Of a stretch of DNA of 45,748 nucleotides, positions 1-45,748 are shown piece after piece. Under the pieces are notes generated by a model. That model saw only the letters and a program-made list of their open reading frames with translations. It was not told the origin of the DNA and made no database searches. Location of the stretch: the IMG/VR virus record IMGVR_UViG_3300045988_020540; one strand, 5' to 3'. A program made the translations under genes and the position numbers. Origin of the DNA: a virus. How positions within the stretch are numbered: the first letter of the stretch is position 1; each line of letters starts with the position of its first letter.

Positions 1-43
1 CAGCAGATTGCTTAATGGCACTGTTCATCTCAGTGGTTGTGGA
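1..43. repeat. Terminal direct repeat (assembly overlap), identical to 45706..45748; implies a circular or circularly permuted genome with 45,705 bp of unique sequence
   Basis: The first 43 bases (cagcagattgcttaatggcactgttcatctcagtggttgtgga) recur exactly as the last 43 bases of the window. Confidence 0.9.
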
Positions 44-1924
44 ATAGCTTTTCAGGCGTTCAGTAACATTATTATTAGCTGTTTCAAGGGTATCACTTAA
101 CCCTGATTCAAACGTAGCATTGGTAACATATGTTTTACTTACCGTAGCTGTAATATTATCAGCCGCCAGTTTGATAGCTGAGTTCATCTCAGTGGTTGTG
201 GAATAGCTTTTCAGCTTTGAATCCGTATTAATCCCGGCATCTACAAGTGCCTGCTTTACTTTAGCTGTGGCATCTTCACCTGCTGCTGTTAATGTAGAAT
301 TATATTTGCTTTCAGCATCCTCTTTAGTCTCATATATTTCTGAAATATTTTTAGAAACCGTTAAAGTAATACTATCTGCCTGTTGCTTAATAGCTGATTC
401 CATATCAGTTTTAGTTGAATAATCAACCAATTTATCATCTATTTTTTCTTCGATCTCCGTGGTGACACTTTCTTTATAATCTGTGGCAATTTTATCAGCC
501 GTAATGCTTCCGGCTTCGATATAGTCTGCGGTCAGTTTATAAGTCGCCAACATCTGCAATACCGCATTACCATCTTTCGTAACTCCATATTCCCATACAG
601 GTTCACCGTTATTCCAATTTTTAGTCCATGCAAAACCATTTGCCTGAAATGTATAAATGATATTACTGGTTTCCAAAGTCTCTCCATCATGAAAATAATA
701 CTTTGTTGACCCGTTGTCCTGCTTAACACCTGTCATATACAAACCTAGGCTGTTAGCAAGCAAACGATTCATCTCTAAAGTAGCCTGTTCTCTTGAAGAT
801 AAACTATTTTCTACTTTCTTTCGTATAGTTTCCAAAATGGTAGCCTGCTGTTTAGTTAAACCGTTATTTTTATCATAACTTTCATTCTGAGTGGTTTCCC
901 CTTTACCTGCTATTTCGGTACTCTGATTCATTACAAAATTAACATTGGTTACAATAGTGTCATGTGTTATGCCCTTACTGTCCTTATATGAAATCCTGTC
1001 CATAGGATAAAGGTAAGGGGCAGGCTTAATCGTGGCTTCATACGGACGATATGAAAAATCCTTCAAAGAAACATACAGTGTATCAATAACTACCTGTGGA
1101 TTTTCCTGAATCAATCCATTCGTACTTAAATCTAAGCAATAATCGTCTGTGCCTGCAATGTACTCTTTTTCCTCTTCATCATCCTTAAAATAGACACCTG
1201 TTATAGAAATATCGTTTTCATACATATCACTGTCATATCGTTCAGACGATGTGATTAATACATTTGTAGACTCATACCACTTTATCTCTAAATTTCCATC
1301 ACTGTTCATAAATGCACAAGTTCCGGTTAATGCAGTACACCATTGTAACAATGTACGATAAGTAATTGCCTGATCGCTAGGAAATTCTTTAATTGAGTAA
1401 TCCTTATTTACTAACTTTGACAAACTACTCACACAAGTAACTCCGCAAAGTGAACAAATACGATTTATTAAGTCCTCTACCGTCATCGGAAAACTTAATT
1501 TTGATTCGTCAACAACCTTATCGAAGCACATCATTCTATCCAGTGCTGAAATCTTAATTGTACTTTTATGCCGTGGAGGTTCATCTATAATGAAGTGCCC
1601 GCAAGGAACCCAGTATGTAGGTACTGATCCTGTAGCTGTCCAATCTTTAATCCCTATCTGCACATAAAGTTCCGCACCTTCAAAAATCGTATTGTCATAT
1701 TTACCGCTATCATTTTTTAAATTAAATGATAATTCCGCAGCAACCGCAGAACCAACTTCGATCTTTGAACCTGAAACACTATATCTGTCAATCGTCAGAC
1801 TTCCTTGCAGAATTTCAGATTCTCTGATTGTAAATGAACCTGACTTTCCGCTAACTGAAATTTGCACGATTTGTCTGTAATTTTTATTGAATAAATCAAT
1901 AACTGTTTGACTTACTTTATACAT
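1..1924 (-). CDS. Large tail / minor structural protein, N-terminal 641 codons. The ORF runs off the window start and continues across the circular junction to the stop at 45005 (874 aa in total).
   Basis: ATG at 1924..1922 overlaps the upstream stop (TAATG). I checked every codon of this frame from 1924 to 1 and found no stop. Position 1 is a codon start and is in frame with 45706 of ORF 45005..45733. It sits directly after the tape measure and a small tail protein. It is missing from the ORF track because it lacks a stop inside the window. Confidence 0.85.
   Translation of the reverse strand, partial: MYKVSQTVIDLFNKNYRQIVQISVSGKSGSFTIRESEILQGSLTIDRYSVSGSKIEVGSAVAAELSFNLKNDSGKYDNTIFEGAELYVQIGIKDWTATGSVPTYWVPCGHFIIDEPPRHKSTIKISALDRMMCFDKVVDESKLSFPMTVEDLINRICSLCGVTCVSSLSKLVNKDYSIKEFPSDQAITYRTLLQWCTALTGTCAFMNSDGNLEIKWYESTNVLITSSERYDSDMYENDISITGVYFKDDEEEKEYIAGTDDYCLDLSTNGLIQENPQVVIDTLYVSLKDFSYRPYEATIKPAPYLYPMDRISYKDSKGITHDTIVTNVNFVMNQSTEIAGKGETTQNESYDKNNGLTKQQATILETIRKKVENSLSSREQATLEMNRLLANSLGLYMTGVKQDNGSTKYYFHDGETLETSNIIYTFQANGFAWTKNWNNGEPVWEYGVTKDGNAVLQMLATYKLTADYIEAGSITADKIATDYKESVTTEIEEKIDDKLVDYSTKTDMESAIKQQADSITLTVSKNISEIYETKEDAESKYNSTLTAAGEDATAKVKQALVDAGINTDSKLKSYSTTTEMNSAIKLAADNITATVSKTYVTNATFESGLSDTLETANNNVTERLKSYSTTTEMNSAIKQSA
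23..214 (-). repeat. Intragenic repeat: exact 33 bp copies at 23..55 and 182..214, 159 bp (53 codons) apart, encoding LKSYSTTTEMN
   Basis: gttcatctcagtggttgtggaatagcttttcag occurs at both positions. A third degenerate unit (DYSTKTDMESAIKQQADSITLTVSK) lies upstream in the protein. Confidence 0.85.
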
Positions 1925-2298
1925 TAGACACCAGACCTTTCTATTGCATTAAAAGCAACGTTGCTCCATATGCCTTTCCTACTGTTATACAAAGGTGCTG
2001 ATCTATCTCCCATATAAAACTCAGAAGTCACATATGTACCCTTCATAGGGTCTAAGTAACAAATATTTACATATTCAGGGTTAAATTTTGTAAGAATGTC
2101 AGAAGCATCAGAAGTTGATATATTCTGCCATTCAAACTCTAGCTTGACACACTGCCCGATTCTTTTCTTATCCATTACTGTATCTTCGGTTCTTCCTGCA
2201 TCACTTTGCGAAATATCATTGATAGACCATTTAAACGAGGAAGGGCATTTAACAGGTTTTCCATCCACGCTTTTTATTGGATTATATTCATCTGCCAT
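1924..2298 (-). CDS. Small tail-associated protein in the distal-tail-protein position; function not established
   Basis: 124 aa ORF between the tape measure and the large tail protein. Its stop overlaps the next start. Confidence 0.55.
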   Translation of the reverse strand: MADEYNPIKSVDGKPVKCPSSFKWSINDISQSDAGRTEDTVMDKKRIGQCVKLEFEWQNISTSDASDILTKFNPEYVNICYLDPMKGTYVTSEFYMGDRSAPLYNSRKGIWSNVAFNAIERSGV

Positions 2299-2310
2299 AT
2301 TACCCCTCCT

Positions 2311-5300
2311 TTACACTCCTACTGGCACTATTGTTCGTCCATCTCTTTGATTTTTGCGGTTTAACGCTTTAGTGATAGAACTTGTTGTTATTTCAGTTGA
2401 AAAATCCTTATTTGCAATTTGACGTAACAATTCATTTTGTTCCTTCAAAAGTTCATTCTGACGTGCAGTTGCTTCGTACATTCCCTCACGAACTCCATCA
2501 GCAATAGAATCTTGACTTGAACTTCCTGTAAGCCCTGATCTCACTTTTTGAGCCAAAGTGTCCATCCACTCTGTATGATTCTCCAAAGGAAGAACCGCTT
2601 CACGTCCTGCTTCACCGCCGCCCAACATGGTATTACCCATCATGCCGAACAACTGTGCCCCTTCCAAAATACCTCCTGTCTTATACCAAGACACTGAGAA
2701 GTGAGGAATGGATGGAGGATTCAAACTGAAATTACCACTAATGCTGAAATGAGGAAGAGGAATGTTCGGTAAACTCCAACTAAAGTTGAAGAAAGACTTC
2801 ATCCTATCAATTCCATCTCCTACAGCATCTCTGGCTTCACCTATCTTTTCAGTAATAGATGACCTGACACTCTCAAACGTACTGCCTGCATTTTTCTTGA
2901 TAGTTCCCCAGTATTTTGAAAGATTCGTACTGAGATTTCGCCATGTCGTATTAGTTCCTGTCTTGATATTGCTCCATGCAGTAGATATGGTTGTTCTCAT
3001 ATTGCTCCATGTCGTTTTAGCAGAAATCTTTAAATTCGACCATGTTTGACTCAATTTAGTCTTTATGTTGTTCCAAACCACGGATGTTCGGGTTTTGGCA
3101 TTTTCCCACCCGGATGAAATTGTAGTTTTCAAATTACTCCAAGTAGATGACGCTGAAATTTTCAAATTTCGCCATACACCTGAAACCACATTTTTGATAT
3201 TCCCCCAGATTTGAGAAGATACCGTTTTGATTTTGTTCCATGCGTCCGACACCGTAGATGTGATACGGGACAGCATATTCTTAATCCAAGATACCACTGA
3301 ACCGAAACCTGAAATAATTCCATTAAGTAGTCCCTGAATTAAATATGTTCCCATCTCCATCATTACTGTGGATGGAGAGTGAATCCCAAAAACACTTTTG
3401 AATCCGTCAATGAAAGGATCAAATACGTTTTGCTTGATCCATGAACCAATTCCCTTGATTCCGTCCCAGATTCCTTGCAGTAATCCTGCAACCCAGTCTA
3501 ATCCGCACTTCTTTGTACCGTCATCATTCGTAAGATATTTCTGGAAATATCCGTTGATATCTTTCCATATATCCGCTACGAAAGTACCGATAAAACTTAC
3601 GGCTGCCGCCAGAGCAGACCCTAGCAGTTTAAAAAATGACTGGGCTACCGTAGCAAAGTTAATTCCCTGAATACAATCTTTTAAATTTTTGTAGAACGCA
3701 TGAGCCATTCCACTCCAATTAATTCCTGCAATCCATTCTTGTGATTCTTTAAAGACCCCTCTTAAAAGATCACCGAAACTCTTTCCTACAAGTTTCCAGT
3801 TTAGACCTCCAAGTAAGCCTATTAAGAAATCCAGACCTGCCGTGAATCCTCTGATAAGTAAACGTCCTACAAATTCAAAATTGATTTCTGATAAAGCTGC
3901 ATTAAGAAACTGTGCAACTCGATTTCCCAGATTTTTAAAATTTGCTGTTTTTAAGAACCAATAAGCTGTCTGTACAGCACCATTAATCCCATAACCGACT
4001 TTTTTTCCAAAGCCTGTCCAATTAATGCCATCCACAATTTCATTGAATTTATTTCCAAGAATTGTACCCAGTTCTTTCCAGTCACCCGCTTCAAAAGCCT
4101 GTTTCAGTTTATCTGCAAATTGACTGATAGAATTGTCAATCGGAAGTTCCTCAAACATTGAACCGTAATCAGGTGTTGAACTACCACTGCCCCCGGTATT
4201 CCCTGTCCCAGAACTGTCTTTATTTTTATCACCAAGAATATTTAATTCATCGAAGCCTAGAGTGTATCTCTTAATTTCATCAGCGGCTTTCTTTGCTGCC
4301 TTAGACGCTGTACCTGCGGCATCCTTTGCCGCACCACCGTAGGTAGCTGCAACCTTCTTAGCTGCTGTATAAGTCTTAGAACCTGTAAGTCTTGCAAATA
4401 ATTGATTCAGGATGTTGAATAATCCCACAACCTTACTGGTTACAAAGTCAATCGCAGGTGCGAGGGCATTAATCAAAGGTGCTGCCATAGCACCCATACT
4501 GTTCTTCAAATACTGTGCGTTCGTAGCAAGAGAGTTCATGCTATTCGCAAATGTTCCACCCATCAAAGCACTGTAGTTGTACAGGTTATTGATACCGTCC
4601 TTAAAGCACTGTGTAAGCTGAGACATTGCAAAACGGATCATTCTATACAGTGCAATACGCTTGATGGAAGAAAGGAAACTTCCCAAGGCACTTGTCGCAT
4701 TATGCACCTTAGAGGTAAAACGATTCCCAAGAGAAGATGTAACCTGTTTCACACCTGCCGCTAATTTAGAGCCAAGGTTTGTCGCAACTGCTTTAACCGT
4801 TCTTCCAAAAGCACCAAGAATACCACCAGATTTTTTAAACTCAGAGTGCATTGTTTTAAGATTTCCCACAGCCTGACCAATTCTGTGCGGTAAACTTCCA
4901 ATCTGTCTACCTATGTAGGAAATACCTGTCAGCCCGCCAATTTCTCCGATAACCTTTTTAACACCGGATAATGCCGTTCGTGCCACGCCTGCGGATCGTG
5001 TTACTTCCTGTAACTGACTGTCAGCATGACTCATACCGTTGTCAGCACCACCAGTATTGCCTACGTCCTCAGTCTGTGTACCACTGTGAGACGTTGATCT
5101 TTCAGACGAAGCAGGCTCAGAGTTAATGTCTGCCGGGTTCGGTGTTCCTGATCCTGTACCGCCTGTATTTACCTGCGAAATACGGACATTCTGTAGACCC
5201 TGCATACCCTGTAAGGCTCTGCTCATGCTTTCCATACGATCAATGTCAGACTGACTGATACTCTTCATTGCATTTCCGATTTCAGAAATTCTTTTCGGAG

Positions 5301-5559
5301 TAGACGCAGAAATTTTAACCTTTCCTACTTTTCCAAGGGACTCCATTGCTTTTCCAAAACTTTCCAGTTTGTCTGTGTGCAGTCCACTCAATGCCTGATT
5401 CAGTTTTTCAAGCTGTTTGACCGAACTATTCAAATTTGCACCGCCCTTAATAGCAGTTTTAAGGTTCTTAAAACTATTTGCAAGTTTGTCAATACCTTCC
5501 GCACCCTTATTGACTTTAGCTTCTACTTGAAATTCAAGACCTTCAATCTCAACACCCAT
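2311..5559 (-). CDS. Tail tape measure protein
   Basis: 1082 aa, the largest ORF. It follows the chaperone pair and has long Ala/Gly/Ser-rich helical segments, hydrophobic stretches and an 11-residue Trp periodicity. Confidence 0.9.
2908..3240 (-). repeat. Eleven Trp codons spaced exactly 33 nt apart (10 periods of 11 residues) inside the tape measure
   Basis: The peptide [40 protein letters not shown]...KYW has W at every 11th residue. The first W codon is 3238..3240 and the last is 2908..2910. Confidence 0.9.
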
Positions 5560-5562
5560 TGT

Positions 5563-6030
5563 TTACTCTCCCTCCTTTCTCTTGTTCTCTTCAAACCGCC
5601 TGTTAAATTCCACCATCCATGCTCTCATAGCATCCTTACCGTTCTTCATTTTCTGTTGATTCTGACGTTCCTCAGTTTCCTTAATAGCTTCCTGCGTAAT
5701 TGGAATAGGTTCTTTCATATACGGTAAAGGTTCATGTTTTTCACTTAAAGGATTAAATACAGGAGAAGCATCAACCAGTGCTTCGTAGATATACATACCT
5801 TGCATCCAGTGATTGAAATTTTGCCTGTCTAAATCTCTCTTATATTTATCCCGGTAGAATTTAACCATTGTGGCATCCCCATCCCAGTAATCATTATAAG
5901 TCATACCTATTGACAGGTAATATCCACAGTCTTGCTCAAATTTTTCCGTGTAACGAAAAGAGGACGGACGGTTGTTACGCCCGCCCCCGTCATTGTCGGT
6001 GGACTCCCCCGTTACCACGAAGTCACCCAC
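5563..6030 (-). CDS. Frameshift-extension (T-like) segment of the tail assembly chaperone, probably made only as a fusion with 6012..6341
   Basis: It overlaps the upstream chaperone ORF in the -1 frame, has no RBS of its own, and the track start is a GTG. The position between major tail and tape measure is the canonical one. Confidence 0.7.
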   Translation of the reverse strand: MGDFVVTGESTDNDGGGRNNRPSSFRYTEKFEQDCGYYLSIGMTYNDYWDGDATMVKFYRDKYKRDLDRQNFNHWMQGMYIYEALVDASPVFNPLSEKHEPLPYMKEPIPITQEAIKETEERQNQQKMKNGKDAMRAWMVEFNRRFEENKRKEGE

Positions 6031-6341
6031 TCCACGTTTCCCGTCTTTTCATCCGGTTCGTCTAACAGAGACATAATTGGTTCGTTATACATCTCTGAAA
6101 GTTTACCGATAAGAGTCTCTTTATCAGGCATAGCCGCAAAAATCTTATCAATAACTTCCTGCTTCACAAACCTATGATGTGCCTTAAAAGCACCTGCAAA
6201 CAGTGCAGGAAGAAGAGTCATAGGACGTTTTTCAACGTCCTCTCCAACAAATCCTTCTGCTTCCATCTGCTGAACAGTGCGTCTTGTATATTCCAGTGTG
6301 TAATCCTTACCTTCATAAGTAAAAATAATCTGTTTAGCCAT
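6012..6341 (-). CDS. Tail assembly chaperone (G-like)
   Basis: 109 aa ORF directly after the major tail gene. It carries a slippery heptamer 22 nt before its stop. Confidence 0.75.
   Translation of the reverse strand: MAKQIIFTYEGKDYTLEYTRRTVQQMEAEGFVGEDVEKRPMTLLPALFAGAFKAHHRFVKQEVIDKIFAAMPDKETLIGKLSEMYNEPIMSLLDEPDEKTGNVEWVTSW
6036..6042 (-). promoter_or_regulatory. Programmed -1 ribosomal frameshift site, G_GGA_AAC
   Basis: The minus strand reads ACG GGA AAC in the zero frame (plus strand gtttccc). The -1 frame is open from just upstream of this heptamer through to 5563. Confidence 0.7.
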
Positions 6342-6372
6342 TGCTTTAATCTCCTTTAATTCTTAAAATTAA

Positions 6373-6798
6373 CTACTCTTCGGTAATAACTGTAGATGGT
6401 GCAATCGTAAGAGACATACCTACCACTTCATTGACTTTACCTCCTGTAATATGAATAGCAAGCTGACCTTCAAAGGAAAACTTACCATCTATACCAGTCG
6501 GAGTCACAGTACCATCCTCGTTATCAGTACCGCCAAACCATACAGCGTAACCTTCGGTTTTACCTTCCAGTGCTTTCAATGCCTTATACTCAGTATGGTC
6601 ATAATTCGCAGGGAATTTCAGACCTTCATTTCCAAGAATACCAAGGATATAGGTTTTCATGCGATCAGAAGTTGTAGTTGTTTCCAGAAGTTCCGGGTCA
6701 GAACCCAGATCAGGGAACTCCGTAATGTCCACAAGTTTCTCATAGGTAGACGCTTCCTTTTTGTGCATAAGAAAGGTCTTAAATGTACTAATAGCCAT
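6373..6798 (-). CDS. Major tail protein
   Basis: 141 aa ORF with a strong RBS, immediately upstream of the chaperone pair. The composition is typical of small siphovirus tail-tube proteins. Confidence 0.7.
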   Translation of the reverse strand: MAISTFKTFLMHKKEASTYEKLVDITEFPDLGSDPELLETTTTSDRMKTYILGILGNEGLKFPANYDHTEYKALKALEGKTEGYAVWFGGTDNEDGTVTPTGIDGKFSFEGQLAIHITGGKVNEVVGMSLTIAPSTVITEE

Positions 6799-6804
6799 TG
6801 CTCT

Positions 6805-7206
6805 TTACCTCCTGTAAAAATTTTCACCGTCCGTTGCTGCTGAGTAACGGGCAATGATTCTGTATATGGTTGCGTCCTCCAAGTTCGGGACTGGTGTAAA
6901 TGCCAACCGCCTGAAATTCATGGAGAACATCTTTTCATCAATAGCTTTTGCTATGGATTTACATTCCGTTTTCTTACCCTCAGACTTGTTTGAGTACACA
7001 TTGATCTCAAACATTACAAGGGACATAGCTTCCTTACCGCTTGTGTCCTGCTTGTCAGCAATCGTGCTGTTATCACTCTGAGTAATACTCACATGAGGGA
7101 AAGAAGAAGGGGTCTTTGTATATTCGCCCGCTACATTGATTCCCGGAAACTCTTCACGAAGCATCCTAACAATACGGGTATAGACCTCATTTTCACAATC
7201 AATCAT
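6805..7206 (-). CDS. Tail completion / tail terminator protein (putative)
   Basis: 133 aa ORF between an HK97 gp10-like gene and the major tail gene. The call rests on position. Confidence 0.5.
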   Translation of the reverse strand: MIDCENEVYTRIVRMLREEFPGINVAGEYTKTPSSFPHVSITQSDNSTIADKQDTSGKEAMSLVMFEINVYSNKSEGKKTECKSIAKAIDEKMFSMNFRRLAFTPVPNLEDATIYRIIARYSAATDGENFYRR

Positions 7207-7736
7207 CTTCGATACACCCTCCTTGCTATTTCCTCAAACTTTTCTTCCAGTTCACGAACTGTATAATACATACTCATGTTTGCAGGATTACCATAGGTAT
7301 GAATTTCTCCTGCGTGTTTCCCGGTGGCTATCACCTCACCGTTTGTACCGGGATCACCCTGATATCTCCATCCTTTTTCAAGCCGTCCTAAGTGGTGTCC
7401 GTAACCGCCATGCTCAAATCCGAACTTCCCTGCTTCCGGGTGGGAATCAGGATATTTCACACCTGTACCGAACTCAATGAAAAGAACGGAACTGCCTATA
7501 GCCACTACAGCAGCTTTATTCTCTCCCCTGCTTTCAACCGATACCGAAACGTCATTCGTACCATCGTAGGTAGCTGACTCAAATTTTGCTCTGGAAATTT
7601 GCATCCCTTCATCAGCAAGGGCTTTCACAAATTCCTGAGTCTTTTCTTTCAGCCACTTCTTATAATCCTCTAGTTCCTTTATCGCATTGTCTATACTCTG
7701 TTCCGTAAGCTGAACTTTGATAATCCTTTTACTCAT
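7203..7736 (-). CDS. HK97 gp10-like head-tail joining protein
   Basis: 177 aa ORF with an FIEFGTG motif typical of the gp10 family. It overlaps both neighbours. Confidence 0.6.
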   Translation of the reverse strand: MSKRIIKVQLTEQSIDNAIKELEDYKKWLKEKTQEFVKALADEGMQISRAKFESATYDGTNDVSVSVESRGENKAAVVAIGSSVLFIEFGTGVKYPDSHPEAGKFGFEHGGYGHHLGRLEKGWRYQGDPGTNGEVIATGKHAGEIHTYGNPANMSMYYTVRELEEKFEEIARRVYRR

Positions 7737-8104
7737 GAAACTTTCACCTTCGATACTGCGTAAGAGATTGTATTGAGGGATTTTGCAACCCGCTTTACCG
7801 TATAATCATAAACAGGTTTTCTATCCTGATAATCTGGCTCTCTATCCACAAACAGGACTGTGTTTTCGTCTATCGGACAATTCATATCGTCCGTAATCAG
7901 AACCTTGTCATAACTGTCCAAGTTACCGAACATATTCACCTGTGCATACCCGGTAGCGTGTGACACACTGCACATCAGCTTCACAGGTCGTTCATACAGA
8001 ACCCGGTATTCACTTGTCTCATTCCCATCTTCATCAAGAAGAGGTTCTTTCCCCTTATACAGACAGTAGTAGATTGCTGTCTGATTCCGTTTCATTAGTC
8101 TCAT
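7733..8104 (-). CDS. Head closure / head-tail adaptor protein (putative)
   Basis: 123 aa ORF, called from its position in the connector gene block. Confidence 0.5.
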   Translation of the reverse strand: MRLMKRNQTAIYYCLYKGKEPLLDEDGNETSEYRVLYERPVKLMCSVSHATGYAQVNMFGNLDSYDKVLITDDMNCPIDENTVLFVDREPDYQDRKPVYDYTVKRVAKSLNTISYAVSKVKVS

Positions 8105-8421
8105 TACAACACCCCCACTACGGGAACGATACGCCGCAGAAGTGTCGGTGGGATATCTCCATCCTCATAGGTACGGGACACTCCATTTTCACTGTGGCTT
8201 ACTTCACCTTCTGCTCCACGTTTATTTATCATGTACGCTGCAATCTCCACATGAACTCCGTCATATTTCGCAGGCACTTCGATTTTATCCCCGAATGGAT
8301 ACGCTTTAGATACTACTATCTCTTTCGCTAAATTTAGATAAGTGAGCAGTACGTCATCATCTGTCTCACCTGTCATACATTCAAGCATTGTAAGTTTTTC
8401 ATTAATTGACATACCGCCCAC
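8104..8421 (-). CDS. Head-tail connector protein (gp6-like, putative)
   Basis: 105 aa ORF directly after the major capsid gene. The N-terminal helical region resembles gp6-like connector proteins. Confidence 0.55.
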   Translation of the reverse strand: MGGMSINEKLTMLECMTGETDDDVLLTYLNLAKEIVVSKAYPFGDKIEVPAKYDGVHVEIAAYMINKRGAEGEVSHSENGVSRTYEDGDIPPTLLRRIVPVVGVL

Positions 8422-8440
8422 CTCCTTTACTCTTTACTGA

Positions 8441-9457
8441 TTAAGAACTCGCCTTTCCGATATCCGCAGCATTAGCCACATAAACAGAACGGCTGTATGC
8501 AGGCTTCTCAAAGGTAGTAGAGATACCTGTGAACTTACCGTGATACCACTCAGCACCATGATCCAGACCGATCTGACCGAAAAGCTGATACTTCTCACCC
8601 GCACCAGTCTTAGCAAGCGGTTCAAGGAAGAAGTTACCCTTACCCGGAACAGGCTGATATACAGGTGCAAGTACATCAAGGTTCAGAAGCAGTGCAGTAC
8701 CCGCAGGTAAACACTCGCCCAGATGCAGATAAACAACACCGATCGGAGTTACCACACTGGAAAGAGAGATACCATTGATCTCACGGGCAGCAGGTACGAT
8801 AGTAAGACCATTCTGAACAGCATCAGCATTGATCTGAAACAGAGTCACGGCATCACACCAAAGGACAAGTCCCTCAGTAGGGGCGTTCGCACCATAAATC
8901 TTCTTAACCATGTCTGCAATGTCCCAGAGTCCCAGAGGTTTCTTATTCATTGCCATAGTGTTAGAAGTAATTGCCGGGATCAGACCTCTGGTCTGGTTGG
9001 CATCATCATCACTGGTTGCCTTGTGGTAAACACCGTTGATGAACGTATACTCAATGTCACGGTTCACCTTCTGAATCTTAGCTGCAACCTGAAAATCCAG
9101 TTCTGAAATTGGATTCGCCTGCTGATTCGCAACATTGATACCGGAAAGAGTACCCATGTTACTCTGCTTACCGTAAGAGATACCTACAGACTCCTGAAAA
9201 ATCTGAGTCACGTTAGTTTTCTGTTCACGGGTAGTAACAGAAGCATCCGGTGCAGTAAGAGACTGATTCTCAGTGATATTCGGCTGAGAACCGTTACCAC
9301 CGGAACTGTATTCCTGACCAGTCACAAACTCTACATGATTGGTAGTTTTGGCTTTAGAGCCGATAATAGAACTAAGCGGGGTCTTAACATTACCCTTGTT
9401 AAAAAGCATACCGGAGTAGTTCAGGACTCCGAAGCTAGTTGCAAATACGTCTGCCAT
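8441..9457 (-). CDS. Major capsid protein
   Basis: 338 aa ORF following the scaffold gene with a strong RBS. Size and position are typical. Confidence 0.8.
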   Translation of the reverse strand: MADVFATSFGVLNYSGMLFNKGNVKTPLSSIIGSKAKTTNHVEFVTGQEYSSGGNGSQPNITENQSLTAPDASVTTREQKTNVTQIFQESVGISYGKQSNMGTLSGINVANQQANPISELDFQVAAKIQKVNRDIEYTFINGVYHKATSDDDANQTRGLIPAITSNTMAMNKKPLGLWDIADMVKKIYGANAPTEGLVLWCDAVTLFQINADAVQNGLTIVPAAREINGISLSSVVTPIGVVYLHLGECLPAGTALLLNLDVLAPVYQPVPGKGNFFLEPLAKTGAGEKYQLFGQIGLDHGAEWYHGKFTGISTTFEKPAYSRSVYVANAADIGKASS

Positions 9458-9475
9458 TGTTCATTCACTCCTTTA

Positions 9476-10066
9476 TTATTCTGTCTGATCGGCAGCGTCC
9501 TGTGCTGCCAGACGTGTATAGTAGGCAACTGCGGTCAAATCTCCGCTTGCCTGTGCTTCTTCGATTTTCTTCTGATAGTCCATGCCACCAGTATTCTCAG
9601 AACCCGCAGCAGGTCTGGGAGTACCCTTCATCTTTTTGGCAAGAATATCTTTCTCACGGGCTTCAAGGTATTTAGTCTGATTCGCCATAACCTTGTCCAT
9701 GTCACCATCTACCATTGCTGTAGCAGTGTCATCAGCAAGTTTTTCATCATAGCCCATAGCCAGAAGTTTTGCTTTCTTTTCTGACAGTGCCATAGAACGT
9801 TTGAGGTCTGCGTTCTCCTGTGTCAGCTTATCCATCGTTGCTTTCTGTTCAGCGGCAGCAGCTTCATCCTCACTCTGCTTACCTCTCAACTGTTTCTTGT
9901 AATCAGCAGCTTCCGAATTGGCTTTAGAAAGCTGTGCTTTCAGGCGGTTCACTTCCGCTTCATTGTCTTTCGCTCCTGCACCTGCACTCTGCAATGCAGT
10001 GGAAATCTCTTCCTCAGTCATACCTTCCTTATAGGCATCCCCAAGCAAATCACTTAAATAACTCAT
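9476..10066 (-). CDS. Capsid scaffolding protein (DUF4355-like)
   Basis: 196 aa, highly charged coiled-coil sequence rich in A, E, K and Q, directly upstream of the capsid gene. Confidence 0.75.
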   Translation of the reverse strand: MSYLSDLLGDAYKEGMTEEEISTALQSAGAGAKDNEAEVNRLKAQLSKANSEAADYKKQLRGKQSEDEAAAAEQKATMDKLTQENADLKRSMALSEKKAKLLAMGYDEKLADDTATAMVDGDMDKVMANQTKYLEAREKDILAKKMKGTPRPAAGSENTGGMDYQKKIEEAQASGDLTAVAYYTRLAAQDAADQTE

Positions 10067-10079
10067 AATAGTCCTCCTT

Positions 10080-10161
10080 GCGTTTGTAGGTGTTCCCTCA
10101 CCATGATTTCCGTTTTATCCTCTTGTCTGAGTTTGCGTTTTGTAGGTGTTCCCTCACCATG
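10080..10161 (-). repeat. Two direct copies of a 26/27 nt element (10080..10105 and 10135..10161) in the leader of the scaffold gene
   Basis: The minus strand reads CATGGTGAGGGAACACCTACAAA(A)CGC twice. The proximal copy abuts the AAGGAGG RBS of the scaffold gene. Each copy contains GGTG-AGGGAA-CACC. Confidence 0.85.
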
Positions 10162-10178
10162 TATGTAAAGGAAGCAGA

Positions 10179-10784
10179 TCACTCTTCCTCTGCATCAATG
10201 TGTAGTTCCACGGTGCATCGGCAGTTCACATTGTTCTCAGCTTTTGCAAACCCTCCGGGGTAAGCTGCATGATCTCCGTCAAATGTCCAGAACTCTTCGT
10301 CCAGAGATACCGAAGCACCTTCCAGATAACGATGCGTTTCCCGCACCTTGTCATCCATAACCGTGTACCAATTCTTTGTCACCCCATATCCAACACTGGA
10401 TTGGTACTGGTGTCCTCCATCCAGAACCGCAGCGTTGTATACTCTGTGAAATTCAGATTCAGCAAGAGTCTGTAGCCCCTGTAAATCTCCTGAGAGGACA
10501 TGATCTGCAACCCTGTCCTCAAATGTCTTACCATCAATCACCAAGTAGATGACTTCATCCATGCTTCTCACATCCACGGTCAGATCATAAGCAAGCATCT
10601 CCGAAGCGGCTTGTACGCCCTTGCGGTAGGCATTTATGAGCAGTGACAAAATGTCATCTGCTATTTGACTGACCTGTGCGGTCTGATCCTCTGTAGTTTC
10701 GGAAGCGGTGTTATAACTGACAGCGGTAAGGGCATTGATTTCATCAAACGCCAGAATGTAATTTGAAAGTGTCTGTTTATTCAT
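10179..10784 (-). CDS. Minor head protein, SPP1 gp7 / Mu F-like head morphogenesis family
   Basis: The C-terminal motif ...KAENNVNCRCTVELH is typical of gp7-family proteins, and the gene is downstream of the portal. The start has no obvious RBS and lies 3 nt after a terminator-like T-run. Confidence 0.65.
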   Translation of the reverse strand: MNKQTLSNYILAFDEINALTAVSYNTASETTEDQTAQVSQIADDILSLLINAYRKGVQAASEMLAYDLTVDVRSMDEVIYLVIDGKTFEDRVADHVLSGDLQGLQTLAESEFHRVYNAAVLDGGHQYQSSVGYGVTKNWYTVMDDKVRETHRYLEGASVSLDEEFWTFDGDHAAYPGGFAKAENNVNCRCTVELHIDAEEE

Positions 10785-10787
10785 GAC

Positions 10788-10827
10788 AAAATAAAAAGGG
10801 ACTATGAGTTGTTACACTCACAGTCCC
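10788..10827 (-). terminator. Intrinsic terminator-like hairpin plus T-run between the portal and minor head genes
   Basis: The minus strand reads GGGACTGTGAGT-GTAACA-ACTCATAGTCCC (12 bp stem with one G-U pair) followed by TTTTTATTTT. Confidence 0.6.
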
Positions 10828-10912
10828 ATTGGACTCACCAGAACCTTTGTCCCGGCGTTACTCTTTCATCTTCATTTTTCGCTTGATTTCAACAATGGTG
10901 ATCTTACCCTGC

Positions 10913-12409
10913 TCAATCAGTATTTCCACTCTGCTCCCGTGTTTCAGCAGACTTTCCATCTGCTCCACCATTTCCTTCGTTATTACCGGAGTCATCGTCA
11001 TTCCCCTCCTGTTTCATTCTTTGCTGTTGCTCAAACAACTCTTGTGCCTTTTGCTCCTGTTCCTCTGCATACTCAGCACTTAATGTATATGCAAGGTCAG
11101 AATCTACAAACAATCCACAATGCTCAAATGCAAGACGTGGATGAATTTTGTTATTTTTCAGCATCAGATCAAGCACCTGTGCCTTTTGAAGAATGTTTTC
11201 GTAGTTCCTTCGTGTAAACCGGATTTCTACATTGCATACCTTCAAGTCCATATCCGCAAGAGTACGGCAGATGTTCAGAACCACCTTCAAGAAAATTCTC
11301 TCCGACTTCTTAAACATCAACTCACTGTCTTTTGCTCTGGCTTCGGCAGCAGACCAACCATCACGCATGATAACGGCAGACCCCGTATCAGATGTTGAAG
11401 AACCGCCATTACGGTTCGGCATACCACAGATGGTAAGCACTGTCTGATACATATGGTCTACCAAGGTCTGAGTCTCACCCTGATTGAGATTACTTACCAG
11501 ATAGTTAATCTCAGCTTTCAACTGGGGATCAATGTCTTTGAACTTGATAGCCCCTCTTTCCCGGAGTTCGTCAAAATCTTCGGAACTGATATCTACGTTG
11601 TGGAATAGCATCAATGCCTGAATGAACTGCTCCACTCCATCCAGACGGTTACTGTCTGTCAGGTTGATTGCATCCAGAAGCGGGATAACCAGTTCAAAAG
11701 CACCAATCCTTGCCATATTTAGCGGATATTCGATAATCGGAATCTCACCCAAAATATGTGTGTCGTAGGAAACCACCTTCGACTCCACAATCTCAAAATA
11801 CTCATGATCGGAATAGCAACTGTAATGTACCACTCCATTTTCATCCACCACATACTTAACACCCAGAATTGGCTTGTTACCTAAACCGTTGTTATAGACC
11901 ACGAAGGTATTTCTGGGATCAAGAGTGTAGATTTCAAACGGGGATTCATCGTCCTCTCCTGCCATTTCATCCGGGAGTACCATACGGAAGGAAGTTCCGC
12001 AGATATGAAACCAGTCGGCAAGTTCTTTGTCCTTCGCAGGCTTTTCCTCTGCAAATACGAACTCATTAAGCTGATTGATTGCATCGGCAATATTCTCAGC
12101 GTTTCCTCTGGAAACATACTGTAACGGTTCACCCATGAGGTAGCCTGACTTGAATGAGACAATCTCATTCGCACGATTCTCAACGATCTTGTTTGTGATC
12201 TCAGGTCTTACTTCCTTCACACGATTAAGAATCGGCTGTCTACCCTTGTAGTAAGACCACAGGTAGCTGATCTCGCTTCGGTTCTTCCAGTGGTACGGTA
12301 ATGCTTTTCGCAAAATCTGAACCACGTTACCAATATTTACTTCGGTTTCATCTGTCAGGATCATCCTTCGTCCGTTCAGATGTAAATAGGGTTCTACCAC
12401 TGGTGACAC
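10913..12409 (-). CDS. Portal protein (SPP1 gp6-like)
   Basis: 498 aa ORF directly downstream of terL. The track start is a GTG. A second GTG at 12400 has better spacing from the AAGGAGG RBS. Confidence 0.85.
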   Translation of the reverse strand: MSPVVEPYLHLNGRRMILTDETEVNIGNVVQILRKALPYHWKNRSEISYLWSYYKGRQPILNRVKEVRPEITNKIVENRANEIVSFKSGYLMGEPLQYVSRGNAENIADAINQLNEFVFAEEKPAKDKELADWFHICGTSFRMVLPDEMAGEDDESPFEIYTLDPRNTFVVYNNGLGNKPILGVKYVVDENGVVHYSCYSDHEYFEIVESKVVSYDTHILGEIPIIEYPLNMARIGAFELVIPLLDAINLTDSNRLDGVEQFIQALMLFHNVDISSEDFDELRERGAIKFKDIDPQLKAEINYLVSNLNQGETQTLVDHMYQTVLTICGMPNRNGGSSTSDTGSAVIMRDGWSAAEARAKDSELMFKKSERIFLKVVLNICRTLADMDLKVCNVEIRFTRRNYENILQKAQVLDLMLKNNKIHPRLAFEHCGLFVDSDLAYTLSAEYAEEQEQKAQELFEQQQRMKQEGNDDDSGNNEGNGGADGKSAETREQSGNTD

Positions 12410-12439
12410 CTCCTTCTTAATAATCTTTCTCTATGGTTT

Positions 12440-12468
12440 ATTATAGCACTCTTCAATGGTTAAATCAA
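12440..12468 (-). promoter_or_regulatory. Candidate sigma-70-type promoter between terL and portal
   Basis: The minus strand reads TTGATT (12468..12463), a 17 nt spacer, then TATAAT (12445..12440). Confidence 0.35.
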
Positions 12469-12508
12469 GTAATATTTAGGCATAAGCATTGGAGACTTTT
12501 TGAGAAAA

Positions 12509-14176
12509 TTAAATCCTTCTGTCCATAATCTCAACCGTATTTCCGATTAACCCTCTCAGTTCATTTTCAAGCAATGCAAGGGAATCTGGTGCGTCATCGT
12601 GCGGTACTTTACCAGATCGGGTATAAGTAGTCACCTGCTTCAAGAAAGCTGCATACTGGCTATTCCTTGCGTACAGTGACGGGTCTTTGAAGTAGAACTT
12701 CTTCAAGATGTTGTCCGATGCGAACTCAATACGGGTCTGCTTGTTACTGATCGTCTGCTTCGTTCGGATATTGCACACATACTTCCTGTCAGTTAAAATC
12801 TGCTGCACGTCACGGGCAAAATACTTACCTGCATTGTTCGACTCAAAGGTACTGGCTACCACTTTGTTGTCAATGAGTGCTTTCGCACATTCTGGTTTGG
12901 TTACTTCCGGTACAGAATCGTCAAAGACTACATCTACGATGTAGACCTCACTTCCGTACACCGCAGCAATCGGCATAGCACAGAAGTCATCTCCGGTGTC
13001 CGCAGTATCACAGACAGCAATGATACTGTCAGGATCACGGTCAATCGGCAGTTCAAAGTAGCGGTTAAGACTCTTCTCCGGGAAAAGGATTCCTTTTGCT
13101 TCAAACGGCTGCTGCTGAAATTCGGACTCAAACTGTTCCTCAGAAAGCATCTCACGCTGATCCCTAAAATACTGAGTGGTGAAAACCTTTCTACCCTCAC
13201 GCATATACTCAAAGTTACTTTCATCTGTCACCGGATCAAGAGCAGGTGTCTCAATAATCTTGCATCGTTTTCCCTGTTTCTGCATCTCTTCCTGCAAATG
13301 ACCGATAGGATCATACAGAGAGTATCGTGTACCGCAGATGACAATAGGTGTACCCTCAATAGCACGTCCGATGATATCACCAGAGATGACCTCCCACTTA
13401 TCATCAAGTCTCTGACGGTTCTTCGCTTCCTCACGTCCTTCTACACAGTCATCGAGGTACAGAAGGTTAGTTGCTTCGGAAAGACCTACCTGACGGGCAT
13501 CAATGGATCGGCACATAACGGTAGGGAATCGGGACTTGTGCAGAAGGTTGATAATCTTCGTATCGGCATTGGTCTGGACAAGTTTGCTCTCCGGGAAAAT
13601 ATCATAAAAATGATAGTCACTGGGAAGAGTCAGATATTCCAGACAACCAAGATAGAACGATTTAACAAGGTCATCACCTGTACCTTCCATAAGCGTTGCT
13701 CTGTCTGGGTACTTACCGGAAAGCATATTCGTAAAATTGATACCTAACTGGGACTTCCCGGCTCTCTTCGGCATGGAGATGGATAGGAAGTCCAGTTTCC
13801 CGTCAAGAATCTCCTGATATGCGTCTACATATCTTCGCAGATAGTGACGGCGGGGCTGATAGAATTTCTTATCAAGCGGCTTGCCGTACTCTACCGCTTG
13901 TAAGTAATCATCGAAGAAATGCTGTGCCCCGAAAAGAAGTGACCTGAACATCAGATCATCAAACTCTCTGGCTTCGTCAAATTTCTGACAGCTTACCGTC
14001 ATCCGCAGTCCCCATGAGATATGATTACGCAGTTCATGATTCCATGCGTGTGCGGTTTGGAAGTCAATCTTCTCATACTCCCGGCAGACTGCAAACATTT
14101 CTTCGTATGCAGACCTATCAAGCGGATTCCTTTCTATAGCTTCATAAATCTTTTGTTTCAATTTCAAATAATTCAT
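12509..14176 (-). CDS. terL: Terminase large subunit
   Basis: About 555 aa. An ATPase region (MPKRAGKS; LYLDDCVEG) is followed by a nuclease-like C-terminal half. I prefer the start at 14176 (MNYLKLKQ) because of the GGAGG RBS at 14182..14190. The track ORF extends to 14254, into a terminator. Confidence 0.85.
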   Translation of the reverse strand: MNYLKLKQKIYEAIERNPLDRSAYEEMFAVCREYEKIDFQTAHAWNHELRNHISWGLRMTVSCQKFDEAREFDDLMFRSLLFGAQHFFDDYLQAVEYGKPLDKKFYQPRRHYLRRYVDAYQEILDGKLDFLSISMPKRAGKSQLGINFTNMLSGKYPDRATLMEGTGDDLVKSFYLGCLEYLTLPSDYHFYDIFPESKLVQTNADTKIINLLHKSRFPTVMCRSIDARQVGLSEATNLLYLDDCVEGREEAKNRQRLDDKWEVISGDIIGRAIEGTPIVICGTRYSLYDPIGHLQEEMQKQGKRCKIIETPALDPVTDESNFEYMREGRKVFTTQYFRDQREMLSEEQFESEFQQQPFEAKGILFPEKSLNRYFELPIDRDPDSIIAVCDTADTGDDFCAMPIAAVYGSEVYIVDVVFDDSVPEVTKPECAKALIDNKVVASTFESNNAGKYFARDVQQILTDRKYVCNIRTKQTISNKQTRIEFASDNILKKFYFKDPSLYARNSQYAAFLKQVTTYTRSGKVPHDDAPDSLALLENELRGLIGNTVEIMDRRI

Positions 14177-14190
14177 AATAACCTCCTGAG

Positions 14191-14223
14191 AATAAAAAAA
14201 AGGACTGTCAAAACGACAGTCCC
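14191..14223 (-). terminator. Intrinsic terminator immediately upstream of the terL RBS
   Basis: The minus strand reads GGACTGTC-GTTTT-GACAGTCC followed by eight T. A second hairpin, GCTGTAG-GGATG-CTACAGC, lies just upstream. Confidence 0.7.
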
Positions 14224-14262
14224 ATTGGACAAGCTGTAGCATCCCTACAGCCAAGTATTCAG

Positions 14263-14490
14263 TTAATCAATAAGCGGCAATCCGTTGTTATCCTTTAATC
14301 GTCCTCTCATGATTTTGATAATATCAAGCAGCCATCCTATAAACAGGAAGTTGAAGGTGAACATTGCAAGCAGACCTCTCATGAATCTTCCCACATAGAA
14401 ATAGTGACCTCCGAACACTCCTGTAAAAATACAGAGTAATAACGCAGTCCTTTTCTTCTTATGACTGCTCAGATAAACACCTGTAGCCAT
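14263..14490 (-). CDS. TM2 domain-containing small membrane protein
   Basis: 75 aa with two hydrophobic helices and the pattern GVFGGHYFYVGR...GWLLD typical of the TM2 domain. Confidence 0.6.
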   Translation of the reverse strand: MATGVYLSSHKKKRTALLLCIFTGVFGGHYFYVGRFMRGLLAMFTFNFLFIGWLLDIIKIMRGRLKDNNGLPLID

Positions 14491-14502
14491 ACTTGATCCT
14501 CC

Positions 14503-14652
14503 TTATAAGTTTGCTAAAATTCTGAATGGTAATCTAAACATCCATAGGATAGGCATGATTATTACATAGTACACGATCTTCATAGATACCCAGAACATCA
14601 GTCGGAAGCATAACCACATGAAATAGCAAATGCCCCATAGTAAATATAGCAT
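14503..14652 (-). CDS. Small hydrophobic protein (49 aa), not in the ORF track
   Basis: My translation is MLYLLWGICYFMWLCFRLMFWVSMKIVYYVIIMPILWMFRLPFRILANL. The ATG lies 2 nt after the upstream stop, and the ORF ends just before the RBS of the TM2 gene. Confidence 0.4.
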   Translation of the reverse strand: MLYLLWGICYFMWLCFRLMFWVSMKIVYYVIIMPILWMFRLPFRILANL

Positions 14653-14654
14653 AC

Positions 14655-14891
14655 CTATCCCTCACTTTCACCATCCAAAATCATCTCTTCATCTTCTGAC
14701 TGTATAATGATCTGAAACTCCATTGCATCAGCCCACTTTATGAGCGTTTCTACAGTCATACCCATACCATCATTTCTCAGGAGAGTCTTACCGATACTGC
14801 CTTGACCGGAATAACCAAGTTCCTCAGCCAGTTTCCGTTGACTCCATCCTCTTTTAGAAAGCATGGTTTTTACACAATCTTTCACGGTCAT
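14655..14891 (-). CDS. XRE-family helix-turn-helix DNA-binding protein
   Basis: 78 aa. WSQRKLAEELGYSGQGSIGKTL is an HTH signature. The architecture is paralogous to 15050..15268. Confidence 0.75.
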   Translation of the reverse strand: MTVKDCVKTMLSKRGWSQRKLAEELGYSGQGSIGKTLLRNDGMGMTVETLIKWADAMEFQIIIQSEDEEMILDGESEG

Positions 14892-14918
14892 AGCCGTCAG
14901 CCCTCCTTAATCAGACTT

Positions 14919-14956
14919 ATTGGCGTATGCCTATCATGATAGACGTATGTCTATTA
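14919..14956. promoter_or_regulatory. Two adjacent operator-like palindromes (sites A and B)
   Basis: Site A is attGGCgtatGCCtat. Site B is atAGACgtatGTCTat at 14938..14956. Site B overlaps a minus-strand TATAAT at 14953..14958, upstream of gene 14655..14891. Confidence 0.55.
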
Positions 14957-15008
14957 TACTCCCTAACTTTTTATAGTATAGCCCTATCTAAGAGAAGTTA
15001 TAGCACTT

Positions 15009-15049
15009 GATAGACGTATGTCTATTTTTAATAGGCGTATGCCTATCAT
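15009..15049. promoter_or_regulatory. Two operator-like palindromes (sites C and D), in mirror order relative to sites A and B
   Basis: Site C is gATAGACgtatGTCTATt at 15009..15027. Site D is ATAGGCgtatGCCTAT at 15031..15049. Site D abuts the stop of gene 15050..15268. Confidence 0.55.
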
Positions 15050-15268
15050 TTATTCTGAAATCTCAAATGTCTCACCAGTCGAATTGTCTGTAACAGTCAA
15101 TGAACAATCCATCACCTTCAAGAAACGGATCAGCATGGAGATTTTCATATCACGATTAAGAGCCTGACTTACACCAGATTGGCTTTTCATCTCCATCTTC
15201 TCTCTCATTTCAGTCTGAGTGATTTCCTTCTGTGCCATGAGATTTTTAATTACTTCGTTAGCCTGCAT
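15050..15268 (-). CDS. Small HTH DNA-binding protein, candidate repressor of the divergent cassette
   Basis: ITQTEMREKMEMKSQSGVSQAL looks like an HTH. I prefer the start at 15268 (MQANEV) because of the GGAGG RBS at 15276..15280. It is divergent from the plus-strand operon. Confidence 0.65.
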   Translation of the reverse strand: MQANEVIKNLMAQKEITQTEMREKMEMKSQSGVSQALNRDMKISMLIRFLKVMDCSLTVTDNSTGETFEISE

Positions 15269-15280
15269 TGTGCTACCTCC

Positions 15281-15321
15281 TTTCATGCTTACATGATATT
15301 ATGATTTTATGATATTGTCAA
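15281..15321 (-). promoter_or_regulatory. Promoter of the HTH gene, with overlapping operator O1
   Basis: The minus strand reads TTGACA (15321..15316), a 17 nt spacer, then TATCAT (15298..15293). The palindrome tttcatg-ctta-catgata (15281..15298) covers the -10 element. Confidence 0.55.
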
Positions 15322-15443
15322 GACCTTTTTAATTTTTGCGGAACTTTCGCACCTCACCCGCCCCGGCTGTCGGGGGTCTATTTCCCCCTCCGGGGGTATG
15401 CTGTCCCGGTGCTGCTGTCCTGTCACCAGATCACAAAAAAAAA

Positions 15444-15508
15444 TATCATGTAATCATGATAAAATGCTTGACAATATCATGCATATATGATATCATGTAA
15501 ACATGATA
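15444..15508 (+). promoter_or_regulatory. Promoter of the plus-strand cassette, with operators O2 and O3
   Basis: TTGACA at 15468..15473, a 17 nt spacer, then TATCAT at 15491..15496. TATCATG-N4-CATGATA palindromes lie at 15444..15461 and 15491..15508; the second covers the -10. The same 13-mer, CTTGACAATATCAT, is used by the divergent promoter. Confidence 0.55.
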
Positions 15509-15624
15509 AAGAGATAGCAACGACAACTAAATAATTATAGGTTGTCAATGCTGCTGTATAGCAGGCAAGCCGCCCGGTGTACAGATTGCACAAATTGATA
15601 ATTGAATATAGGAGGTCAAGTATT

Positions 15625-16002
15625 ATGTATGATTACAGAGAAGCAATGACAGAGGATGTAAAAGAATGGATCAAAGAAAACATTGATTTGACAGAGTGGA
15701 CAGAGGACAGAGAAGGACTTGAGCAACAGTTAAATGATGATCTTTGGACAGAGGACAGCATAACAGGAAATGCAAGCGGTTCTTATTATTGTAACTCTTA
15801 CAATGCAGAGGAAAGCATAGCTCACAACTGGGATTTACTCAACGAAGCCCTTGACAAGTTCGGACAGAACGACATAAACGTTATCAAAAAGGGTGCTGAG
15901 TGGGCAGATGTAACAATTCGTTGTTACCTTCTGGGGTCTGTAATATCCGATGTATTAAACGAGATGGAAGAAAACGGGGACTTTGACGAGTCCGACAACT
16001 AG
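15625..16002 (+). CDS. Acidic hypothetical protein (125 aa), first gene of the cassette
   Basis: ATG at 15625 is preceded by ataggaggtc. The track ORF starts earlier, at 15577, without an RBS. I recognise no motif. Confidence 0.6.
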   Translation: MYDYREAMTEDVKEWIKENIDLTEWTEDREGLEQQLNDDLWTEDSITGNASGSYYCNSYNAEESIAHNWDLLNEALDKFGQNDINVIKKGAEWADVTIRCYLLGSVISDVLNEMEENGDFDESDN

Positions 16003-16104
16003 CACACGTTGCGGCGTGTATAAATAGCCAGTCAAGCCGCAAGCGTCCCGGCTCTGCCGGGGGTCTGGAAACAGAACACAATAGAATATAGGAGGTCTTA
16101 TATT

Positions 16105-16449
16105 ATGAGAGAATACAGCTTTAGAAAAGATGGTTTTACTTTTGAGAGAGTCAGCAAGGCAACAGCCCGCCGGGTATTTAATAACAATATGCCTATTATG
16201 TTATGCCCTTGCAATTTAAGACCAGAAATAGGGTTATTTAGTACAGTAGTACAGAACGGGAAATATTTAGACACAACGTTTGAAACCCTATTAAATACGT
16301 TTGAATATTACAACTGTACAACCAACGAAACGGGACGTTATACAGCGTTTTATATCCCGGTGACAGAGGTTGACCGCTTTACAGGTGAAACACCAACGGC
16401 GGCAACTCTGGGAACTGTAAAACAATATGATTATAACTTTATAAACTAG
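16105..16449 (+). CDS. Hypothetical protein (114 aa)
   Basis: The RBS context (gaatataggaggtc...tattATG) is nearly identical to that of the preceding gene. Confidence 0.6.
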   Translation: MREYSFRKDGFTFERVSKATARRVFNNNMPIMLCPCNLRPEIGLFSTVVQNGKYLDTTFETLLNTFEYYNCTTNETGRYTAFYIPVTEVDRFTGETPTAATLGTVKQYDYNFIN

Positions 16450-16558
16450 CCACAAGCCCCGGCAACAGTCCGGGGCATTGGTTTATAATGCAGCCGTAGG
16501 CGGTCACAAGCCCGCATAAATGCAGAGTGTAAACCAATATAGAAAAGGACGTGATAGC

Positions 16559-17287
16559 ATGAAAAGAGTCTGGAAAACACCAGAACTTGATTATTATAAC
16601 CTTTATGCCGATATGCTACAACAGCCCCATTTATTAATTGCAGGGGCTACGGGCAGCGGTAAAAGCGTTGTAATAAATGGCATGATGACAACAGCACTAA
16701 AGGACAGCCCCGCCGCTGTACAGTTTATATTGATCGACCCTAAACGGGTTGAACTGGTGGACTATAAAGAACTGCCCCACACACTGCGTTATAGCAGTGA
16801 ACCGGGGGAAATGGTACAGGCATTACAGGAAGCTATAACAATAACTGATAACAGGTATAGAGATATGGCACGGCAGCACGTCAAGAAATACGGCGGCGGT
16901 GCTGTGTATGTAGTTATTGATGAATTAGCGGATTTGATGACAACGAACAAAAAGCAAGTACAGCCGATATTACAGCGGCTCTGTCAGATCGGCAGGGCGG
17001 CAAACGTCCACGTTGTAGCCGCTACACAGTGCCCGTTGTCTGCTGTGATCCCTACACCTATAAAAGTAAACTTTGATAGCCGTGTAGCCCTCAGAACACG
17101 CAGCGGACAGGACAGTAGAAACATTTTAGGCGTGACAGGTTGCGAACTGCTACCCCGGTACGGTCAAGGCTACTACATGACCCCGGAGGGATGCCGACTG
17201 TATAATATCCCGATGTATGAAACAGAAACCCCGGACATAATAGAATATTGGAGGAAACAGAAACCCCGGATTGTATGGAATGGATAG
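16559..17287 (+). CDS. FtsK/SpoIIIE-family ATPase, motor core only, with no membrane or gamma domain
   Basis: Walker A is LLIAGATGSGKSV. LIDPKRVEL and Walker B YVVIDELADLM are followed by HVVAATQCP and a DSRNILG motif, all in the order seen in FtsK_SpoIIIE domains. I prefer the start at 16559 (MKRVWK). Confidence 0.85.
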   Translation: MKRVWKTPELDYYNLYADMLQQPHLLIAGATGSGKSVVINGMMTTALKDSPAAVQFILIDPKRVELVDYKELPHTLRYSSEPGEMVQALQEAITITDNRYRDMARQHVKKYGGGAVYVVIDELADLMTTNKKQVQPILQRLCQIGRAANVHVVAATQCPLSAVIPTPIKVNFDSRVALRTRSGQDSRNILGVTGCELLPRYGQGYYMTPEGCRLYNIPMYETETPDIIEYWRKQKPRIVWNG

Positions 17288-17294
17288 AACGCCC

Positions 17295-17320
17295 GCCCCA
17301 TATGATCCGGGGCTTTCTTT
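17295..17320 (+). terminator. Weak intrinsic terminator after the FtsK-like gene
   Basis: gcccc-atatgatcc-ggggc followed by tttcttta, 8 nt after the TAG stop. Confidence 0.4.
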
Positions 17321-17386
17321 ATACCCTCAGAACGCACACACGTCCCGGCAGCAGGTCTTTCCTACACCGGGGCGTATTTCATTGCC

Positions 17387-18040
17387 TTATTTAATTTTAG
17401 GGCTTTCTGCCCTTTCTGCGACTTCTGAGATTTCACTTTCTGGCACGTCTACAATATCGGCATTATCAAGATATTTCCTTGCAAGGGCTTCTGTGTCGGC
17501 ACTGTCACCTAACGGATTGTTAGGAGTCAGAACCATTTCTGTCTGATCCTTCATACCGTCATAGTTCTTCTGCCAGAATATGCCAGTAACCGGATTGACC
17601 TTGCCATCCTGCATAAGTCCTTCCCTGTAAAGGGCACAGACTTTCTGCACCTTTTTGATAAAGTCGGTGCGGGCGGGGTTCGTTGTACAACGGTTGACCC
17701 ACTCCCATGCAATACCCTTATCTATTCCTATCGCAGCATACGCAGCCTGATTCCCTATCTTCATATCGTATTTTGCACACGTTTCCAGATAGTGCATGAA
17801 CCGTCTTTCCATCTCTTCTATGTCGTTATAGTTCAACTTCTCAGACGGCATGATCTCCATAGTGAACTGAATCATCCGGGAGTTATACCCTTCTGGCAGA
17901 TCAGGATTGTGACCCTGTACAATCGGGCTATTCTCTCTTGCTTTTTCCAAGTTCGCAGGGCTACTCTTCTGATACCCTGCTGTCCTTCTGGGCTTTCTGT
18001 CCTTCCCTCTCGTTCTGGGCTTCTTCTGTTCTTCTGCCAT
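17387..18040 (-). CDS. terS: Terminase small subunit (putative)
   Basis: 217 aa. GIFWQKNYDGMKDQTE resembles the conserved (A/G)IF-LKN-G-KD box near the C-terminus of many Firmicutes TerS proteins. The N-terminus is basic. It is the first gene after the replication block. Confidence 0.6.
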   Translation of the reverse strand: MAEEQKKPRTRGKDRKPRRTAGYQKSSPANLEKARENSPIVQGHNPDLPEGYNSRMIQFTMEIMPSEKLNYNDIEEMERRFMHYLETCAKYDMKIGNQAAYAAIGIDKGIAWEWVNRCTTNPARTDFIKKVQKVCALYREGLMQDGKVNPVTGIFWQKNYDGMKDQTEMVLTPNNPLGDSADTEALARKYLDNADIVDVPESEISEVAERAESPKIK

Positions 18041-18128
18041 TCTTACCTACTCCTTTCTGCTCCTTCTCTTTCTGCTCTCTTTTCCATCTCTCTACATAAC
18101 TTTCCATAGTTCTGCTCCTTTCTTACCT

Positions 18129-18231
18129 GTAGGGCTTGTAGGGTATTTTCGATTTTCGGTATAACTTTTCTTAGTAGGCGGTCTACTAGAGAAAGTTATA
18201 GCAAAATGATGAAATACCCTACATACCCTAC
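18129..18231. repeat. 103 bp nested imperfect palindrome between the primase-helicase gene and terS
   Basis: The outer arms, 18129..18148 (gtagggcttgtagggtattt) and 18212..18231, match at 18 of 20 positions. The inner arms, 18161..18177 (ataacttttcttagtag) and 18183..18199, match at 16 of 17 positions around the centre gcggt. Confidence 0.85.
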
Positions 18232-18233
18232 AA

Positions 18234-19715
18234 TTAACCTGTCGTTTTCATCATAATTCCGTAGTAAACAGCCACGCCACCACTCACGGACTTCTGCTCA
18301 TACCACTCAGGGTGTACCATCAACTCAGCATTGAACTTCTTCATGCTGCATACATAATAGCCGTTGCTCTTGCACCACAGCTTGTAATTATCATAAAGGG
18401 TCTTTGCTCTTGTCTTAACGTCATCCTGCTTCTGGCATTTCTCTTCAAGGTACTGCAATACCAGATCATTGTCTTTCTCATACTGCTTGACTACCTTCTG
18501 CATATTTGCTGACATTTTTAGACCAAACCTTCTGTACTTGAAGTACCCGGCAACCAACCATGTGAAGATACCACGCATTGCTTCCGGTGACTCAAAGTAG
18601 TCCTTCAAGCCTTTGTCCTGTTCGTCATCATTGAAGTGCCTGTTAAATTCAATAACACGCACACGATCAGAAGCAAACAAGGATTTATCTTTTACAGCAG
18701 GTAGGTCATTACAGGACAGCCACATTGTAAACTGCGGCTTGAAGGTAATTGCTGTCTGATACAACTCACGGGCGGTGATTTCTTCACCACCAGTAAGCTG
18801 CTTGATGACTGATTCATCCAACTTCCCGGCGGTGTCTGACTCACTCATAGTAACCATTCGCTTACCTTTCAGCTTTGCCAGTACCGGGCTTGCTGCTTCT
18901 GCGTTCTTTGCTCTGTCACCACGGCAGATCAGTTCTACAGGTGTGACAGTAGAGTAATCACCAAGCAAGTGCTGAATTGCATCAAGCATGGTGGACTTTC
19001 CGTTTCTGGTGGTCTTACCATGCAGGATAAACATACACTCTTCCTTAGATGTTCCAAGGATGGAGTAACCCAAGGCACGTTGCAGGTAGTCCGCTTTGTC
19101 TTTGTCGTTCTGCGTTACTTCCTTGATAAACTGTTCCCATCTGGCACACTTCTCTTTCTTCACACCGTATTCAAAATTGGTCTGCATTGTTAAGAAGTCA
19201 TCCCATTTATGCTCACGGAATGTCAATGATTCCAGATCATAAGTACCATTCTTACAGTTAATCAGGAATGGGTGCGTATCAAACTCTGCTGCTGCAATCT
19301 TCAAGTTATCGGCTGCGTCCTTCATGAGCCTGTCACGGAAACGCCTGTCACCCATCTTACCGACAAAAGCCATGTACTGCTTACGCTTATCTTCGTCCGG
19401 GATTTCTCCGCAGTAGAGTGCCATGATCCTGACAAACTCTTTGATCTTATTAGACACAAGCAATGATCCTACATCTTTCTGCCACTTACCGCCATCATAG
19501 GTGTACCATGACTTTGCTTCCGGACAGTACCGGGTGTCATGATCGTAACACTCTGAGAAAAGGTCAGCCATTCCCGCTTCATCCCAAGAGTACCCTGTAG
19601 AATCTTCCTGATAGGAAGTCTCAGGGTGATGTTCTTTGATGTATGTCAGCTTTTCTGAAATCTCTACCGATGTTACATAGCGTCCGTTAGACAACTGAAA
19701 TAATTCATCTTCCAT
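18234..19715 (-). CDS. P4-family / D5-like primase-helicase (SF3 NTPase)
   Basis: 493 aa. Walker A ILHGKTTRNGKST and the downstream layout are typical of the phage/plasmid primase P4-family C-terminal domain. Confidence 0.75.
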   Translation of the reverse strand: MEDELFQLSNGRYVTSVEISEKLTYIKEHHPETSYQEDSTGYSWDEAGMADLFSECYDHDTRYCPEAKSWYTYDGGKWQKDVGSLLVSNKIKEFVRIMALYCGEIPDEDKRKQYMAFVGKMGDRRFRDRLMKDAADNLKIAAAEFDTHPFLINCKNGTYDLESLTFREHKWDDFLTMQTNFEYGVKKEKCARWEQFIKEVTQNDKDKADYLQRALGYSILGTSKEECMFILHGKTTRNGKSTMLDAIQHLLGDYSTVTPVELICRGDRAKNAEAASPVLAKLKGKRMVTMSESDTAGKLDESVIKQLTGGEEITARELYQTAITFKPQFTMWLSCNDLPAVKDKSLFASDRVRVIEFNRHFNDDEQDKGLKDYFESPEAMRGIFTWLVAGYFKYRRFGLKMSANMQKVVKQYEKDNDLVLQYLEEKCQKQDDVKTRAKTLYDNYKLWCKSNGYYVCSMKKFNAELMVHPEWYEQKSVSGGVAVYYGIMMKTTG

Positions 19716-19914
19716 TCTTTCTCACCTCCTTCTGCTTATCTCTTAGCATAATTGCTCTCTTTACTTCTTTGTCGGTATCTTTTACCGTTCTTCCACTGGC
19801 ACATTTTACACATTTGACACGCCATCCACCTTTATGTCTTTCAAAGTGTCCGTAGCCTGTGGGAACGTAAGCACCGCAACAGTAACAATATCCGGGGTAT
19901 CTGTTTCTTGCCAT
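19705..19914 (-). CDS. Small zinc-ribbon protein
   Basis: 69 aa with the Cys pairs CYCC and CVKC. Confidence 0.5.
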   Translation of the reverse strand: MARNRYPGYCYCCGAYVPTGYGHFERHKGGWRVKCVKCASGRTVKDTDKEVKRAIMLRDKQKEVRKNGR

Positions 19915-19918
19915 TTAA

Positions 19919-20701
19919 TTATCTCCTGTATCTGCTTATGCTTTCTGCAATGATCTGTAGTTCTCTGTCTGGAAGCGGTGCCTTGCACACTTCTTTGTTG
20001 ACTCTCTGCAATTCCTGATAAATCTGCATCGGAGTGTACCCAGTGTTGTGCAAGGCACCTGCCAGACTGGTAAGAGAAATGTTTCTGCCACCGTCCGGGA
20101 TTTCCGGGTAGTCCGGTCTGATAAAGATTCTGCCGCCCGCAGGCTTCGGAAACTTAGGAGAATAGATACGCTGTACCATGCTTGAATTGTTCCCGGTCTT
20201 TTCAGTCTCTTTGAAATACTTCTCCACTACATAGTCAATAGCTTCCTGATTATCAATAATCTCAGGGAAGATCAGCACCTTCCCGGTCATAATGAAGAAC
20301 CTTCTTGCCTGATAGATTTCTACGCCTGCAAGATTGTTCTTACCTGAGAACGGCAGCTTGCCACGCATGAGGATATGTACTCCACGTCCACTCCGGGACT
20401 TCTCTGTGTATGAGTGGCAGGCTTGCATAATATCTGCACACAGCGGAGTCATAAGACCGTCCTCAAAGCCTGCATCAATGTCAATGCCTACAATGTTCTG
20501 ATCGGCAAAGACATAACCAATGTGGTCATAGTGTCCGTTCTCCACCGCCCACTCAGCCTGCTCAAAAGTAGACCAAGTGTCCGGTGCGGTGGATGAAGCG
20601 GCTTTTCTTTCAAATGCTCTCATGGGAACTTTTGAACCGTCCCAAGCACACACCCACTGATTCTGATTCTTTAATTCTTCTGGTATTCTGGAATAGTCCA
20701 T
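19919..20701 (-). CDS. Prim-Pol (archaeo-eukaryotic primase-like) domain protein
   Basis: 260 aa. GIDIDAG and SRSGRGVHIL motifs resemble the catalytic motifs of bifunctional primase-polymerases. It lies directly upstream of the helicase partner. Confidence 0.6.
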   Translation of the reverse strand: MDYSRIPEELKNQNQWVCAWDGSKVPMRAFERKAASSTAPDTWSTFEQAEWAVENGHYDHIGYVFADQNIVGIDIDAGFEDGLMTPLCADIMQACHSYTEKSRSGRGVHILMRGKLPFSGKNNLAGVEIYQARRFFIMTGKVLIFPEIIDNQEAIDYVVEKYFKETEKTGNNSSMVQRIYSPKFPKPAGGRIFIRPDYPEIPDGGRNISLTSLAGALHNTGYTPMQIYQELQRVNKEVCKAPLPDRELQIIAESISRYRR

Positions 20702-20716
20702 CTGTTCCCACGCTCC

Positions 20717-21397
20717 TTACTCTGTAATCAATTCGCTGTGTGGTAGTGATTCGATGAAATGACAGAACGTATGCCATTCATCAAGTTTATGGTTTCTTCG
20801 TGCATGATAGATGTTCTTCAACACTGCATAATTAAGCTGCACGGTACGCTTCTGGTTGTAAGATGACGGCAAAAGCTGAATCATCTGCCACCAGTCACGC
20901 TTGTCCTTCTGACTAAGGAAGTCCAGTCTTGCATTGTTCAGTGCATCCACTACCATCTTCATGATAATAAGATTGGTCTGAGACAGGTGATCCGTGGAGA
21001 AATCTTCCAAGGTAAACTCTTTTGCCTGAATCTTGTGCATTGTGCTACACGAATTTGCGACTGTACCCACCTTGTAGGTGTCAAATTCTTTCCACCAATA
21101 GAGAGGTGCTTCCAAGTCCGCTGTGACGTTAATCATTCTCAGGAACTTCCCATGATCGTTACCTGCTGCCGTAAGTTTCTTCATGAGAGAGAGGTCATTT
21201 TCTCCTACTGCATAACAAGCAAATTCGGAACAATCATGTTCTTTCGGATGACAAATGCCTTCACGATCAATAATCCCGCATTTTCCACAATCTACAGCAG
21301 GATAACTGTCTGATTTATCCCATGAGTTCATAGGATTTCTCATACCTCTAATTGCAGCTTCCCACCCGTAGGTTTCTGCCTTTGAAATTTTAATCAT
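20717..21397 (-). CDS. Hypothetical protein with weak resemblance to ThyX-type thymidylate synthases
   Basis: 226 aa ORF next to nucleotide-metabolism genes. The N-terminal AAIRGMRNP...S resembles ThyX, but I cannot find the RHRxxS signature. Confidence 0.3.
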   Translation of the reverse strand: MIKISKAETYGWEAAIRGMRNPMNSWDKSDSYPAVDCGKCGIIDREGICHPKEHDCSEFACYAVGENDLSLMKKLTAAGNDHGKFLRMINVTADLEAPLYWWKEFDTYKVGTVANSCSTMHKIQAKEFTLEDFSTDHLSQTNLIIMKMVVDALNNARLDFLSQKDKRDWWQMIQLLPSSYNQKRTVQLNYAVLKNIYHARRNHKLDEWHTFCHFIESLPHSELITE

Positions 21398-21794
21398 AAT
21401 TCATACCATCCCTTCTGCGAACTCTCATGTAGTCTTTGTAGTCCAGACCATTCATCTTCGCTGCTGTATGCAATGCTCTCTTCTTTGTGCCGTATGTGCC
21501 GGGGATAGGCTCTTTACAGCCTACCTCCGTGACATACCATCTACAGCTACCGTGTTCTTTGTGTACTTCGTACTTCATAACCATAGTCTTTGCTTTCCTT
21601 TCCAATCGGTTAATAACCTGTTCGGGATCAAGGTCACAAAGGGAATGAAACCATTGTGACCGGAAGAACCTTCGGCACTCGTTCACGTTACAATCTGTAG
21701 TCGGTGACTTAAAGTCCGTCAGTAAGTCAACGTAATCAATCGCAGCTTGCTCTATGATCCCGAACCTGAGATTATCAATCCCTTTATCAGTCAT
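21390..21794 (-). CDS. Hypothetical protein
   Basis: 134 aa ORF, translationally coupled to its neighbours. Confidence 0.6.
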   Translation of the reverse strand: MTDKGIDNLRFGIIEQAAIDYVDLLTDFKSPTTDCNVNECRRFFRSQWFHSLCDLDPEQVINRLERKAKTMVMKYEVHKEHGSCRWYVTEVGCKEPIPGTYGTKKRALHTAAKMNGLDYKDYMRVRRRDGMNYD

Positions 21795-21808
21795 ACCTTA
21801 ACCCTCCA

Positions 21809-23935
21809 TTACATTGACTTTCTCTCAGCAATCTCAGCCATTTTTGCAGCGTTCAGACGGGTATCACCGTGAACTCTACTGTAGGACAGATAGCCATTCA
21901 TTCTGTCAATCTTCGTGAGGTTGGTACTGCCACACACCGGGCACACATCCATCTCTAACTCTTCATGACCGCAATCATCACAGTATGCCAGAGACAGGTT
22001 GACTCCTTCGTAATAGCCTAACTCCATGGCTCTGCACACCAGAGTCTTGACGGCGTTCCGGTTGTAGCTGATCGGATATCTCACATACTGAATCTTGCCA
22101 CCGTTGCAGAGATTCCAGAAACGTCCTTCCAAGTCTTGCTTCTGAATCGGTGTGATATCTTCTGTGACGTGACAGTGAAAGCTATTGCTTACATACGGTC
22201 TGTCAGACACATTCTTAATCACTCCATACTTCTTTCTGAACTGCTCCACCTGCAAACCACAAAGGCTCTCAGCAGGTGTGCCGTAGATTGCATAGAGCCA
22301 TCCGTCAGCTTCCTTGTACTCATTGACCTTATCGTTGATGTGCTGCATGACTTCCAGTGCAAATGCACCATCTTCCGCAATGGACTTTCCATTGTAAAGT
22401 TCCTGCAACTCATTGAGTGCTGTGATTCCGAAAGATGCCGTCATAGGTTTGAGAAGTGATTTAATCTTGTCCGAAGGTTTCAGACGCCCTCCGTAGAAAC
22501 CACCTTCACAATAGGCAATCGGGTTGGTACTGGCTTTCATCTCTCCAAGGTATTCATAAGTACGCTTGTGAATATTGCGGATCATTTCAAGGTAGAAGTC
22601 CAAAACCTCATAGAAGTCCTTACCCTCTTCTCTTGCTTTCGCAAGAATCATAGGCAGATGCAGACTCACTGCACCAATATTGAAACGTCCTTCAAAGATA
22701 GGCTTATCATCTTCGTCTGCCGGGTGCATACCGCCACGCTCATACCACGGACTAAGGAAAGCACGGCAACCCATAGGGCTTACCACTCTGCCATATTTCT
22801 TGTACATCTCAGCCACATAACCGTCACCTGTAAGAGACAGCCAGTCAGGGTACATAGTCTTGCAGCTACAGTCAATCCCGGCTTCAAATACATCTTCGTT
22901 GATACAGCCTTCACCGTGAAGATTCTTGTCATACAGGAATACCAGTTTAGGGAAAAGGACTGGCTTCTTATTTCCCTGCTTACCCTCACCTGTCATGTGA
23001 ACACGCAAGAAAGTCTTGCTTGCCATTTTACCGAAACGATCCGTAGCCAGACCGAAGGTCATAGTGATAAATGGATAGTCACCACGGGATGATCCCACAG
23101 TGTTCAGCTTCATTTCAATTCCTTGAAATCCCTGTTCAAAATCTCTTTCTACCTTCTGCATAGCCCATTCATGAACTTCCTGCGTGAAGGTCTGCTGATT
23201 GCGAATTTCCATGTATTCATCCACATACTTCTTATAAGATTTCTCAGCGTAAGGTGCTGCCAACTTGTCAACTTCCGGTACTGTAAATCCTCCGTACTGC
23301 TGACTTGCGGTTGCGAGGATGATATCACCCAGTACATCAAAGAACACATCAAGCGTTTTCGGTTCGTTGTACCAGATATTCCCCATCTCAAAGCCACCCT
23401 TCATAACCTCATTGACTCTGAACAGGCAACAGTTCATAGTGTCCAGTCTTGCGGACTGATCGTGAATGTAAATGTAACCGTCCCGGCAAGCCTGCAACTC
23501 TTCCTGAGTCATGAAGAACTTACGGTACAGACGCTTATTCAGTTCGTTGAAGATCAAGCAACGCTTTGTAGCCACCAGTGCTGAGTCCGTGTTTGCGTTC
23601 TCTTTATCTCCCTGAAATCTAACAACCTGCGATTTCTGGAATACCCTGTCTAACACATGAACAAAGTCCTGCTTATAGTTTCTGTAGTTACGATAGGATG
23701 TAGCAATCCGTGGATCGTACTTATCAAGTACCTGTTCCACAATATTGTGCATCACGGCAACCGGGATATCAGTAAGTCCTTTTTCTTCGATCACTTCCAG
23801 TACCGAACCAACGATTTCATGAAATGCTGTATCATCCAGTGTAATCATGACTCTGGAAGCAGACTTGTTGACAGCGTTTACGATCTTTTCACCGTCAAAC
23901 TCTTCCAGTGTTCCGTCTTTCTTAATTACTTTCAT
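21809..23935 (-). CDS. nrdD: Anaerobic ribonucleoside-triphosphate reductase
   Basis: N-terminal ATP-cone (MKVIKKDGTLEEFDGEKI), a C-terminal Zn site (CDDCGHE...CPVCGS) and a glycyl-radical motif (RMNGYLS). I prefer the start at 23935 because of the AAAGGAG RBS. Confidence 0.9.
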   Translation of the reverse strand: MKVIKKDGTLEEFDGEKIVNAVNKSASRVMITLDDTAFHEIVGSVLEVIEEKGLTDIPVAVMHNIVEQVLDKYDPRIATSYRNYRNYKQDFVHVLDRVFQKSQVVRFQGDKENANTDSALVATKRCLIFNELNKRLYRKFFMTQEELQACRDGYIYIHDQSARLDTMNCCLFRVNEVMKGGFEMGNIWYNEPKTLDVFFDVLGDIILATASQQYGGFTVPEVDKLAAPYAEKSYKKYVDEYMEIRNQQTFTQEVHEWAMQKVERDFEQGFQGIEMKLNTVGSSRGDYPFITMTFGLATDRFGKMASKTFLRVHMTGEGKQGNKKPVLFPKLVFLYDKNLHGEGCINEDVFEAGIDCSCKTMYPDWLSLTGDGYVAEMYKKYGRVVSPMGCRAFLSPWYERGGMHPADEDDKPIFEGRFNIGAVSLHLPMILAKAREEGKDFYEVLDFYLEMIRNIHKRTYEYLGEMKASTNPIAYCEGGFYGGRLKPSDKIKSLLKPMTASFGITALNELQELYNGKSIAEDGAFALEVMQHINDKVNEYKEADGWLYAIYGTPAESLCGLQVEQFRKKYGVIKNVSDRPYVSNSFHCHVTEDITPIQKQDLEGRFWNLCNGGKIQYVRYPISYNRNAVKTLVCRAMELGYYEGVNLSLAYCDDCGHEELEMDVCPVCGSTNLTKIDRMNGYLSYSRVHGDTRLNAAKMAEIAERKSM

Positions 23936-24428
23936 GTAAGACCACTTCTCCTTTCTGTAATGATTTTTGTACGTCAATCACTCTCTGATTGGTACTGCCC
24001 GCCCAGTGATAATTGACATCCTTCAACTCTTCTTCAAAGCGTCCATCCACCAGTACGTCTGCATACTTGACTGCTGCAAGCAGATATTTGTTTGCAAGAA
24101 TCTGTTCCCATGTATACCCGGTGTAGACCCATATTGTTTTCTTCGGAAATCTCTTCTGTACTGCTTTCATGATGGAGAATACTGCTCCACGGTTCTGCGG
24201 GTGAAGCGGATCACCCCCGGAGAAAGTAATACCTGCCACATACGGTTTTTCCAGTGCTTTCATGATTTCATTAAAAGCTCTCTTATCAAACACCAAACCG
24301 TCATCAGGATTCCATGTAACCGGATTCTGACAGCCCTTGCAGTGATGTTCACATCCTGCAACCCAGAGCACTACCCGGAGTCCGTCACCGTTATTCATGT
24401 CATCCTGAGTAATGTTGTGATATCGCAT
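23922..24428 (-). CDS. nrdG: Anaerobic RNR activating enzyme (radical SAM)
   Basis: 168 aa with the CEHHCKGC (CxxxCxxC) cluster, directly upstream of nrdD. Confidence 0.85.
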   Translation of the reverse strand: MRYHNITQDDMNNGDGLRVVLWVAGCEHHCKGCQNPVTWNPDDGLVFDKRAFNEIMKALEKPYVAGITFSGGDPLHPQNRGAVFSIMKAVQKRFPKKTIWVYTGYTWEQILANKYLLAAVKYADVLVDGRFEEELKDVNYHWAGSTNQRVIDVQKSLQKGEVVLHESN

Positions 24429-24763
24429 TAGATATCTCCCGGCTTACGATGCAGAGAATTTTCTACTGTAAACCCTTCTGGGTAACGGGCTTTCAGCTTG
24501 TCAATATTCATCTGCATGACTGTATCAATATCCGTTCCCAGTGCATTACACGCTTCTGCGATCATCCAGAGACAGTCACCAAGTTCCTTTTCCATGTGTT
24601 CAAGGTTCACTTCATGTCCCTGATATTTCTTCTGCAAGATTCCTGCAACCTCTCCTGCTTCACTGTTCAGACCGAACACGGCATGAAACAGTCTATCTTC
24701 TTTCTGATCGTAAGGAATACTGCAAGTTCTAATTGCAAGTTCCTGATATTCTTTACCTGTCAT
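24428..24763 (-). CDS. MazG-like nucleotide pyrophosphohydrolase
   Basis: 111 aa. The motifs GLNSEAGEVAGILQKK and ELGDCLWMIA are typical of the MazG fold. Confidence 0.75.
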   Translation of the reverse strand: MTGKEYQELAIRTCSIPYDQKEDRLFHAVFGLNSEAGEVAGILQKKYQGHEVNLEHMEKELGDCLWMIAEACNALGTDIDTVMQMNIDKLKARYPEGFTVENSLHRKPGDI

Positions 24764-24776
24764 GATTTAGTCCTCC

Positions 24777-25046
24777 TTATTCCTGTGTGATACAGGTGTT
24801 GGTGAGTTTGCCGTAAACATCCTCATACATCTCCTGCTTATCTCCGTTAAAAGTATACTCAGCGTAAATACCATCACCACTGATTGTGGTAGATGCAAGG
24901 CATTTGTAATTCTGTAAAGTCTTGCAAGACCAGACTACAAACACATTGCTCATATCAATGTCAACTTCCGGTCTATTCTTGTGATACCATTCCACCAGTT
25001 TTCTCTTGCATACACTCTGAAAGTGATCCATACCTGTAATAATCAT
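24777..25046 (-). CDS. Hypothetical protein
   Basis: 89 aa ORF with an RBS. Confidence 0.6.
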   Translation of the reverse strand: MIITGMDHFQSVCKRKLVEWYHKNRPEVDIDMSNVFVVWSCKTLQNYKCLASTTISGDGIYAEYTFNGDKQEMYEDVYGKLTNTCITQE

Positions 25047-25049
25047 GAT

Positions 25050-25181
25050 TTAGTCCTCCTGTTTCCACTCTTCTTTAGTCGGTGCTTCCTTATCTTCTCT
25101 ACCTGCACCAATAACTGCTACACAGATCAGGAAAATCTGACCTGTAATAAAACCTCCGATAAATCCAAGTAATGCTCCCAT
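25050..25181 (-). CDS. Small membrane protein (43 aa), not in the ORF track
   Basis: My translation is MGALLGFIGGFITGQIFLICVAVIGAGREDKEAPTKEEWKQED. The RBS AAGGAGA lies 7 nt upstream of the ATG at 25181. Confidence 0.5.
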   Translation of the reverse strand: MGALLGFIGGFITGQIFLICVAVIGAGREDKEAPTKEEWKQED

Positions 25182-25193
25182 AGTAATTTCTCC

Positions 25194-25577
25194 TTAATCC
25201 TTGTGAGTAACTTTGACACCGTATTCAGGAAGGAAGTTGATTTCATAATGGTACTTGTCAACATTTGCACCGGAAATATCTTCCACTACATACATCGTGT
25301 CATCGTTCAGATATACAAAATGTTTCTGATACTTGCCATCTCCAACCTCACAGATAACTTCCAGTTCGTTGTCTGAATTATTGCTGAGAGAAAATGTACC
25401 TTCCATTTCAAGCAAGATCGTATCGGTTCTGGCATTGATTACGGTCAGTTTACGGGTTACATTGAAGTTGTCAGCTTCCTTACCGATGTTATACGAAACC
25501 TGCTCAGATTCCGTACATCCTGTCATAAGCACTGCCACCATAAGTGTAGCAATCACTACAGCAACTACTTTCTTCAT
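25194..25577 (-). CDS. Lipoprotein (signal peptide plus lipobox)
   Basis: MKKVVAVVIATLMVAVLMTGC matches a type II signal peptide with the lipobox LMTGC. Confidence 0.7.
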   Translation of the reverse strand: MKKVVAVVIATLMVAVLMTGCTESEQVSYNIGKEADNFNVTRKLTVINARTDTILLEMEGTFSLSNNSDNELEVICEVGDGKYQKHFVYLNDDTMYVVEDISGANVDKYHYEINFLPEYGVKVTHKD

Positions 25578-25589
25578 AGTGCTTCCTCC

Positions 25590-26129
25590 TTAAATACCTT
25601 TGATTCTGGCAGCCATCATATCTGCCGTGTGAGTCCACAAGACGTTAGGGAATTTCTCAATAGCCTTTCCGTACTTGTCCCAGTTTTCCTTGTCATCGAA
25701 CGCTCCCATATGCCATCTGATACACGCTTTCTCTTCCTCAGTTACGCCAATCTCATTCGCTGCCAGAAGTACCAAAGACTTCTCAGCATGACCGGGAATG
25801 GTGACATTCGGATTGTAGCTGTACGTTCCATCTCCGTTGTGAATGTAGTTATCACACTTGCAGAGATCATGAAACATACCCACAACATAAGGACTCTTCT
25901 TGCTGTTCCAGTGAAGTTTCAGGTGTTTGGTAAGATGCAGCAGACTCTTAGTCACTTCAAGGGAATGATCGAACAAACCACCTTCATAATTGCCGTGATA
26001 CTTCGTGGAAGCAGGGGCAGTGAAATAACCCATCCGTCTGAAAATAGCTACAAAGTAGTCCACCTCTTCCTTGCTGAACGCCTGACCCATCAGGGACTTG
26101 AAAATCTTAATTCTTTCGTTCGTGTTCAT
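25590..26129 (-). CDS. HD-domain phosphohydrolase
   Basis: H...HD pattern (KYHGNYEGGLFDHSLEV, GMFHDLCK). I prefer the start at 26129 (MNTNER) because of the GGAGG RBS. Confidence 0.7.
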   Translation of the reverse strand: MNTNERIKIFKSLMGQAFSKEEVDYFVAIFRRMGYFTAPASTKYHGNYEGGLFDHSLEVTKSLLHLTKHLKLHWNSKKSPYVVGMFHDLCKCDNYIHNGDGTYSYNPNVTIPGHAEKSLVLLAANEIGVTEEEKACIRWHMGAFDDKENWDKYGKAIEKFPNVLWTHTADMMAARIKGI

Positions 26130-26177
26130 CTTCAATCCTCCATTTTGAGAATATTTTAATATAACCATTGGAGAGTT

Positions 26178-26192
26178 TGAGATAACATCTCT
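26178..26192. repeat. Left arm of a 15 bp perfect inverted repeat flanking gene 26214..26708
   Basis: tgagataacatctct is the exact reverse complement of 26745..26759. It contains the internal palindrome GAGAT-AAC-ATCTC. Confidence 0.85.
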
Positions 26193-26213
26193 CCCTCTCC
26201 GCAGGTCACTTAC

Positions 26214-26708
26214 TTAACCAAGCAGACTGCCAAGATCAAATGCCGCAGGTTTCTTACCTTCCTGCTTTGCAGGTTCAGCCTGTGCAGGCTTGCTCTGCTT
26301 CGGTGCTGCCGGGGCAGCTTCCTCTTCATCAAATCCATAAGCCGCTTCCTTGTCACCCAGTCTTGCAAATTTGAGCATCTTGCCCGGTGTTTTGTTGCTC
26401 TCGACTTCCTCATGCTCAACTTCACAGCGGATAAAGTGTCCAACCAACTCCTGATCGTCAATGTCCTTCACAGTGAAGTCATCCAGTGCCGTTTTAGCAA
26501 AATAGCTGAACGCATTAAGACCGCCCTGATTCGGTTCACCGTCTTTATTCAGGAGAGAAAATCTCTCGATATGCTTCTGACCCTTTGCGGTCTGCATAAC
26601 CACTTCCATCTTACCGAAGTCCTCTTTGTAGTTGACCTCAGTAATCTTGAATACATGAGTTCCTTCCGGGATCAGTGTAAATCCCTCTGTAAGTCCAATC
26701 TTTGCCAT
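26214..26708 (-). CDS. DUF669-like putative single-stranded DNA-binding protein
   Basis: 164 aa. The N-terminal FTLIPEGTHVFKITEV pattern, a low-complexity acidic/Pro-rich tail, and adjacency to the exonuclease and Erf genes support the call. Confidence 0.5.
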   Translation of the reverse strand: MAKIGLTEGFTLIPEGTHVFKITEVNYKEDFGKMEVVMQTAKGQKHIERFSLLNKDGEPNQGGLNAFSYFAKTALDDFTVKDIDDQELVGHFIRCEVEHEEVESNKTPGKMLKFARLGDKEAAYGFDEEEAAPAAPKQSKPAQAEPAKQEGKKPAAFDLGSLLG

Positions 26709-26744
26709 TGTAATAGTCCTCCTTAAAATGTAATATTTATATTC

Positions 26745-26759
26745 AGAGATGTTATCTCA
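26745..26759. repeat. Right arm of the 15 bp perfect inverted repeat
   Basis: agagatgttatctca is the reverse complement of 26178..26192. Confidence 0.85.
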
Positions 26760-26767
26760 TGAATGGC

Positions 26768-27733
26768 TTAATCTTTGTGTTTCTTCGGAGTGAAACGGTA
26801 CTCAGGCTTTTCAGTCTCAGTCATGTACTTATCAAGCACACCGTCTTTCTCCATTGCTTCCGTATCGAAGTCCTGTTTCTTCTTCATGCTAACAGTCGTG
26901 ATAAAATCATAACTGCCGCCTGTAATCGTAACAGTCTTGTCACCCGGCTTGAACTGACTCATACTTGCTTCCTTAATCAGTTCTTTCAGCTTTTTCAGAC
27001 GCTTTTCATCGTTAGCTACGGTTGCATTAACCTCTTCGATATGAAGCATGAGTCCTTCGGCTTCCTTTACCATTGCGTCCAGATCGGAGTCAGGGGAGAG
27101 GTTGTTATCTCTTAGCACTTTCAGAATGTCAGCGTCAGCCTTTTCATCGTACTTCGGAGATACACCACCTTCCACATGAGTTTTCCACCACTTCTTAACC
27201 TGCGTGATCGTTTTCTTCATGTTCGGGTATCTCTCAGACACCTTGAACGGACGAACGAAAGTGTTCTCAGCTTTGCACTCATACGCTTCCGGGTCATCGT
27301 AGTCCTTCTCATCCAGAACCGAACACACCATGATTACGTCATCCACTCCAAGCAGGTAGGCATAAAGTGCAGCCTGTAAAGCATAATACTCAGGCACATC
27401 TTCCACCCAGTCCTCAGACCTCTTTGTGGTTTTCATTTCCAGTACCGTTTGTGGCTTACCTTCCTTGTCCACAAGCAGGTAGTCCCACATACCGCCGAAG
27501 ATTGGCGTATCACGGAAGAAATCTCCCCACGTTTTCTTGAAATAATCTTCACCGTACACATCTGTAGGGGTAATCAGATTGCTCATGAAGTATGCAGTTT
27601 TCATGTACTCTGCCTGCTTCGGCTCAATCGTCTTACCTGCGATAGTGTAGATCGTGTCCTCAAACGGTTCTTCATAGGTTCTAGTGATTGCACACCACGC
27701 ATTGAACGGGCTTGTCCATTTATTCAGACCCAT
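26768..27733 (-). CDS. YqaJ / lambda-Exo-like PD-(D/E)XK recombination exonuclease; true N-terminus probably upstream of 27733
   Basis: GGMWDYL...LEMKTTK (D...ExK) and YYALQAALYAYL motifs. The in-frame peptide upstream of the first ATG (KITGTRFAAI-MGLNKWTSPF) looks like the conserved start of the YqaJ domain. Confidence 0.7.
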   Translation of the reverse strand: MGLNKWTSPFNAWCAITRTYEEPFEDTIYTIAGKTIEPKQAEYMKTAYFMSNLITPTDVYGEDYFKKTWGDFFRDTPIFGGMWDYLLVDKEGKPQTVLEMKTTKRSEDWVEDVPEYYALQAALYAYLLGVDDVIMVCSVLDEKDYDDPEAYECKAENTFVRPFKVSERYPNMKKTITQVKKWWKTHVEGGVSPKYDEKADADILKVLRDNNLSPDSDLDAMVKEAEGLMLHIEEVNATVANDEKRLKKLKELIKEASMSQFKPGDKTVTITGGSYDFITTVSMKKKQDFDTEAMEKDGVLDKYMTETEKPEYRFTPKKHKD

Positions 27734-27803
27734 GATAGCTGCAAATCGTGTACCTGTGATCTTCTTCGGTTTCGCAGGCGGTGTAATCGTGATGGTTTTA
27801 TCA

Positions 27804-28382
27804 TCATTCCATTTTATCTTTCTTACCTCCTATAAACAGAAATCTTGTATCTACTTCTACAGCCAAAGCCGTAGTTACCGGGTTCTTGTCCTCTTCAATC
27901 AGCGAAGTCAAATCAAATCCCAGACCTGTCAGATATTCCATTGCCAGTTTCGCATTTTTCATATTTTGAACATTTGCAATCACATTAGCGTAATTACTCT
28001 TGATGCCTGAAATCAAATCATTCTTTCGGGCAATGATTGACTTAACCAGAGGTGTTCGCTTATCCTCAAATTCTTTGAGTAAGCCGTCACGAATTTCATA
28101 CTTTGAAATCAGATTATTCAATTTGTATGTAACTGATCCATAGTACCCTCCACTGATATCAGCATCAGGATAGGACGCTTTGACCTTTGCCTTGAAAGCA
28201 TCTACTTTATCAGATGCCTGTTTCATAAGATTGGCAATTTCAGATGCAGTTTCTTCAAGTTCAATTTTTGTGTTTCTATCCGTATAATATGTGTTAAGAG
28301 TATCAGTAGCCTGACTACAAACCTCTCCAATAGCTTCTTCTCTTTTCGCTTCCAACCACTTAATGAGTTGTCTTTTCGTCAT
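27804..28382 (-). CDS. Hypothetical helical protein
   Basis: I prefer the start at 28382 (MTKRQL) because of the AAGGAAGGAG RBS. The track ORF begins at 28427. Confidence 0.6.
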   Translation of the reverse strand: MTKRQLIKWLEAKREEAIGEVCSQATDTLNTYYTDRNTKIELEETASEIANLMKQASDKVDAFKAKVKASYPDADISGGYYGSVTYKLNNLISKYEIRDGLLKEFEDKRTPLVKSIIARKNDLISGIKSNYANVIANVQNMKNAKLAMEYLTGLGFDLTSLIEEDKNPVTTALAVEVDTRFLFIGGKKDKME

Positions 28383-28398
28383 CCCTGTGACTCCTTCC

Positions 28399-28521
28399 TT
28401 ACATATACTGCTTCCACAGCTTTGCAAAAGTGCTTCTGCCGTCCCCGCCTTTCTTATTCAGACGGGTATATCCGGCACGTTTCATATTCGCTCTTGCGAT
28501 CATTCTCTTAAATTTCCTCAT
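28399..28521 (-). CDS. Very basic 40 aa peptide, not in the ORF track
   Basis: My translation is MRKFKRMIARANMKRAGYTRLNKKGGDGRSTFAKLWKQYM. It overlaps the 3' end of the upstream gene. Confidence 0.3.
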   Translation of the reverse strand: MRKFKRMIARANMKRAGYTRLNKKGGDGRSTFAKLWKQYM

Positions 28522-28801
28522 TACTTCTGCCCTCCATGTAACGGGGTTCGCTTTCCCCGATTGTTCTACAGTCAATCAGTTCCTTAATTTGTCCATCCAA
28601 CTCTACGGCTTTATTCAGATACCAGATTGCTTTCTGAATATCTTCCAGACCGTTCTTCCGTCTGTGACGGTAGATATACTTCAAGGCATTGCACAAACAG
28701 AAATCCTTCGTTGCCTGTACGCCCTGAGTCTCTACCATCACGTCAATGCACTCAAACTTCCCTGTTTCGTAGTGGGATGGATGATTCACATTGTCTGACA
28801 T
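28508..28801 (-). CDS. DUF3310-like phage protein
   Basis: The N-terminal NHPSHY...ECID motif and the RHRRKNGLEDIQKAIWYL region are typical of this family, from memory. Confidence 0.55.
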   Translation of the reverse strand: MSDNVNHPSHYETGKFECIDVMVETQGVQATKDFCLCNALKYIYRHRRKNGLEDIQKAIWYLNKAVELDGQIKELIDCRTIGESEPRYMEGRSNEEI

Positions 28802-28804
28802 ACA

Positions 28805-29569
28805 TTAGCCCTCCGTCTTGTAAGCTGCGATCATCTCGCCAAGATTCTTGATAAGCTGCTCACACTGAGAACGTGTTACCTGAGTGAAGCCATTGGTTTT
28901 CATGGCAATCTGCTGAACAAAATCTTCCTGATCCGGGTCTTTCTCCATCAGTTCCTTGCAGGCATTTTTCAGTGCTGCAATCTGCAAGTCATCTGCCTGT
29001 CCCTCAGTGTCTGTCAGAGTTTCCTTTGCTTCCTTACGTTCCGCAGGTGTAGCCGGGGCTTTCTGTTTCTTCTGAGACTTCTTCTCAGTCTTTGCTTTCT
29101 CTGGATTCGGTGCTTCAATCTCCAGTTCTTCCTCTTCCGGTTCAGAACCAAGCGTAGCGTCAATGTCATCCGGTTCAGTGATATCCAGAACTGCCATCCA
29201 GAGATAACGTCTGAGGTATGTAATGGATGAACCAAGTGCCTGCATCGGATTGGTTACTTCCTTACCCGCATTGCTTACGATAGGCTTAACCTCACGGTAC
29301 GGTACACGGAACTCAATAGGTGCTTCCTCAGAGTTGTCAGTGTTGTACACTCTCATGACAGCACCGTTTTCATCGGTGAAGTCAATGTCAGTGGTAAGAC
29401 CCACACGGGCGAAGATTCTGATTGCAGGAGGTACAATATCCTCCAACTCAAAATACTTGAACTCCAAGTGCATATTCTTACCGGACTTCTTAACCTTCTG
29501 GTTAAGGAACTGTAATCTTGCCTTTGCAAGTTTCTGTCTCACGTTCATACCTTCATAAATGTTTGCCAT
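28805..29569 (-). CDS. ERF-family single-strand annealing protein
   Basis: 254 aa. FKYFELEDI and GSSITYLRRYL followed by an acidic stretch match the ERF pattern. Confidence 0.65.
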   Translation of the reverse strand: MANIYEGMNVRQKLAKARLQFLNQKVKKSGKNMHLEFKYFELEDIVPPAIRIFARVGLTTDIDFTDENGAVMRVYNTDNSEEAPIEFRVPYREVKPIVSNAGKEVTNPMQALGSSITYLRRYLWMAVLDITEPDDIDATLGSEPEEEELEIEAPNPEKAKTEKKSQKKQKAPATPAERKEAKETLTDTEGQADDLQIAALKNACKELMEKDPDQEDFVQQIAMKTNGFTQVTRSQCEQLIKNLGEMIAAYKTEG

Positions 29570-29584
29570 TGTTATTGATCCTCC

Positions 29585-29752
29585 TTAATTTCTTGTAAAA
29601 ATGCTCTTGATAATCAGATAGATAACCCAGATTCCCAGTGCCAGTTTCCAAGTGAACAGGAAACCAAAACACATTGCCAGAATCCAGATCAGCAGGGCAG
29701 TAATCAGAAAACTGATTACAAGCCCGATGATAACTCCTAACAGATAAAACAT
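29585..29752 (-). CDS. Small membrane protein (55 aa), not in the ORF track
   Basis: My translation is MFYLLGVIIGLVISFLITALLIWILAMCFGFLFTWKLALGIWVIYLIIKSIFTRN. A GGAGG RBS lies upstream of the ATG at 29752. Confidence 0.5.
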   Translation of the reverse strand: MFYLLGVIIGLVISFLITALLIWILAMCFGFLFTWKLALGIWVIYLIIKSIFTRN

Positions 29753-29764
29753 AGCCAATCCTCC

Positions 29765-30469
29765 TTATTCTGCGAATACCCAGTCATCGGCAAGCATATC
29801 TGCCTGAGAAGCAAGCCAACCCATCTGCACACCGGAAGTTCCGACAAAAGCTACCGCCATATTACCGATTGCATCATGCTCACAGTTCACGATATCTCCG
29901 GTAGGTGCTTTGTAAGAGATTCCGCTTGCAAGCTGAATGTACTGCTTCTTGCCGTTCCATCCTTTGCGGGCTACCTTGTGTCCACGTTTCAGATACTTGA
30001 TTGCTTCCCCGAAAGAGAAAGTAGCTTCACCACCCATTGCAGGGCAGTTCTTAGTACTTGCAAGCACCCATTCATCGGAAAGAATGTTCAGAGTGGTGTA
30101 TTCAACTCTCTTAGTCTCACGGATATCCAGTTCTCTGCCGTCCTTCGTGTGCATCACGATAGTTTCCTTTGCAGCATCCCAGTACCAGTAACCGCCCCAA
30201 GACGGAAGTTTTACCGGGTAGCCCTGCTTCATCAGCTTGAACGCTTCCTTGAAATCCATCGGAGTCAGGTTTTCTACAACAACTTCCCAGTCACCTGTAG
30301 CAACCCACATGAGATCATATGGAAAAATCTCTTTTACATCACATTCAAAACCCTCTTCGTCATGGTTCACGATCATACCGTCTTTCTTATACCAGTAAGC
30401 GTTTTCCCACGCTTTCAGTTTGATCTTCTTACCTTCGTCCATAACCTTGCTCACTTCATGAAATTTCAT
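29765..30469 (-). CDS. Protein with three tandem DUF2829 (Tad2-like) modules
   Basis: The C-terminal module FSFGEAIKYLKRGHKVARKGWNGKKQYIQL...GWLASQADMLADDWVFAE fits the DUF2829 pattern well. Two more degenerate modules sit at about aa 1-65 (FHEVSKVMDEGKKIKLKAW...GDWEVV) and aa 70-139 (FKEAFKLMKQGYPVKLPSWGGYWYW...LSDEWVLA). Confidence 0.6.
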   Translation of the reverse strand: MKFHEVSKVMDEGKKIKLKAWENAYWYKKDGMIVNHDEEGFECDVKEIFPYDLMWVATGDWEVVVENLTPMDFKEAFKLMKQGYPVKLPSWGGYWYWDAAKETIVMHTKDGRELDIRETKRVEYTTLNILSDEWVLASTKNCPAMGGEATFSFGEAIKYLKRGHKVARKGWNGKKQYIQLASGISYKAPTGDIVNCEHDAIGNMAVAFVGTSGVQMGWLASQADMLADDWVFAE

Positions 30470-30473
30470 AGTC

Positions 30474-30668
30474 TTAGTCCTCCTTGTTTTCTTCGGTTGT
30501 ACCGAACAGAATCTTTCTTACATTACTTGCGAAAATCGTACTTGTCAGCGGAATGAGCAGTTTTCCCATTCCATCCAGTTTCGGATCACTCACCTGATCG
30601 TGAATAACCTGCTTTACTGCTGCGTCAAACTCTTCTGCTGTTACCATTTTTTTTGCTGAACTTTCCAT
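30474..30668 (-). CDS. Hypothetical protein
   Basis: 64 aa ORF coupled to the polymerase gene. Confidence 0.5.
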   Translation of the reverse strand: MESSAKKMVTAEEFDAAVKQVIHDQVSDPKLDGMGKLLIPLTSTIFASNVRKILFGTTEENKED

Positions 30669-30681
30669 GTTCTTGTCCTCC

Positions 30682-32655
30682 TTAATTGAACAACGCTAAT
30701 GACTTTTTCTTTAGCGAATTTATTTTTCTGGTATTCTTCCGTGGTGCTTTCACACCTAAAAACTTCCGTATCTGTTCCTTTGCCAGTTTGACATACCATT
30801 CTCTGTCCACAACGTCTATGGACAACTCATTATTGTTATCTACTATGCAGTGATCTGGCAGACTGGGAACTTTTGCGTCCTTCCCGGTAGTGGCGTGGGT
30901 CTTATAAATCTTTCCGTAACCTTTATTCTTGCAGGCATACACACGATTGACCTTCTGTACCGGAACTTTCTCACCACCGATTAACTGGTAGCATCCAGAA
31001 TATTTACCTCCGACTTTCGCTATCACCTGAAAATCAAGGATATTATTGCTTGCCGCAATGGTTTCTTCCGGTAGAGTCCCGTTCACAAAATACTCTTTCA
31101 TTGCTGTAGCCACGATGCAGGCATTGTTATTGATATTCCAAGCACCGCCACTCATGTTGTCCCATGCAGGTAAGCCCATTGTCGTGAAATCAATGTTGGC
31201 ATTGGTTAAGATCCCTCTTACCAGATTGCCACCCTTGACCTTCGGTTTGCCGTTACCTACAGGTACTTCTACATAATTGTTCACATCTCTCTGAACGATT
31301 TTCTGAATGAAATCCTCTTCCAGTTCAAAACCTGTTCTGTCCTGCCACTCCTGCGTAATCTCCTGCCATTTTGCTTCGTCAGACTTGTCAAAACTTACCA
31401 TGATACCATCCGTGTTAAGCTGAATGATCTTCAAGGTAGGACACTCTGCTACAAGGTGCATTGACAGTTCCAGAAGAAGTAGCTGCCCGGTGATACATAC
31501 AGAACGTCCCATGAGTGGATCATAGAGATCGTTATAGGAAATTCCGTTTTTACCGTTGAGCATTGCACCGTATGAGGTGTTTGCTACCAGTTTCAGGGCA
31601 TTTGCAGTTTTCTTGTCCCCGGCTTTCTTTGCTTTCATTCTCTCTTCCAACATATCCACGAAAATCTGAGGTGACGGTATGTTCCTGCTACAGAACCCGT
31701 ACTGTTGACCTTCTGAAAGTGGAACAGTCATAAGATGTGGATAGTAACTACCTACGTCCTTGTTTCGGATTGAACGGTTTTCCGTTGCTACCTCTACATA
31801 GTTCGGGATTGCTCCATGAATCCCTCCGTAGGCTATGGTACAAACACAATCACCTATCCTAAATTCAATGCTTGCACCCTTGATTTTCTTACCGTGTTGG
31901 TCGTAACCACCAAACAAGTCAATGTCCGGTACGTTCGGATCATGCAGACGGTCAAAGAAATCAAATATTTCCTGTGGAATATACTGCCGAAGCAGCTTAT
32001 CCGGGTATTGGTAATTTCTTTCATCTGTCCAAGGTTTTTCCGGTTTCTCAGCTTGCAGGTACACGCTTGTCAGTTTGGCATTTGTCATATACATTGCCTT
32101 ACGGTCTGTCAGACCTCTCTTCGCTCCTACAGCAACTTTGTTATCCAGATATCCTTGTCTCAGTTTCCAGAGAATTTCCGTAGCATCTACGTCATATCGG
32201 CAGTAGTATTCAGTCCTTCTTCTCTCACTCTCCGTCAGTGGACGGTCAATGTTGAAGTCAACCCCTGTTTCCTCAATCGGTATTCCAAGGTGTGCTTCAA
32301 TAGCTTTCAGTGAGATTCCGTCCTGACAATCATCTCTCAGGTCAAAGCTGTCAAAGAATACTCTGTACTCTTTCAGTGATGGGATATCCCATCCGCTTAA
32401 CTCTTCTTGAATGATAAGATCATTGACTTTCTTCACCTCTTCTGGTGTAAAGCCACACATGACTGCCTTTAGTATGAAATTATCGTAGTGCTTATTGTTG
32501 AACCCGCCTAAGAACGGGTCACGTTCCATAAATGCTATTACAGCATCGTTGTCATTCCAGATGGAGATGTGTTCGCCTGTGATAACATCTTTGAAATCAA
32601 AGAGCCAGTCATAAGCGAATACCTCACAGTCGAATATGTATGTTCCCTCAACCAT
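30682..32655 (-). CDS. Family B DNA polymerase with 3'-5' exonuclease domain
   Basis: Exo I is FDCEVF, Exo II is NNKHYDNFIL and Exo III is YCRYDVDAT. Pol motif A-like is KDVGSYYPHLM, motif B is KLVANTSYGAM and motif C-like is QLNTDGI. I prefer the start at 32655 (MVEGTY). Confidence 0.8.
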   Translation of the reverse strand: MVEGTYIFDCEVFAYDWLFDFKDVITGEHISIWNDNDAVIAFMERDPFLGGFNNKHYDNFILKAVMCGFTPEEVKKVNDLIIQEELSGWDIPSLKEYRVFFDSFDLRDDCQDGISLKAIEAHLGIPIEETGVDFNIDRPLTESERRRTEYYCRYDVDATEILWKLRQGYLDNKVAVGAKRGLTDRKAMYMTNAKLTSVYLQAEKPEKPWTDERNYQYPDKLLRQYIPQEIFDFFDRLHDPNVPDIDLFGGYDQHGKKIKGASIEFRIGDCVCTIAYGGIHGAIPNYVEVATENRSIRNKDVGSYYPHLMTVPLSEGQQYGFCSRNIPSPQIFVDMLEERMKAKKAGDKKTANALKLVANTSYGAMLNGKNGISYNDLYDPLMGRSVCITGQLLLLELSMHLVAECPTLKIIQLNTDGIMVSFDKSDEAKWQEITQEWQDRTGFELEEDFIQKIVQRDVNNYVEVPVGNGKPKVKGGNLVRGILTNANIDFTTMGLPAWDNMSGGAWNINNNACIVATAMKEYFVNGTLPEETIAASNNILDFQVIAKVGGKYSGCYQLIGGEKVPVQKVNRVYACKNKGYGKIYKTHATTGKDAKVPSLPDHCIVDNNNELSIDVVDREWYVKLAKEQIRKFLGVKAPRKNTRKINSLKKKSLALFN

Positions 32656-32663
32656 GAGATCAC

Positions 32664-32855
32664 CTACCTTAGAGCCTTTTGCACTTGCAGGAGTTCTTGT
32701 CGTGCCTGCACACATCTACGATGGATAGACTCTCTTGAATGTTCTGGTGGAATACATCCCCATTTATCGGGTTCGGCACTCAGACTTTCCTTGACTCCTT
32801 CCATCAGAAGAAGGGCTGTATCAAGGTGTCTTGCACTTTCTTCACTAATCTTCAT
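32664..32855 (-). CDS. Hypothetical protein (63 aa)
   Basis: The start at 32855 (MKISEES) overlaps the stop of the upstream small ORF. The track ORF extends to 32912. Confidence 0.45.
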   Translation of the reverse strand: MKISEESARHLDTALLLMEGVKESLSAEPDKWGCIPPEHSRESIHRRCVQARQELLQVQKALR

Positions 32856-33024
32856 AAGGGTAATCTCCAAACCAATCATTTGCGTAGGAGAATAACACCA
32901 TATAGATTTCACAGATTACACACACGATGAAGGGAATCCATGAATCTGAATCAATAAGACAAGCTGACACAATCCATACAAGGCTAGCCGCCCAAGCTAT
33001 AGCTTTCAAAATTTTATTCTTCAT
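32845..33024 (-). CDS. Small membrane protein (59 aa), not in the ORF track
   Basis: My translation is MKNKILKAIAWAASLVWIVSACLIDSDSWIPFIVCVICEIYMVLFSYANDWFGDYPYED. The RBS GGAAGGAG lies 7 nt upstream of the ATG at 33024. Confidence 0.5.
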   Translation of the reverse strand: MKNKILKAIAWAASLVWIVSACLIDSDSWIPFIVCVICEIYMVLFSYANDWFGDYPYED

Positions 33025-33026
33025 GG

Positions 33027-34418
33027 TTATTCTCCTTCCAAAATCCTACAGTTACATTTTCGGTAACTGGTGCATCGTTTCTTGAACGACTTTTCCAGTG
33101 ACCGGATGAAGTCTACATAATCATAAGCAATCGGTTGTTCCTTCCCTTCAAAGGTTCGTGCGATACGCCCAACACTCTGAACGATCACCGCATAGTCCTT
33201 CTGAGGGGTTGTCAGATATAGCCTGTCCAACCGTGGGATATCAAGCCCCTCTTTTGCCAGTGAGTACGATGCAAACAAGTATCGTTTCTTGCCTGTCCTC
33301 ATGTCCTCAATAGCCTGCTCACGCTCTGCTTTCTTCTTCTTAGTTGTCATGCCGCCATCAATTACAGCAGCTTGTGATTTCAAGTCCGGGGGTAGTCCTT
33401 CATACAGAAGTTTCAGATGATCCACTCTCTCGGAGAGGATCAGGTTGTAATGCTCCCGGTTGCCTACAAGGTCATTCATGATAAGCTGATTCCGGTCTGT
33501 ATGAGAAGTAAGGTAAGTAATCATTTTGCAATAGTTGATCGTTCCATCACTGTTCAGAAACGCAGAATCAAGTTTCACGCCTGTACCTTTCGGCTGTACA
33601 TCTACCGTCATGACTCTGGACTTTACAGTTTCATCCGGGACTGTGTAGATAACGTGTCCCAACATAGCGTATGTAGCCTTTATCAGTCCGTCTGCCCTAT
33701 GGACGGTTGCGGACAATCCATATTTATGTCTTGCCCTGAGTGTGTTCAGCACCTTACTGAACTGGGTTACTGCTGTAGGTGTCCCGGCTACCCGGTGACA
33801 TTCATCTACAATGATACAGTCCCATGTGTCACGGTACTGATCCAAGTCAACCTTGCACATCGTTTGGATGGTTGCAAAGGTCATTGTCTCTCCGATATTG
33901 ACTTTTCCTTCCGTGATAGTCCCCAGAAGTGACTTGTCAATATACTGTGCTGCCCTGTTCTTACTCTGGGTCAGCAGGTCTTTTGTATGGGTAAGCCAAA
34001 GTGTTTTAAGCTGCATGGCACACGCAAGGGCTATGCCGATCTGCGTCTTACCTGACCCGGCAGGTGACTGTAAGATTCCGTAATGATTGATAATCATTGC
34101 CCCTACAGCTTCCTCCTGATAGTCATACAGCGGTACTTTCGCTCCCTTATAATCTACCTTTACTTGTTTGGCAAAGAGTTTCTTCACGTCCCCTTCCAGA
34201 AGCGGGAGGATTGATCGTAAGCACCCAAACGGGATGATTACTGAGTCACCATCAACCTCATACATTACAAGGGTTCTGGGTGTATCTCCCAACCAGAGAT
34301 TCATTCTGGCTTTCTTCTGATATTCCGGGTTCGGTATTTCTAAATGCTTTTTACACCAGTCAACCATGTCCGGTGAAGGGTTCGTGATTCGTAATCGTGA
34401 TCCGATTTCCGTAATCAT
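33027..34418 (-). CDS. SF2 DEAD/DEAH-box type helicase
   Basis: Walker A is SPAGSGKTQIG, the DEAH-like box is IIVDECHRV, and the C-terminal helicase motifs include VQSVGRIAR. Confidence 0.8.
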   Translation of the reverse strand: MITEIGSRLRITNPSPDMVDWCKKHLEIPNPEYQKKARMNLWLGDTPRTLVMYEVDGDSVIIPFGCLRSILPLLEGDVKKLFAKQVKVDYKGAKVPLYDYQEEAVGAMIINHYGILQSPAGSGKTQIGIALACAMQLKTLWLTHTKDLLTQSKNRAAQYIDKSLLGTITEGKVNIGETMTFATIQTMCKVDLDQYRDTWDCIIVDECHRVAGTPTAVTQFSKVLNTLRARHKYGLSATVHRADGLIKATYAMLGHVIYTVPDETVKSRVMTVDVQPKGTGVKLDSAFLNSDGTINYCKMITYLTSHTDRNQLIMNDLVGNREHYNLILSERVDHLKLLYEGLPPDLKSQAAVIDGGMTTKKKKAEREQAIEDMRTGKKRYLFASYSLAKEGLDIPRLDRLYLTTPQKDYAVIVQSVGRIARTFEGKEQPIAYDYVDFIRSLEKSFKKRCTSYRKCNCRILEGE

Positions 34419-34825
34419 TCAAATTCCTCCACCCACTGTCGAAAAGTCTTGTACTGCGGAAATTCCTTTTCAGTGATCGTTCCCTCACCGTAAAGCTGTC
34501 TCAGCATGAGTTCATCAAAAGACACCATGTAAATACGTCCGTCTTTCAGCTTCATAGCAAAGTAACAATGCTCATTCCCTGTCTGCTCCCACAGTGTCAT
34601 TGCACCTTCCTGATTACCTTCAATCCGGGATAACGGGAAGCGGTTGGTTTCACATTCCTTGCAGTCAATCAAGACCGGGATGCCATTCTTAACCGCAATC
34701 ACATCTGCGGGCTGTCCTACCTGATTCTGTGCCATGTTGTGTGCCCAGAAACCATGTAAGGCAAGCAGTTCACAAAACTCTTCCTCAAAGTGGTTTCCAT
34801 TTTTCTTGTTACTGTTGGTGGACAT
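34415..34825 (-). CDS. PD-(D/E)XK Holliday junction resolvase-like nuclease (RecU/Hjc-like)
   Basis: 136 aa. GNHFEEEF and PADVIAVKNGIPVLIDCKEC fit the E...D...(D/E)xK layout. Confidence 0.5.
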   Translation of the reverse strand: MSTNSNKKNGNHFEEEFCELLALHGFWAHNMAQNQVGQPADVIAVKNGIPVLIDCKECETNRFPLSRIEGNQEGAMTLWEQTGNEHCYFAMKLKDGRIYMVSFDELMLRQLYGEGTITEKEFPQYKTFRQWVEEFE

Positions 34826-35373
34826 TACGCTTCCACCATTTGCACCTGACGGTGCAATTTAAGATTCTTCGGATTGAATACACAAGCCGGGGCAACCCCA
34901 CTGCTGTAGTACGCAAAGTCGCCGTCCAGATAACCCGTATTGTACACACCGCGAACGTAGTCACTGTTCCCGGCGTCTGAGATATACCAAGGAGTGCAAG
35001 TCCACATCCACTCAGGAAGCAGCGGAACGTGCTTACGGTACTTTCTGTATTCATCACAACTCAGGATGAAAACTCTATCTGTGACTGTGCCGTAACGGTC
35101 ATCTCCGTTGTCAGCTACCAAGTCAACCTCATGAGGAATAAGATTATCCTCACCCAACACAGGAAGCAGTTCATTGAGCAGCTTTCTACGCAGGCTTGAC
35201 TTTGCGTAGTTGTTGCAACCGTCATCATCGAAGCTGTACTCTTCATTGTTCCAAGCGGAAGTCATAACTGCCAGAACACCGCCATCCACGTTGTTGTCAA
35301 GGACGATCCATTCAAAACCCTTGAAGCCGAAACGCTCACCTGCACTTAATACACCAATGTTTTCTTCTTTCAT
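34825..35373 (-). CDS. Second (remote) DGR target protein, small, with a C-terminal variable region
   Basis: The C-terminus ...SDAGNSDYVRGVYNTGYLDGDFAYYSSGVAPACVF is encoded by VR2 and is homologous to the TR and to the VR1 end of 42051..43196. I prefer the start at 35373 (MKEENIG) because a GGAGG lies 8 nt upstream. Confidence 0.8.
   Translation of the reverse strand: MKEENIGVLSAGERFGFKGFEWIVLDNNVDGGVLAVMTSAWNNEEYSFDDDGCNNYAKSSLRRKLLNELLPVLGEDNLIPHEVDLVADNGDDRYGTVTDRVFILSCDEYRKYRKHVPLLPEWMWTCTPWYISDAGNSDYVRGVYNTGYLDGDFAYYSSGVAPACVFNPKNLKLHRQVQMVEA
34840..34857 (-). promoter_or_regulatory. Hairpin 23 nt downstream of VR2 (candidate DGR target-recognition element)
   Basis: The minus strand reads TTGCACC-GTCA-GGTGCAA, a 7 bp stem with a 4 nt loop. 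It lies inside the last codons of the gene. Confidence 0.6.
34881..34977 (-). repeat. DGR variable repeat 2 (VR2)
   Basis: Gapless alignment to TR 41449..41545. All 17 mismatches fall at plus-strand T of the TR, which is A on the coding strand. Confidence 0.85.
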
Positions 35374-35375
35374 GG

Positions 35376-35525
35376 TTAATTCCTCCATTCATAATCTTTG
35401 TGGTACTTTGCCTTGTACCATTCTTCAAACTCTTTCTTGTGTTCCGTTGACTGGAAGTAGTCTTTGACTCTCTCAATCAACTGGGAACACAAAGCACTTT
35501 CTTCCATCGTAGGAACTGCCATCAT
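35376..35525 (-). CDS. Small protein (49 aa) between cro-like gene and DGR target 2, not in the ORF track
   Basis: My translation is MMAVPTMEESALCSQLIERVKDYFQSTEHKKEFEEWYKAKYHKDYEWRN. The ATG overlaps the upstream TGA, and an AAGGAG RBS is present. Confidence 0.45.
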   Translation of the reverse strand: MMAVPTMEESALCSQLIERVKDYFQSTEHKKEFEEWYKAKYHKDYEWRN

Positions 35526-35746
35526 CACTCCTTAACAAGAACAGAACCTTCTTCGTACTTATCAAGAATGTCGTGAGACAATTCGATGATTGCATCTGCT
35601 TTGCTTCCGCTTCGTGACCCGGCAAGCACGGAACTCATTTCCGTCTTATCCGTAACGATTCCTCTAAGACCTAACTGATTGATAAGCCACACCTGAGTCA
35701 ACTGGTGCTTTTTGAGTCGGCTACGAATGTCCTCACGTTCTGCCAT
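35525..35746 (-). CDS. Cro-like small HTH regulator, first gene of the early operon
   Basis: LTQVWLINQLGLRGIVTDKTEMSSVLAG looks like an HTH. I prefer the start at 35746 (MAEREDI) because of the AAAGGAGG RBS. It is divergent from the cI-like gene. Confidence 0.6.
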   Translation of the reverse strand: MAEREDIRSRLKKHQLTQVWLINQLGLRGIVTDKTEMSSVLAGSRSGSKADAIIELSHDILDKYEEGSVLVKE

Positions 35747-35787
35747 GTCGTGTACCTCCTTTCGTTGATTTTGCTTATCAACTAAAG

Positions 35788-35816
35788 TTGACAAAATACT
35801 CTTCAAAGGTTATAAT
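35788..35816 (+). promoter_or_regulatory. Consensus sigma-70-type promoter pointing toward the cI-like gene
   Basis: TTGACA at 35788..35793, exactly 17 nt, then TATAAT at 35811..35816. Confidence 0.55.
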
Positions 35817-35926
35817 ATGGGTGTCGAACCAATATAACCATTGAAAACCGTCAGGGGTAAAATTAAATCCCCGGAGGGCTTGTTTTCTTTACCCTATTTT
35901 GTAAACAACTCTTGTTGACAAGACCT

Positions 35927-35955
35927 ATAATAATCCCTATCTAGGAATTTGTCAA
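35927..35955 (-). promoter_or_regulatory. Strong promoter pointing toward the cro-like gene and early operon
   Basis: The minus strand reads TTGACA (35955..35950), a 17 nt spacer, then TATTAT (35932..35927). Confidence 0.5.
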
Positions 35956-36007
35956 GCGGTTTTAGGAAAATTTTTAAATTTTATTCCCTAGTTAGGAGGA
36001 TTTAGGA

Positions 36008-36376
36008 ATGAATAATGATTTATTACTAAAACGCATTGATGAATTATGCACCGAAAAAGGAGTAAAGAAAACAACTGCTTTCACTGAAAGTCACGTTGGT
36101 AAGAACTTCGCCAGTAACCTGAAAACCTCTAACCCTAGCCAAAAGAACCTTGCTTTATTGGCTCAGTATTTTGATTGTACTGTTGATTACCTCTTAGGTA
36201 ATTCCGATGACCGGGGAACTGTAACAATCCCTATTCAGGAATCTATTCAGCTTTCTGAGGAAGAACGTATTTTGATTTCCGCATTTAGGAGTGCTTCTAT
36301 AGAAGGACGCATGAGAATTATCCAAGTCTGTATGAATGAAAAGGATGCAAAAGGGGAAACTATCATTGCAGGATAA
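36008..36376 (+). CDS. cI-like XRE-family repressor
   Basis: 122 aa. An N-terminal HTH region (KKTTAFTESHVGKNFASNLK ... LALLAQYFDCTVDYLLG) is followed by a short C-terminal domain. It lies directly upstream of the integrase. Confidence 0.7.
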   Translation: MNNDLLLKRIDELCTEKGVKKTTAFTESHVGKNFASNLKTSNPSQKNLALLAQYFDCTVDYLLGNSDDRGTVTIPIQESIQLSEEERILISAFRSASIEGRMRIIQVCMNEKDAKGETIIAG

Positions 36377-36403
36377 TAAGCATTGAAGAATGGAGGAAGA
36401 ACC

Positions 36404-37987
36404 ATGTACGAAGAGATTAAGACTGCCTGTCTATATCTGCGATATTCAAGCAGCAACCAAACTGAACAGTCCATAGAAGGTCAGATGCACGTCTGCCAAG
36501 ATTTCTGCAAGAGACACAATATCAGAATTGTAGAGATGTACATAGATCGTGCCACCTCTGCCAGTAAGGACATAGAGAAAAGAGTAGAGTTCTTGAAGAT
36601 GATTAAGGACTCAGAAAAGGGGAACTTTGATGCAGTCATCGTCTATAAACTTGACCGCTTTGCCCGATCCCGGTATGACTCAGCTACTTACAAGTACCGT
36701 CTGAAAAGAAACGGTGTACAGCTTGTCTCTGCCACTGAGAACATCACCCAAGACCCGGAAGGAATCATTCTTGAATCCGTTCTTGAAGGTATGGCAGAGT
36801 TCTATAGTGCGGAACTCTCACAGAAAATCAATCGTGGTATGAGGGAGTCAGCTATGAAGCATAACTCCATCGGTGGGGCTATCCCTCTGGGGTACAAGAC
36901 CGTGGATAAGAAACTGATAGTTGATGAAACCACTGCACCTATCGTCCGGGAAGCATTTCAGATGTATGCAGACGGTGAGTCCGTAGCTGAGATATGCAGG
37001 ACATTCAATAACCGTGGGTACAAGACCTCAAAGGGAACACGCTTCGGGAAAAGCAGCTTCACCAAGATTTTCCGTAATGAGAAATACATCGGAGTCTATA
37101 AGTACCATGACTACCGGGCAGAAGATGTTATCCCACCGATCATAGATAAAGCCCTCTGGGACAGAGTGCAAGTGAGAATCGGTAAGATAAAGAAAGCCCC
37201 TGCCCGAAACAAGGCAAGGCATACTTACCTTCTGACAGGGAAACTATTCTGCGGACACTGCGGCAGTGCCATGAACGCTGACGGCAACTCTAACGGCTAT
37301 CTATACTACAGATGTTACGGTAAAAAGAATCTGGATAAACAATGTAATAAGCGGAACATGGAAAAGAACTTGATTGAAAGACTGGTTGCACAGGACGCAA
37401 TGTCATTCCTAACCGATGAATATATTGAGAAGATTGCTACTATTGCCTGTGACCGGAACAGACAAGAGATTGAGAGTGATTCACCCATCCCTGTGATCCG
37501 TGACCGGATTAGACAGGTTGACGTGTCTTTGAACAATCTGCTGAAAGCTATCGAAACTGGGTCTGCCCCGGATATGCTTGTAAAGCGTATGGGAGAACTT
37601 GAAACTGAGAAGAAAGATATGGAAGTGCAGCTTAAAAAGGAAATGGCACACCAAGTCTATATTGATAAAGAGCAGGTAATCTTCTGGTTAGAGAAGTTCC
37701 GTGAAGGGGATATCAATGACGAAGAGTTCTGTCAGACCGTGATTGATCTGTTCGTAAATTCTGTGACTGTATGGGATGAACCGGACAATAAGTTCAGGAT
37801 CACCATAGCCTATAATCTCACCTCTATACCGCAAAAAACCTACCGCCTGTCGAAAGACGGTAGGTTATCGGATTACGCTTCCAATACTCCACCATTGAGT
37901 GCAAATCCAATGATCTCAGGAAGCCTTATGATTCATACCTTTACAGTCACCGTACACCCGCAGAAACGGGGAAGGAAAACCCTGTAA
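36404..37987 (+). CDS. Large serine recombinase (integrase)
   Basis: The N-terminal resolvase domain has CLYLRYSSSNQ (catalytic Ser region) and VIVYKLDRFARS. A recombinase domain follows, then a zinc ribbon (CGHCGSAM...YYRCYGK) and a coiled-coil C-terminus. I prefer the start at 36404 with its GGAGG RBS. Confidence 0.9.
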   Translation: MYEEIKTACLYLRYSSSNQTEQSIEGQMHVCQDFCKRHNIRIVEMYIDRATSASKDIEKRVEFLKMIKDSEKGNFDAVIVYKLDRFARSRYDSATYKYRLKRNGVQLVSATENITQDPEGIILESVLEGMAEFYSAELSQKINRGMRESAMKHNSIGGAIPLGYKTVDKKLIVDETTAPIVREAFQMYADGESVAEICRTFNNRGYKTSKGTRFGKSSFTKIFRNEKYIGVYKYHDYRAEDVIPPIIDKALWDRVQVRIGKIKKAPARNKARHTYLLTGKLFCGHCGSAMNADGNSNGYLYYRCYGKKNLDKQCNKRNMEKNLIERLVAQDAMSFLTDEYIEKIATIACDRNRQEIESDSPIPVIRDRIRQVDVSLNNLLKAIETGSAPDMLVKRMGELETEKKDMEVQLKKEMAHQVYIDKEQVIFWLEKFREGDINDEEFCQTVIDLFVNSVTVWDEPDNKFRITIAYNLTSIPQKTYRLSKDGRLSDYASNTPPLSANPMISGSLMIHTFTVTVHPQKRGRKTL

Positions 37988-39379
37988 TTACAGAAGTCTG
38001 TTGACTTCTTTCTGCACAGCAGCATAATCATATCCTGCGGCAGTCAACTTGTTCTTACGGTCTGTGCCGTTGCCCCACTTGCCTGCGATAACTTCCTTCG
38101 CAATCTGAGTCACAGATTTCTTACTGGAAGTGCTGCCCTTCGCCAGTTCATTGACTTTCGCCTGAACCTGAGAGTAATTGTACCCGGCAGCTTCCAGTTT
38201 CTTCTTACGGTCATCACCGTTGCCCCACTTGCCTGCAAGCACCTCTTTTGCGACTTCGGTAACGGACTTTGTAGGTGTGGTAGTTTTACCGCCTGCAAGT
38301 CTGTTTACCGCAGCCTGCACCTCAGAGTAGTTATATCCTGCGGCAGTAAGAGCGTTCTTTCTGGCATCACCATTACCCCATGCACCTGCAAGAACTTCCT
38401 TTGCTACTTCATCTACAGATTTCTTAGTAACAGAAGTGCTGCCGCCATCTGGATATCTCAGAACATGATTCCACGGATAATTACGGTAAGCCCTGATAAG
38501 AAACTCTTTTCCGGTCTGATCTCCCGGTGTTCCACCTGTAGCCGTACCTTTTTCATTGATAGACGCTTCCACTTCCATACCATTACCGCAATACATTGCG
38601 ACATGGTGTTTGTCATTCAGCAAAATATCACTTCGTTTCAGTCCTGCACCTGTAGCCAGATTTACCTTATTGGTAACATCTTCAAAACCGAAGTGTTTGA
38701 ATACGGCAAGCATTACTCCCGTATAAGCACATCCGTACTTTTCAAAAGAGTAGGTTTTTACCGGAATCCCTGCGTGTTCCCATGCAGTATATACAGCGGA
38801 AGAACAATCGTAGTCACCATCTTCGCCCCAACGGTGTGTCTGGCAATATCCATGTCTGTCATCTTTCGCAGTATCTTCCATCCATTTGATAGCTGTCTCT
38901 GCTTTACTCATTTTTGTTACCTCCTTATCATACTTCGTAAGATTGTATTGTTCAACCAGTTTCATGTTATTAGTCACATAAGTAGAACTTGTGGCATATC
39001 CGTCAGCCTTGATGGTTTCCAGATATTTCTTCGGATCAGTGATCCCTTTAAGGTTCTGATATCTGGCAAGCTGAATGAACTCAAAGTAACCCTTGATACC
39101 TTCCTCCATAGAATCATAGACACGGAAGTTGTCTTTAATCGTAGTCAGTGTACCCACGCTGTACTCTTCCTGAGTAGTCATGTTGACACTCTTGCCTGTC
39201 CACTTCGTACCACATTTAAGTCCGAAGTAGTTATGGTATCGGGCGGCAAGTTTGGAATTGCCCCAACCAGATTCAAGAATTGCCTGTGCAATAATCGGAC
39301 TATGTACTTTGATTCCGTACTGGGCTGCATACTTCTGTACGAACTTCGCTACCTGTTCAATAAATTCCTGATTTGTCAT
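37988..39379 (-). CDS. Modular endolysin: N-terminal glucosaminidase (GH73-like), central Cys-peptidase-like domain and three C-terminal CW_7 repeats
   Basis: AQAILESGWGNSKLAARYHNYFGLK is a GH73 signature. YDCSSAVYTAW...HHVAMY suggests a Cys/His peptidase. GxWGNGxxRKxxLxxAGYxY occurs three times. Confidence 0.85.
   Translation of the reverse strand: MTNQEFIEQVAKFVQKYAAQYGIKVHSPIIAQAILESGWGNSKLAARYHNYFGLKCGTKWTGKSVNMTTQEEYSVGTLTTIKDNFRVYDSMEEGIKGYFEFIQLARYQNLKGITDPKKYLETIKADGYATSSTYVTNNMKLVEQYNLTKYDKEVTKMSKAETAIKWMEDTAKDDRHGYCQTHRWGEDGDYDCSSAVYTAWEHAGIPVKTYSFEKYGCAYTGVMLAVFKHFGFEDVTNKVNLATGAGLKRSDILLNDKHHVAMYCGNGMEVEASINEKGTATGGTPGDQTGKEFLIRAYRNYPWNHVLRYPDGGSTSVTKKSVDEVAKEVLAGAWGNGDARKNALTAAGYNYSEVQAAVNRLAGGKTTTPTKSVTEVAKEVLAGKWGNGDDRKKKLEAAGYNYSQVQAKVNELAKGSTSSKKSVTQIAKEVIAGKWGNGTDRKNKLTAAGYDYAAVQKEVNRLL
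37991..38419 (-). repeat. Three CW_7 (Cpl-7-like) cell-wall-binding repeats of about 41 aa
   Basis: The repeats are SVDEVAKEVLAGAWGNGDARKNALTAAGYNYSEVQAAVNRL, SVTEVAKEVLAGKWGNGDDRKKKLEAAGYNYSQVQAKVNEL and SVTQIAKEVIAGKWGNGTDRKNKLTAAGYDYAAVQKEVNRLL. Confidence 0.85.
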
Positions 39380-39426
39380 AATGTATCACTCCTTCGTGAA
39401 GAGGGGAGAATGGCTCTCCCCTGTGA

Positions 39427-39861
39427 TTACTGATCTGTGTTATCCTCAGAGTCAGATTTCTTTTTAAGTACCTCAATCGCAGATGTAATTGCCGGGGGAA
39501 TGTTGATTCCCATAAGACCTGCATTTTCCACAATGGAAATAGTCTCATTCGCAATAAAAGCAATCACTACTGCATCTCTAATAAAGTTCGTCCCGGTCAC
39601 AAGGTCAAGGCGTGTAGCCACCAGAACCATCAGAAGAGTAATGCACTTACGGCACAGTCCCTTCCATCCTGCTCTTGACTCCAAAGCACCGTTTTCCGTT
39701 TTACCGGAGTTATGGAACACACCTGCCACAAGCAGACCTGTCACATAATCAATAGCCATGAAAATTACCAGTGTTACCAGTGCGGCATCCCAACCGCCAA
39801 ACAGAGAAGCAATCACGCTTCCGACAACTCCAATAGCTGTACAAATTCCATCCTTCATCAT
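39427..39861 (-). CDS. Holin (phage_holin_4 / TcdE-like)
   Basis: Multiple TM helices and the motif AIDYVTGLLVAG...GWKGLCRK. It is directly upstream of the endolysin. I prefer the start at 39861 because of the GGAGG RBS. Confidence 0.75.
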   Translation of the reverse strand: MMKDGICTAIGVVGSVIASLFGGWDAALVTLVIFMAIDYVTGLLVAGVFHNSGKTENGALESRAGWKGLCRKCITLLMVLVATRLDLVTGTNFIRDAVVIAFIANETISIVENAGLMGINIPPAITSAIEVLKKKSDSEDNTDQ

Positions 39862-39865
39862 CTCT

Positions 39866-40021
39866 TTAGTCCTCCTGTTCATCGTAGTCCTCTCCGGTAA
39901 TCTCTTTGAAATTCTCCGGGCTGATCCATCCCTTTTTTACTGCGTCCCTGACTCTCTTTTCCTTCCAGAGTCCATTGTCATAGAAATTCTTAACCATCTC
40001 AAACTTACTCTTCTTCGCCAT
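39866..40021 (-). CDS. xkdX: XkdX-family small protein (51 aa), not in the ORF track
   Basis: My translation is MAKKSKFEMVKNFYDNGLWKEKRVRDAVKKGWISPENFKEITGEDYDEQED. It matches the XkdX pattern (YxxGLW...V...GWIT.E.Y.EITG) and sits before the holin. Confidence 0.65.
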   Translation of the reverse strand: MAKKSKFEMVKNFYDNGLWKEKRVRDAVKKGWISPENFKEITGEDYDEQED

Positions 40022-40199
40022 GATCCTGTACCTCCTGTTCGTCATCTTCCTGCTCCATCTCGATATCTGTCATCATAGCCAGATATTCAATGTCACTGTT
40101 CGCCTTTGCGATCTGTGCCTGCATTGCAGCGTTCTTCTGACGCTCTTTTACAAGCTGTTCTCTTGCACTGATAAATCCAAACATTTGCTTTCCCTCCAT
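40005..40199 (-). CDS. Small acidic coiled-coil protein
   Basis: 64 aa ORF overlapping the 3' end of the RT ORF. An alternative start MFGFISA lies 5 codons in. Confidence 0.4.
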   Translation of the reverse strand: MEGKQMFGFISAREQLVKERQKNAAMQAQIAKANSDIEYLAMMTDIEMEQEDDEQEVQDHGEEE

Positions 40200-41281
40200 A
40201 AATTCTTATAATATTGATCCATACAGATAATGAGGTTGTGACAATTTCTCCTTGCCCTCCTACCCGGAGATTTCCTTTTCTTGCTACTCTCATTACCTAC
40301 ATGGGCTTTCCAACTCTCATAACACCTGTCAACCTCTTCCTTCGTCATGTACCCTTGCTTTGCCCTTTCTACCAACTTCCGCAGCTTTCGCCGTTCGTGT
40401 GATAACTTCTCTGGCAGTAATGTCATGACTACCTTTCCGGTCTTTACCAACCGGAAGCGGAAACCTAGAAACTTGATACCCTGAGTCACCTTGAAAAGCT
40501 GTGTTTTCTTCGGACTCAATCTCAAACCTCTTGCGGTCATCCAAGCATCTATCTTTATCAAACACTCCTGTAAATAAGCCTTGTCCTCATGGATGATAAT
40601 GAAATCATCGTTGTACCGGACATAGTGCTTAATATGAAGTTGCTCTTTTATAAAATGGTCGAAGTCATCTAAGACTGCTAACTGTATAAGCTGTGTCGTT
40701 TCTGAACCAAGACCCATACCTACCTCTGGATCATCACCCTGATTGAAGCTGTCAATGATCCGCTTAATTTCTCCGTTCACCCATTCATCCGTGACTCTCT
40801 TCGTTACCGCTGAATAAGCCAGTTCATGAGAGGTGCTACCGAAGAAATTCTTCAAGTCTGCTTTGAGTACCCACCCTTCCGTACCGTGTTTCCGGTAATA
40901 CTTTTGTAGGTGGCAGATCAGCCTTTTCCTTGCGAACTCTGTTCCTCTTCCGTCCTGACAAGCACAGTTATCATAGATAAATGATTTTGTCATGGTATCG
41001 TAAAAGTAGTTGTCGCATAGGCTTCTCTGAAATACTCTGTCCTTGATTCTTGTACTTACAATGTCTCTTTCTTTTGGCTCATACACTTTGAACTGTGTAT
41101 AAGCATCTAACTTATATGTACCATTCTCCACGCTCTCCTTTAGCTTATGAACATTAACCAAACCATTCTTTACATACCCGGCTACACTGTCTTTCCACAT
41201 GACGTTGTTCTTGCAATGCTGCATAGCCCGGTACAGATTATCAAAGTCACAGACTTCATCTCTCACTTCGGATTCCATCAT
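40148..41281 (-). CDS. DGR-type reverse transcriptase
   Basis: 377 aa with RT motifs. The YxDD box appears as VRYNDDFIII. LGSETTQL sits in the position of the DGR-specific [I/L]GxxxSQ motif. The gene is directly downstream of the TR. Confidence 0.85.
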   Translation of the reverse strand: MMESEVRDEVCDFDNLYRAMQHCKNNVMWKDSVAGYVKNGLVNVHKLKESVENGTYKLDAYTQFKVYEPKERDIVSTRIKDRVFQRSLCDNYFYDTMTKSFIYDNCACQDGRGTEFARKRLICHLQKYYRKHGTEGWVLKADLKNFFGSTSHELAYSAVTKRVTDEWVNGEIKRIIDSFNQGDDPEVGMGLGSETTQLIQLAVLDDFDHFIKEQLHIKHYVRYNDDFIIIHEDKAYLQECLIKIDAWMTARGLRLSPKKTQLFKVTQGIKFLGFRFRLVKTGKVVMTLLPEKLSHERRKLRKLVERAKQGYMTKEEVDRCYESWKAHVGNESSKKRKSPGRRARRNCHNLIICMDQYYKNLWRESKCLDLSVQENSL

Positions 41282-41552
41282 GTATATTTCTCCCGTAAAT
41301 CATTGGTTGCCGTTTATAGTGATACTGCCGTAAGGACGGCAATCACATCAGCACTCCGTTTTCGCCCTACTATATTCAGGTCAGGGTGACGATTCCTTGT
41401 GTGAGTGCATTGATTTCAGCCTATGCCTACTTTATTACTAGCGTTTCTCACAATCCGGGGCAACCCCATTGCTGTTGTTCGCATTGTTGTTGTTCAGATT
41501 ACCCGTATTGTTCACATTGCGAACGTTGTTACTGTTCCCGGCGTTCGGGGTA
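41282..41552 (-). ncRNA. Predicted DGR RNA: template repeat plus 168 nt spacer upstream of the RT
   Basis: A non-coding stretch lies between the TR 3' end (41450) and the RT start (41281). It contains a perfect hairpin, TGCCGT-CCTT-ACGGCA on the transcribed (minus) strand, at 41326..41341. Confidence 0.5.
41450..41552 (-). other. DGR template repeat (TR)
   Basis: In the frame of the targets the coding strand reads TPNAGNSNNVRNVNNTGNLNNNNANNSNGVAPDC, with 15 AAY codons. It has 35 adenines on the coding strand. It is not part of any plausible ORF. Confidence 0.9.
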
Positions 41553-41586
41553 AACACATATCTTACAATCGTCAACCTTATATCAT

Positions 41587-42006
41587 TTACTTGTATCTAT
41601 TTTCATCAGACCTCTTCCAGTTCCGAAGAAGATTCTGGACATTGATTACAAGTCCTGTCCAGTAGTCCATCTTAGAACCTTCGATTCCGAAAGTACGGTA
41701 AGCAATATCCATCATGGTTAGCAAGGAATATGTCTATGCCAAAGCCTGAACTTGATATCCTCTCCGTAATTCCCAGTCGGCTTTCCAATGTTCAGACTCA
41801 GGATTCACATACACTGAATTTGCCATATTGATAAGTCGGCTGATTTCTACCGCAGCATCTACGATCTTTGCGGTGATGCACCAACGGTATCTCTTCGGGA
41901 AGCAACTCTCATTACTGCAAATATGGATAGTATGTGTAGCCAACTCATTTGCCTTTGTGATTACTTCCAACTTTGAAGTACCTCTCTTTGACTTCGGTAC
42001 TGACAT
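41587..42006 (-). pseudogene. avd: avd (accessory variability determinant, four-helix-bundle type) interrupted by an in-frame TAG at 41734..41736
   Basis: The N-terminal part (42006..41737, MSVPKSKRG...YQVQALA) and the 42 aa ORF 41715..41587 (MMDIAYRTFGIEGSKMDYWTGLVINVQNLLRNWKRSDENRYK) are in the same frame. They are separated only by TAG plus 6 sense codons. The combined length of about 139 aa ends 35 nt before the TR. Confidence 0.65.
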
Positions 42007-42022
42007 TTTCCTCACTCCTTTC

Positions 42023-42040
42023 CCACCCCTAACGGGGTGG
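42023..42040 (-). promoter_or_regulatory. Hairpin 22 nt downstream of VR1 (candidate DGR target-recognition element)
   Basis: The minus strand reads CCACCCC-GTTA-GGGGTGG, a 7 bp GC-rich stem with a 4 nt loop. It lies between the target stop (42051) and the avd RBS. Confidence 0.65.
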
Positions 42041-42050
42041 ATTTCTGATC

Positions 42051-43196
42051 TTAGATTACGTTACAAGCCGGGGCAACCCCATGGCTGTTGTTCGCACCGT
42101 AGTAGCTCAGATCACCCGTACTGCGCACACCGCGAACGTTGCCACTGTCCCCGGCGCTCGGGGTACGCTCCCACTGCCACTGCGGACTACCGTTTTTATA
42201 CTTCACACGGTTACTATCAGCACCCGTGTTCGGGGAAGTATAATCAGAATAGTCAGAGTAGTAAGGGTACGGCTCACCTTCCTTGACACTGCTCACTTCA
42301 TCACCCATGAATAACTCACGTCTGGAAAGCAGGAAGAACTTGTCCTTTGTGGTATCAGAACCACCGCCGTCAGTTACGTTATTACGACAAGTAACCTTTG
42401 TGGTCTTACCGATAACTGCAAGGAAATCTGCATCCATTCCATTCATAAATCCTGCCTTATTGGAAACCCAAGAAGGAGGTCTATCATAATTGGTAGCAGG
42501 TGTCCAAACAGAACCCGCAACTTTGTCACTGTTCAACCATCCACGAACCGCAGACTCTTTATAGTTATTAGAGCCGTAGCACATTCTCTGACCGCTGTTC
42601 AGCGTTGTCAGTTCCGTACCGCCTGTACCCTCTGTGGGCTTCACAGTTTCAATAACTGTGGTGCTTGTAGGACTGGCGTAAGTTTTAATGTCGTATTTCA
42701 GCGGGTCTTGATCCCAAGCACCATTCCATACGATCTGTCCACCCTTCGGAACTGCTTTCGCAAGAGTAAACTGGTAAGTCTTACCGTTACCCATACCACC
42801 ACTCCAACCGTTCTTAGGAGTTACATGATATGTACCTGCGGCAAGTTCCTCTTCTGCATAATACATAGCTGCCGGGGCGTTAAACTGTACATAATCAAAC
42901 ACCTCATGAAGCTGTAAAGTCATGCTGTGAGTGAACTGCTTGTCTGCCGGGGTATCAATGTCAAAACCGATGATATCCCACACCAGAGTTGTGCTACCTC
43001 TCTGACAGGTCAACTGATCTCCCACCGCAAATACCTTGCTTGCCAGTCCCTTACGAACAAGTGCCTGCACATCACTCCAAGATGTAGGTTTCAGGCTGCC
43101 ACCCTGTCCGGTTGCAATCGCAGCAAGGAACTGGTTCATAGTGTCCATCTTCTCTGCGAACGTATCGTCAGAGAGAAAACCAAACTGATTGCTCAT
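42051..43196 (-). CDS. DGR target protein 1: tail-fibre tip / receptor-binding protein with a C-terminal variable region
   Basis: 381 aa ORF directly after a coiled-coil fibre shaft gene. The C-terminus TPSAGDSGNVRGVRSTGDLSYYGANNSHGVAPACNVI is encoded by VR1. Confidence 0.85.
   Translation of the reverse strand: MSNQFGFLSDDTFAEKMDTMNQFLAAIATGQGGSLKPTSWSDVQALVRKGLASKVFAVGDQLTCQRGSTTLVWDIIGFDIDTPADKQFTHSMTLQLHEVFDYVQFNAPAAMYYAEEELAAGTYHVTPKNGWSGGMGNGKTYQFTLAKAVPKGGQIVWNGAWDQDPLKYDIKTYASPTSTTVIETVKPTEGTGGTELTTLNSGQRMCYGSNNYKESAVRGWLNSDKVAGSVWTPATNYDRPPSWVSNKAGFMNGMDADFLAVIGKTTKVTCRNNVTDGGGSDTTKDKFFLLSRRELFMGDEVSSVKEGEPYPYYSDYSDYTSPNTGADSNRVKYKNGSPQWQWERTPSAGDSGNVRGVRSTGDLSYYGANNSHGVAPACNVI
42063..42165 (-). 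repeat. DGR variable repeat 1 (VR1)
   Basis: 103 bp gapless alignment to TR 41450..41552. All 17 mismatches fall at TR positions that are A on the coding strand. Confidence 0.9.
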
Positions 43197-43210
43197 TGTC
43201 TTATCCTCCT

Positions 43211-44098
43211 TTATCCTGTAACAACTTCGTCATACTCAAATACGGGCTTACCACCAATCACCTTGATTGCACCCTGATAGGTTTTCCCGGTATCATCGTT
43301 GACGATCATCATAGTAGCTGCCGCTTTCAATGCAGAATCGGTAGCAGTGTTGCAATCTGTGATTGCCTTTGAAGTGTCCTGCTGACGCTTTGTTTCTGCC
43401 TGAACTCTTGCAGTCTCAGCAGCTACCCTCTCAGACTCTGCATCAACTCTCCCCTGCTCTGCGGAAACTCTTTTCTTTTCAACTTCTACTCTGGCACTTT
43501 CAGCTTCTACAATTCCCTGTTCGGTATCAGAAGCATTGGTTATTGTTTTCTCCAATGCCGTTTTCTGATCTGTTGCTTTACTGATCGTTTTTTCCAGTTC
43601 TTTTACCTTAATATCGGTATGCTCTGTTATCTCTTCTTTAGCCGTAGCTTTCTCAGAATTGATATAAGCAGAAGTTTGATTTTTTACTTCCTGAATTGAA
43701 GATTCCTGCTGTGTCTCTATTGCAGAATTAGCTTCTGAAATCTTATCAGCAACATGATTGTCAAAACCATTCACTCTTGAAGCTGCACTGTCCGCTGATG
43801 ATTTTGCTGATTCTTTAAACTGCTGTGCTTCATCTTTAAAGCCTTTAGCACTTGCTGCTGAACTTTCAGCCGAACTTGCTGCGTTCGATGCAATCTGCTG
43901 TTTTTCACTCACATCCGACTGCATTTCTTCTACAGATTTCTTTGCTGCTTCTACAGCGACTTTATCTTTTGCAACTTGTGTTGCTGAATCTGCAAAATGA
44001 GCCAACACTTCACCAAACTCTTCTCTTGTACCTGTATAACCCTGTGCCACAGCATCGGCATAAGCTGTTACACATCCGAGGTCTGTAGTTAAACTCAT
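43211..44098 (-). CDS. Tail fibre shaft protein (coiled coil)
   Basis: 295 aa, Ala/Ser/Glu/Lys-rich heptad-like sequence (AESSAASAKGFKDEAQQFKESAKSSADSAAS, ARVEVEKKRVSAEQGRVDAESERVAAETARVQAE). Confidence 0.65.
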   Translation of the reverse strand: MSLTTDLGCVTAYADAVAQGYTGTREEFGEVLAHFADSATQVAKDKVAVEAAKKSVEEMQSDVSEKQQIASNAASSAESSAASAKGFKDEAQQFKESAKSSADSAASRVNGFDNHVADKISEANSAIETQQESSIQEVKNQTSAYINSEKATAKEEITEHTDIKVKELEKTISKATDQKTALEKTITNASDTEQGIVEAESARVEVEKKRVSAEQGRVDAESERVAAETARVQAETKRQQDTSKAITDCNTATDSALKAAATMMIVNDDTGKTYQGAIKVIGGKPVFEYDEVVTG

Positions 44099-44745
44099 GA
44101 CATCTCTACCTCCAATCTTCCGTTATTGATTTTGAAATTCAGACTTTGCAGTATATTTTCTGTTCGGGTTAAATACAAATGACCATCTTCCCGGATTTCC
44201 ATATGACAAAATCCATTATTTACGGCTACCTGTTTAGCCTGCTCTGAATAATATTTCGCATTGTCGGTATTTCGATCAGGATAACTTTCATGTCCGTGTG
44301 CCCATGATTCAGCTTCTACAGCACTATCACTGGCATTTTGTTCAGAAACTTTTGTTTGTCTCAGATATTCATTTGCAGCAGCTAATGTGTAATGGAATAA
44401 ATCTACATCCTCCGGGGCTTCAAATCCCTCTGGGGCAATTCTTCTATCTAAGTACATTATTACGGTATTTACAGTTTCTCCTTCGTCAGAGGTAGACATA
44501 TAAATATAAGCCTTAATTGTACTTTTCTGAGTCAATGCTTCGTTAGGAATATCAACGGTAGACACTCCGTCTATCGTACTGCCTGTCACGATTTTTGCAT
44601 TATCCAACCCTTTCCATACAAAATGCACCTCAAATACGTCAGGGAGATCAAGACCTTCAATCTGCAATTTCTGACCATAGTCATACATCCAAAGTCCGTT
44701 TAATTCGATTTCTTCATCTTTTTTATGAAACTTTGCAATTAACAT
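44095..44745 (-). CDS. Baseplate / fibre-associated protein (BppU-like N-terminus, putative)
   Basis: 216 aa ORF in the tail-fibre block. The N-terminal pattern YDYGQKLQIEGLDLP...V.F resembles baseplate upper protein N-domains. Confidence 0.4.
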   Translation of the reverse strand: MLIAKFHKKDEEIELNGLWMYDYGQKLQIEGLDLPDVFEVHFVWKGLDNAKIVTGSTIDGVSTVDIPNEALTQKSTIKAYIYMSTSDEGETVNTVIMYLDRRIAPEGFEAPEDVDLFHYTLAAANEYLRQTKVSEQNASDSAVEAESWAHGHESYPDRNTDNAKYYSEQAKQVAVNNGFCHMEIREDGHLYLTRTENILQSLNFKINNGRLEVEMS

Positions 44746-45012
44746 TTACCCGTCCTCCTTTGGCATTTCAGGTTCAGACTGCTCACTCTCTGTTTCAGGT
44801 TCAGACTGCTCACTCTCTGTTTCAAGTTCAGACTGCTCAACCCTTATCTCTGCATATAATTCAGAGTTCTTTATAGCTCTTACATCAGCCAAAGCCCCCT
44901 GTAATACACCTTCCATCAAGTATGCAGGAATGTTAGTTTCAGCAATAATTTGATTGATAGCTGAATTTACCCTTACTCTGACATCTTCAACAATCATCAA
45001 TAAACTACTCAT
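44746..45012 (-). CDS. Small acidic protein with a tandem-repeat C-terminus
   Basis: 88 aa ORF whose start overlaps the stop of the large tail protein. The C-terminus is VEQSELETESEQSEPETESEQSEPEMPKEDG. Confidence 0.55.
   Translation of the reverse strand: MSSLLMIVEDVRVRVNSAINQIIAETNIPAYLMEGVLQGALADVRAIKNSELYAEIRVEQSELETESEQSEPETESEQSEPEMPKEDG
44767..44840 (-). repeat. 27 bp tandem repeat, about 2.7 copies, in frame (9 codons per unit)
   Basis: ttcaggttcagactgctcactctctgt occurs at 44767..44793 and identically at 44794..44820. A diverged partial copy starts at 44821. Confidence 0.9.
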
Positions 45013-45748
45013 TATTTAAGCCCTCCTTTTCATATAAATTTTGTATTAATCTCAGCATAGCCGGAATAATAACCCTAAAGTTCCAGTCCTCAGGTTCGCC
45101 ATTTTCATTTAACTGAGTTGCCTGCGGAAAACAACTGTACACATCCTCTGCATAAAACCCCGGAAGTTTCTTTCCATTCAGCCAGTCTGTTTTATTAAGA
45201 TAACCATCCTTATATTTAAACCAGATTACAGGTATATCTAAGATTTTCTGTGCTTCTTCTAATGTCATGTCTGCAATATGATCTTTATATCTTTTCGAGG
45301 AAGAAGATAAATAAGCTACAGTTGCACCGTCTTTTGCGAATACCATATGTCCACCGGATGTTACATGAGACAGATTGAAAACCTTAAATGCGTCAGAACC
45401 ATCCGAAAACGTTGAAGTACCCGCACGTATCTCTAACCCTCCATTAAAAACGAAAGCATGTGATTGCATACTTAACGTAGCGTAACCCGTACTTATTTTC
45501 CCGTTTGTAATTGTAAAATTACCGATAGTTCCTTTCTTCGCTATAAATGATCCGTCTGTTTTAATCTGAAAATAATTATTCGCTGTAACCAATCCGTTAA
45601 AATTGATTTTAGAAGCATGGATAGTTACACTTTCAGCAGACTGATTAATCTTTGAAATAATTTCATTAGTTCCCACTTTCTTACTTACTGTCAATGTAAT
45701 ACTATCAGCAGATTGCTTAATGGCACTGTTCATCTCAGTGGTTGTGGA
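45005..45748 (-). CDS. C-terminal part of the 874 aa tail protein that begins at 1924, with a probable peptidase S74-type intramolecular chaperone at the end
   Basis: It is in frame with 1..1924 across the 43 bp overlap. The segment AYLSSSSKRYKDHIADMTLEEAQKIL resembles the S(D/S)xRxK autocleavage region of tail-fibre chaperone domains. The stop is TAG at 45005..45007. Confidence 0.75.
   Translation of the reverse strand, partial: STTTEMNSAIKQSADSITLTVSKKVGTNEIISKINQSAESVTIHASKINFNGLVTANNYFQIKTDGSFIAKKGTIGNFTITNGKISTGYATLSMQSHAFVFNGGLEIRAGTSTFSDGSDAFKVFNLSHVTSGGHMVFAKDGATVAYLSSSSKRYKDHIADMTLEEAQKILDIPVIWFKYKDGYLNKTDWLNGKKLPGFYAEDVYSCFPQATQLNENGEPEDWNFRVIIPAMLRLIQNLYEKEGLNNE
45706..45748. repeat. 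Terminal direct repeat, copy of 1..43
   Basis: Exact 43 bp identity with the window start. Confidence 0.9.

Follow-up and report, generated by a model that had tools for sequence, protein, structure and literature searches.

Orphan FtsK/SpoIIIE-like proteins (PHROG 1358 and 3551) are encoded by several groups of tailed phages, including the Bacillus siphoviruses gamma, W-beta, Cherry, Fah and BtCS33, Bastille-like myoviruses and Mycobacterium cluster J phages. In prophages, several ribozymes can bracket individual genes of varying identity, among them the anti-restriction gene ardA, and it has been proposed that they convert a long transcript into single-gene mRNAs (PMC3088659; PMC6765202). 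Clustered hammerheads were found in prophages by Perreault in 2011 (PMC3088659), and the pistol class was discovered through genes that accompany twister and hammerhead ribozymes (PMC4604425; PMC10085705). The biological reason for ribozyme-flanked prophage genes is still called unknown (PMC3088659; PMC4604425; PMC10085705). Here we describe a phage locus that combines these two known kinds, orphan FtsK-like genes and ribozyme-flanked genes.

The locus was found in a 45,748-nt stretch of viral DNA (the window), where it separates the large and small terminase genes, terL and terS, by 3.2 kb (Table 1). The site is a seam between an early module (replication genes plus terS) and a module of terL plus structural genes. 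An earlier note, made from the letters alone, had already reported that the two terminase genes are not adjacent; we verified this spacing and found every open reading frame of the gap where that note had placed it. The 217-aa terS product of the window has no direct family match in Pfam, PHROG or other profile searches. The terS call stands because diverged members of its family (5 of 12, best E 3e-14) match the small terminase family GP3_package, i.e., by transitive homology. The plus-strand operon of the gap, antisense to the lytic genes, comprises two cargo slots followed by the FtsK-type ATPase gene. Its three genes had been recognized in the earlier note, which overlooked the pistol and twister ribozymes that lie in the two intergenic spacers. 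Like the ribozyme-flanked prophage genes, the operon has multiple same-strand ribozymes bracketing small genes that change between genomes. Unlike the clustered hammerheads, these are a pistol and a P3-less twister, and the array of slots has a constant last gene, the ATPase gene, and a fixed position in the genome. The ATPase gene resembles the orphan phage genes in being a lone FtsK-type gene in a tailed phage, but its product is minimal (beta domain only), and the gene is antisense, repressor-controlled and fixed at the terS-terL site, with ribozymes and interchangeable cargo ahead of it.

Table 1. Features of the terL-terS interval and its borders (window coordinates).
Feature	Position	Strand	Basis
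terL, large terminase, left border	12509..14179	-	PHROG 38 6e-48; Pfam T7 terminase RNaseH-like domain 8e-6
Intrinsic terminator, 10-bp stem, T8 tail; ends minus-strand unit, directly 5' of terL RBS	14201..14223	-	Terminator scan
TM2-domain membrane protein, 75 aa, variable cargo	14263..14490	-	Pfam TM2 5e-13; hydrophobic
Hydrophobic peptide, 49 aa, variable cargo	14503..14652	-	Homologues in some relatives, 27-100% identity
Xre-type HTH regulator a, 78 aa	14655..14891	-	PHROG 4779 and 2339 (transcriptional regulator/HTH) 3e-5; weak Pfam HTH_3
Operator set 1, between HTH genes: four copies of 19-nt palindromic unit TGATAGACGTATGTCTATT and variants	14917..15047		Repeat scan
Xre-type HTH regulator b, 78 aa, divergent from plus-strand operon	15050..15286	-	PHROG 1373 and PHROG 3 (regulator/repressor) ~2e-4
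Sigma-70-like promoter of minus-strand unit: TTGACA, 17-nt spacer, TATCAT; 11/12	15293..15321	-	Promoter scan
GC-rich conserved element, ~70 nt, between divergent promoters	15332..15400		Nucleotide comparison
Operator set 2, enclosing plus-strand promoter: TATCATG-N-CATGATA repeats	15442..15513	+	Repeat scan
Sigma-70-like promoter with TG extension; 11/12 consensus positions	15468..15496	+	Promoter scan
Slot-1 cargo, acidic 125-aa protein, pI 4.05	15625..16002	+	Other, unrelated families in its place in relatives
Pistol self-cleaving ribozyme	16004..16068	+	Rfam RF02679 61.1 bits (gathering threshold 34.5), E 8e-9
Slot-2 cargo, 114-aa protein	16105..16449	+	Other families in its place in relatives
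GC hairpin, 7 GC pairs, 3' of slot 2	16456..16476	+	Terminator scan
Minimal P3-less type-P1 twister, 25 nt 5' of FtsK start	16482..16533	+	Rfam RF03160, E 1e-11
FtsK/SpoIIIE beta (RecA-core) ATPase, 242 aa, soluble, constant product	16559..17287	+	Pfam, PHROG, fold search, motif invariance, 44/44 relatives
Weak terminator-like hairpin, GCCCC, 9-nt loop, GGGGC, then TTTCTTTATA; 3' of FtsK, convergent with terS	17295..17323	+	Sequence reading
terS, small terminase, 217 aa, right border	17387..18040	-	Family members match Pfam GP3_package 3e-14; FtsK-convergent throughout clade

Both ribozyme structures are supported by covariation. For the pistol, 10 of 13 pairs show compensatory changes over 22 relatives (98.6% paired), and cleavage is predicted between G16063 and U16064 by analogy with the known G-U site of the family. 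The twister scores below its Rfam gathering threshold (57.5 vs. 67.2 bits) with its core nucleotides intact; 6 of its 11 pairs are compensatory over 12 relatives (98.5% paired) and the probable cleavage site is U16486/A16487. When 0.95 Mb was searched on both strands with custom models, 38 pistol and 18 twister matches were obtained. The 49 matches that fall in the 47 distinct loci all lie on the FtsK strand and between terL and FtsK. At least one ribozyme is present in 36 of these 47 relatives, mostly where mix-and-match gene modules join, and none was detectable in the other 11, including two for which a permissive cut-off was used. Processing by ribozymes is thus not obligatory.

The ATPase matches Pfam FtsK_SpoIIIE (5e-33) and PHROG 1358 (2e-57), and its alignment to Pseudomonas aeruginosa FtsK covers the beta/RecA domain only (residues 208-465 of the 2IUU construct, E 6e-33). 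It has in common with cellular FtsK/SpoIIIE the RecA-like beta domain, including both Walker motifs (A and B) and the region of the sensor and arginine finger, but not the N-terminal membrane domain, the linker, or the alpha and gamma domains, the last of which reads KOPS/SRS and activates XerD. Hydropathy analysis found no hydrophobic segment or membrane anchor, and alpha and gamma domains were absent from the alignment; profile, alignment and hydropathy thus agree with the earlier description of a Walker A/B core that has neither anchor nor gamma domain. A fold search, as that description had called for, placed FtsK nearest (E 2e-12, TMq 0.65) with TcpA and EssC behind, and the best match in both structure and sequence is the dsDNA-bound FtsK motor. 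The Walker A, Walker B, ATQCP and DSRNIL motifs show zero variation across 80 sequences of 62-99% identity, and the gene is under purifying selection. Among phages, 330 records match at 26-44% identity, with no isolate phage above 44%. A search of defence families returned the FtsK domains of MADS mad8 (4e-26) and SspH (9e-27); the likeness is to a generic FtsK domain only, and no other component of either system was matched among the eight cassette proteins scanned. That this standalone FtsK-core ATPase fits no described multi-gene system was upheld.

Promoter, repeat and terminator scans support the view that the interval is a unit under separate regulation; all three classes of element were found, as had been proposed. 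Repeats of the form TATCATG...CATGATA span 15283-15513, and terminator-like sites number 12 vs. 2.9 ± 2.0 in shuffles. The hairpin 3' of FtsK was missed by the terminator scan since its loop exceeds the 8-nt limit; most relatives have, 5' of the FtsK RBS, a hairpin equivalent to that at 16456-16476 and ending in a U-rich tail. Regulators and operators, too, vary among relatives, and the GC-rich element between the promoters is retained by 40 of the 47 distinct relatives, at 79-97% identity of nucleotides, despite differing flanking genes; it has no match in Rfam. The divergent Xre-type regulators and small membrane proteins constitute a moron-like unit. The two regulators had been called paralogues and do share a fold class, but paralogy is weak at 18% identity (E 0.003). 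The hydrophobic character of the 49-aa and TM2 proteins and the strong terminator at the end of the unit were confirmed. TM2 cargo accounts for only 17 of the ORFs across loci, and among the minus-strand cargo of relatives are a membrane-anchored nuclease of the Mrr type and a protein with a Bro-N domain. Like phage morons, which are promoter-gene-terminator units among conserved late genes, this unit has a promoter and a terminator of its own, differs from relative to relative and encodes membrane proteins; unlike them, the locus runs in both directions, has dedicated regulators and includes an FtsK gene that does not vary.

When relatives were chosen by terL homology alone (72-100% identity), the antisense FtsK gene was present in all 44 contigs with at least 5 kb upstream, 1.7-3.8 kb from terL and with terS beyond. 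The same synteny was observed in 80 contigs selected by FtsK, and in prophages of cultured Oribacterium, Moryella and further Lachnospiraceae. Identity to the window is 72-79% for FtsK where it is 82-92% for terL and 52-73% for terS; the FtsK gene is conserved about like core genes. The locus is a fixed trait of a clade of temperate gut Lachnospiraceae phages, not a recent insertion. Exchange of cargo is limited to the genes between FtsK and terL, a hypervariable region in which the 47 distinct loci hold 133 ORF clusters in combinatorial operon maps (e.g., acid125/c5/c11+c9, ribozyme, unk114/c17/c18/c19, FtsK). Neither the 125-aa nor the 114-aa cargo protein of the window has a match in Pfam, PHROG, NCBIfam or PADLOC, the small cassette proteins match no known defence or anti-defence family in profile and PADLOC searches, and the AF2 model of the 125-aa protein, which is acidic as noted earlier, is unusable (pLDDT 52.7). 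Homologues of the FtsK gene at 57-65% identity are also found in phages with a terL that is either undetectable or no more than 37% identical, indicating that the module has moved between lineages, over long timescales.

We favor the explanation, at roughly even odds (about 50%), that this is a lineage-fixed, separately regulated, bidirectional accessory or conflict locus, with a ribozyme-cut transcript and a soluble translocase-type ATPase as its constant product. In layout it may be analogous to anti-CRISPR/aca-type loci, in which conserved phage genes enclose a strong promoter together with hypervariable small proteins, often acidic, and an HTH autoregulator beside them. Those loci are not known to include a constant ATPase or ribozymes. 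Retention of 100% is odd for a conflict gene, and a core role in DNA metabolism fits it equally well.

Such a core role, in which an FtsK-core ring acts on replicating or recombining phage DNA (e.g., in protein clearance, concatemer resolution and segregation, or branch migration) while the small upstream genes hitch-hike, is a possibility that we regard as doubtful. It would account for the 44/44 retention, the invariant catalytic motifs, the likeness to a dsDNA-bound motor and the position beside the replication module, and the FtsK/SpoIIIE ATPase of Bacillus phage Fah is a delayed-early gene (PMC4113786). However, the ATPase gene is antisense to all replication genes under its own repressor-controlled promoter and travels between phages whose replication and packaging genes are unrelated; in a Clostridiales MAG, a homologue stands alone on the chromosome, beside recF. 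Moreover, the nearest outgroup, MT835537, has similar virion genes (terL 66%, capsid protein 81%) and no homologue of the FtsK gene or of this terS in its 37.7 kb.

It is unlikely that the ATPase is instead a packaging accessory that assists the neighbouring small terminase, for instance in feeding or clearing DNA at pac. The gene always lies between terS and terL, convergent with terS in the clade, and homologues of 67-69% identity (L074, L075 and L077) still adjoin terS-family genes of only 25-30%; FtsK/HerA-type ATPases also serve as packaging motors in other virus groups, and weak BFVD structural matches include A32-like packaging ATPases. Against this, a complete terL is present, the ATPase gene is on the opposite strand behind an early-type or constitutive-type promoter, some homologues, of 57-65% identity, have no terS neighbour at all, and no co-variation with terL type was seen (L078-L080).

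Less probable still is a reading raised in the earlier note, here taken as a mobile cassette of recent insertion, either a moron or what is left of an integrative or conjugative element. The promoters and terminators of the cassette itself, its occurrence in unrelated phages, the use of FtsK-like motors by conjugative elements and the presence of TcpA among the structural neighbours are compatible with insertion. The compositional comparison suggested in that note was mixed: tetranucleotide usage is the most deviant of any 2-kb stretch of the window (L1 0.416 vs. 0.226 ± 0.046), but GC content is normal. The same site and orientation throughout the clade, with FtsK antisense there in every terL-selected relative, largely refute recent insertion. 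The note had held that the same genes occurring universally at this site would tell against its reading, and this is what was found for the ATPase, though the cargo from FtsK to terL is exchangeable. Nor does the ATPase look like a conjugation-type motor, given that it has no membrane anchor, that even its best plasmid matches do not exceed 38% identity and are mostly of the cellular FtsK type, and that FtsK precedes TcpA and EssC in fold similarity. The eight scanned proteins match no relaxase or integrase family, in keeping with the absence of an integrase reported earlier; the sole integrase found in the window is a serine integrase at 36383-37987. Oribacterium and similar host genera are not known as spore-formers, which counts against manipulation of sporulation or division, with the protein mimicking SpoIIIE/FtsK so as to carry phage or host DNA into forespores or to disturb septation. 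This is the least probable reading of all: it has been speculated on for phages of the Bacillus cereus group, namely for the FtsK/SpoIIIE genes of gamma, W-beta, Cherry and phiCM3 (PMC4113786; PMC4464726), and the hosts here are Clostridia, but the protein lacks both the membrane anchor that would bring it to the septum and the gamma domain that would load it directionally, and integration by a serine integrase makes separate transport unnecessary.

A strong sigma-70-type promoter with palindromic operators on its flanks drives an exchangeable array of small genes ahead of the ATPase gene. If the locus is indeed an accessory or conflict locus, then, judging from the ribozyme sequences, the primary transcript would be cut into single-gene mRNAs. 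The slot-1 mRNA would then retain the pistol fold as a 3' cap, while the FtsK mRNA would begin with a 5'-OH and the twister fold, and each cistron, the ATPase above all, may thereby be insulated from whatever cargo recombination has put upstream. The conserved ribozymes and hairpins may double as homology for cassette exchange. Strand and promoter type suggest that expression of the operon does not depend on the late cascade and takes place in the lysogen, just after entry or both, where it may serve phage-host or phage-phage conflict as counter-defence or exclusion. The ATPase, which lacks the alpha domain, is a putative ring-forming dsDNA translocase that would act on cytoplasmic DNA outside the terminase. 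The locus is a concrete setting in which to ask why there are ribozymes in phages.

The 3.2 kb that separate terS from terL in this temperate phage are, by comparison with its relatives, not an insertion within this clade. Wherever flanks were available, the 80 IMG/VR contigs selected for their ATPase (64-99% identity) repeated the order portal(-), terL(-), variable genes, FtsK(+), terS(-), D5 helicase(-), primase(-). Since selection through the ATPase biases such a set toward FtsK, the comparison was repeated on contigs found via terL alone (terL 72-100% identity, at least 5 kb upstream of terL in each contig counted), and FtsK was found antisense, 1.7-3.8 kb from terL and with terS beyond it, in 44 of 44. 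The earlier note had considered that the gap could be an inserted element or moron at the terS-terL junction; for the ATPase, retention of its gene in every one of these relatives is the kind of outcome that the note itself had named as refuting that reading. Variable presence among close relatives, as expected of a moron or inserted cassette, holds for the flanking cargo only and not for the FtsK gene. Identity of the ATPase to that of the window is 72-79% where terL is 82-92% and terS 52-73% identical. For annotation, these observations mean that an antisense operon between terS and terL does not necessarily imply insertion and can instead be a stable trait of a lineage.

Over a deeper timescale the module is mobile. 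Phages with an unrelated terL, or one of at most 37% identity, carry ATPase homologues at 57-65% identity, and here too small ORFs, often acidic, and a divergent small regulator lie ahead of the gene. A lone FtsK-core homologue (60% identity; 5998-6732 of L168, from the Clostridiales MAG RUG13544) also occurs beside a recF-like gene, in an apparently non-phage chromosomal context. The nearest outgroup found, the 37.7-kb gut phage contig MT835537 (MT835537.1, our L174), has a terL 66% and a capsid protein 81% identical to those of the window, and shares with it only the terL-to-tail virion module (27-81% identity); it contains no FtsK homologue, none of this terS and no replication genes of the window. 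Composition of 15290-17330, proposed earlier as a check, gave a divided answer: GC content is normal, and tetranucleotide usage deviates more than in any other 2-kb stretch of the window (L1 distance 0.416 vs. 0.226 +/- 0.046). Taken together, the homologues in phages with unrelated terL, the pattern in MT835537 and the deviant tetranucleotides place the gap at the seam between two independently assorting genome halves.

Features of the window, listed from right to left
Feature	Coordinates	Strand	Remarks
Endolysin and diversity-generating retroelement-type reverse transcriptase			Rightmost block
Reverse transcriptase region	40148-43196		PHROG 1423, 1e-86
Lysogeny module	35525-37987		
CI-like gene and serine integrase	36008-37987	plus	Left of endolysin/reverse transcriptase block
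Serine integrase	36383-37987	plus	Lysogeny module
CI-like repressor	36008-36376	plus	Lysogeny module
Cro-like gene	35525-35806		Lysogeny module; divergent
Replication block			Helicase, DNA polymerase, NrdD, primase-polymerase, D5-type helicase; between integrase and terS
NrdD-type anaerobic ribonucleotide reductase	21809-23977		Full length; PHROG 487, 7e-232
Repeat pair	18135-18240	minus	Upstream of terS
terS candidate	17387-18040	minus	217 aa; followed by the gap
ATPase gene (FtsK)	16559-17287	plus	242 aa
Type-P1 twister ribozyme	16482-16533	plus	25 nt 5' of ATPase start codon
114-aa protein gene	16105-16449	plus	
Pistol ribozyme	16004-16068	plus	Fills spacer between 125-aa and 114-aa genes
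125-aa protein gene	15625-16002	plus	
Operator set 2	15442-15513		
GC-rich element	15332-15400		About 70 nt; between divergent promoters
HTH b	15050-15286	minus	
Operator set 1	14917-15047		
HTH a	14655-14891	minus	
49-aa peptide gene	14503-14652	minus	
TM2 protein gene	14263-14490	minus	
Intrinsic terminator	14201-14223		Strong
terL	12509-14179	minus	Then portal and virion genes

The window belongs to a temperate phage of gut Firmicutes that is transcribed almost entirely from the minus strand, and close relatives are found as integrated prophages in Oribacterium, Moryella indoligenes DSM 19659 and further Lachnospiraceae or Clostridia. The only plus-strand island besides the FtsK operon is the true lysogeny module, whose tetranucleotide usage is ordinary, in contrast to that of the operon. 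The reverse transcriptase adjoins a 381-aa protein with a Hoc-like or decoration-type C-terminal region, and the two probably form a diversity-generating retroelement aimed at a virion protein. At the right border of the gap, the terS candidate of the window itself matched no family profile in Pfam or PHROGs, and a terS profile search against the PDB gave no match; GP3_package (PF16677) was matched by 5 of 12 aligned, diverged members of the terS family (best E 3e-14), and the terS call depends on this transitive homology. Just 5' of terS lies a region with the repeat GTAGGGTATGTAGGGTAT on one side and its inverted partner, ATACCCTACAAGCCCTAC, on the other, which may represent a site for a late-promoter regulator or a pac-related site. 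At the left border (14177-14223), a terminator with a 10-bp stem and T8 tail immediately precedes the terL ribosome-binding site, stopping ~10 nt short of the Shine-Dalgarno sequence. Since no promoter would fit in this space, expression of terL and the virion genes must presumably depend on read-through or antitermination, the transcript having first traversed 3 kb antisense to the FtsK operon.

All items of the earlier feature list were recovered at their positions, and profile and structure searches agreed that the nearest fold of the 242-aa product is the FtsK motor, represented by its beta domain alone. The ORF matches Pfam FtsK_SpoIIIE (PF01580, 5e-33) and PHROG 1358 (2e-57), and its alignment covers residues 208-465 of the Pseudomonas aeruginosa FtsK motor construct (2IUU), i.e., only the RecA-like beta domain. 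An AlphaFold2 model of medium confidence (pLDDT 69, core >85) gave 6T8G, 6T8B and 2IUS as top Foldseek matches, with the DNA-bound FtsK motor as the best predicted structural neighbor (E 2e-12, TMq ~0.65); type VII secretion ATPases and the conjugative coupling protein TcpA ranked below FtsK in this model-based search. The Walker A, Walker B, ATQCP and DSRNIL motifs do not vary across 80 sequences, and sequence comparison shows the ATPase to be under purifying selection. The beta domain with its Walker and sensor/arginine-finger motifs is common to this protein and cellular FtsK/SpoIIIE, whereas the alpha domain, which takes part in forming the hexamer ring, the C-terminal gamma domain and the N-terminal membrane anchor are absent here. 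Only ~15 residues precede the aligned beta domain, leaving 2IUU residues 1-207 without a counterpart; no FtsK_gamma, the winged-helix domain that recognizes KOPS/SRS, occurred among 14 Pfam matches, and the protein ends ~10 residues past the beta alignment; and the maximum 19-residue Kyte-Doolittle value is 1.25, with none reaching 1.6. Since these three parts were sought and not found, the ATPase does not count as a full member of the cellular FtsK family. Thousands of ~242-aa homologues are present in gut metagenomes, and hundreds of phages have an annotated orphan FtsK/SpoIIIE-like gene (330 records, 26-44% identity to the ATPase of the window).

The plus-strand operon also contains two self-cleaving ribozyme sequences that were missing from its earlier anatomy. 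The pistol sequence scored 61.1 bits against Rfam RF02679 (gathering threshold 34.5) and has the P1, P2 and P3 stems and the conserved core nucleotides; compensatory changes occur in 10 of its 13 pairs, and none of 500 shuffles reached the observed score. The type-P1 twister (RF03160, 57.5 bits, E 1e-11) falls below its gathering threshold of 67.2 because stem P3 is absent; its core nucleotides fit the consensus, and its P1, P2 and P4 stems are backed by covariation (6 of 11 pairs compensatory; 98.5% of cells paired vs. 22-44% with partners slid). Over both ribozymes, ~98.5% of cells are paired vs. 22-57% with partners slid. Custom covariance models built from the first examples and run on both strands of 66 sources (0.95 Mb) detected pistol 38 times and twister 18 times. 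The 47 non-identical loci contain 49 hits, every one of them on the strand of FtsK and in the stretch from terL to FtsK; at least one ribozyme occurs in 36 of these 47. None was detected in the remaining 11, in two of them at permissive thresholds as well, and a search of relatives lacking pistol and twister for other ribozyme classes gave nothing (nine loci at gathering threshold; the relatives L105 and L112 at E up to 1).

Clustering sorts the ORFs found in the 47 intervals into 133 families, and the genes on the FtsK strand are arranged combinatorially. A first module (the 125-aa gene, ORF clusters c5 or c11+c9, or others) is followed, usually after a pistol or twister, by a second (the 114-aa gene, c17, c18, c19 or others); next comes a GC hairpin that has a U-rich tail and may be accompanied by a twister, and the ATPase gene always ends the operon. 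Lying between combinatorial modules, the ribozymes mark junctions of module exchange. No match to the 125-aa protein, the 114-aa protein or the 49-aa peptide was found in Pfam, PHROGs, NCBIfam or PADLOC. Kinship between the 125-aa protein and c5 was rejected (profile-profile probability 0.3%), and PDB profile searches with both returned only noise; the AlphaFold2 model of the former (pLDDT 52.7, from a shallow alignment of at least 92% identity) was kept out of the fold search. Ten alternative cargo families yielded only Mrr_cat, a weak Bro-N and a weak bPH_2 in Pfam, all in minus-strand cargo, and a nucleotide search with 7.9 kb against 50,697 phage records gave only three weak matches, to unannotated gut contigs.

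Minus-strand cargo adjacent to terL is replaced among relatives by genes that appear defence-like or regulator-like. A small serine recombinase, a membrane-anchored Mrr-type nuclease or a Bro-N-like protein is encoded there (L105 6312-7262; L115 7405-7938; L126 6976-7704), the Mrr-type restriction nuclease matching Pfam Mrr_cat at 3e-26, and further small membrane proteins occur as well. Two back-to-back promoters, each with 11 of 12 sigma-70 consensus positions, lie inside TATCATG...CATGATA palindromes, and a second operator family comprises four 19-nt units between the two HTH genes. The HTH proteins, previously called paralogous, are only 18% identical, and regulators and operators also vary among otherwise similar phages. 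The GC-rich element consists of tandem CCCCGG...CCGGGG and CCCCC...GGGGG hairpins after a T-run and retains 79-97% nucleotide identity in 40 of 47 relatives despite differing genes on either side; it has no Rfam match, and no U-tracts follow its hairpins on the minus strand. It may act as an insulator, as a recombination anchor or as a pac-related site.

At the level of sequence and comparison, the fixed position, constant ATPase, variable cargo, covarying ribozyme sequences, and promoters, operators and terminators are established, and they allow a mechanism to be proposed. The plus-strand transcript would be cut at about G16063/U16064 by the pistol and U16486/A16487 by the twister, so that the first-module mRNA would end in a 3' structure, the ATPase mRNA would begin with a 5'-OH and have the twister fold as leader, and each cistron would thereby be insulated from its neighbors. 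The same role has been proposed for clustered hammerheads bracketing variable prophage genes such as ardA (PMC3088659; PMC6765202). Strand, promoter type and cargo suggest that the operon would be expressed outside the late cascade and play a role in phage-host or phage-phage conflict, with the ATPase as a predicted soluble DNA translocase. The biochemical role of the ATPase is the weakest step. It is conceivable that the ATPase serves instead in core DNA metabolism or as a packaging accessory. Sporulation-related roles have been speculated for FtsK/SpoIIIE genes of Bacillus phages (PMC4113786; PMC4464726), but fit poorly with a protein that has neither membrane anchor nor gamma domain. A conjugative coupling protein of the TcpA/VirD4 type was rejected on the missing transmembrane segment and the weaker structural match of TcpA, no relaxase or mating-pore family matched the cassette proteins scanned, and a conjugative origin was dismissed with plasmid matches at most 38% identical and mostly to cellular FtsK. 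The MADS and Ssp defence systems were likewise discarded, mad8 and SspH being matched by the FtsK domain only, without partner genes, and a PADLOC scan of the other cassette proteins gave nothing beyond weak HTH models.

Orphan phage FtsK/SpoIIIE-like genes and ribozyme-flanked variable prophage genes are each already known. New here is their combination: a minimal, beta-only ATPase fixed antisense between terS and terL, with its own regulators and a ribozyme-delimited array of slots. In bacteria, ribozymes of the pistol, twister and hammerhead classes are clustered close to phage genes (PMC10085705), and the reason for this association is still described as unknown (PMC10085705; PMC4604425). 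None of the papers covered by our literature search connects FtsK with self-cleaving ribozymes. A bolder reading of the ribozyme slots and constant ATPase, to which we assign a probability of roughly 15%, is that they form one machine, in which each small protein would be an exchangeable subunit, for specificity, as adaptor or as cargo, of a phage DNA translocase used in counter-defence or exclusion, and the ribozymes RiboJ-like natural insulator parts that let recombined cassettes plug and play. If so, this would be the first defined biological role of bacterial self-cleaving ribozymes in phages. Natural variants occur both with and without ribozymes, and among cultured strains, both Moryella indoligenes DSM 19659 and an Oribacterium isolate carry the prophage. 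These properties, and the placement of the ribozymes at junctions of shuffled modules, make the roles of the ribozymes (in mRNA insulation, stability or cassette exchange) and of the ATPase directly testable. One compact and abundant locus joins two loose ends, orphan phage FtsK/SpoIIIE ATPases whose function has only been guessed and phage-linked ribozymes, and offers a tractable system in cultured hosts for both questions.

Follow-up and report, generated by a model that had tools for sequence, protein, structure and literature searches.

A small gene of the predicted early operon as a very likely remote second target of the single diversity-generating retroelement of a temperate gut phage

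The phage sequence analysed here, a stretch of 45,748 nucleotides which is called the window below, contains a single diversity-generating retroelement (DGR) and two variable copies of its template repeat (TR), one of which lies far from the retroelement, in a small gene named target 2. We consider it very likely that this copy, the variable repeat VR2, functions as a remote second target for the DGR of this phage, carried by a protein with a C-type-lectin-like fold; this judgement concerns the target and its fold, and the role of the protein is weighed separately. The features on which the argument depends are the following:

34825..35373, minus strand, target 2, 182 aa; ATG at 35373, preceded by a GGAGG ribosome-binding site; phrog_9958
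34881..34977, minus strand, VR2, residues 133-165 of the 182, including the predicted beta-hairpin 139-143/149-153
41449..41545, minus strand, TR, with 34 adenines and 15 AAY codons, between avd and the reverse transcriptase gene
40148..41281, minus strand, reverse transcriptase (RT), 377 aa, with a YNDD motif; RVT_1, E 1.7e-20
41734..42015, minus strand, Avd accessory protein, 93 aa; phrog_3206 'Avd protein of DGR', E 2.7e-10
42051..43196, minus strand, target 1, a DUF6273 protein of 381 aa, encoded where the tail-fibre region ends; DUF6273, E 1.5e-18
42062-42158, minus strand, VR1, within target 1, at its C-terminus, with a hairpin at 42023-42040

On the minus strand the cassette has the order target 1, Avd, TR and RT. 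The RT starts 168 bp past TR and carries, besides YNDD, the motif LGSETTQ. Its similarities in NCBIfam, to group II intron and Drt models, are sub-threshold only, and no NCBIfam model was found that names RT, Avd, target 1 or target 2. No Pfam match was obtained for Avd (41734-42015). The small size that had been claimed for the gene hosting VR2, 182 aa, is confirmed by the ORF together with its ribosome-binding site.

The alignment of VR2 (34881-34977) with TR (41449-41545) extends over 97 nt without gaps and contains exactly 17 mismatches, each of which (17/17) corresponds to a T on the plus strand, that is to a TR adenine on the coding (minus) strand. With 34 adenines in the 97 nt of TR, the probability that 17 of 17 random mismatches land on A is about 6e-10. 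An earlier note on this DNA had given the same gapless alignment with the same 17 adenine mismatches, and the recomputed alignment agrees with it; substitutions at non-adenine positions of TR, which the note would have taken as contrary evidence, are absent among the 17. When both strands of the window were scanned for further copies of TR, only VR1 was found besides VR2. It differs from TR by 17 mismatches at TR adenines and by one boundary mismatch, at position 97. Ten of the substituted positions are common to VR1 and VR2, seven occur in VR2 only and seven to eight in VR1 only; as they overlap just partly, the two repeats have been diversified independently, and the earlier proposal, in which VR2 draws on this template as a second target with a diversification of its own, holds, with its 10 shared and 7 private positions. 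TR, VR1 and VR2 are read in one common frame, and 14/14 altered codons of VR2 are nonsynonymous. The TR codons cannot yield stops, and the theoretical repertoire is about 2.8e19 protein variants. Measured from start to start, TR lies 6568 bp from VR2 and 613 bp from VR1.

Both target proteins have DUF6273-type C-termini, and it could be argued that the similarity of TR and VR2 comes from ordinary paralogy or gene conversion between the two DUF6273 genes, with no retroelement involved. We attach practically no probability to this explanation, since the mismatches lie exclusively at adenines of a non-coding template placed beside an RT (the P of about 6e-10 given above), target 1 and target 2 are alignable by BLASTP across the VR only, and the adenine-only pattern recurs in relatives that have different TRs. 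It is by the adenine-only mismatch pattern that plain paralogy of VR2 is excluded.

Diversification was judged from public homologues, that is between genomes. The target 2 protein has 1512 matches among clusters of 90% identity, a count typical for a hypervariable protein. In the 120 closest protein matches the entropy rises above near-zero values only at residues 132-158, where the variable residues nearly all fall at TR codons that contain adenine. The gene of the window and its 10 closest public relatives are all mutually different, essentially only at TR-A positions, and the mean column variability in these 11 genes amounts to 0.139 within the VR and to 0.009 within the scaffold. A comparison of 18 unique close genes shows variation at 33/34 TR-A positions and at 21/63 non-A positions (p=2e-10), and positions with three or more alleles number 23 among TR-A, 2 among the non-A positions of the VR and 9/452 outside it. 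Moreover, four divergent relatives (L009, L010, L042 and L088) possess distinct TRs of their own, situated about 7 kb upstream, and encode small proteins 45-72% identical to target 2. In these the mismatches between TR and VR2 are found at TR adenines in 18/18 cases (L088), 23/24 (L009), 15/16 (L010) and 12/15 (L042), the non-A exceptions of L042 being situated at the 5' edge.

The elements by which a target would be recognised are present as well:

34881..34899, minus strand, IMH of VR2, at the 3' end of VR2, GGGGTTGCCCCGGCTTGTG, with C where the IMH* of TR has A
34840..34857, minus strand, hairpin/cruciform of VR2 (from DNA folding), TTGCACC-GTCA-GGTGCAA

VR1 and VR2 both end in GGGGTTGCCCCGGCTTGT, the counterpart in TR being ...GGATTGT, which is the difference between IMH and IMH*. 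The same C-versus-A difference is repeated in the four divergent relatives named above (L009, L010, L042 and L088). The recurrence of this difference and of the adenine-only pattern in relatives with different TRs indicates that the two-target architecture is old and has been maintained.

The hairpin of VR2, with a 7-bp stem and a 4-nt loop, is located inside the 3' tail of the ORF, 24 nt past the TR homology. That of VR1 (42023-42040, CCACCCC-GTTA-GGGGTGG) has the same 7-bp stem and 4-nt loop and lies 25 nt past VR1, and DNA folding gave no hairpin after TR. In relatives the VR2 hairpin is found at an equal offset and the changes in its stem are compensatory. Among nine distinct hairpin sequences, one of them a G-T intermediate, 6/6 counted pairs are 100% paired and three change on both sides, compared with 17-46% pairing in controls slid along the sequence. 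These stem changes alter the encoded peptide, which reads LHRQVQ, LCRQAH, LRRQAQ or LPRQRQ in different relatives. As the stem covaries while the peptide changes, selection acts on the nucleic-acid structure. The hairpins agree in form and distance with the target-recognition element established by experiment for BPP-1, a GC-rich stem of 7-10 bp with a 4-nt loop, 4-34 bp past the VR (PMC3240598). The loops of the present hairpins, GTCA (VR2) and GTTA (VR1), are of the form GYNA and do not follow the GRNA consensus of that work.

From the established mechanism of DGRs, the RT together with Avd would copy the TR RNA into cDNA, misincorporating at the template adenines, and the cDNA would then replace either VR1, 613 bp off, or VR2, 6.6 kb off. 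Each VR would be recognised through its own GC-rich IMH and the 7-bp/4-nt hairpin downstream of it.

A different history would be that VR2 is a relic, either an ex-target or a recombined diversified C-terminus, whose adenine pattern is historical and on which the DGR no longer acts. Some members of the family do show decay of this kind: in L071-L082 the VR is not hypervariable, the IMH is degenerate and there is no hairpin, and L036-L069 are likewise without the hairpin. In addition, copies of target 2 that are 62-88% identical occur in phage backbones with no other gene common to the window, and a search of IMG/VR for the TR-type IMH* GGGGTTGCCCCNGATTGT gave 19 matches, none of them in these unrelated-backbone contigs; within +/-10 kb of the loci concerned no TR was found. 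No read-level variation was seen in cultures of Lelie or CP11 (Borodovich 2024, PMC11792537). Nevertheless, we regard a relic as quite improbable for VR2, as the lineage of the window keeps an intact IMH and an intact hairpin, the latter by compensatory changes, RT, Avd and TR are intact, and the 11 closest genes all differ essentially at TR-A, with the contrast between VR and scaffold already given. The loss of both VR variability and cis-elements in L071-L082 means that the scaffold also exists as a protein of fixed specificity.

The product of target 2 is an acidic protein of 20.7 kDa with a pI of 4.6. The profile phrog_9958, which has no function assigned there, covers its residues 2-169 (E 1.7e-42). 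Against DUF6273 (PF19789) it scores 19.5 bits (E 9.5e-4), formally sub-threshold with respect to the cut-off of 23.5, and homologues 85-92% identical to it have precomputed PF19789 matches; target 2 is homologous to DUF6273 though it falls below the Pfam gathering threshold. AlphaFold2 modelling from a shallow alignment of 92 close homologues gave a pLDDT of 42, and from 124 diverse representatives a pLDDT of 94.7 and a pTM of 0.90, with one compact alpha/beta domain. In this model the VR forms a beta-hairpin with strands 139-143 and 149-153, and the C-terminal tail, where the DNA hairpin is encoded, is of lower confidence. Searching BFVD with Foldseek returned 18 viral proteins at E < 1e-3, most of them annotated DUF6273, with TM values of 0.6-0.77. 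In the PDB there was one significant Foldseek match, the N-terminal CTLD-like domain of 9qa6 (E 5e-5, query-normalised TM 0.55), canonical C-type lectins giving weak matches only, and a profile search of PDB sequences with target 2 found nothing below E 0.3.

The model thus predicts, with confidence, a single C-type-lectin-like domain of DUF6273 type that presents the VR on a beta-hairpin. The C-type-lectin fold, which the earlier note had put forward as something to look for by structure prediction, was recovered in this way, through a well-scored model and its CTLD match. The 9qa6 domain, from an IgA peptidase of Thomasclavelia ramosa, is a CTLD core according to its depositors (PMC12237041). 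The domain belongs to a secreted metallopeptidase of 845 residues; its identity to target 2 is 14%, it is no DGR target, and the match implies nothing about a shared function. The suggestion that target 2 might be secreted or exposed at a surface is disfavoured: it has no signal peptide and no membrane segment (maximum Kyte-Doolittle value 0.91 in a 19-residue window), and a secreted or surface role was dismissed on these grounds.

The surroundings of target 2 are as follows:

35927..35955, minus strand, strong sigma-70-like promoter, TTGACA-17-TATTAT, 11/12 match, upstream of the cro-like gene
35525-35806, minus strand, cro-like gene with weak regulator similarity (phrog_1468, E 9e-4) and no Pfam match
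35376-35528, minus strand, 50-aa ORF directly upstream of target 2, its stop in the ribosome-binding-site region of target 2
34415-34825, minus strand, RecU-like Holliday-junction resolvase, its ATG overlapping the stop of target 2
33027-34418, minus strand, DEAD/ResIII helicase, a downstream early gene
30682-32715, minus strand, DNA polymerase (phrog_1252), a downstream early gene

The operon order proposed before (cro-like gene, small ORF, target 2, resolvase, helicase, polymerase) is confirmed, with 50 aa for the small ORF, and target 2 does stand outside the tail module, as the third gene behind a divergent switch promoter. Divergent promoter-like sites are found at 35788-35955, those on the plus strand facing a cI-like regulator (phrog_8) and a large serine recombinase. 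The site at 35927-35955 is probably the early lytic promoter that drives target 2. Between cro and target 2 neither a promoter-like nor a terminator-like site was found, the absence of terminator-like sites extending back to this promoter, and a separate 'moron' promoter for target 2 was dismissed because no promoter-like site follows cro. Beyond the polymerase come genes for a Tad2-like anti-Thoeris protein, ERF, NrdD and a D5-like primase, and then the terminase (12509-14254) and the portal; the anti-Thoeris gene shares the operon with target 2, which is located about 21 kb upstream of the terminase. This arrangement suggests that target 2 is synthesised early and in the cytoplasm, the timing being read from gene order only.

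The order cro, small ORF, target 2, RecU and helicase persists in relatives with as little as about 45% identity, so that homologues of target 2 do occupy the early operon of related phages, where the earlier note had proposed to search for them. In the unrelated backbones the neighbours are genes for SSB, RNase H, a DNA methyltransferase, tRNA nucleotidyltransferase and a DHH phosphoesterase. More distant members adjoin a DNA methylase and a dUTPase, or a PAPS reductase, or are placed between SSB and a Lar restriction-alleviation gene in an operon led by cI/cro. In FP_Toutatis, Lelie and nd4 as well, the homologue is surrounded by early or replication genes. The contexts sampled, which cover at least seven unrelated backbones, include no homologue of target 2 beside tail genes. 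The family comprises 1152 clusters at 50% identity (E <= 1e-3), mostly of 170-300 aa, and a Pfam scan of the N-terminal extensions of its longer members revealed no informative domain. The closest genome matches to the window are Coprococcus and Blautia MAGs. A megablast of positions 27000-45748 against GenBank phages gave no match, which means that the phage itself is not a deposited isolate.

What a diversified protein would do in such a position can be read in two ways. Target 2 would be made early, in the cytoplasm, and would bind a variable ligand, and we find it quite possible, short of probable, that it acts inside the cell on a variable host component, in counter-defence or in host takeover. 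The earlier note's suggestion of a host factor or a defence component as the ligand draws on the position and the neighbours of the gene. The other reading keeps the same functional DGR target and makes it an adhesin, either attached to the virion or released, which would serve as an auxiliary protein for receptor binding or decoration, directed at the bacterial surface or at gut glycans, and would simply have its gene outside the structural module. Its C-type-lectin-like fold is shared by target 1 and by viral proteins annotated as RBP or tail fibre, Tyr, Ser, Gly, Asn and Asp abound among the selected VR residues, as they do in binding sites, three Cys are invariant, and receptor binding has been proposed by Baykov 2023 (PMC10743442) and by Egorov & Atkinson 2024 (bioRxiv 10.1101/2024.10.15.618418). 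However, target 2 lacks both a signal peptide and any N-terminal domain for anchoring or trimerisation, Mtd was retrieved with it neither by PDB sequence search nor by Foldseek, its gene is far upstream of the terminase, and the family keeps to early, replication or accessory settings, never beside tail genes in the contexts sampled. The adhesin is a possibility which we rate only a little below the intracellular role.

We lean towards the intracellular role over the virion-bound or released adhesin because of the recurrent non-structural position across unrelated backbones, the lack of an anchoring domain and of an export signal, and the anti-defence genes close by. Against it, to our knowledge, stands the fact that all experimentally characterised phage DGR targets are surface or receptor-binding proteins. 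The occurrence of the target 2 domain also in target 1 and in tail-fibre-like proteins is a further observation on that side. Carrying the intracellular reading further, one may picture an early, cytoplasmic, DGR-diversified binder that serves as an adaptable counter-defence or host-takeover factor, a phage 'antibody', from a family of more than 1000 clusters (50% identity) in Clostridia phages which is consistently placed in early or accessory modules; this picture we offer as speculative and rather doubtful.

The biology of phage DGRs has been explained almost entirely through tropism switching by tail fibres. This explanation does not accommodate a widespread second target if the latter has no virion anchor, is made from the earliest operon and is placed beside replication and anti-defence genes. 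If proteins of the target 2 type do act inside the cell, DGRs would also be tools of phage counter-defence. Remote targets were, by its own account, beyond the detection of the largest DGR survey, that of Roux et al. (PMC8144416). The present locus is a clean test case, as it combines intact cis-elements and cassette with abundant natural variants and a confident model.

The earlier note had implied that a remote early target was something new. This was overstated, as four reports precede it: three of them (PMC10743442, PMC11792537 and bioRxiv 10.1101/2024.10.15.618418) describe related gut phages with a two-target layout that includes a small remote DUF6273 protein, the fourth (PMC12629997) remarks on distal second VRs close to counter-defence genes, and the present locus alone shows nothing that is unreported in kind by these papers of 2023-2025. 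The papers that describe homologues leave the function undecided, mostly with receptor-binding guesses (PMC10743442; bioRxiv 10.1101/2024.10.15.618418), and contain no virion proteomics of these proteins.

In phages nd4 and nd12 a tentaclin is accompanied by 'tgt2', a small single-domain DUF6273/C-lec protein with a 3' VR (PMC10743442). Both nd4_tgt2 and nd12_tgt2 are homologous to target 2 (tblastn, 34% identity across some 90% of the query, with E values of 1e-18 and 3e-14 respectively) and, like it, are single globular domains with a 3' VR beta-hairpin and a TR in common with a larger DUF6273 target; the nd4 gene, moreover, is situated among replication genes. These second targets are longer, with 234 and 294 aa against the 182 aa of target 2, and their partner is a tentaclin with an N-terminal VR, whereas the VR of target 1 is C-terminal. 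The hosts of the two systems also differ, nd4 and nd12 being gut myoviruses and the present phage a temperate, siphovirus-like phage of Lachnospiraceae.

Lelie and CP11 have a large and a small DUF6273 target, and adenine-specific variation at both CP11 VRs has been reported across cognate genomes (PMC11792537). In FP_Toutatis, gp24 is a core DUF6273 gene 17.5 kb from TR (bioRxiv 10.1101/2024.10.15.618418). Lelie orf58 and Toutatis gp24 are homologous to target 2 (29% identity, with more than 90% of the query aligned), and in these phages, as here, a large and small DUF6273 pair depends on one TR, with the small target far from the cassette. They belong to a different phage lineage and host family, and target 2 differs in being placed directly in the cro-led, switch-proximal operon and in its intragenic covarying hairpin, a feature undescribed in the Lelie/CP11 and Toutatis papers.

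[quoted passage not shown] Those phages are mostly of Bacteroidota, and their likeness to target 2 is one of description.

With the DGR of BPP-1 the present system shares adenine mutagenesis from TR to VR, a 3' IMH, a downstream hairpin and a C-terminal VR in a C-type-lectin-like fold (PMC3240598). Unlike Mtd of BPP-1, target 2 has no beta-prism or beta-sandwich domains for tail attachment, is away from the cassette and from the tail module, and has a hairpin loop of GTCA instead of GRNA. A single domain of 182 aa encoded by an early-operon gene does not correspond to an Mtd-like receptor-binding protein. To the published descriptions our analysis adds the covarying intragenic hairpin, the early-operon position kept over deep divergence and in unrelated backbones, and the existence of non-DGR orthologues of the scaffold.

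The scaffold of the small target protein (product of the gene at 34825-35373, - strand, which carries the variable repeat VR2) occurs also as a non-diversified protein. This is indicated by orthologues that are 62-64% identical in IMG/VR contigs (loci L071-L082, gene ~10001-10546), in which the region equivalent to VR showed no hypervariability, no hairpin was present downstream of it and the IMH, the element at the VR 3' end, was degenerate (GGAATTCTCCCTGCTTGT).

Another group of copies in IMG/VR contigs (loci L036-L069), about 70% identical to the small protein, is also without the hairpin. These copies retain the IMH-like GGGGTTGCCCCTGCTTGT and their VR variability is raised about 2-fold. 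No template repeat was found for them within +/-10 kb, nor by a pattern search for IMH*, the template counterpart of the IMH.

The predicted structure of the small target product (model m1778400ac39b) had only one significant neighbour among solved structures, PDB 9qa6. The part of this entry matched by the model is the lectin-like N-terminal domain of an IgA protease from a gut bacterium, Thomasclavelia ramosa.

The early operon that contains the small target also includes, about 4.4 kb downstream of it, a gene encoding a protein whose C-terminal part is a Tad2-like domain:
29765-30469 (-), Tad2-like (Thoeris anti-defence 2) protein, 234 aa, Pfam E 4.6e-28

Elsewhere in the window, a + strand gene island (15283-17287) is found within an otherwise minus-strand genome:
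15283-15333 / 15456-15506, inverted repeat of 51 nt ahead of the + strand genes
within 15283-17287 (+), two ORFs of 141 aa and 114 aa
16520-17287 (+), FtsK/SpoIIIE-like ATPase, 255 aa
The inverted repeat carries promoter-like TTGACAATATCAT motifs, and the RBS/start region of the two ORFs is duplicated (15600-15638 and 16080-16118).

Two further repeats were identified, one immediately upstream of the primase gene and bearing repeated TACCCTACA motifs, which could be a replication origin or a regulatory site, and the other, which may contain operator sites, at and close to the divergent promoters of cI/cro:
18123-18237, inverted repeat of 55 nt, 75% complementary, 5-nt spacer
18234-19715, D5-like primase gene
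35922-35968 and 36216-36262, direct repeat of 47 nt, 72% identity

The lysis genes have the DGR cassette on one side and the integrase on the other, and the endolysin is composed of a glucosaminidase domain, an NlpC/P60-like or Amidase_5-like region, an ELLD domain and three CW_7 repeats:
37988-39379 (-), endolysin
39427-39882, holin
The two ends of the window (1-430 and 45664-45748) have imperfect repeats in common, each about 55-85 nt long, which fall within tail-fibre-like ORFs (Gp58-like / Peptidase_S74 at 45005-45733). Both window ends probably lie within a repetitive fibre gene that belongs to a contig either circular or circularly permuted.

The start of the following gene coincides with the stop codon of the small target, about 15 nt beyond the VR2 hairpin:
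34415-34825 (-), RecU-like Holliday-junction resolvase
Both genes were found jointly in two otherwise unrelated backbones (loci L028 and L032), where RecU is 97-100% identical. This adjacency may be a coincidence; Guo et al. 2011 (PMC3240598) speculated that the DGR cruciform is a possible substrate of junction-resolving enzymes.

Follow-up and report, generated by a model that had tools for sequence, protein, structure and literature searches.

Does the minus-strand segment at positions 40148–43196 of this 45,748-nt viral sequence (hereafter the window, by which we mean the whole stretch of DNA analysed) constitute a complete diversity-generating retroelement (DGR), and which proteins would such an element diversify? 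Our analyses favor a genuine DGR of the BPP-1 type whose copy in this genome is most likely inactive through a nonsense mutation in avd, a reading to which, taken jointly, we assign a probability of roughly 75%. The element is carried by a siphovirus-like, temperate phage that infects Lachnospiraceae of the human gut, and one copy was located as a prophage in a Blautia genome; the host is inferred from the prophage flank, which is 100% identical to Blautia luti, and the exact template repeat was not found in GTDB species representatives. The order of the parts in the cassette, namely target, avd, template repeat, and reverse transcriptase, is that of the annotated BPP-1 record, in agreement with the mtd-avd-TR-brt order proposed in a preliminary description of this DNA. 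The flanks also correspond to that description, with holin, endolysin, and XkdX genes downstream of the cassette and a structural gene upstream, and an Rfam search of the cassette matched no RNA family.

The template repeat (TR; 41450–41552, minus strand) is non-coding, and the first variable repeat (VR1; 42063–42165, minus strand; 103 nt) lies at the 3' end of target gene 1. A repeat finder recovered the two as a collinear, 103-nt direct repeat with 83% identity, and a base-by-base comparison yielded 17 differences, all of them where the TR has T on the plus strand and hence A on the coding (minus) strand, thereby reproducing the coordinates, collinearity, and difference count given previously. 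VR1 is thus changed at 17 of the 35 TR adenines, and the probability that all 17 differences would fall on the 35 T among 103 positions is 3.9e-10 (hypergeometric), which upholds the earlier claim of a DGR with strictly adenine-specific TR/VR1 differences. Further, when the TR is read in the frame of ORF 42051–43196(-), it contains 15 AAC or AAT codons, the number counted before, and all 35 of its adenines occupy codon position 1 or 2.

The reverse transcriptase (RT; 40148–41281, minus strand; 377 aa) matches Pfam RVT_1 (E 1.7e-20) and PHROG 1423 (E 1.2e-86). DGR RTs carry two characteristic motifs, [I/L/V]GxxxSQ and a catalytic YxDD. The RYNDD and LGSETTQ motifs reported previously are both present in ORF 40148–41281(-); compared with the LGxxxSQ form, LGSETTQ keeps L, G, and Q and has T in place of S, a position that varies in relatives (T in the closest relative, L001, and I in L004), and the catalytic motif, YNDD here, is YMDD in five relatives. 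An alternative is that the RT belongs to a group II intron, retron, or defence class, with the repeats being an ordinary duplicated coding sequence. Among NCBIfam models, it indeed scores best against that for group II intron RTs (104 bits) and less well against the Drt3a and retron models, but the group II, Drt3a, and retron matches lie far under the respective model cut-offs (300, 200, and 235 bits). Moreover, the best solved relative is a BPP-1-type RT, 8ub7_A (328 aa; E 8.9e-24), with a full-length alignment, and the next, a group II maturase (E 6.5e-10), trails it by 14 orders of magnitude. When the printed alignment is set against the translated brt of BPP-1, the aligned 8ub7_A sequence proves to be that of BPP-1 Brt, with which the RT shares 27% identity across 328 aa (full length; E 7e-31), and the tblastn matches of the RT are RTs of known DGR phages. 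Judged by these sequence matches, the RT probably belongs to the DGR clade rather than to the group II, retron, or defence RTs.

The repeats themselves, as well as the presence of an Avd gene, an IMH-like block, and hairpins (described below), argue further against a non-DGR origin, in that the non-coding TR is invariant and VR variation is restricted to TR adenines. In a population set of 21 near-identical contigs from other samples that share the TR, the TR is 100% identical in 21 of 21, and VR1 occurs as 17 distinct alleles. Examined across these contigs for mismatches beyond adenines, VR1 shows 270 substitutions at the 35 A sites versus 5 at the 68 non-A sites, with 34 of the 35 TR adenines changed at least once; the second variable repeat (VR2, see below) has 5 alleles, with 93 substitutions at A sites versus 2 at non-A sites. 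Between contigs L102 and L106, there are no differences in 2514 positions outside VR1 and 25 within it. This adenine-restricted population variation refutes the non-DGR reading, whose probability we consider negligible.

Our comparison of the repeat ends identified a putative IMH-like block at the 3' end of VR1 (GGGGTTGCCCCGGCTTGT; 42063–42080, minus strand), which has a fixed C where the TR has A. The block, which reads GGGGTTGCCCCGG(C in the VRs, A in the TR)TTGT, is without any A-to-N variation, and the A-to-C difference, at TR position 41454, is identical in all copies of VR1 and VR2 on all contigs. In described DGRs, the 3' limit of mutagenesis is marked by two nonidentical elements with a GC-rich start, the IMH at the 3' end of the VR and the IMH* at that of the TR (PMC5758913), and a fixed A-to-C difference near the 3' end is as would be expected of such an IMH/IMH* pair. 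Each VR is also followed by a hairpin with a 7-bp stem and a 4-nt loop: (i) at 22 nt from VR1, the GC-rich CCACCCC-GTTA-GGGGTGG (42023–42040, minus strand), which no run of T follows (−8.5 kcal/mol and z −3.0 when folded as DNA), and (ii) TTGCACC-GTCA-GGTGCAA (34840–34857, minus strand), 24 nt downstream of VR2 and within coding sequence (−8.2 kcal/mol, z −3.1). The equivalent TR flank shows no hairpin (z +0.4), and a GC-rich inverted repeat downstream of the VR that is absent downstream of the TR is a feature of about a third of DGRs (PMC5758913).

Target gene 1 (42051–43196, minus strand; 381 aa), located directly downstream of tail/baseplate-type genes, encodes a protein whose C-terminal DUF6273 domain bears VR1 (Pfam DUF6273, E 1.5e-18 over aa 204–380, VR included). 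It also matches PHROG 19280 (E 2.3e-58) and the "Hoc-like" PHROG 10993 (E 9.8e-26), its 90%-identity cluster comprises 4899 distinct members, and its homolog profile matches the DUF6273 N-terminal domain of the solved IgA protease 9qa6_A (E 3.1e-9). The preliminary description had assigned VR1 to a receptor-binding fibre tip, which is plausible from the position of the gene and from DUF6273, whose lectin assignment comes from PMC10743442; no solved lectin fold was matched. An AF2 model of the protein has a beta-rich N-terminal part and the C-terminal DUF6273 domain, with a mean pLDDT of 72.9 that falls below 50 over residues 315–371 (the VR). With this model, poor as it is over the VR, Foldseek returned nothing significant in the PDB and, in BFVD, matched only other DUF6273 proteins; no solved Mtd was matched by sequence.

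The element also extends beyond the segment to which it had originally been confined: the parts proposed there are present, but a second, remote target carries VR2 at 34882–34977 (minus strand), which has 96 nt in common with the TR, the first 7 nt of the TR being absent from the shared stretch. VR2 differs from the TR at 17 positions, 17 of 17 at TR adenines (P 7.5e-10, hypergeometric). Neither VR2 nor a TAG at 41734–41736 inside avd is mentioned in the preliminary description. Target gene 2 (34825–35388, minus strand; 187 aa as an ORF and 182 aa from the likely start, M6) encodes a small DUF6273-like protein that matches PHROG 9958 (E 1.3e-42), falls below threshold against Pfam DUF6273 (E 9.5e-4), and aligns with target 1 in hhalign with a probability of 96.8%. 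Both targets accordingly fall in the DUF6273 family, their VRs sitting where the domain ends C-terminally, target 1 by Pfam and target 2 by hhalign and PHROG. In target 2 homologs, hypervariability is confined to the VR residues; a search of the target 2 profile against the PDB found nothing, and its structure model is unusable (pLDDT 31.7), all retrievable homologs being >82% identical.

Target 2 lies ∼6.5 kb away, as about the third gene of the early/replication operon, where its stop overlaps the start of a gene for a RecU-like resolvase (TAATG), to which it is translationally coupled, and where its neighbours further include a helicase, a Tad2-like anti-Thoeris domain protein, and an ERF recombinase. 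No signal peptide or membrane segment is visible in the protein, and its homologs in Toutatis/Lelie and nd4 reside in regulatory or replication modules, not in structural ones. Because of the missing signal peptide, the early-operon position, the RecU coupling, the neighbours, and the homolog locations, target 2 may be an early-expressed, intracellular hypervariable binder, e.g., a diversified counter-defence or host-takeover factor, rather than a virion receptor-binding protein; we nonetheless regard this as quite improbable.

The preliminary description had called the cassette complete. While the RT, the TR, and both target ORFs are intact in this genome, avd (accessory variability determinant; 41587–42006, minus strand; 139 codons) is interrupted by a premature TAG at codon 91 (41734–41736, minus strand), where the common allele has CAG, through a C-to-T change at 41736 that converts Gln91 to amber. 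The intact, 139-aa allele matches PHROG 3206, "Avd protein of DGR", over its full length (E 2.8e-16). Avd homologs match Pfam bAvd (best E 2.7e-6) and 23S_rRNA_IVP weakly, below threshold, and NCBIfam DivGenRetAVD gives only E 0.02. Pfam and NCBIfam returned nothing significant for the Avd of this genome, with or without readthrough; the Avd profile found only 2gsc (E 0.25) among PDB sequences, and hhalign against BPP-1 Avd was not significant. The gene can therefore be placed in the Avd family through PHROG 3206 together with weak Pfam matches of its homologs, an assignment that would stand below the curated Pfam and NCBIfam thresholds.

Could the TAG be a sequencing or assembly error, with the true genome containing an intact cassette? 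Only one base separates it from the common allele, but 37 contigs, obtained in several studies and with several assemblers (ENA, Logan, JGI) and representing two haplotypes, encode the same 90-aa product, which largely rules out this explanation; we regard it as highly improbable. Among the individually labelled genomes, the amber was found only in the present one, L007, L012, and L111 (haplotype A) and in L110 and L112 (haplotype B). Recoding of TAG or a phage suppressor tRNA was likewise rejected: there is no tRNA gene in the 45,748-nt window, and TAG is an ordinary stop here that ends 9 of 58 long ORFs and is internal to none.

Avd is essential in the BPP-1 system. Because of this and of the nonsense mutation, the present copy is most likely inactive, and VR1 and VR2 would have been frozen in the state left by previous diversification. 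Past the TAG, the other 48 codons continue in frame, undamaged and the same as in the common allele, and since these codons are intact, either the mutation is recent or the downstream part is still in use. Alternatively, the cassette may still work despite the TAG, whether (i) by low-level amber readthrough, (ii) with a functional two-piece Avd composed of the 90-aa product and a C-terminal fragment re-initiated from TTG at 41724, or (iii) with Avd supplied in trans by a related, co-resident prophage. The undamaged codons favor such continued activity, as do the persistence of the amber on 37 contigs in two haplotypes with different VR1 alleles, and the abundance, in the same hosts, of DGR phages with >95% identical Avd, the intact 139-aa protein being found on at least 1000 contigs. 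Against it stand the lack of a suppressor tRNA in the window and the use of TAG to terminate other genes, as well as the other shortened avd alleles in the population (73, 86, and 115 aa), which look like ordinary loss-of-function drift. Moreover, one VR1 allele is common to all amber-carrying contigs of one haplotype, and no VR1 variation was found within either amber haplotype (7 pairs), whereas equally close intact-avd genomes differ at 15–25 VR1 positions, a comparison that is suggestive only, in that few studies, and possibly few individuals, contributed the amber contigs, whose identical VRs may simply stem from people who were sampled more than once or from data that were assembled anew. 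Overall, we consider a still-working cassette unlikely. The amber allele, occurring on two haplotypes, could also have been selected as a "lock" by which a successful VR is frozen; this is a lesser variant to which the same low estimate applies as to an intracellular role for target 2.

Returning to the DGR proper, the BPP-1 model suggests how the element would operate when its avd is intact. A transcript containing the TR (41552 to 41450, minus strand) and the downstream spacer would be bound by an RT-Avd complex, which would reverse transcribe it with random misincorporation opposite template adenines. The spacer between the TR and the RT primes cDNA synthesis in BPP-1; here, the 168 nt at 41282–41449 (minus strand) correspond to it by position only, and their predicted RNA fold is no better than that of shuffles (z −0.55). 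The cDNA would then replace a homologous VR, either VR1, at the C-terminus of the 381-aa DUF6273 protein encoded next to the tail genes, or VR2, in the small DUF6273 protein of the early/replication operon. Both recipients would be marked by the GC-rich, IMH-like 3' block, with its one fixed difference from the TR, and by the GC hairpin ∼22–24 nt downstream.

Comparison with BPP-1 revealed a shared layout, in which the gene for a 381-aa target carries the VR at its 3' end and precedes avd, TR, spacer, and RT at similar spacing (the TR-RT spacer being 144 nt in BPP-1 and 168 nt here). Further similarities include the adenine-only differences, the residues aligned to Brt R74 and I181 (R and L here), a GC-rich 3' block in which TR and VR differ, and a GC hairpin with a 4-nt loop that is found downstream of the VR and not of the TR (as defined in PMC5758913). 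In contrast to BPP-1, (i) the target is a DUF6273 protein and not Mtd; (ii) there are two targets, one of them remote; (iii) Avd, of 139 aa, is only distantly related; (iv) the RT has YNDD in place of YMDD, TQ in place of SQ in LGxxxSQ, and a C-terminus that is ∼50 aa longer; and (v) avd is broken in this copy.

Closer parallels are found among gut phages. In the DGRs of the Faecalibacterium phages Lelie, Toutatis, and CP11, one target is a large and the other a small DUF6273 protein (PMC11792537), and, as here, one TR serves two VRs at the C-terminal ends of the DUF6273 domains, with the small target encoded far away from the RT, amid genes for regulation and replication. Their RTs are 34–35% identical to the present one, and the small target is 29% identical over ∼90% of its length. 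The phage described here differs in its host (Lachnospiraceae/Blautia, not Faecalibacterium), in its genome, to which no DNA-level similarity was found in the Lelie, Toutatis, and CP11 genomes, and in the location of its large target directly upstream of avd, i.e., in the BPP-1 order. The gut-virome phages nd4 and nd12 have two-target DGRs (tentaclin and tgt2), for which an invariant TR and adenine-restricted VR variation across related genomes were described (PMC10743442). Their Avd is homologous over the full length (25–28% identity), their RTs are 33–36% identical, and tgt2 is a small, single-domain DUF6273 protein with 34% identity to target 2. However, nd4 and nd12 are small myoviruses, unlike the phage studied here, and tentaclin has an N-terminal lectin domain followed by Ig domains, whereas the DUF6273 domain of target 1 is C-terminal. 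Roseburia phage Shimadzu shares a Lachnospiraceae host and has an RT with 33% identity over 94% of the query, without any DNA-level similarity found; as cited in PMC11792537, its DGR reportedly acts on a tail protein and on another protein whose function is unknown.

In summary, this phage possesses the anatomy of a DGR, with an RT and an Avd assignable to DGR families and with adenine-restricted diversification of both VRs set against an invariant TR. As a DGR, the element adds little, its kind being well known: two-target, lectin-type DGRs with a large and a small DUF6273 protein have already been published for gut Firmicutes phages. That the small target recurs in early operons invites one to ask what, other than virion proteins, a DGR diversifies. 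The value of the system lies in a clean natural data set, in which a very common phage (intact Avd on at least 1000 contigs) combines an invariant TR and thousands of VR alleles with natural avd-null alleles in otherwise near-identical genomes. Such a data set could serve to measure DGR turnover in the human gut and could test directly whether loss of Avd freezes the variable regions.

The RT of the cassette (40148-41281, minus strand) contains a Pfam RVT_1 domain (1.7e-20), and its best match among solved structures is 8ub7_A, a 328-aa RT that aligns over nearly the whole length (E 8.9e-24), followed in second place by a group II maturase (6.5e-10). As aligned, the 8ub7_A sequence is that of BPP-1 Brt, to which the window RT shows 27% identity over 328 aa in a direct comparison (E 7e-31). 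The RT passed no NCBIfam model, with its matches to group II, Drt, and retron models all far under the cut-offs. A tblastn search against phage genomes retrieved the RTs of phages with described DGRs, namely BPP-1, Vibrio VP585, Roseburia Shimadzu, nd4, nd12, and the Faecalibacterium phages Toutatis, Lelie, Brigit, Taranis, Pioen, and Roos. The window RT carries the motifs LGSETTQ and YNDD, where its relatives carry [I/L/P]Gxxx[S/T/I]Q and YMDD; the YNDD (residues about 222-226) differs from the YMDD of five relatives including BPP-1, and a 14-aa basic insertion (SSKKRKSPGRRARR-like) near the C terminus (residues about 329-342) is absent from five relatives, BPP-1 again included. Both features are compatible with activity, since the identical RT protein was found on 119 contigs of a diversifying lineage. 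Further, gene order and spacing agree with the annotated BPP-1 record (mtd-avd-TR-brt), and the cassette lies between structural or tail genes upstream and XkdX, holin, and endolysin genes downstream. The preliminary description was correct in identifying a DGR with an RT of the DGR type, a BPP-1-like gene order, and neighboring lysis genes, and this identification is very strongly supported.

A repeat finder recovered a 103-nt direct repeat of 83% identity between the TR (41450-41552) and VR1 (42063-42165), with homology breaking off sharply at either side. Base by base, all 17 differences fall at a plus-strand T of the TR and so at an A of the minus strand, the strand carrying all of the cassette genes; 17 of the 35 TR adenines are thus changed in the window's VR1, a placement with a chance probability of 3.9e-10. 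When read in the frame of target 1 (ORF 42051-43196, minus strand), the TR contains 15 AAC/AAT codons, and each of its 35 adenines occupies codon position 1 or 2. The collinear repeat, its adenine-confined differences, and the AAY count, all proposed from the sequence beforehand, are hence confirmed.

The cassette had been placed at 40148-43196, and the element extends beyond these coordinates. Scanning the whole window with the TR, with adenine positions as wildcards, located a third TR copy at 34882, termed VR2 (34882-34977), which does not share the TR's initial 7 nt and differs from it over 96 nt at 17 positions, all of them TR adenines (P 7.5e-10). VR2 resides in a remote second target (34825-35388, minus strand; 187 aa as an ORF, or 182 aa when counted from the conserved start). 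Comparison by hhalign relates this protein to the DUF6273 domain of target 1 (96.8%), and it also matches PHROG 9958 (1.3e-42). Between its gene and the cassette lie the lysis genes plus a serine integrase and a repressor in divergent orientation. Target 2 belongs to the early operon; its stop codon and the start codon of a RecU-like gene share bases (TAATG), and genes for a helicase, a Tad2-like protein, and ERF follow. Target 2 homologs in Toutatis/Lelie and nd4 likewise lie among regulatory and replication genes. The Tad2-like (Thoeris anti-defence 2) domain is C-terminal in a 234-aa protein encoded at 29765-30469 on the minus strand (Pfam E 4.6e-28).

The adenine pattern was examined in 21 contigs sharing the TR (ten collected through the RT protein, ten from IMG/VR through an exact 60-nt TR pattern, and the window). 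The TR is identical in all 21, whereas VR1 occurs in 17 allelic forms, whose substitutions number 270 at the 35 A sites and 5 at the remaining 68; of the 35 adenines, 34 are altered at least once. VR2 has 5 alleles, and here the counts are 93 at A sites versus 2 elsewhere. Column variability amounts to 32% in VR1, compared with 1.4% in avd, 0.7% in the RT, and 0% in the TR. Moreover, two of the related contigs, L102 and L106, are identical over 2514 positions outside VR1 and show 25 differences inside it, and in clusters at 90% identity target 1 is represented by 4899 distinct sequences and the RT by 1007. The DGR is clearly active in the phage lineage of the window. Two prophage contigs (L009 and L014) carry a 3-nt insertion (CGG) inside VR1, at about 42098 of the window, giving a 382-aa target; a DGR survey notes indels in VRs opposite AAC codons (PMC5758913).

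At the 3' end of the coding strand, VR1 and VR2 carry GGGGTTGCCCCGGCTTGT where the TR carries GGGGTTGCCCCGGATTGT, and past this block the three sequences diverge. Hairpins with a 7-bp stem and a 4-nt loop (GTTA or GTCA) lie 22 nt (VR1) and 24 nt (VR2) downstream, with fold z-scores of -3.0 and -3.1, whereas no comparable fold occurs in the TR flank (z +0.4); neither hairpin is followed by a T-run, so they are not terminator-like. As judged from sequence, the blocks and hairpins match the arrangement of IMH/IMH* plus inverted repeat described for BPP-1 and other DGRs (PMC5758913). The A-to-C difference within the block is the same in every VR and is not a product of mutagenesis; its invariance points either to a difference fixed between IMH and IMH* or to a position where selection strongly favors Ala, within the conserved GVAPAC motif.

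Residues 204-380 of target 1 form a DUF6273 domain, which has been described as a C-type-lectin-like DGR target domain in the large and small targets of the Faecalibacterium phages Lelie and CP11 (PMC11792537). A structural model of target 1 (mean pLDDT 72.9, but <50 over residues 315-371) gave no significant match in the PDB and matched solely other phage DUF6273 proteins in BFVD, and a profile of target 1 homologs matched an IgA protease of solved structure (9qa6_A, 3.1e-9) in its N-terminal domain, which is of the DUF6273 family. Because the gene preceding target 1 is structural and its equivalent in sister genomes weakly matches BppU_N (baseplate), we infer that a role in receptor binding is reasonable. 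Of the proposal that VR1 diversifies a receptor-binding tip, the tail-gene setting holds, and the tip itself is a plausible assignment. Upstream of target 1 (43211-45012), two alternative gene modules occur: the window type encodes proteins of 88, 216, and 295 aa, while that of six sister contigs (L006, L008-L010, L013, and L015) encodes proteins of 724/719, 493/490, and 292 aa with DUF859 and weak BppU_N matches. The DGR core is >97% identical with either module, a pattern indicating that tail-tip genes are swapped as modules around a DGR that is itself conserved. The 88-aa protein (ORF 44746-45012), located between tail genes, contains SEQSEPETE-like acidic repeats encoded by three tandem 27-nt repeats (44766-44846, minus strand).

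The window is an almost complete, circularly permuted circular phage genome: the related contig L007 (46,024 nt) has 149 extra nt where the window's ends (45748 and 1) meet, and a 938-aa tail gene spans this junction, so that ORF 45005-45733 is just its C-terminal part. Sister contigs are prophages, and in five of them (L006, L009, and L013-L015) the match to the window breaks off at about 37887-37889, within the final ~33 codons of the serine integrase ORF, which places the attachment site in the 3' end of that gene. The integrase (ends 37987) and endolysin (ends 37988) genes converge with zero gap. In L006 the flanking host DNA matches Blautia luti at 100% identity, and L009 and L014 are integrated beside different genes. 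A Pistol self-cleaving ribozyme (Rfam RF02679; 61.1 bits versus a gathering score of 34.5, E 8.2e-9) lies at 16004-16068 on the plus strand, between plus-strand ORFs 15577-16002 and 16105-16449.

The gene between target 1 and the TR had no Pfam match and reached only E 0.02 with the NCBIfam Avd model. Its 93-codon ORF (41734-42015, minus strand) stops at a TAG (41734-41736) and the reading frame resumes in ORF 41587-41724, while related phages encode a single unbroken protein of about 135-139 aa across this position. The start is likely the ATG at 42006, which AGGAG precedes, making the TAG codon 91 of 139. Among ten contigs encoding exactly the window's RT protein, eight have a 139-aa avd gene with CAG at this position, and two (L007 and L012), each matching the window at 100% identity over 4 kb, carry TAG. 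The intact protein (NCBI WP_195508859.1, 'MULTISPECIES ... Lachnospiraceae'), present on at least 1000 contigs, matches PHROG 3206 'Avd protein of DGR' over its full length (E 2.8e-16), and Avd homologs weakly match Pfam bAvd and 23S_rRNA_IVP. Recoding of the TAG was rejected because no tRNA gene is present in the window and other genes use TAG as a normal stop; a sequencing error was likewise rejected, as the exact 90-aa product recurs on 37 contigs.

The C-to-T change at 41736 occurs on two haplotypes, namely (i) one with private SNPs, comprising the window, L007, L012, and L111, and (ii) one comprising L110 and L112, which bar that base are nearly identical to intact-avd contigs such as L097, L102, and L106; this implies two origins or transfer by a short recombination patch. 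Further shortened Avd products in the same cluster, of 73 aa (19 contigs), 115 aa (15), 86 aa (7), and 56 aa (5), recur on long contigs. A broken avd copy is thus not unusual, and the data suggest that avd has been inactivated repeatedly and independently among these phages. Within a haplotype, the 7 pairs of amber (TAG-carrying) contigs, which differ at 0-1 positions outside the VR, all have identical VR1, and the window's exact target 1 protein occurs on 5-7 contigs. The identity of VR1 fits a frozen VR but is no more than suggestive, given that the amber contigs derive from a small number of studies and could be repeat samples or re-assemblies of the same individuals. The cassette, described beforehand as complete, is not so in the window, and owing to the nonsense mutation in avd the DGR of this genome is probably off.

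In summary, the window DGR belongs to an already published kind of element, and the natural avd-null alleles and the small target in the early operon are its sole features worth pursuing.

Follow-up and report, generated by a model that had tools for sequence, protein, structure and literature searches.

A premature amber codon in the avd gene of a gut phage DGR is probably a recent, recurrent and low-frequency knock-out allele

Among the described DGRs, that of Bordetella phage BPP-1 is the counterpart with which the present locus can be compared most directly. Its Avd protein, bAvd (PDB 4DWL; RNP, 8UB7), is a small basic four-helix-bundle protein, like the one predicted here, and the order of its elements, target, avd, TR and RT, is also the order found in this study. 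[quoted passage not shown] Inactivated DGRs have been described as well. Premature stops are a known and frequent cause of DGR inactivation, and over half of the candidate DGRs examined by Wu et al. 2018 were discarded for such defects (PMC5758913). In those DGRs, as in the one considered here, a component is disabled by a stop, and TR, VR and RT are still recognisable. No description of an avd nonsense polymorphism within one phage population was found in the literature searched.

The DNA analysed here, referred to as the window, is the whole 45,748-nt stretch of the IMG/VR virus record IMGVR_UViG_3300045988_020540. The window was assembled as a circle whose ends overlap by 43 nt. It is the genome, about 45.7 kb long, of a temperate phage and has genes for a serine recombinase, a lysin and a holin as well as tail genes. 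The DGR lies on the minus strand in the order target gene with VR1 (43196..42051), avd (42006..41587), TR (41555..41449) and RT (41281..40148), with avd placed between the target gene with VR1 and the TR-RT part. The features of the locus are given below, and related loci used for comparison carry numbers with the prefix L.

42051..43196, minus strand: target gene 1, 381 aa, DUF6273, with VR1 (42062-42168) at its 3' end
42023..42040, minus strand: GC-rich hairpin CCACCCC-GTTA-GGGGTGG, 10 nt past the stop of target gene 1
41734..42006, minus strand: avd N-terminal fragment with the premature TAG; 90 aa, covering helices 1 and 2 and ending midway through helix 3
41734..41736, minus strand: premature amber TAG at codon 91; ancestral CAG (Gln), single C>T
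41587..41733, minus strand: remainder of avd, 48 codons and TAA, now un- or poorly translated (PHROG 3206 match and structure model)
41449..41555, minus strand: DGR template repeat (TR), repeat family D1, aligned with VR1 and VR2
40148..41281, minus strand: DGR reverse transcriptase (RT), 377 aa, intact (ORF list; PF00078 on identical proteins)
34825..35388, minus strand: target gene 2, a 187-aa ORF about 6.5 kb away, with VR2 (34881-34987)

Except for avd, the DGR is complete. The RT protein, identical in L004 and L117, bears PF00078 (RVT_1), and the exact protein was present on 119 contigs. On comparing the repeats, 17 of the 19 mismatches between VR1 and TR and 17 of the 21 between VR2 and TR were located at TR adenines, and the same adenine bias was observed in all related loci. 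The hairpin downstream of target gene 1 is likely the DGR target-recognition hairpin. Its position, 7-bp GC stem and 4-nt loop agree with the description of phage DGR hairpins, and its loop sequence, GTTA, deviates from the reported phage-DGR consensus GRNA (PMC3240598). No second copy of avd or RT was found in the window.

Several further features of the genome were recorded alongside the DGR. Target gene 2 is located in the early/replication region, between a RecU-like gene and a small regulator and not among the tail genes, which is unusual for a phage DGR target. At 14 positions, most of them A>G, the TR of L015 departs from that of all other loci; either its template was mutagenised or the assembly mixed TR with VR. 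In L012 and L084, where avd is intact, the target gene is almost wholly deleted, and the 14-codon ORF that is left (MSNQFGVAPACNVI) fuses the start codon region to the 3' end of VR1. The circular junction of the window (1-430 and 45664-45748) falls within a repeat-rich stretch of a large tail gene, and here L004 and L021, the sister genomes, have about 310 nt more; the repeat may vary in copy number or have been collapsed in the window assembly. In the circular genomes, the lysin (37988-39379) has 463 aa and abuts the serine recombinase (36383-37987); in integrated copies (L005/L006, 12628-14049) it has 473 aa and is followed by host genes. From this comparison of circular and integrated copies, the attachment site seemingly lies at the 3' end of the lysin gene.

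The translation of the minus strand over 41587-42015 yielded 143 codons with one internal stop, reading VRKMSVPK...QVQALA, the stop, TYSLLTMMDIAYRTFGIEGSKMDYWTGLVINVQNLLRNWKRSDENRYK and the terminal stop. Whether the frame is opened at 42015 (GTG) or at 42006 (ATG), its sole interruption down to 41587 is the TAG at 41736..41734. The ATG at 42006 is the likely start of avd, which gives a gene of 139 codons in total, with TAG as codon 91 and a 90-aa N-terminal product. Beyond the TAG, six sense codons (TYSLLT) lead into an ATG-initiated ORF of 42 codons, and the final stop of avd, TAA, occupies 41587..41589. The homology between TR and VR begins at about 41552-41555, that is, about 32-35 nt past this TAA. 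In the original prediction, made from the sequence alone, avd had been described as split by a single in-frame TAG, with the TYSLLT codons and the 42-aa ORF continuing to about 35 nt before the TR; the translation agrees with this description in each respect, and the split itself was confirmed by matches of both halves to an Avd profile. In front of the ATG of the 42-codon ORF, no recognisable Shine-Dalgarno sequence or ribosome-binding site was found.

The profile in question is PHROG 3206, annotated as the Avd protein of DGR. The N-terminal part matched its positions 4-69 (E 6.5e-10), the C-terminal part its positions 86-128 (E 1e-3), and the joined product its positions 4-128 (E 2.8e-16), which was the best score of the three. 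As both halves fit one Avd profile and score best when joined, the two pieces are one gene. The Pfam model for bAvd-like proteins, PF22296, reached only 13.3 bits with the N-terminal fragment, below its cut-off of 40, and the Pfam search with the joined protein gave no match; in a precomputed table, PF22296 was present in three homologues. A profile search of PDB with the sequence of the avd product alone returned no match, and blastn against GenBank phages returned just two weak, unannotated matches.

A search with the joined protein retrieved about 345 single-ORF homologues, nearly all of those listed being 136-139 aa long and aligned from end to end. The deeper branches of the family all keep an intact avd of about 137-139 aa. 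These homologues bear on the idea that the phage has a naturally short Avd of about 90 aa together with a separate, conserved small ORF. Apart from the ORF pattern itself, nothing speaks for such an arrangement. None of the approximately 345 homologues presented it; they are roughly 136-139 aa in length and span both parts in a single ORF, and the split form occurs as a minority allele that a single base separates from the intact one. A naturally short Avd is therefore hardly conceivable as an explanation. The ancestral gene had been predicted to be about 140 codons long, which fits well with the 139 codons determined here and with the CAG found at codon 91 in close relatives.

The structure was modelled on an intact relative, P0001, which is 99% identical to the joined Avd of the window. 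The AF2/AlphaFold model (pLDDT 88, pTM 0.81) consists of four helices, covering residues 13-31, 38-64, 74-106 and 110-138. Using Foldseek with this model, bAvd (4dwl, 8ub7) and the S23-IVP bundles 2gsc and 2rld were retrieved with a probability of 1.0. In the case of bAvd, the TM score was about 0.8 when normalised to the target, whereas the sequence identity to the window Avd is merely about 10% and the Pfam bAvd model stays under its cut-off. On the basis of profile, predicted fold and position, the gene belongs to the Avd family.

Codon 91 falls in the middle of predicted helix 3 (residues 74-106). The part of avd behind the stop, 41587..41733, would encode helix 3 from its middle onwards and helix 4, so the earlier suggestion that the downstream peptide is the last helix of the bundle was right in including helix 4 and too narrow in leaving out half of helix 3. 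Position 91 itself is variable in the family, being occupied by Q, H, N, Y, S, T, A or E; the invariant residues W116 and W130 are absent from the 90-aa product. Unlike bAvd, the window gene is broken at codon 91, and about 2.5 helices would be made from it. An Avd gene is expected to be one uninterrupted ORF, and because the window copy is interrupted by TAG at codon 91, it is a pseudogene allele of avd.

Comparing the avd genes of related phages, which the original prediction had proposed as a check, placed the stop on a background of intact genes of 136-139 aa with CAG at codon 91. The closest relatives carry CAG (Gln) at this codon, and the window differs from them by one C>T in the DNA alignment with L001-L003. 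CAG is also the codon in each of the 13 IMG/VR loci in which the surrounding 29-mer occurs. Moreover, no premature avd stop was present in about 27 loci with this avd that had been anchored on RT, a sample unbiased with respect to avd.

The TAG allele is nevertheless not confined to the window, as opposed to what would be expected if it were an assembly or sequencing artefact of a single contig. That the TAG is one base from the common allele is compatible with such an error. Against it, the identical 90-aa product was found on 37 contigs from JGI, Logan and ENA, and the index lists it in 56 blocks. The product was read on the 23 longest contigs, which come from different studies, and the internal TAG was confirmed in loci L004-L007. 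In addition, L004 and L021 are near-identical full-length genomes with the same TAG. An artefact is thus very improbable, and sequencing error, which had been named as one way in which the split-gene reading could fail, is contradicted by the presence of the product in independent studies.

The exact intact protein with Q91 was found on at least 1000 contigs, and the intact allele is at least 25 times commoner than the TAG allele; as some samples were assembled more than once, these numbers of contigs are too high. The TAG form is in the minority and accounts for no more than a few per cent. Of the earlier proposal that the stop may be an assembly or population variant, the second half was correct, 37 contigs standing against at least 1000 as the mark of a real population variant, and the assembly error was not borne out. 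Since contigs with the intact protein reach 816 kb, the phage also occurs as a prophage in bacterial genomes, and it is extremely common in human gut metagenomes. A near-identical Avd is named from an Anaerobutyricum hallii MAG, and one that is 96% identical occurs in a MAG labelled Coprococcus. The host assignment is tentative because a scan of GTDB genomes gave just three loci, in MAGs labelled Coprococcus and uncultured Clostridia.

Some gut phages read TAG as Gln with phage suppressor tRNAs. The present case resembles this recoding in that a human gut phage has an in-frame TAG at a position occupied by Gln in its relatives. Accordingly, whether the TAG might be a sense codon, through a code with TAG as Gln or through pyrrolysine, had to be weighed. 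The replaced residue is the one that a TAG=Gln code would give. It is also the residue that mutation alone would lead us to expect, since CAG to TAG is the sole transition from Gln to a stop. Seven other ORFs of a simple gene set terminate with TAG, and in each of them further stops follow 5-41 codons on. TAG ends the ORFs at 45005, 16520..17287 and 14655, for which it had already been called a genuine stop in the original prediction. ARAGORN found no tRNA genes in the window, and hence no suppressor or Pyl tRNA there; no other genes are split by TAG; the relatives use CAG; and TGA stops occur at other avd codons. Unlike in the recoded gut phages, a single gene is hit, TAG is a normal terminator elsewhere, and the stop at codon 91 is not conserved among the relatives. 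The chance that TAG is read as sense here is close to nil, and the earlier view that genome-wide recoding is unlikely was well founded, given the lack of a tRNA in the window, the seven ORFs ended by TAG and the lack of conservation of the stop.

The stop at codon 91, hereafter TAG91, was found on three haplotypes, each separated by a single base from an intact counterpart of its own. The avd of the window haplotype (window, L004 and L021; markers T78 and A147) differs from the intact L119 and L116 at the TAG base only. Similarly, the haplotype of L005-L007 equals the intact L014 and L020 plus one base, and the S19 haplotype of L022-L025 equals the intact L010 plus one base. The same TAG therefore arose on at least two, and probably three, backbones. 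Short-tract recombination could also have carried TAG91 onto several haplotypes. Samples show 0-6 differences per 2.9 kb of an almost clonal backbone, and as the population has been sampled thousands of times, the same transition is expected to become visible several times; independent recurrence of TAG91 is the simplest reading.

TAG91 is not the only knock-out in this population. Other truncated forms fall into the same 90%-identity cluster as the 90-aa product, and further avd stops were verified in the DNA, namely, W74 (TAG and TGA), Q87 (TAG) and W116 (TAG and TGA). Internal stops were also present in RT, at R174 (TGA; L098-L100) and Q63 (TAG; L106), with avd intact in those loci. Each of these premature stops is one step from an intact relative. 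Avd fragments of the exact length expected were found for R57, W78, Q85 and Q124 in addition, and the control lengths of 60 and 100 aa, which no single-step stop follows, were absent. Because many matches of the fragment look-up are partial genes at contig ends, these counts are upper bounds, and only the stops verified in the DNA were used as evidence. The RT counts were inflated in the same way; in the case of Q63, seven of the eight places were contig ends. A comparison of the nonsense load of avd and RT by look-up of exact fragments was dropped on account of this inflation.

The origin of the stops was also considered. By eye, the C>T and G>A changes that create them share no motif of a deaminase type or any other common context, and DGR self-mutagenesis was rejected as their source because the changes are not at adenines. 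One related locus, L028, is doubly damaged, with TGA at W74 of avd and an RT gene that has lost about 570 nt internally. In L037-L039, L044, L046-L049, L103-L105 and L107-L113, the contigs end exactly at polymorphic stop sites (avd nt 258-260 and 345-347; RT nt 184-187 and 519-521). Ends at such sites are expected if the assembly graph branches there, which hints at stop and sense alleles in one sample.

The VRs of the stop carriers were then compared. The window and L004 differ by five SNPs over 20 kb, and their VR1 and VR2 are identical. The exact target protein of the window was found on five contigs, a one-residue variant with the same VR1 on three, and the exact VR2 protein on eight. L005, L006 and L007 have one common VR1, and the corresponding target protein was present on 21 contigs. 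In the intact loci with the RT of the window, every VR1 differs from that of the window. This pattern had been considered as a decisive test for frozen VRs in the form of exact-protein counts. The test was dropped, as the contigs counted may not stem from independent samples and intact-avd duplicates share VR1 too: near-identical loci with intact avd sometimes have the same VR1 (L056/L065 and L019/L058), some of them probably from the same sample. Since VR1 is also shared among intact loci, the frozen pattern of the window lineage is not diagnostic.

A different pattern was observed in three carriers of TAG91 on the S19 haplotype. L022, L023 and L024 show 0-3 differences in the 2.9-kb backbone and 14-21 differences in VR1, all of the adenine type, and the TAG carriers on S19 are not separable as a clade from the intact L010. 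We read these three as separate recent mutations, each of which would have frozen a different VR1, because the intact L010 is as close to each carrier in sequence as the carriers are to one another. The same differences would also fit diversification that went on after the stop. It is rather doubtful, however, that premature avd stops fail to end diversification, with stop lineages continuing to gain adenine-type changes in VR1. The cause would then be a leaky stop, or the supply of Avd or of the whole RT-Avd-RNA machinery in trans from intact relatives in the same host.

In a related and more general form, the stop may be tolerated and the DGR may work at a reduced rate. Three routes could lead to this. 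Termination at UAG-A may be leaky with near-cognate insertion of Gln; termination may be followed by reinitiation 18 nt further on, at the next ATG, so that Avd is made in two pieces; or an intact relative, of a kind very common in this habitat, may reside in or superinfect the same cell and provide Avd in trans. Every stop carrier has its own adenine-mutagenised VR1, and between L022 and L024, whose TAG and 2.9-kb backbone are the same, 21 positions of VR1 are different. However, each carrier is as near to intact relatives as to the other carriers, and independent origin of the stops explains the different VR1s. An inserted residue would be tolerated at codon 91, which is variable in the family, and the contigs that end at stop sites suggest coexisting alleles and with them the possibility of trans-complementation. 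By contrast, stops occur at many codons, including that of the invariant W116, as both TAG and TGA, and are not conserved, and the additional RT stops make this a pattern of random knock-outs and not of a designed throttle. RT and the sequence downstream of the TAG are intact, which a tolerated stop would explain and a recent mutation predicts likewise. Reinitiation is not helped by the lack of a Shine-Dalgarno sequence before the downstream ATG, nor suppression by the lack of a suppressor tRNA in the window. Overall, we consider a tolerated stop unlikely. The option of a low-level readthrough that throttles DGR activity, as raised in the original prediction, found no support: the stop is not conserved, TAG and TGA occur at other avd codons, RT stops are present in the same population, and the window has no suppressor tRNA.

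We consider it quite probable that the TAG is a genuine recent nonsense mutation, a recurrent knock-out allele of low frequency with which homing is most likely off. A nonsense mutation that disables homing, which had been among the options proposed at first, is the best-supported reading; the two frozen VRs that were part of that option are only consistent with the data. The CAG of Gln91 in the avd of a temperate phage would have been changed to TAG by a single C>T transition. The allele would segregate at low frequency in a very large population, in which it arose more than once, and it may be regarded as part of a wider spectrum of premature stops in avd and RT. Translation by the standard code ends at codon 91. 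Without helix 4 and with helix 3 cut in half, the 90-aa product would not be expected to form the pentameric Avd barrel for RT. As Avd is required in Bordetella and the bundle is truncated here, a loss of homing is expected, and from the predicted structure and the Bordetella analogy we infer that homing has most likely been lost in the TAG lineage. Mutagenic homing would be off or much reduced, with VR1 and VR2 remaining as they were at the time of the mutation. The RT and the downstream frame are still intact, as is expected of a recent mutation. One further change was noted in the spacer between TR and RT: a T>C at position 41386 of the window (avd +621) is private to the TAG lineage (window, L004 and L021/L117). 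The spacer region in which it lies is needed for priming in the Bordetella DGR, and the change may be due to chance or to early decay.

The phage would stay viable with this allele, the DGR being dispensable for lysogeny or lytic growth, and knock-out lineages would recur but not persist. The finding is ordinary DGR inactivation, already known in kind, and not a signal of recoding. Unlike in the catalogue of Wu et al. 2018 (PMC5758913), the defect is placed here in its population, one base from a commoner intact allele, and it recurs on several backbones beside independent avd and RT stops.

For annotation, the DGR of this phage should be flagged as carrying an avd pseudogene and as probably inactive, and its VRs should not be counted as diversifying. 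If stop lineages did continue to diversify, which we have judged doubtful, DGR activity would be a shared good within the phage population. Deep sampling of gut metagenomes yields natural avd and RT knock-outs on near-identical genomes. Such natural knock-outs could serve to measure how far diversification in situ depends on each component and for how long lineages with a dead DGR survive.
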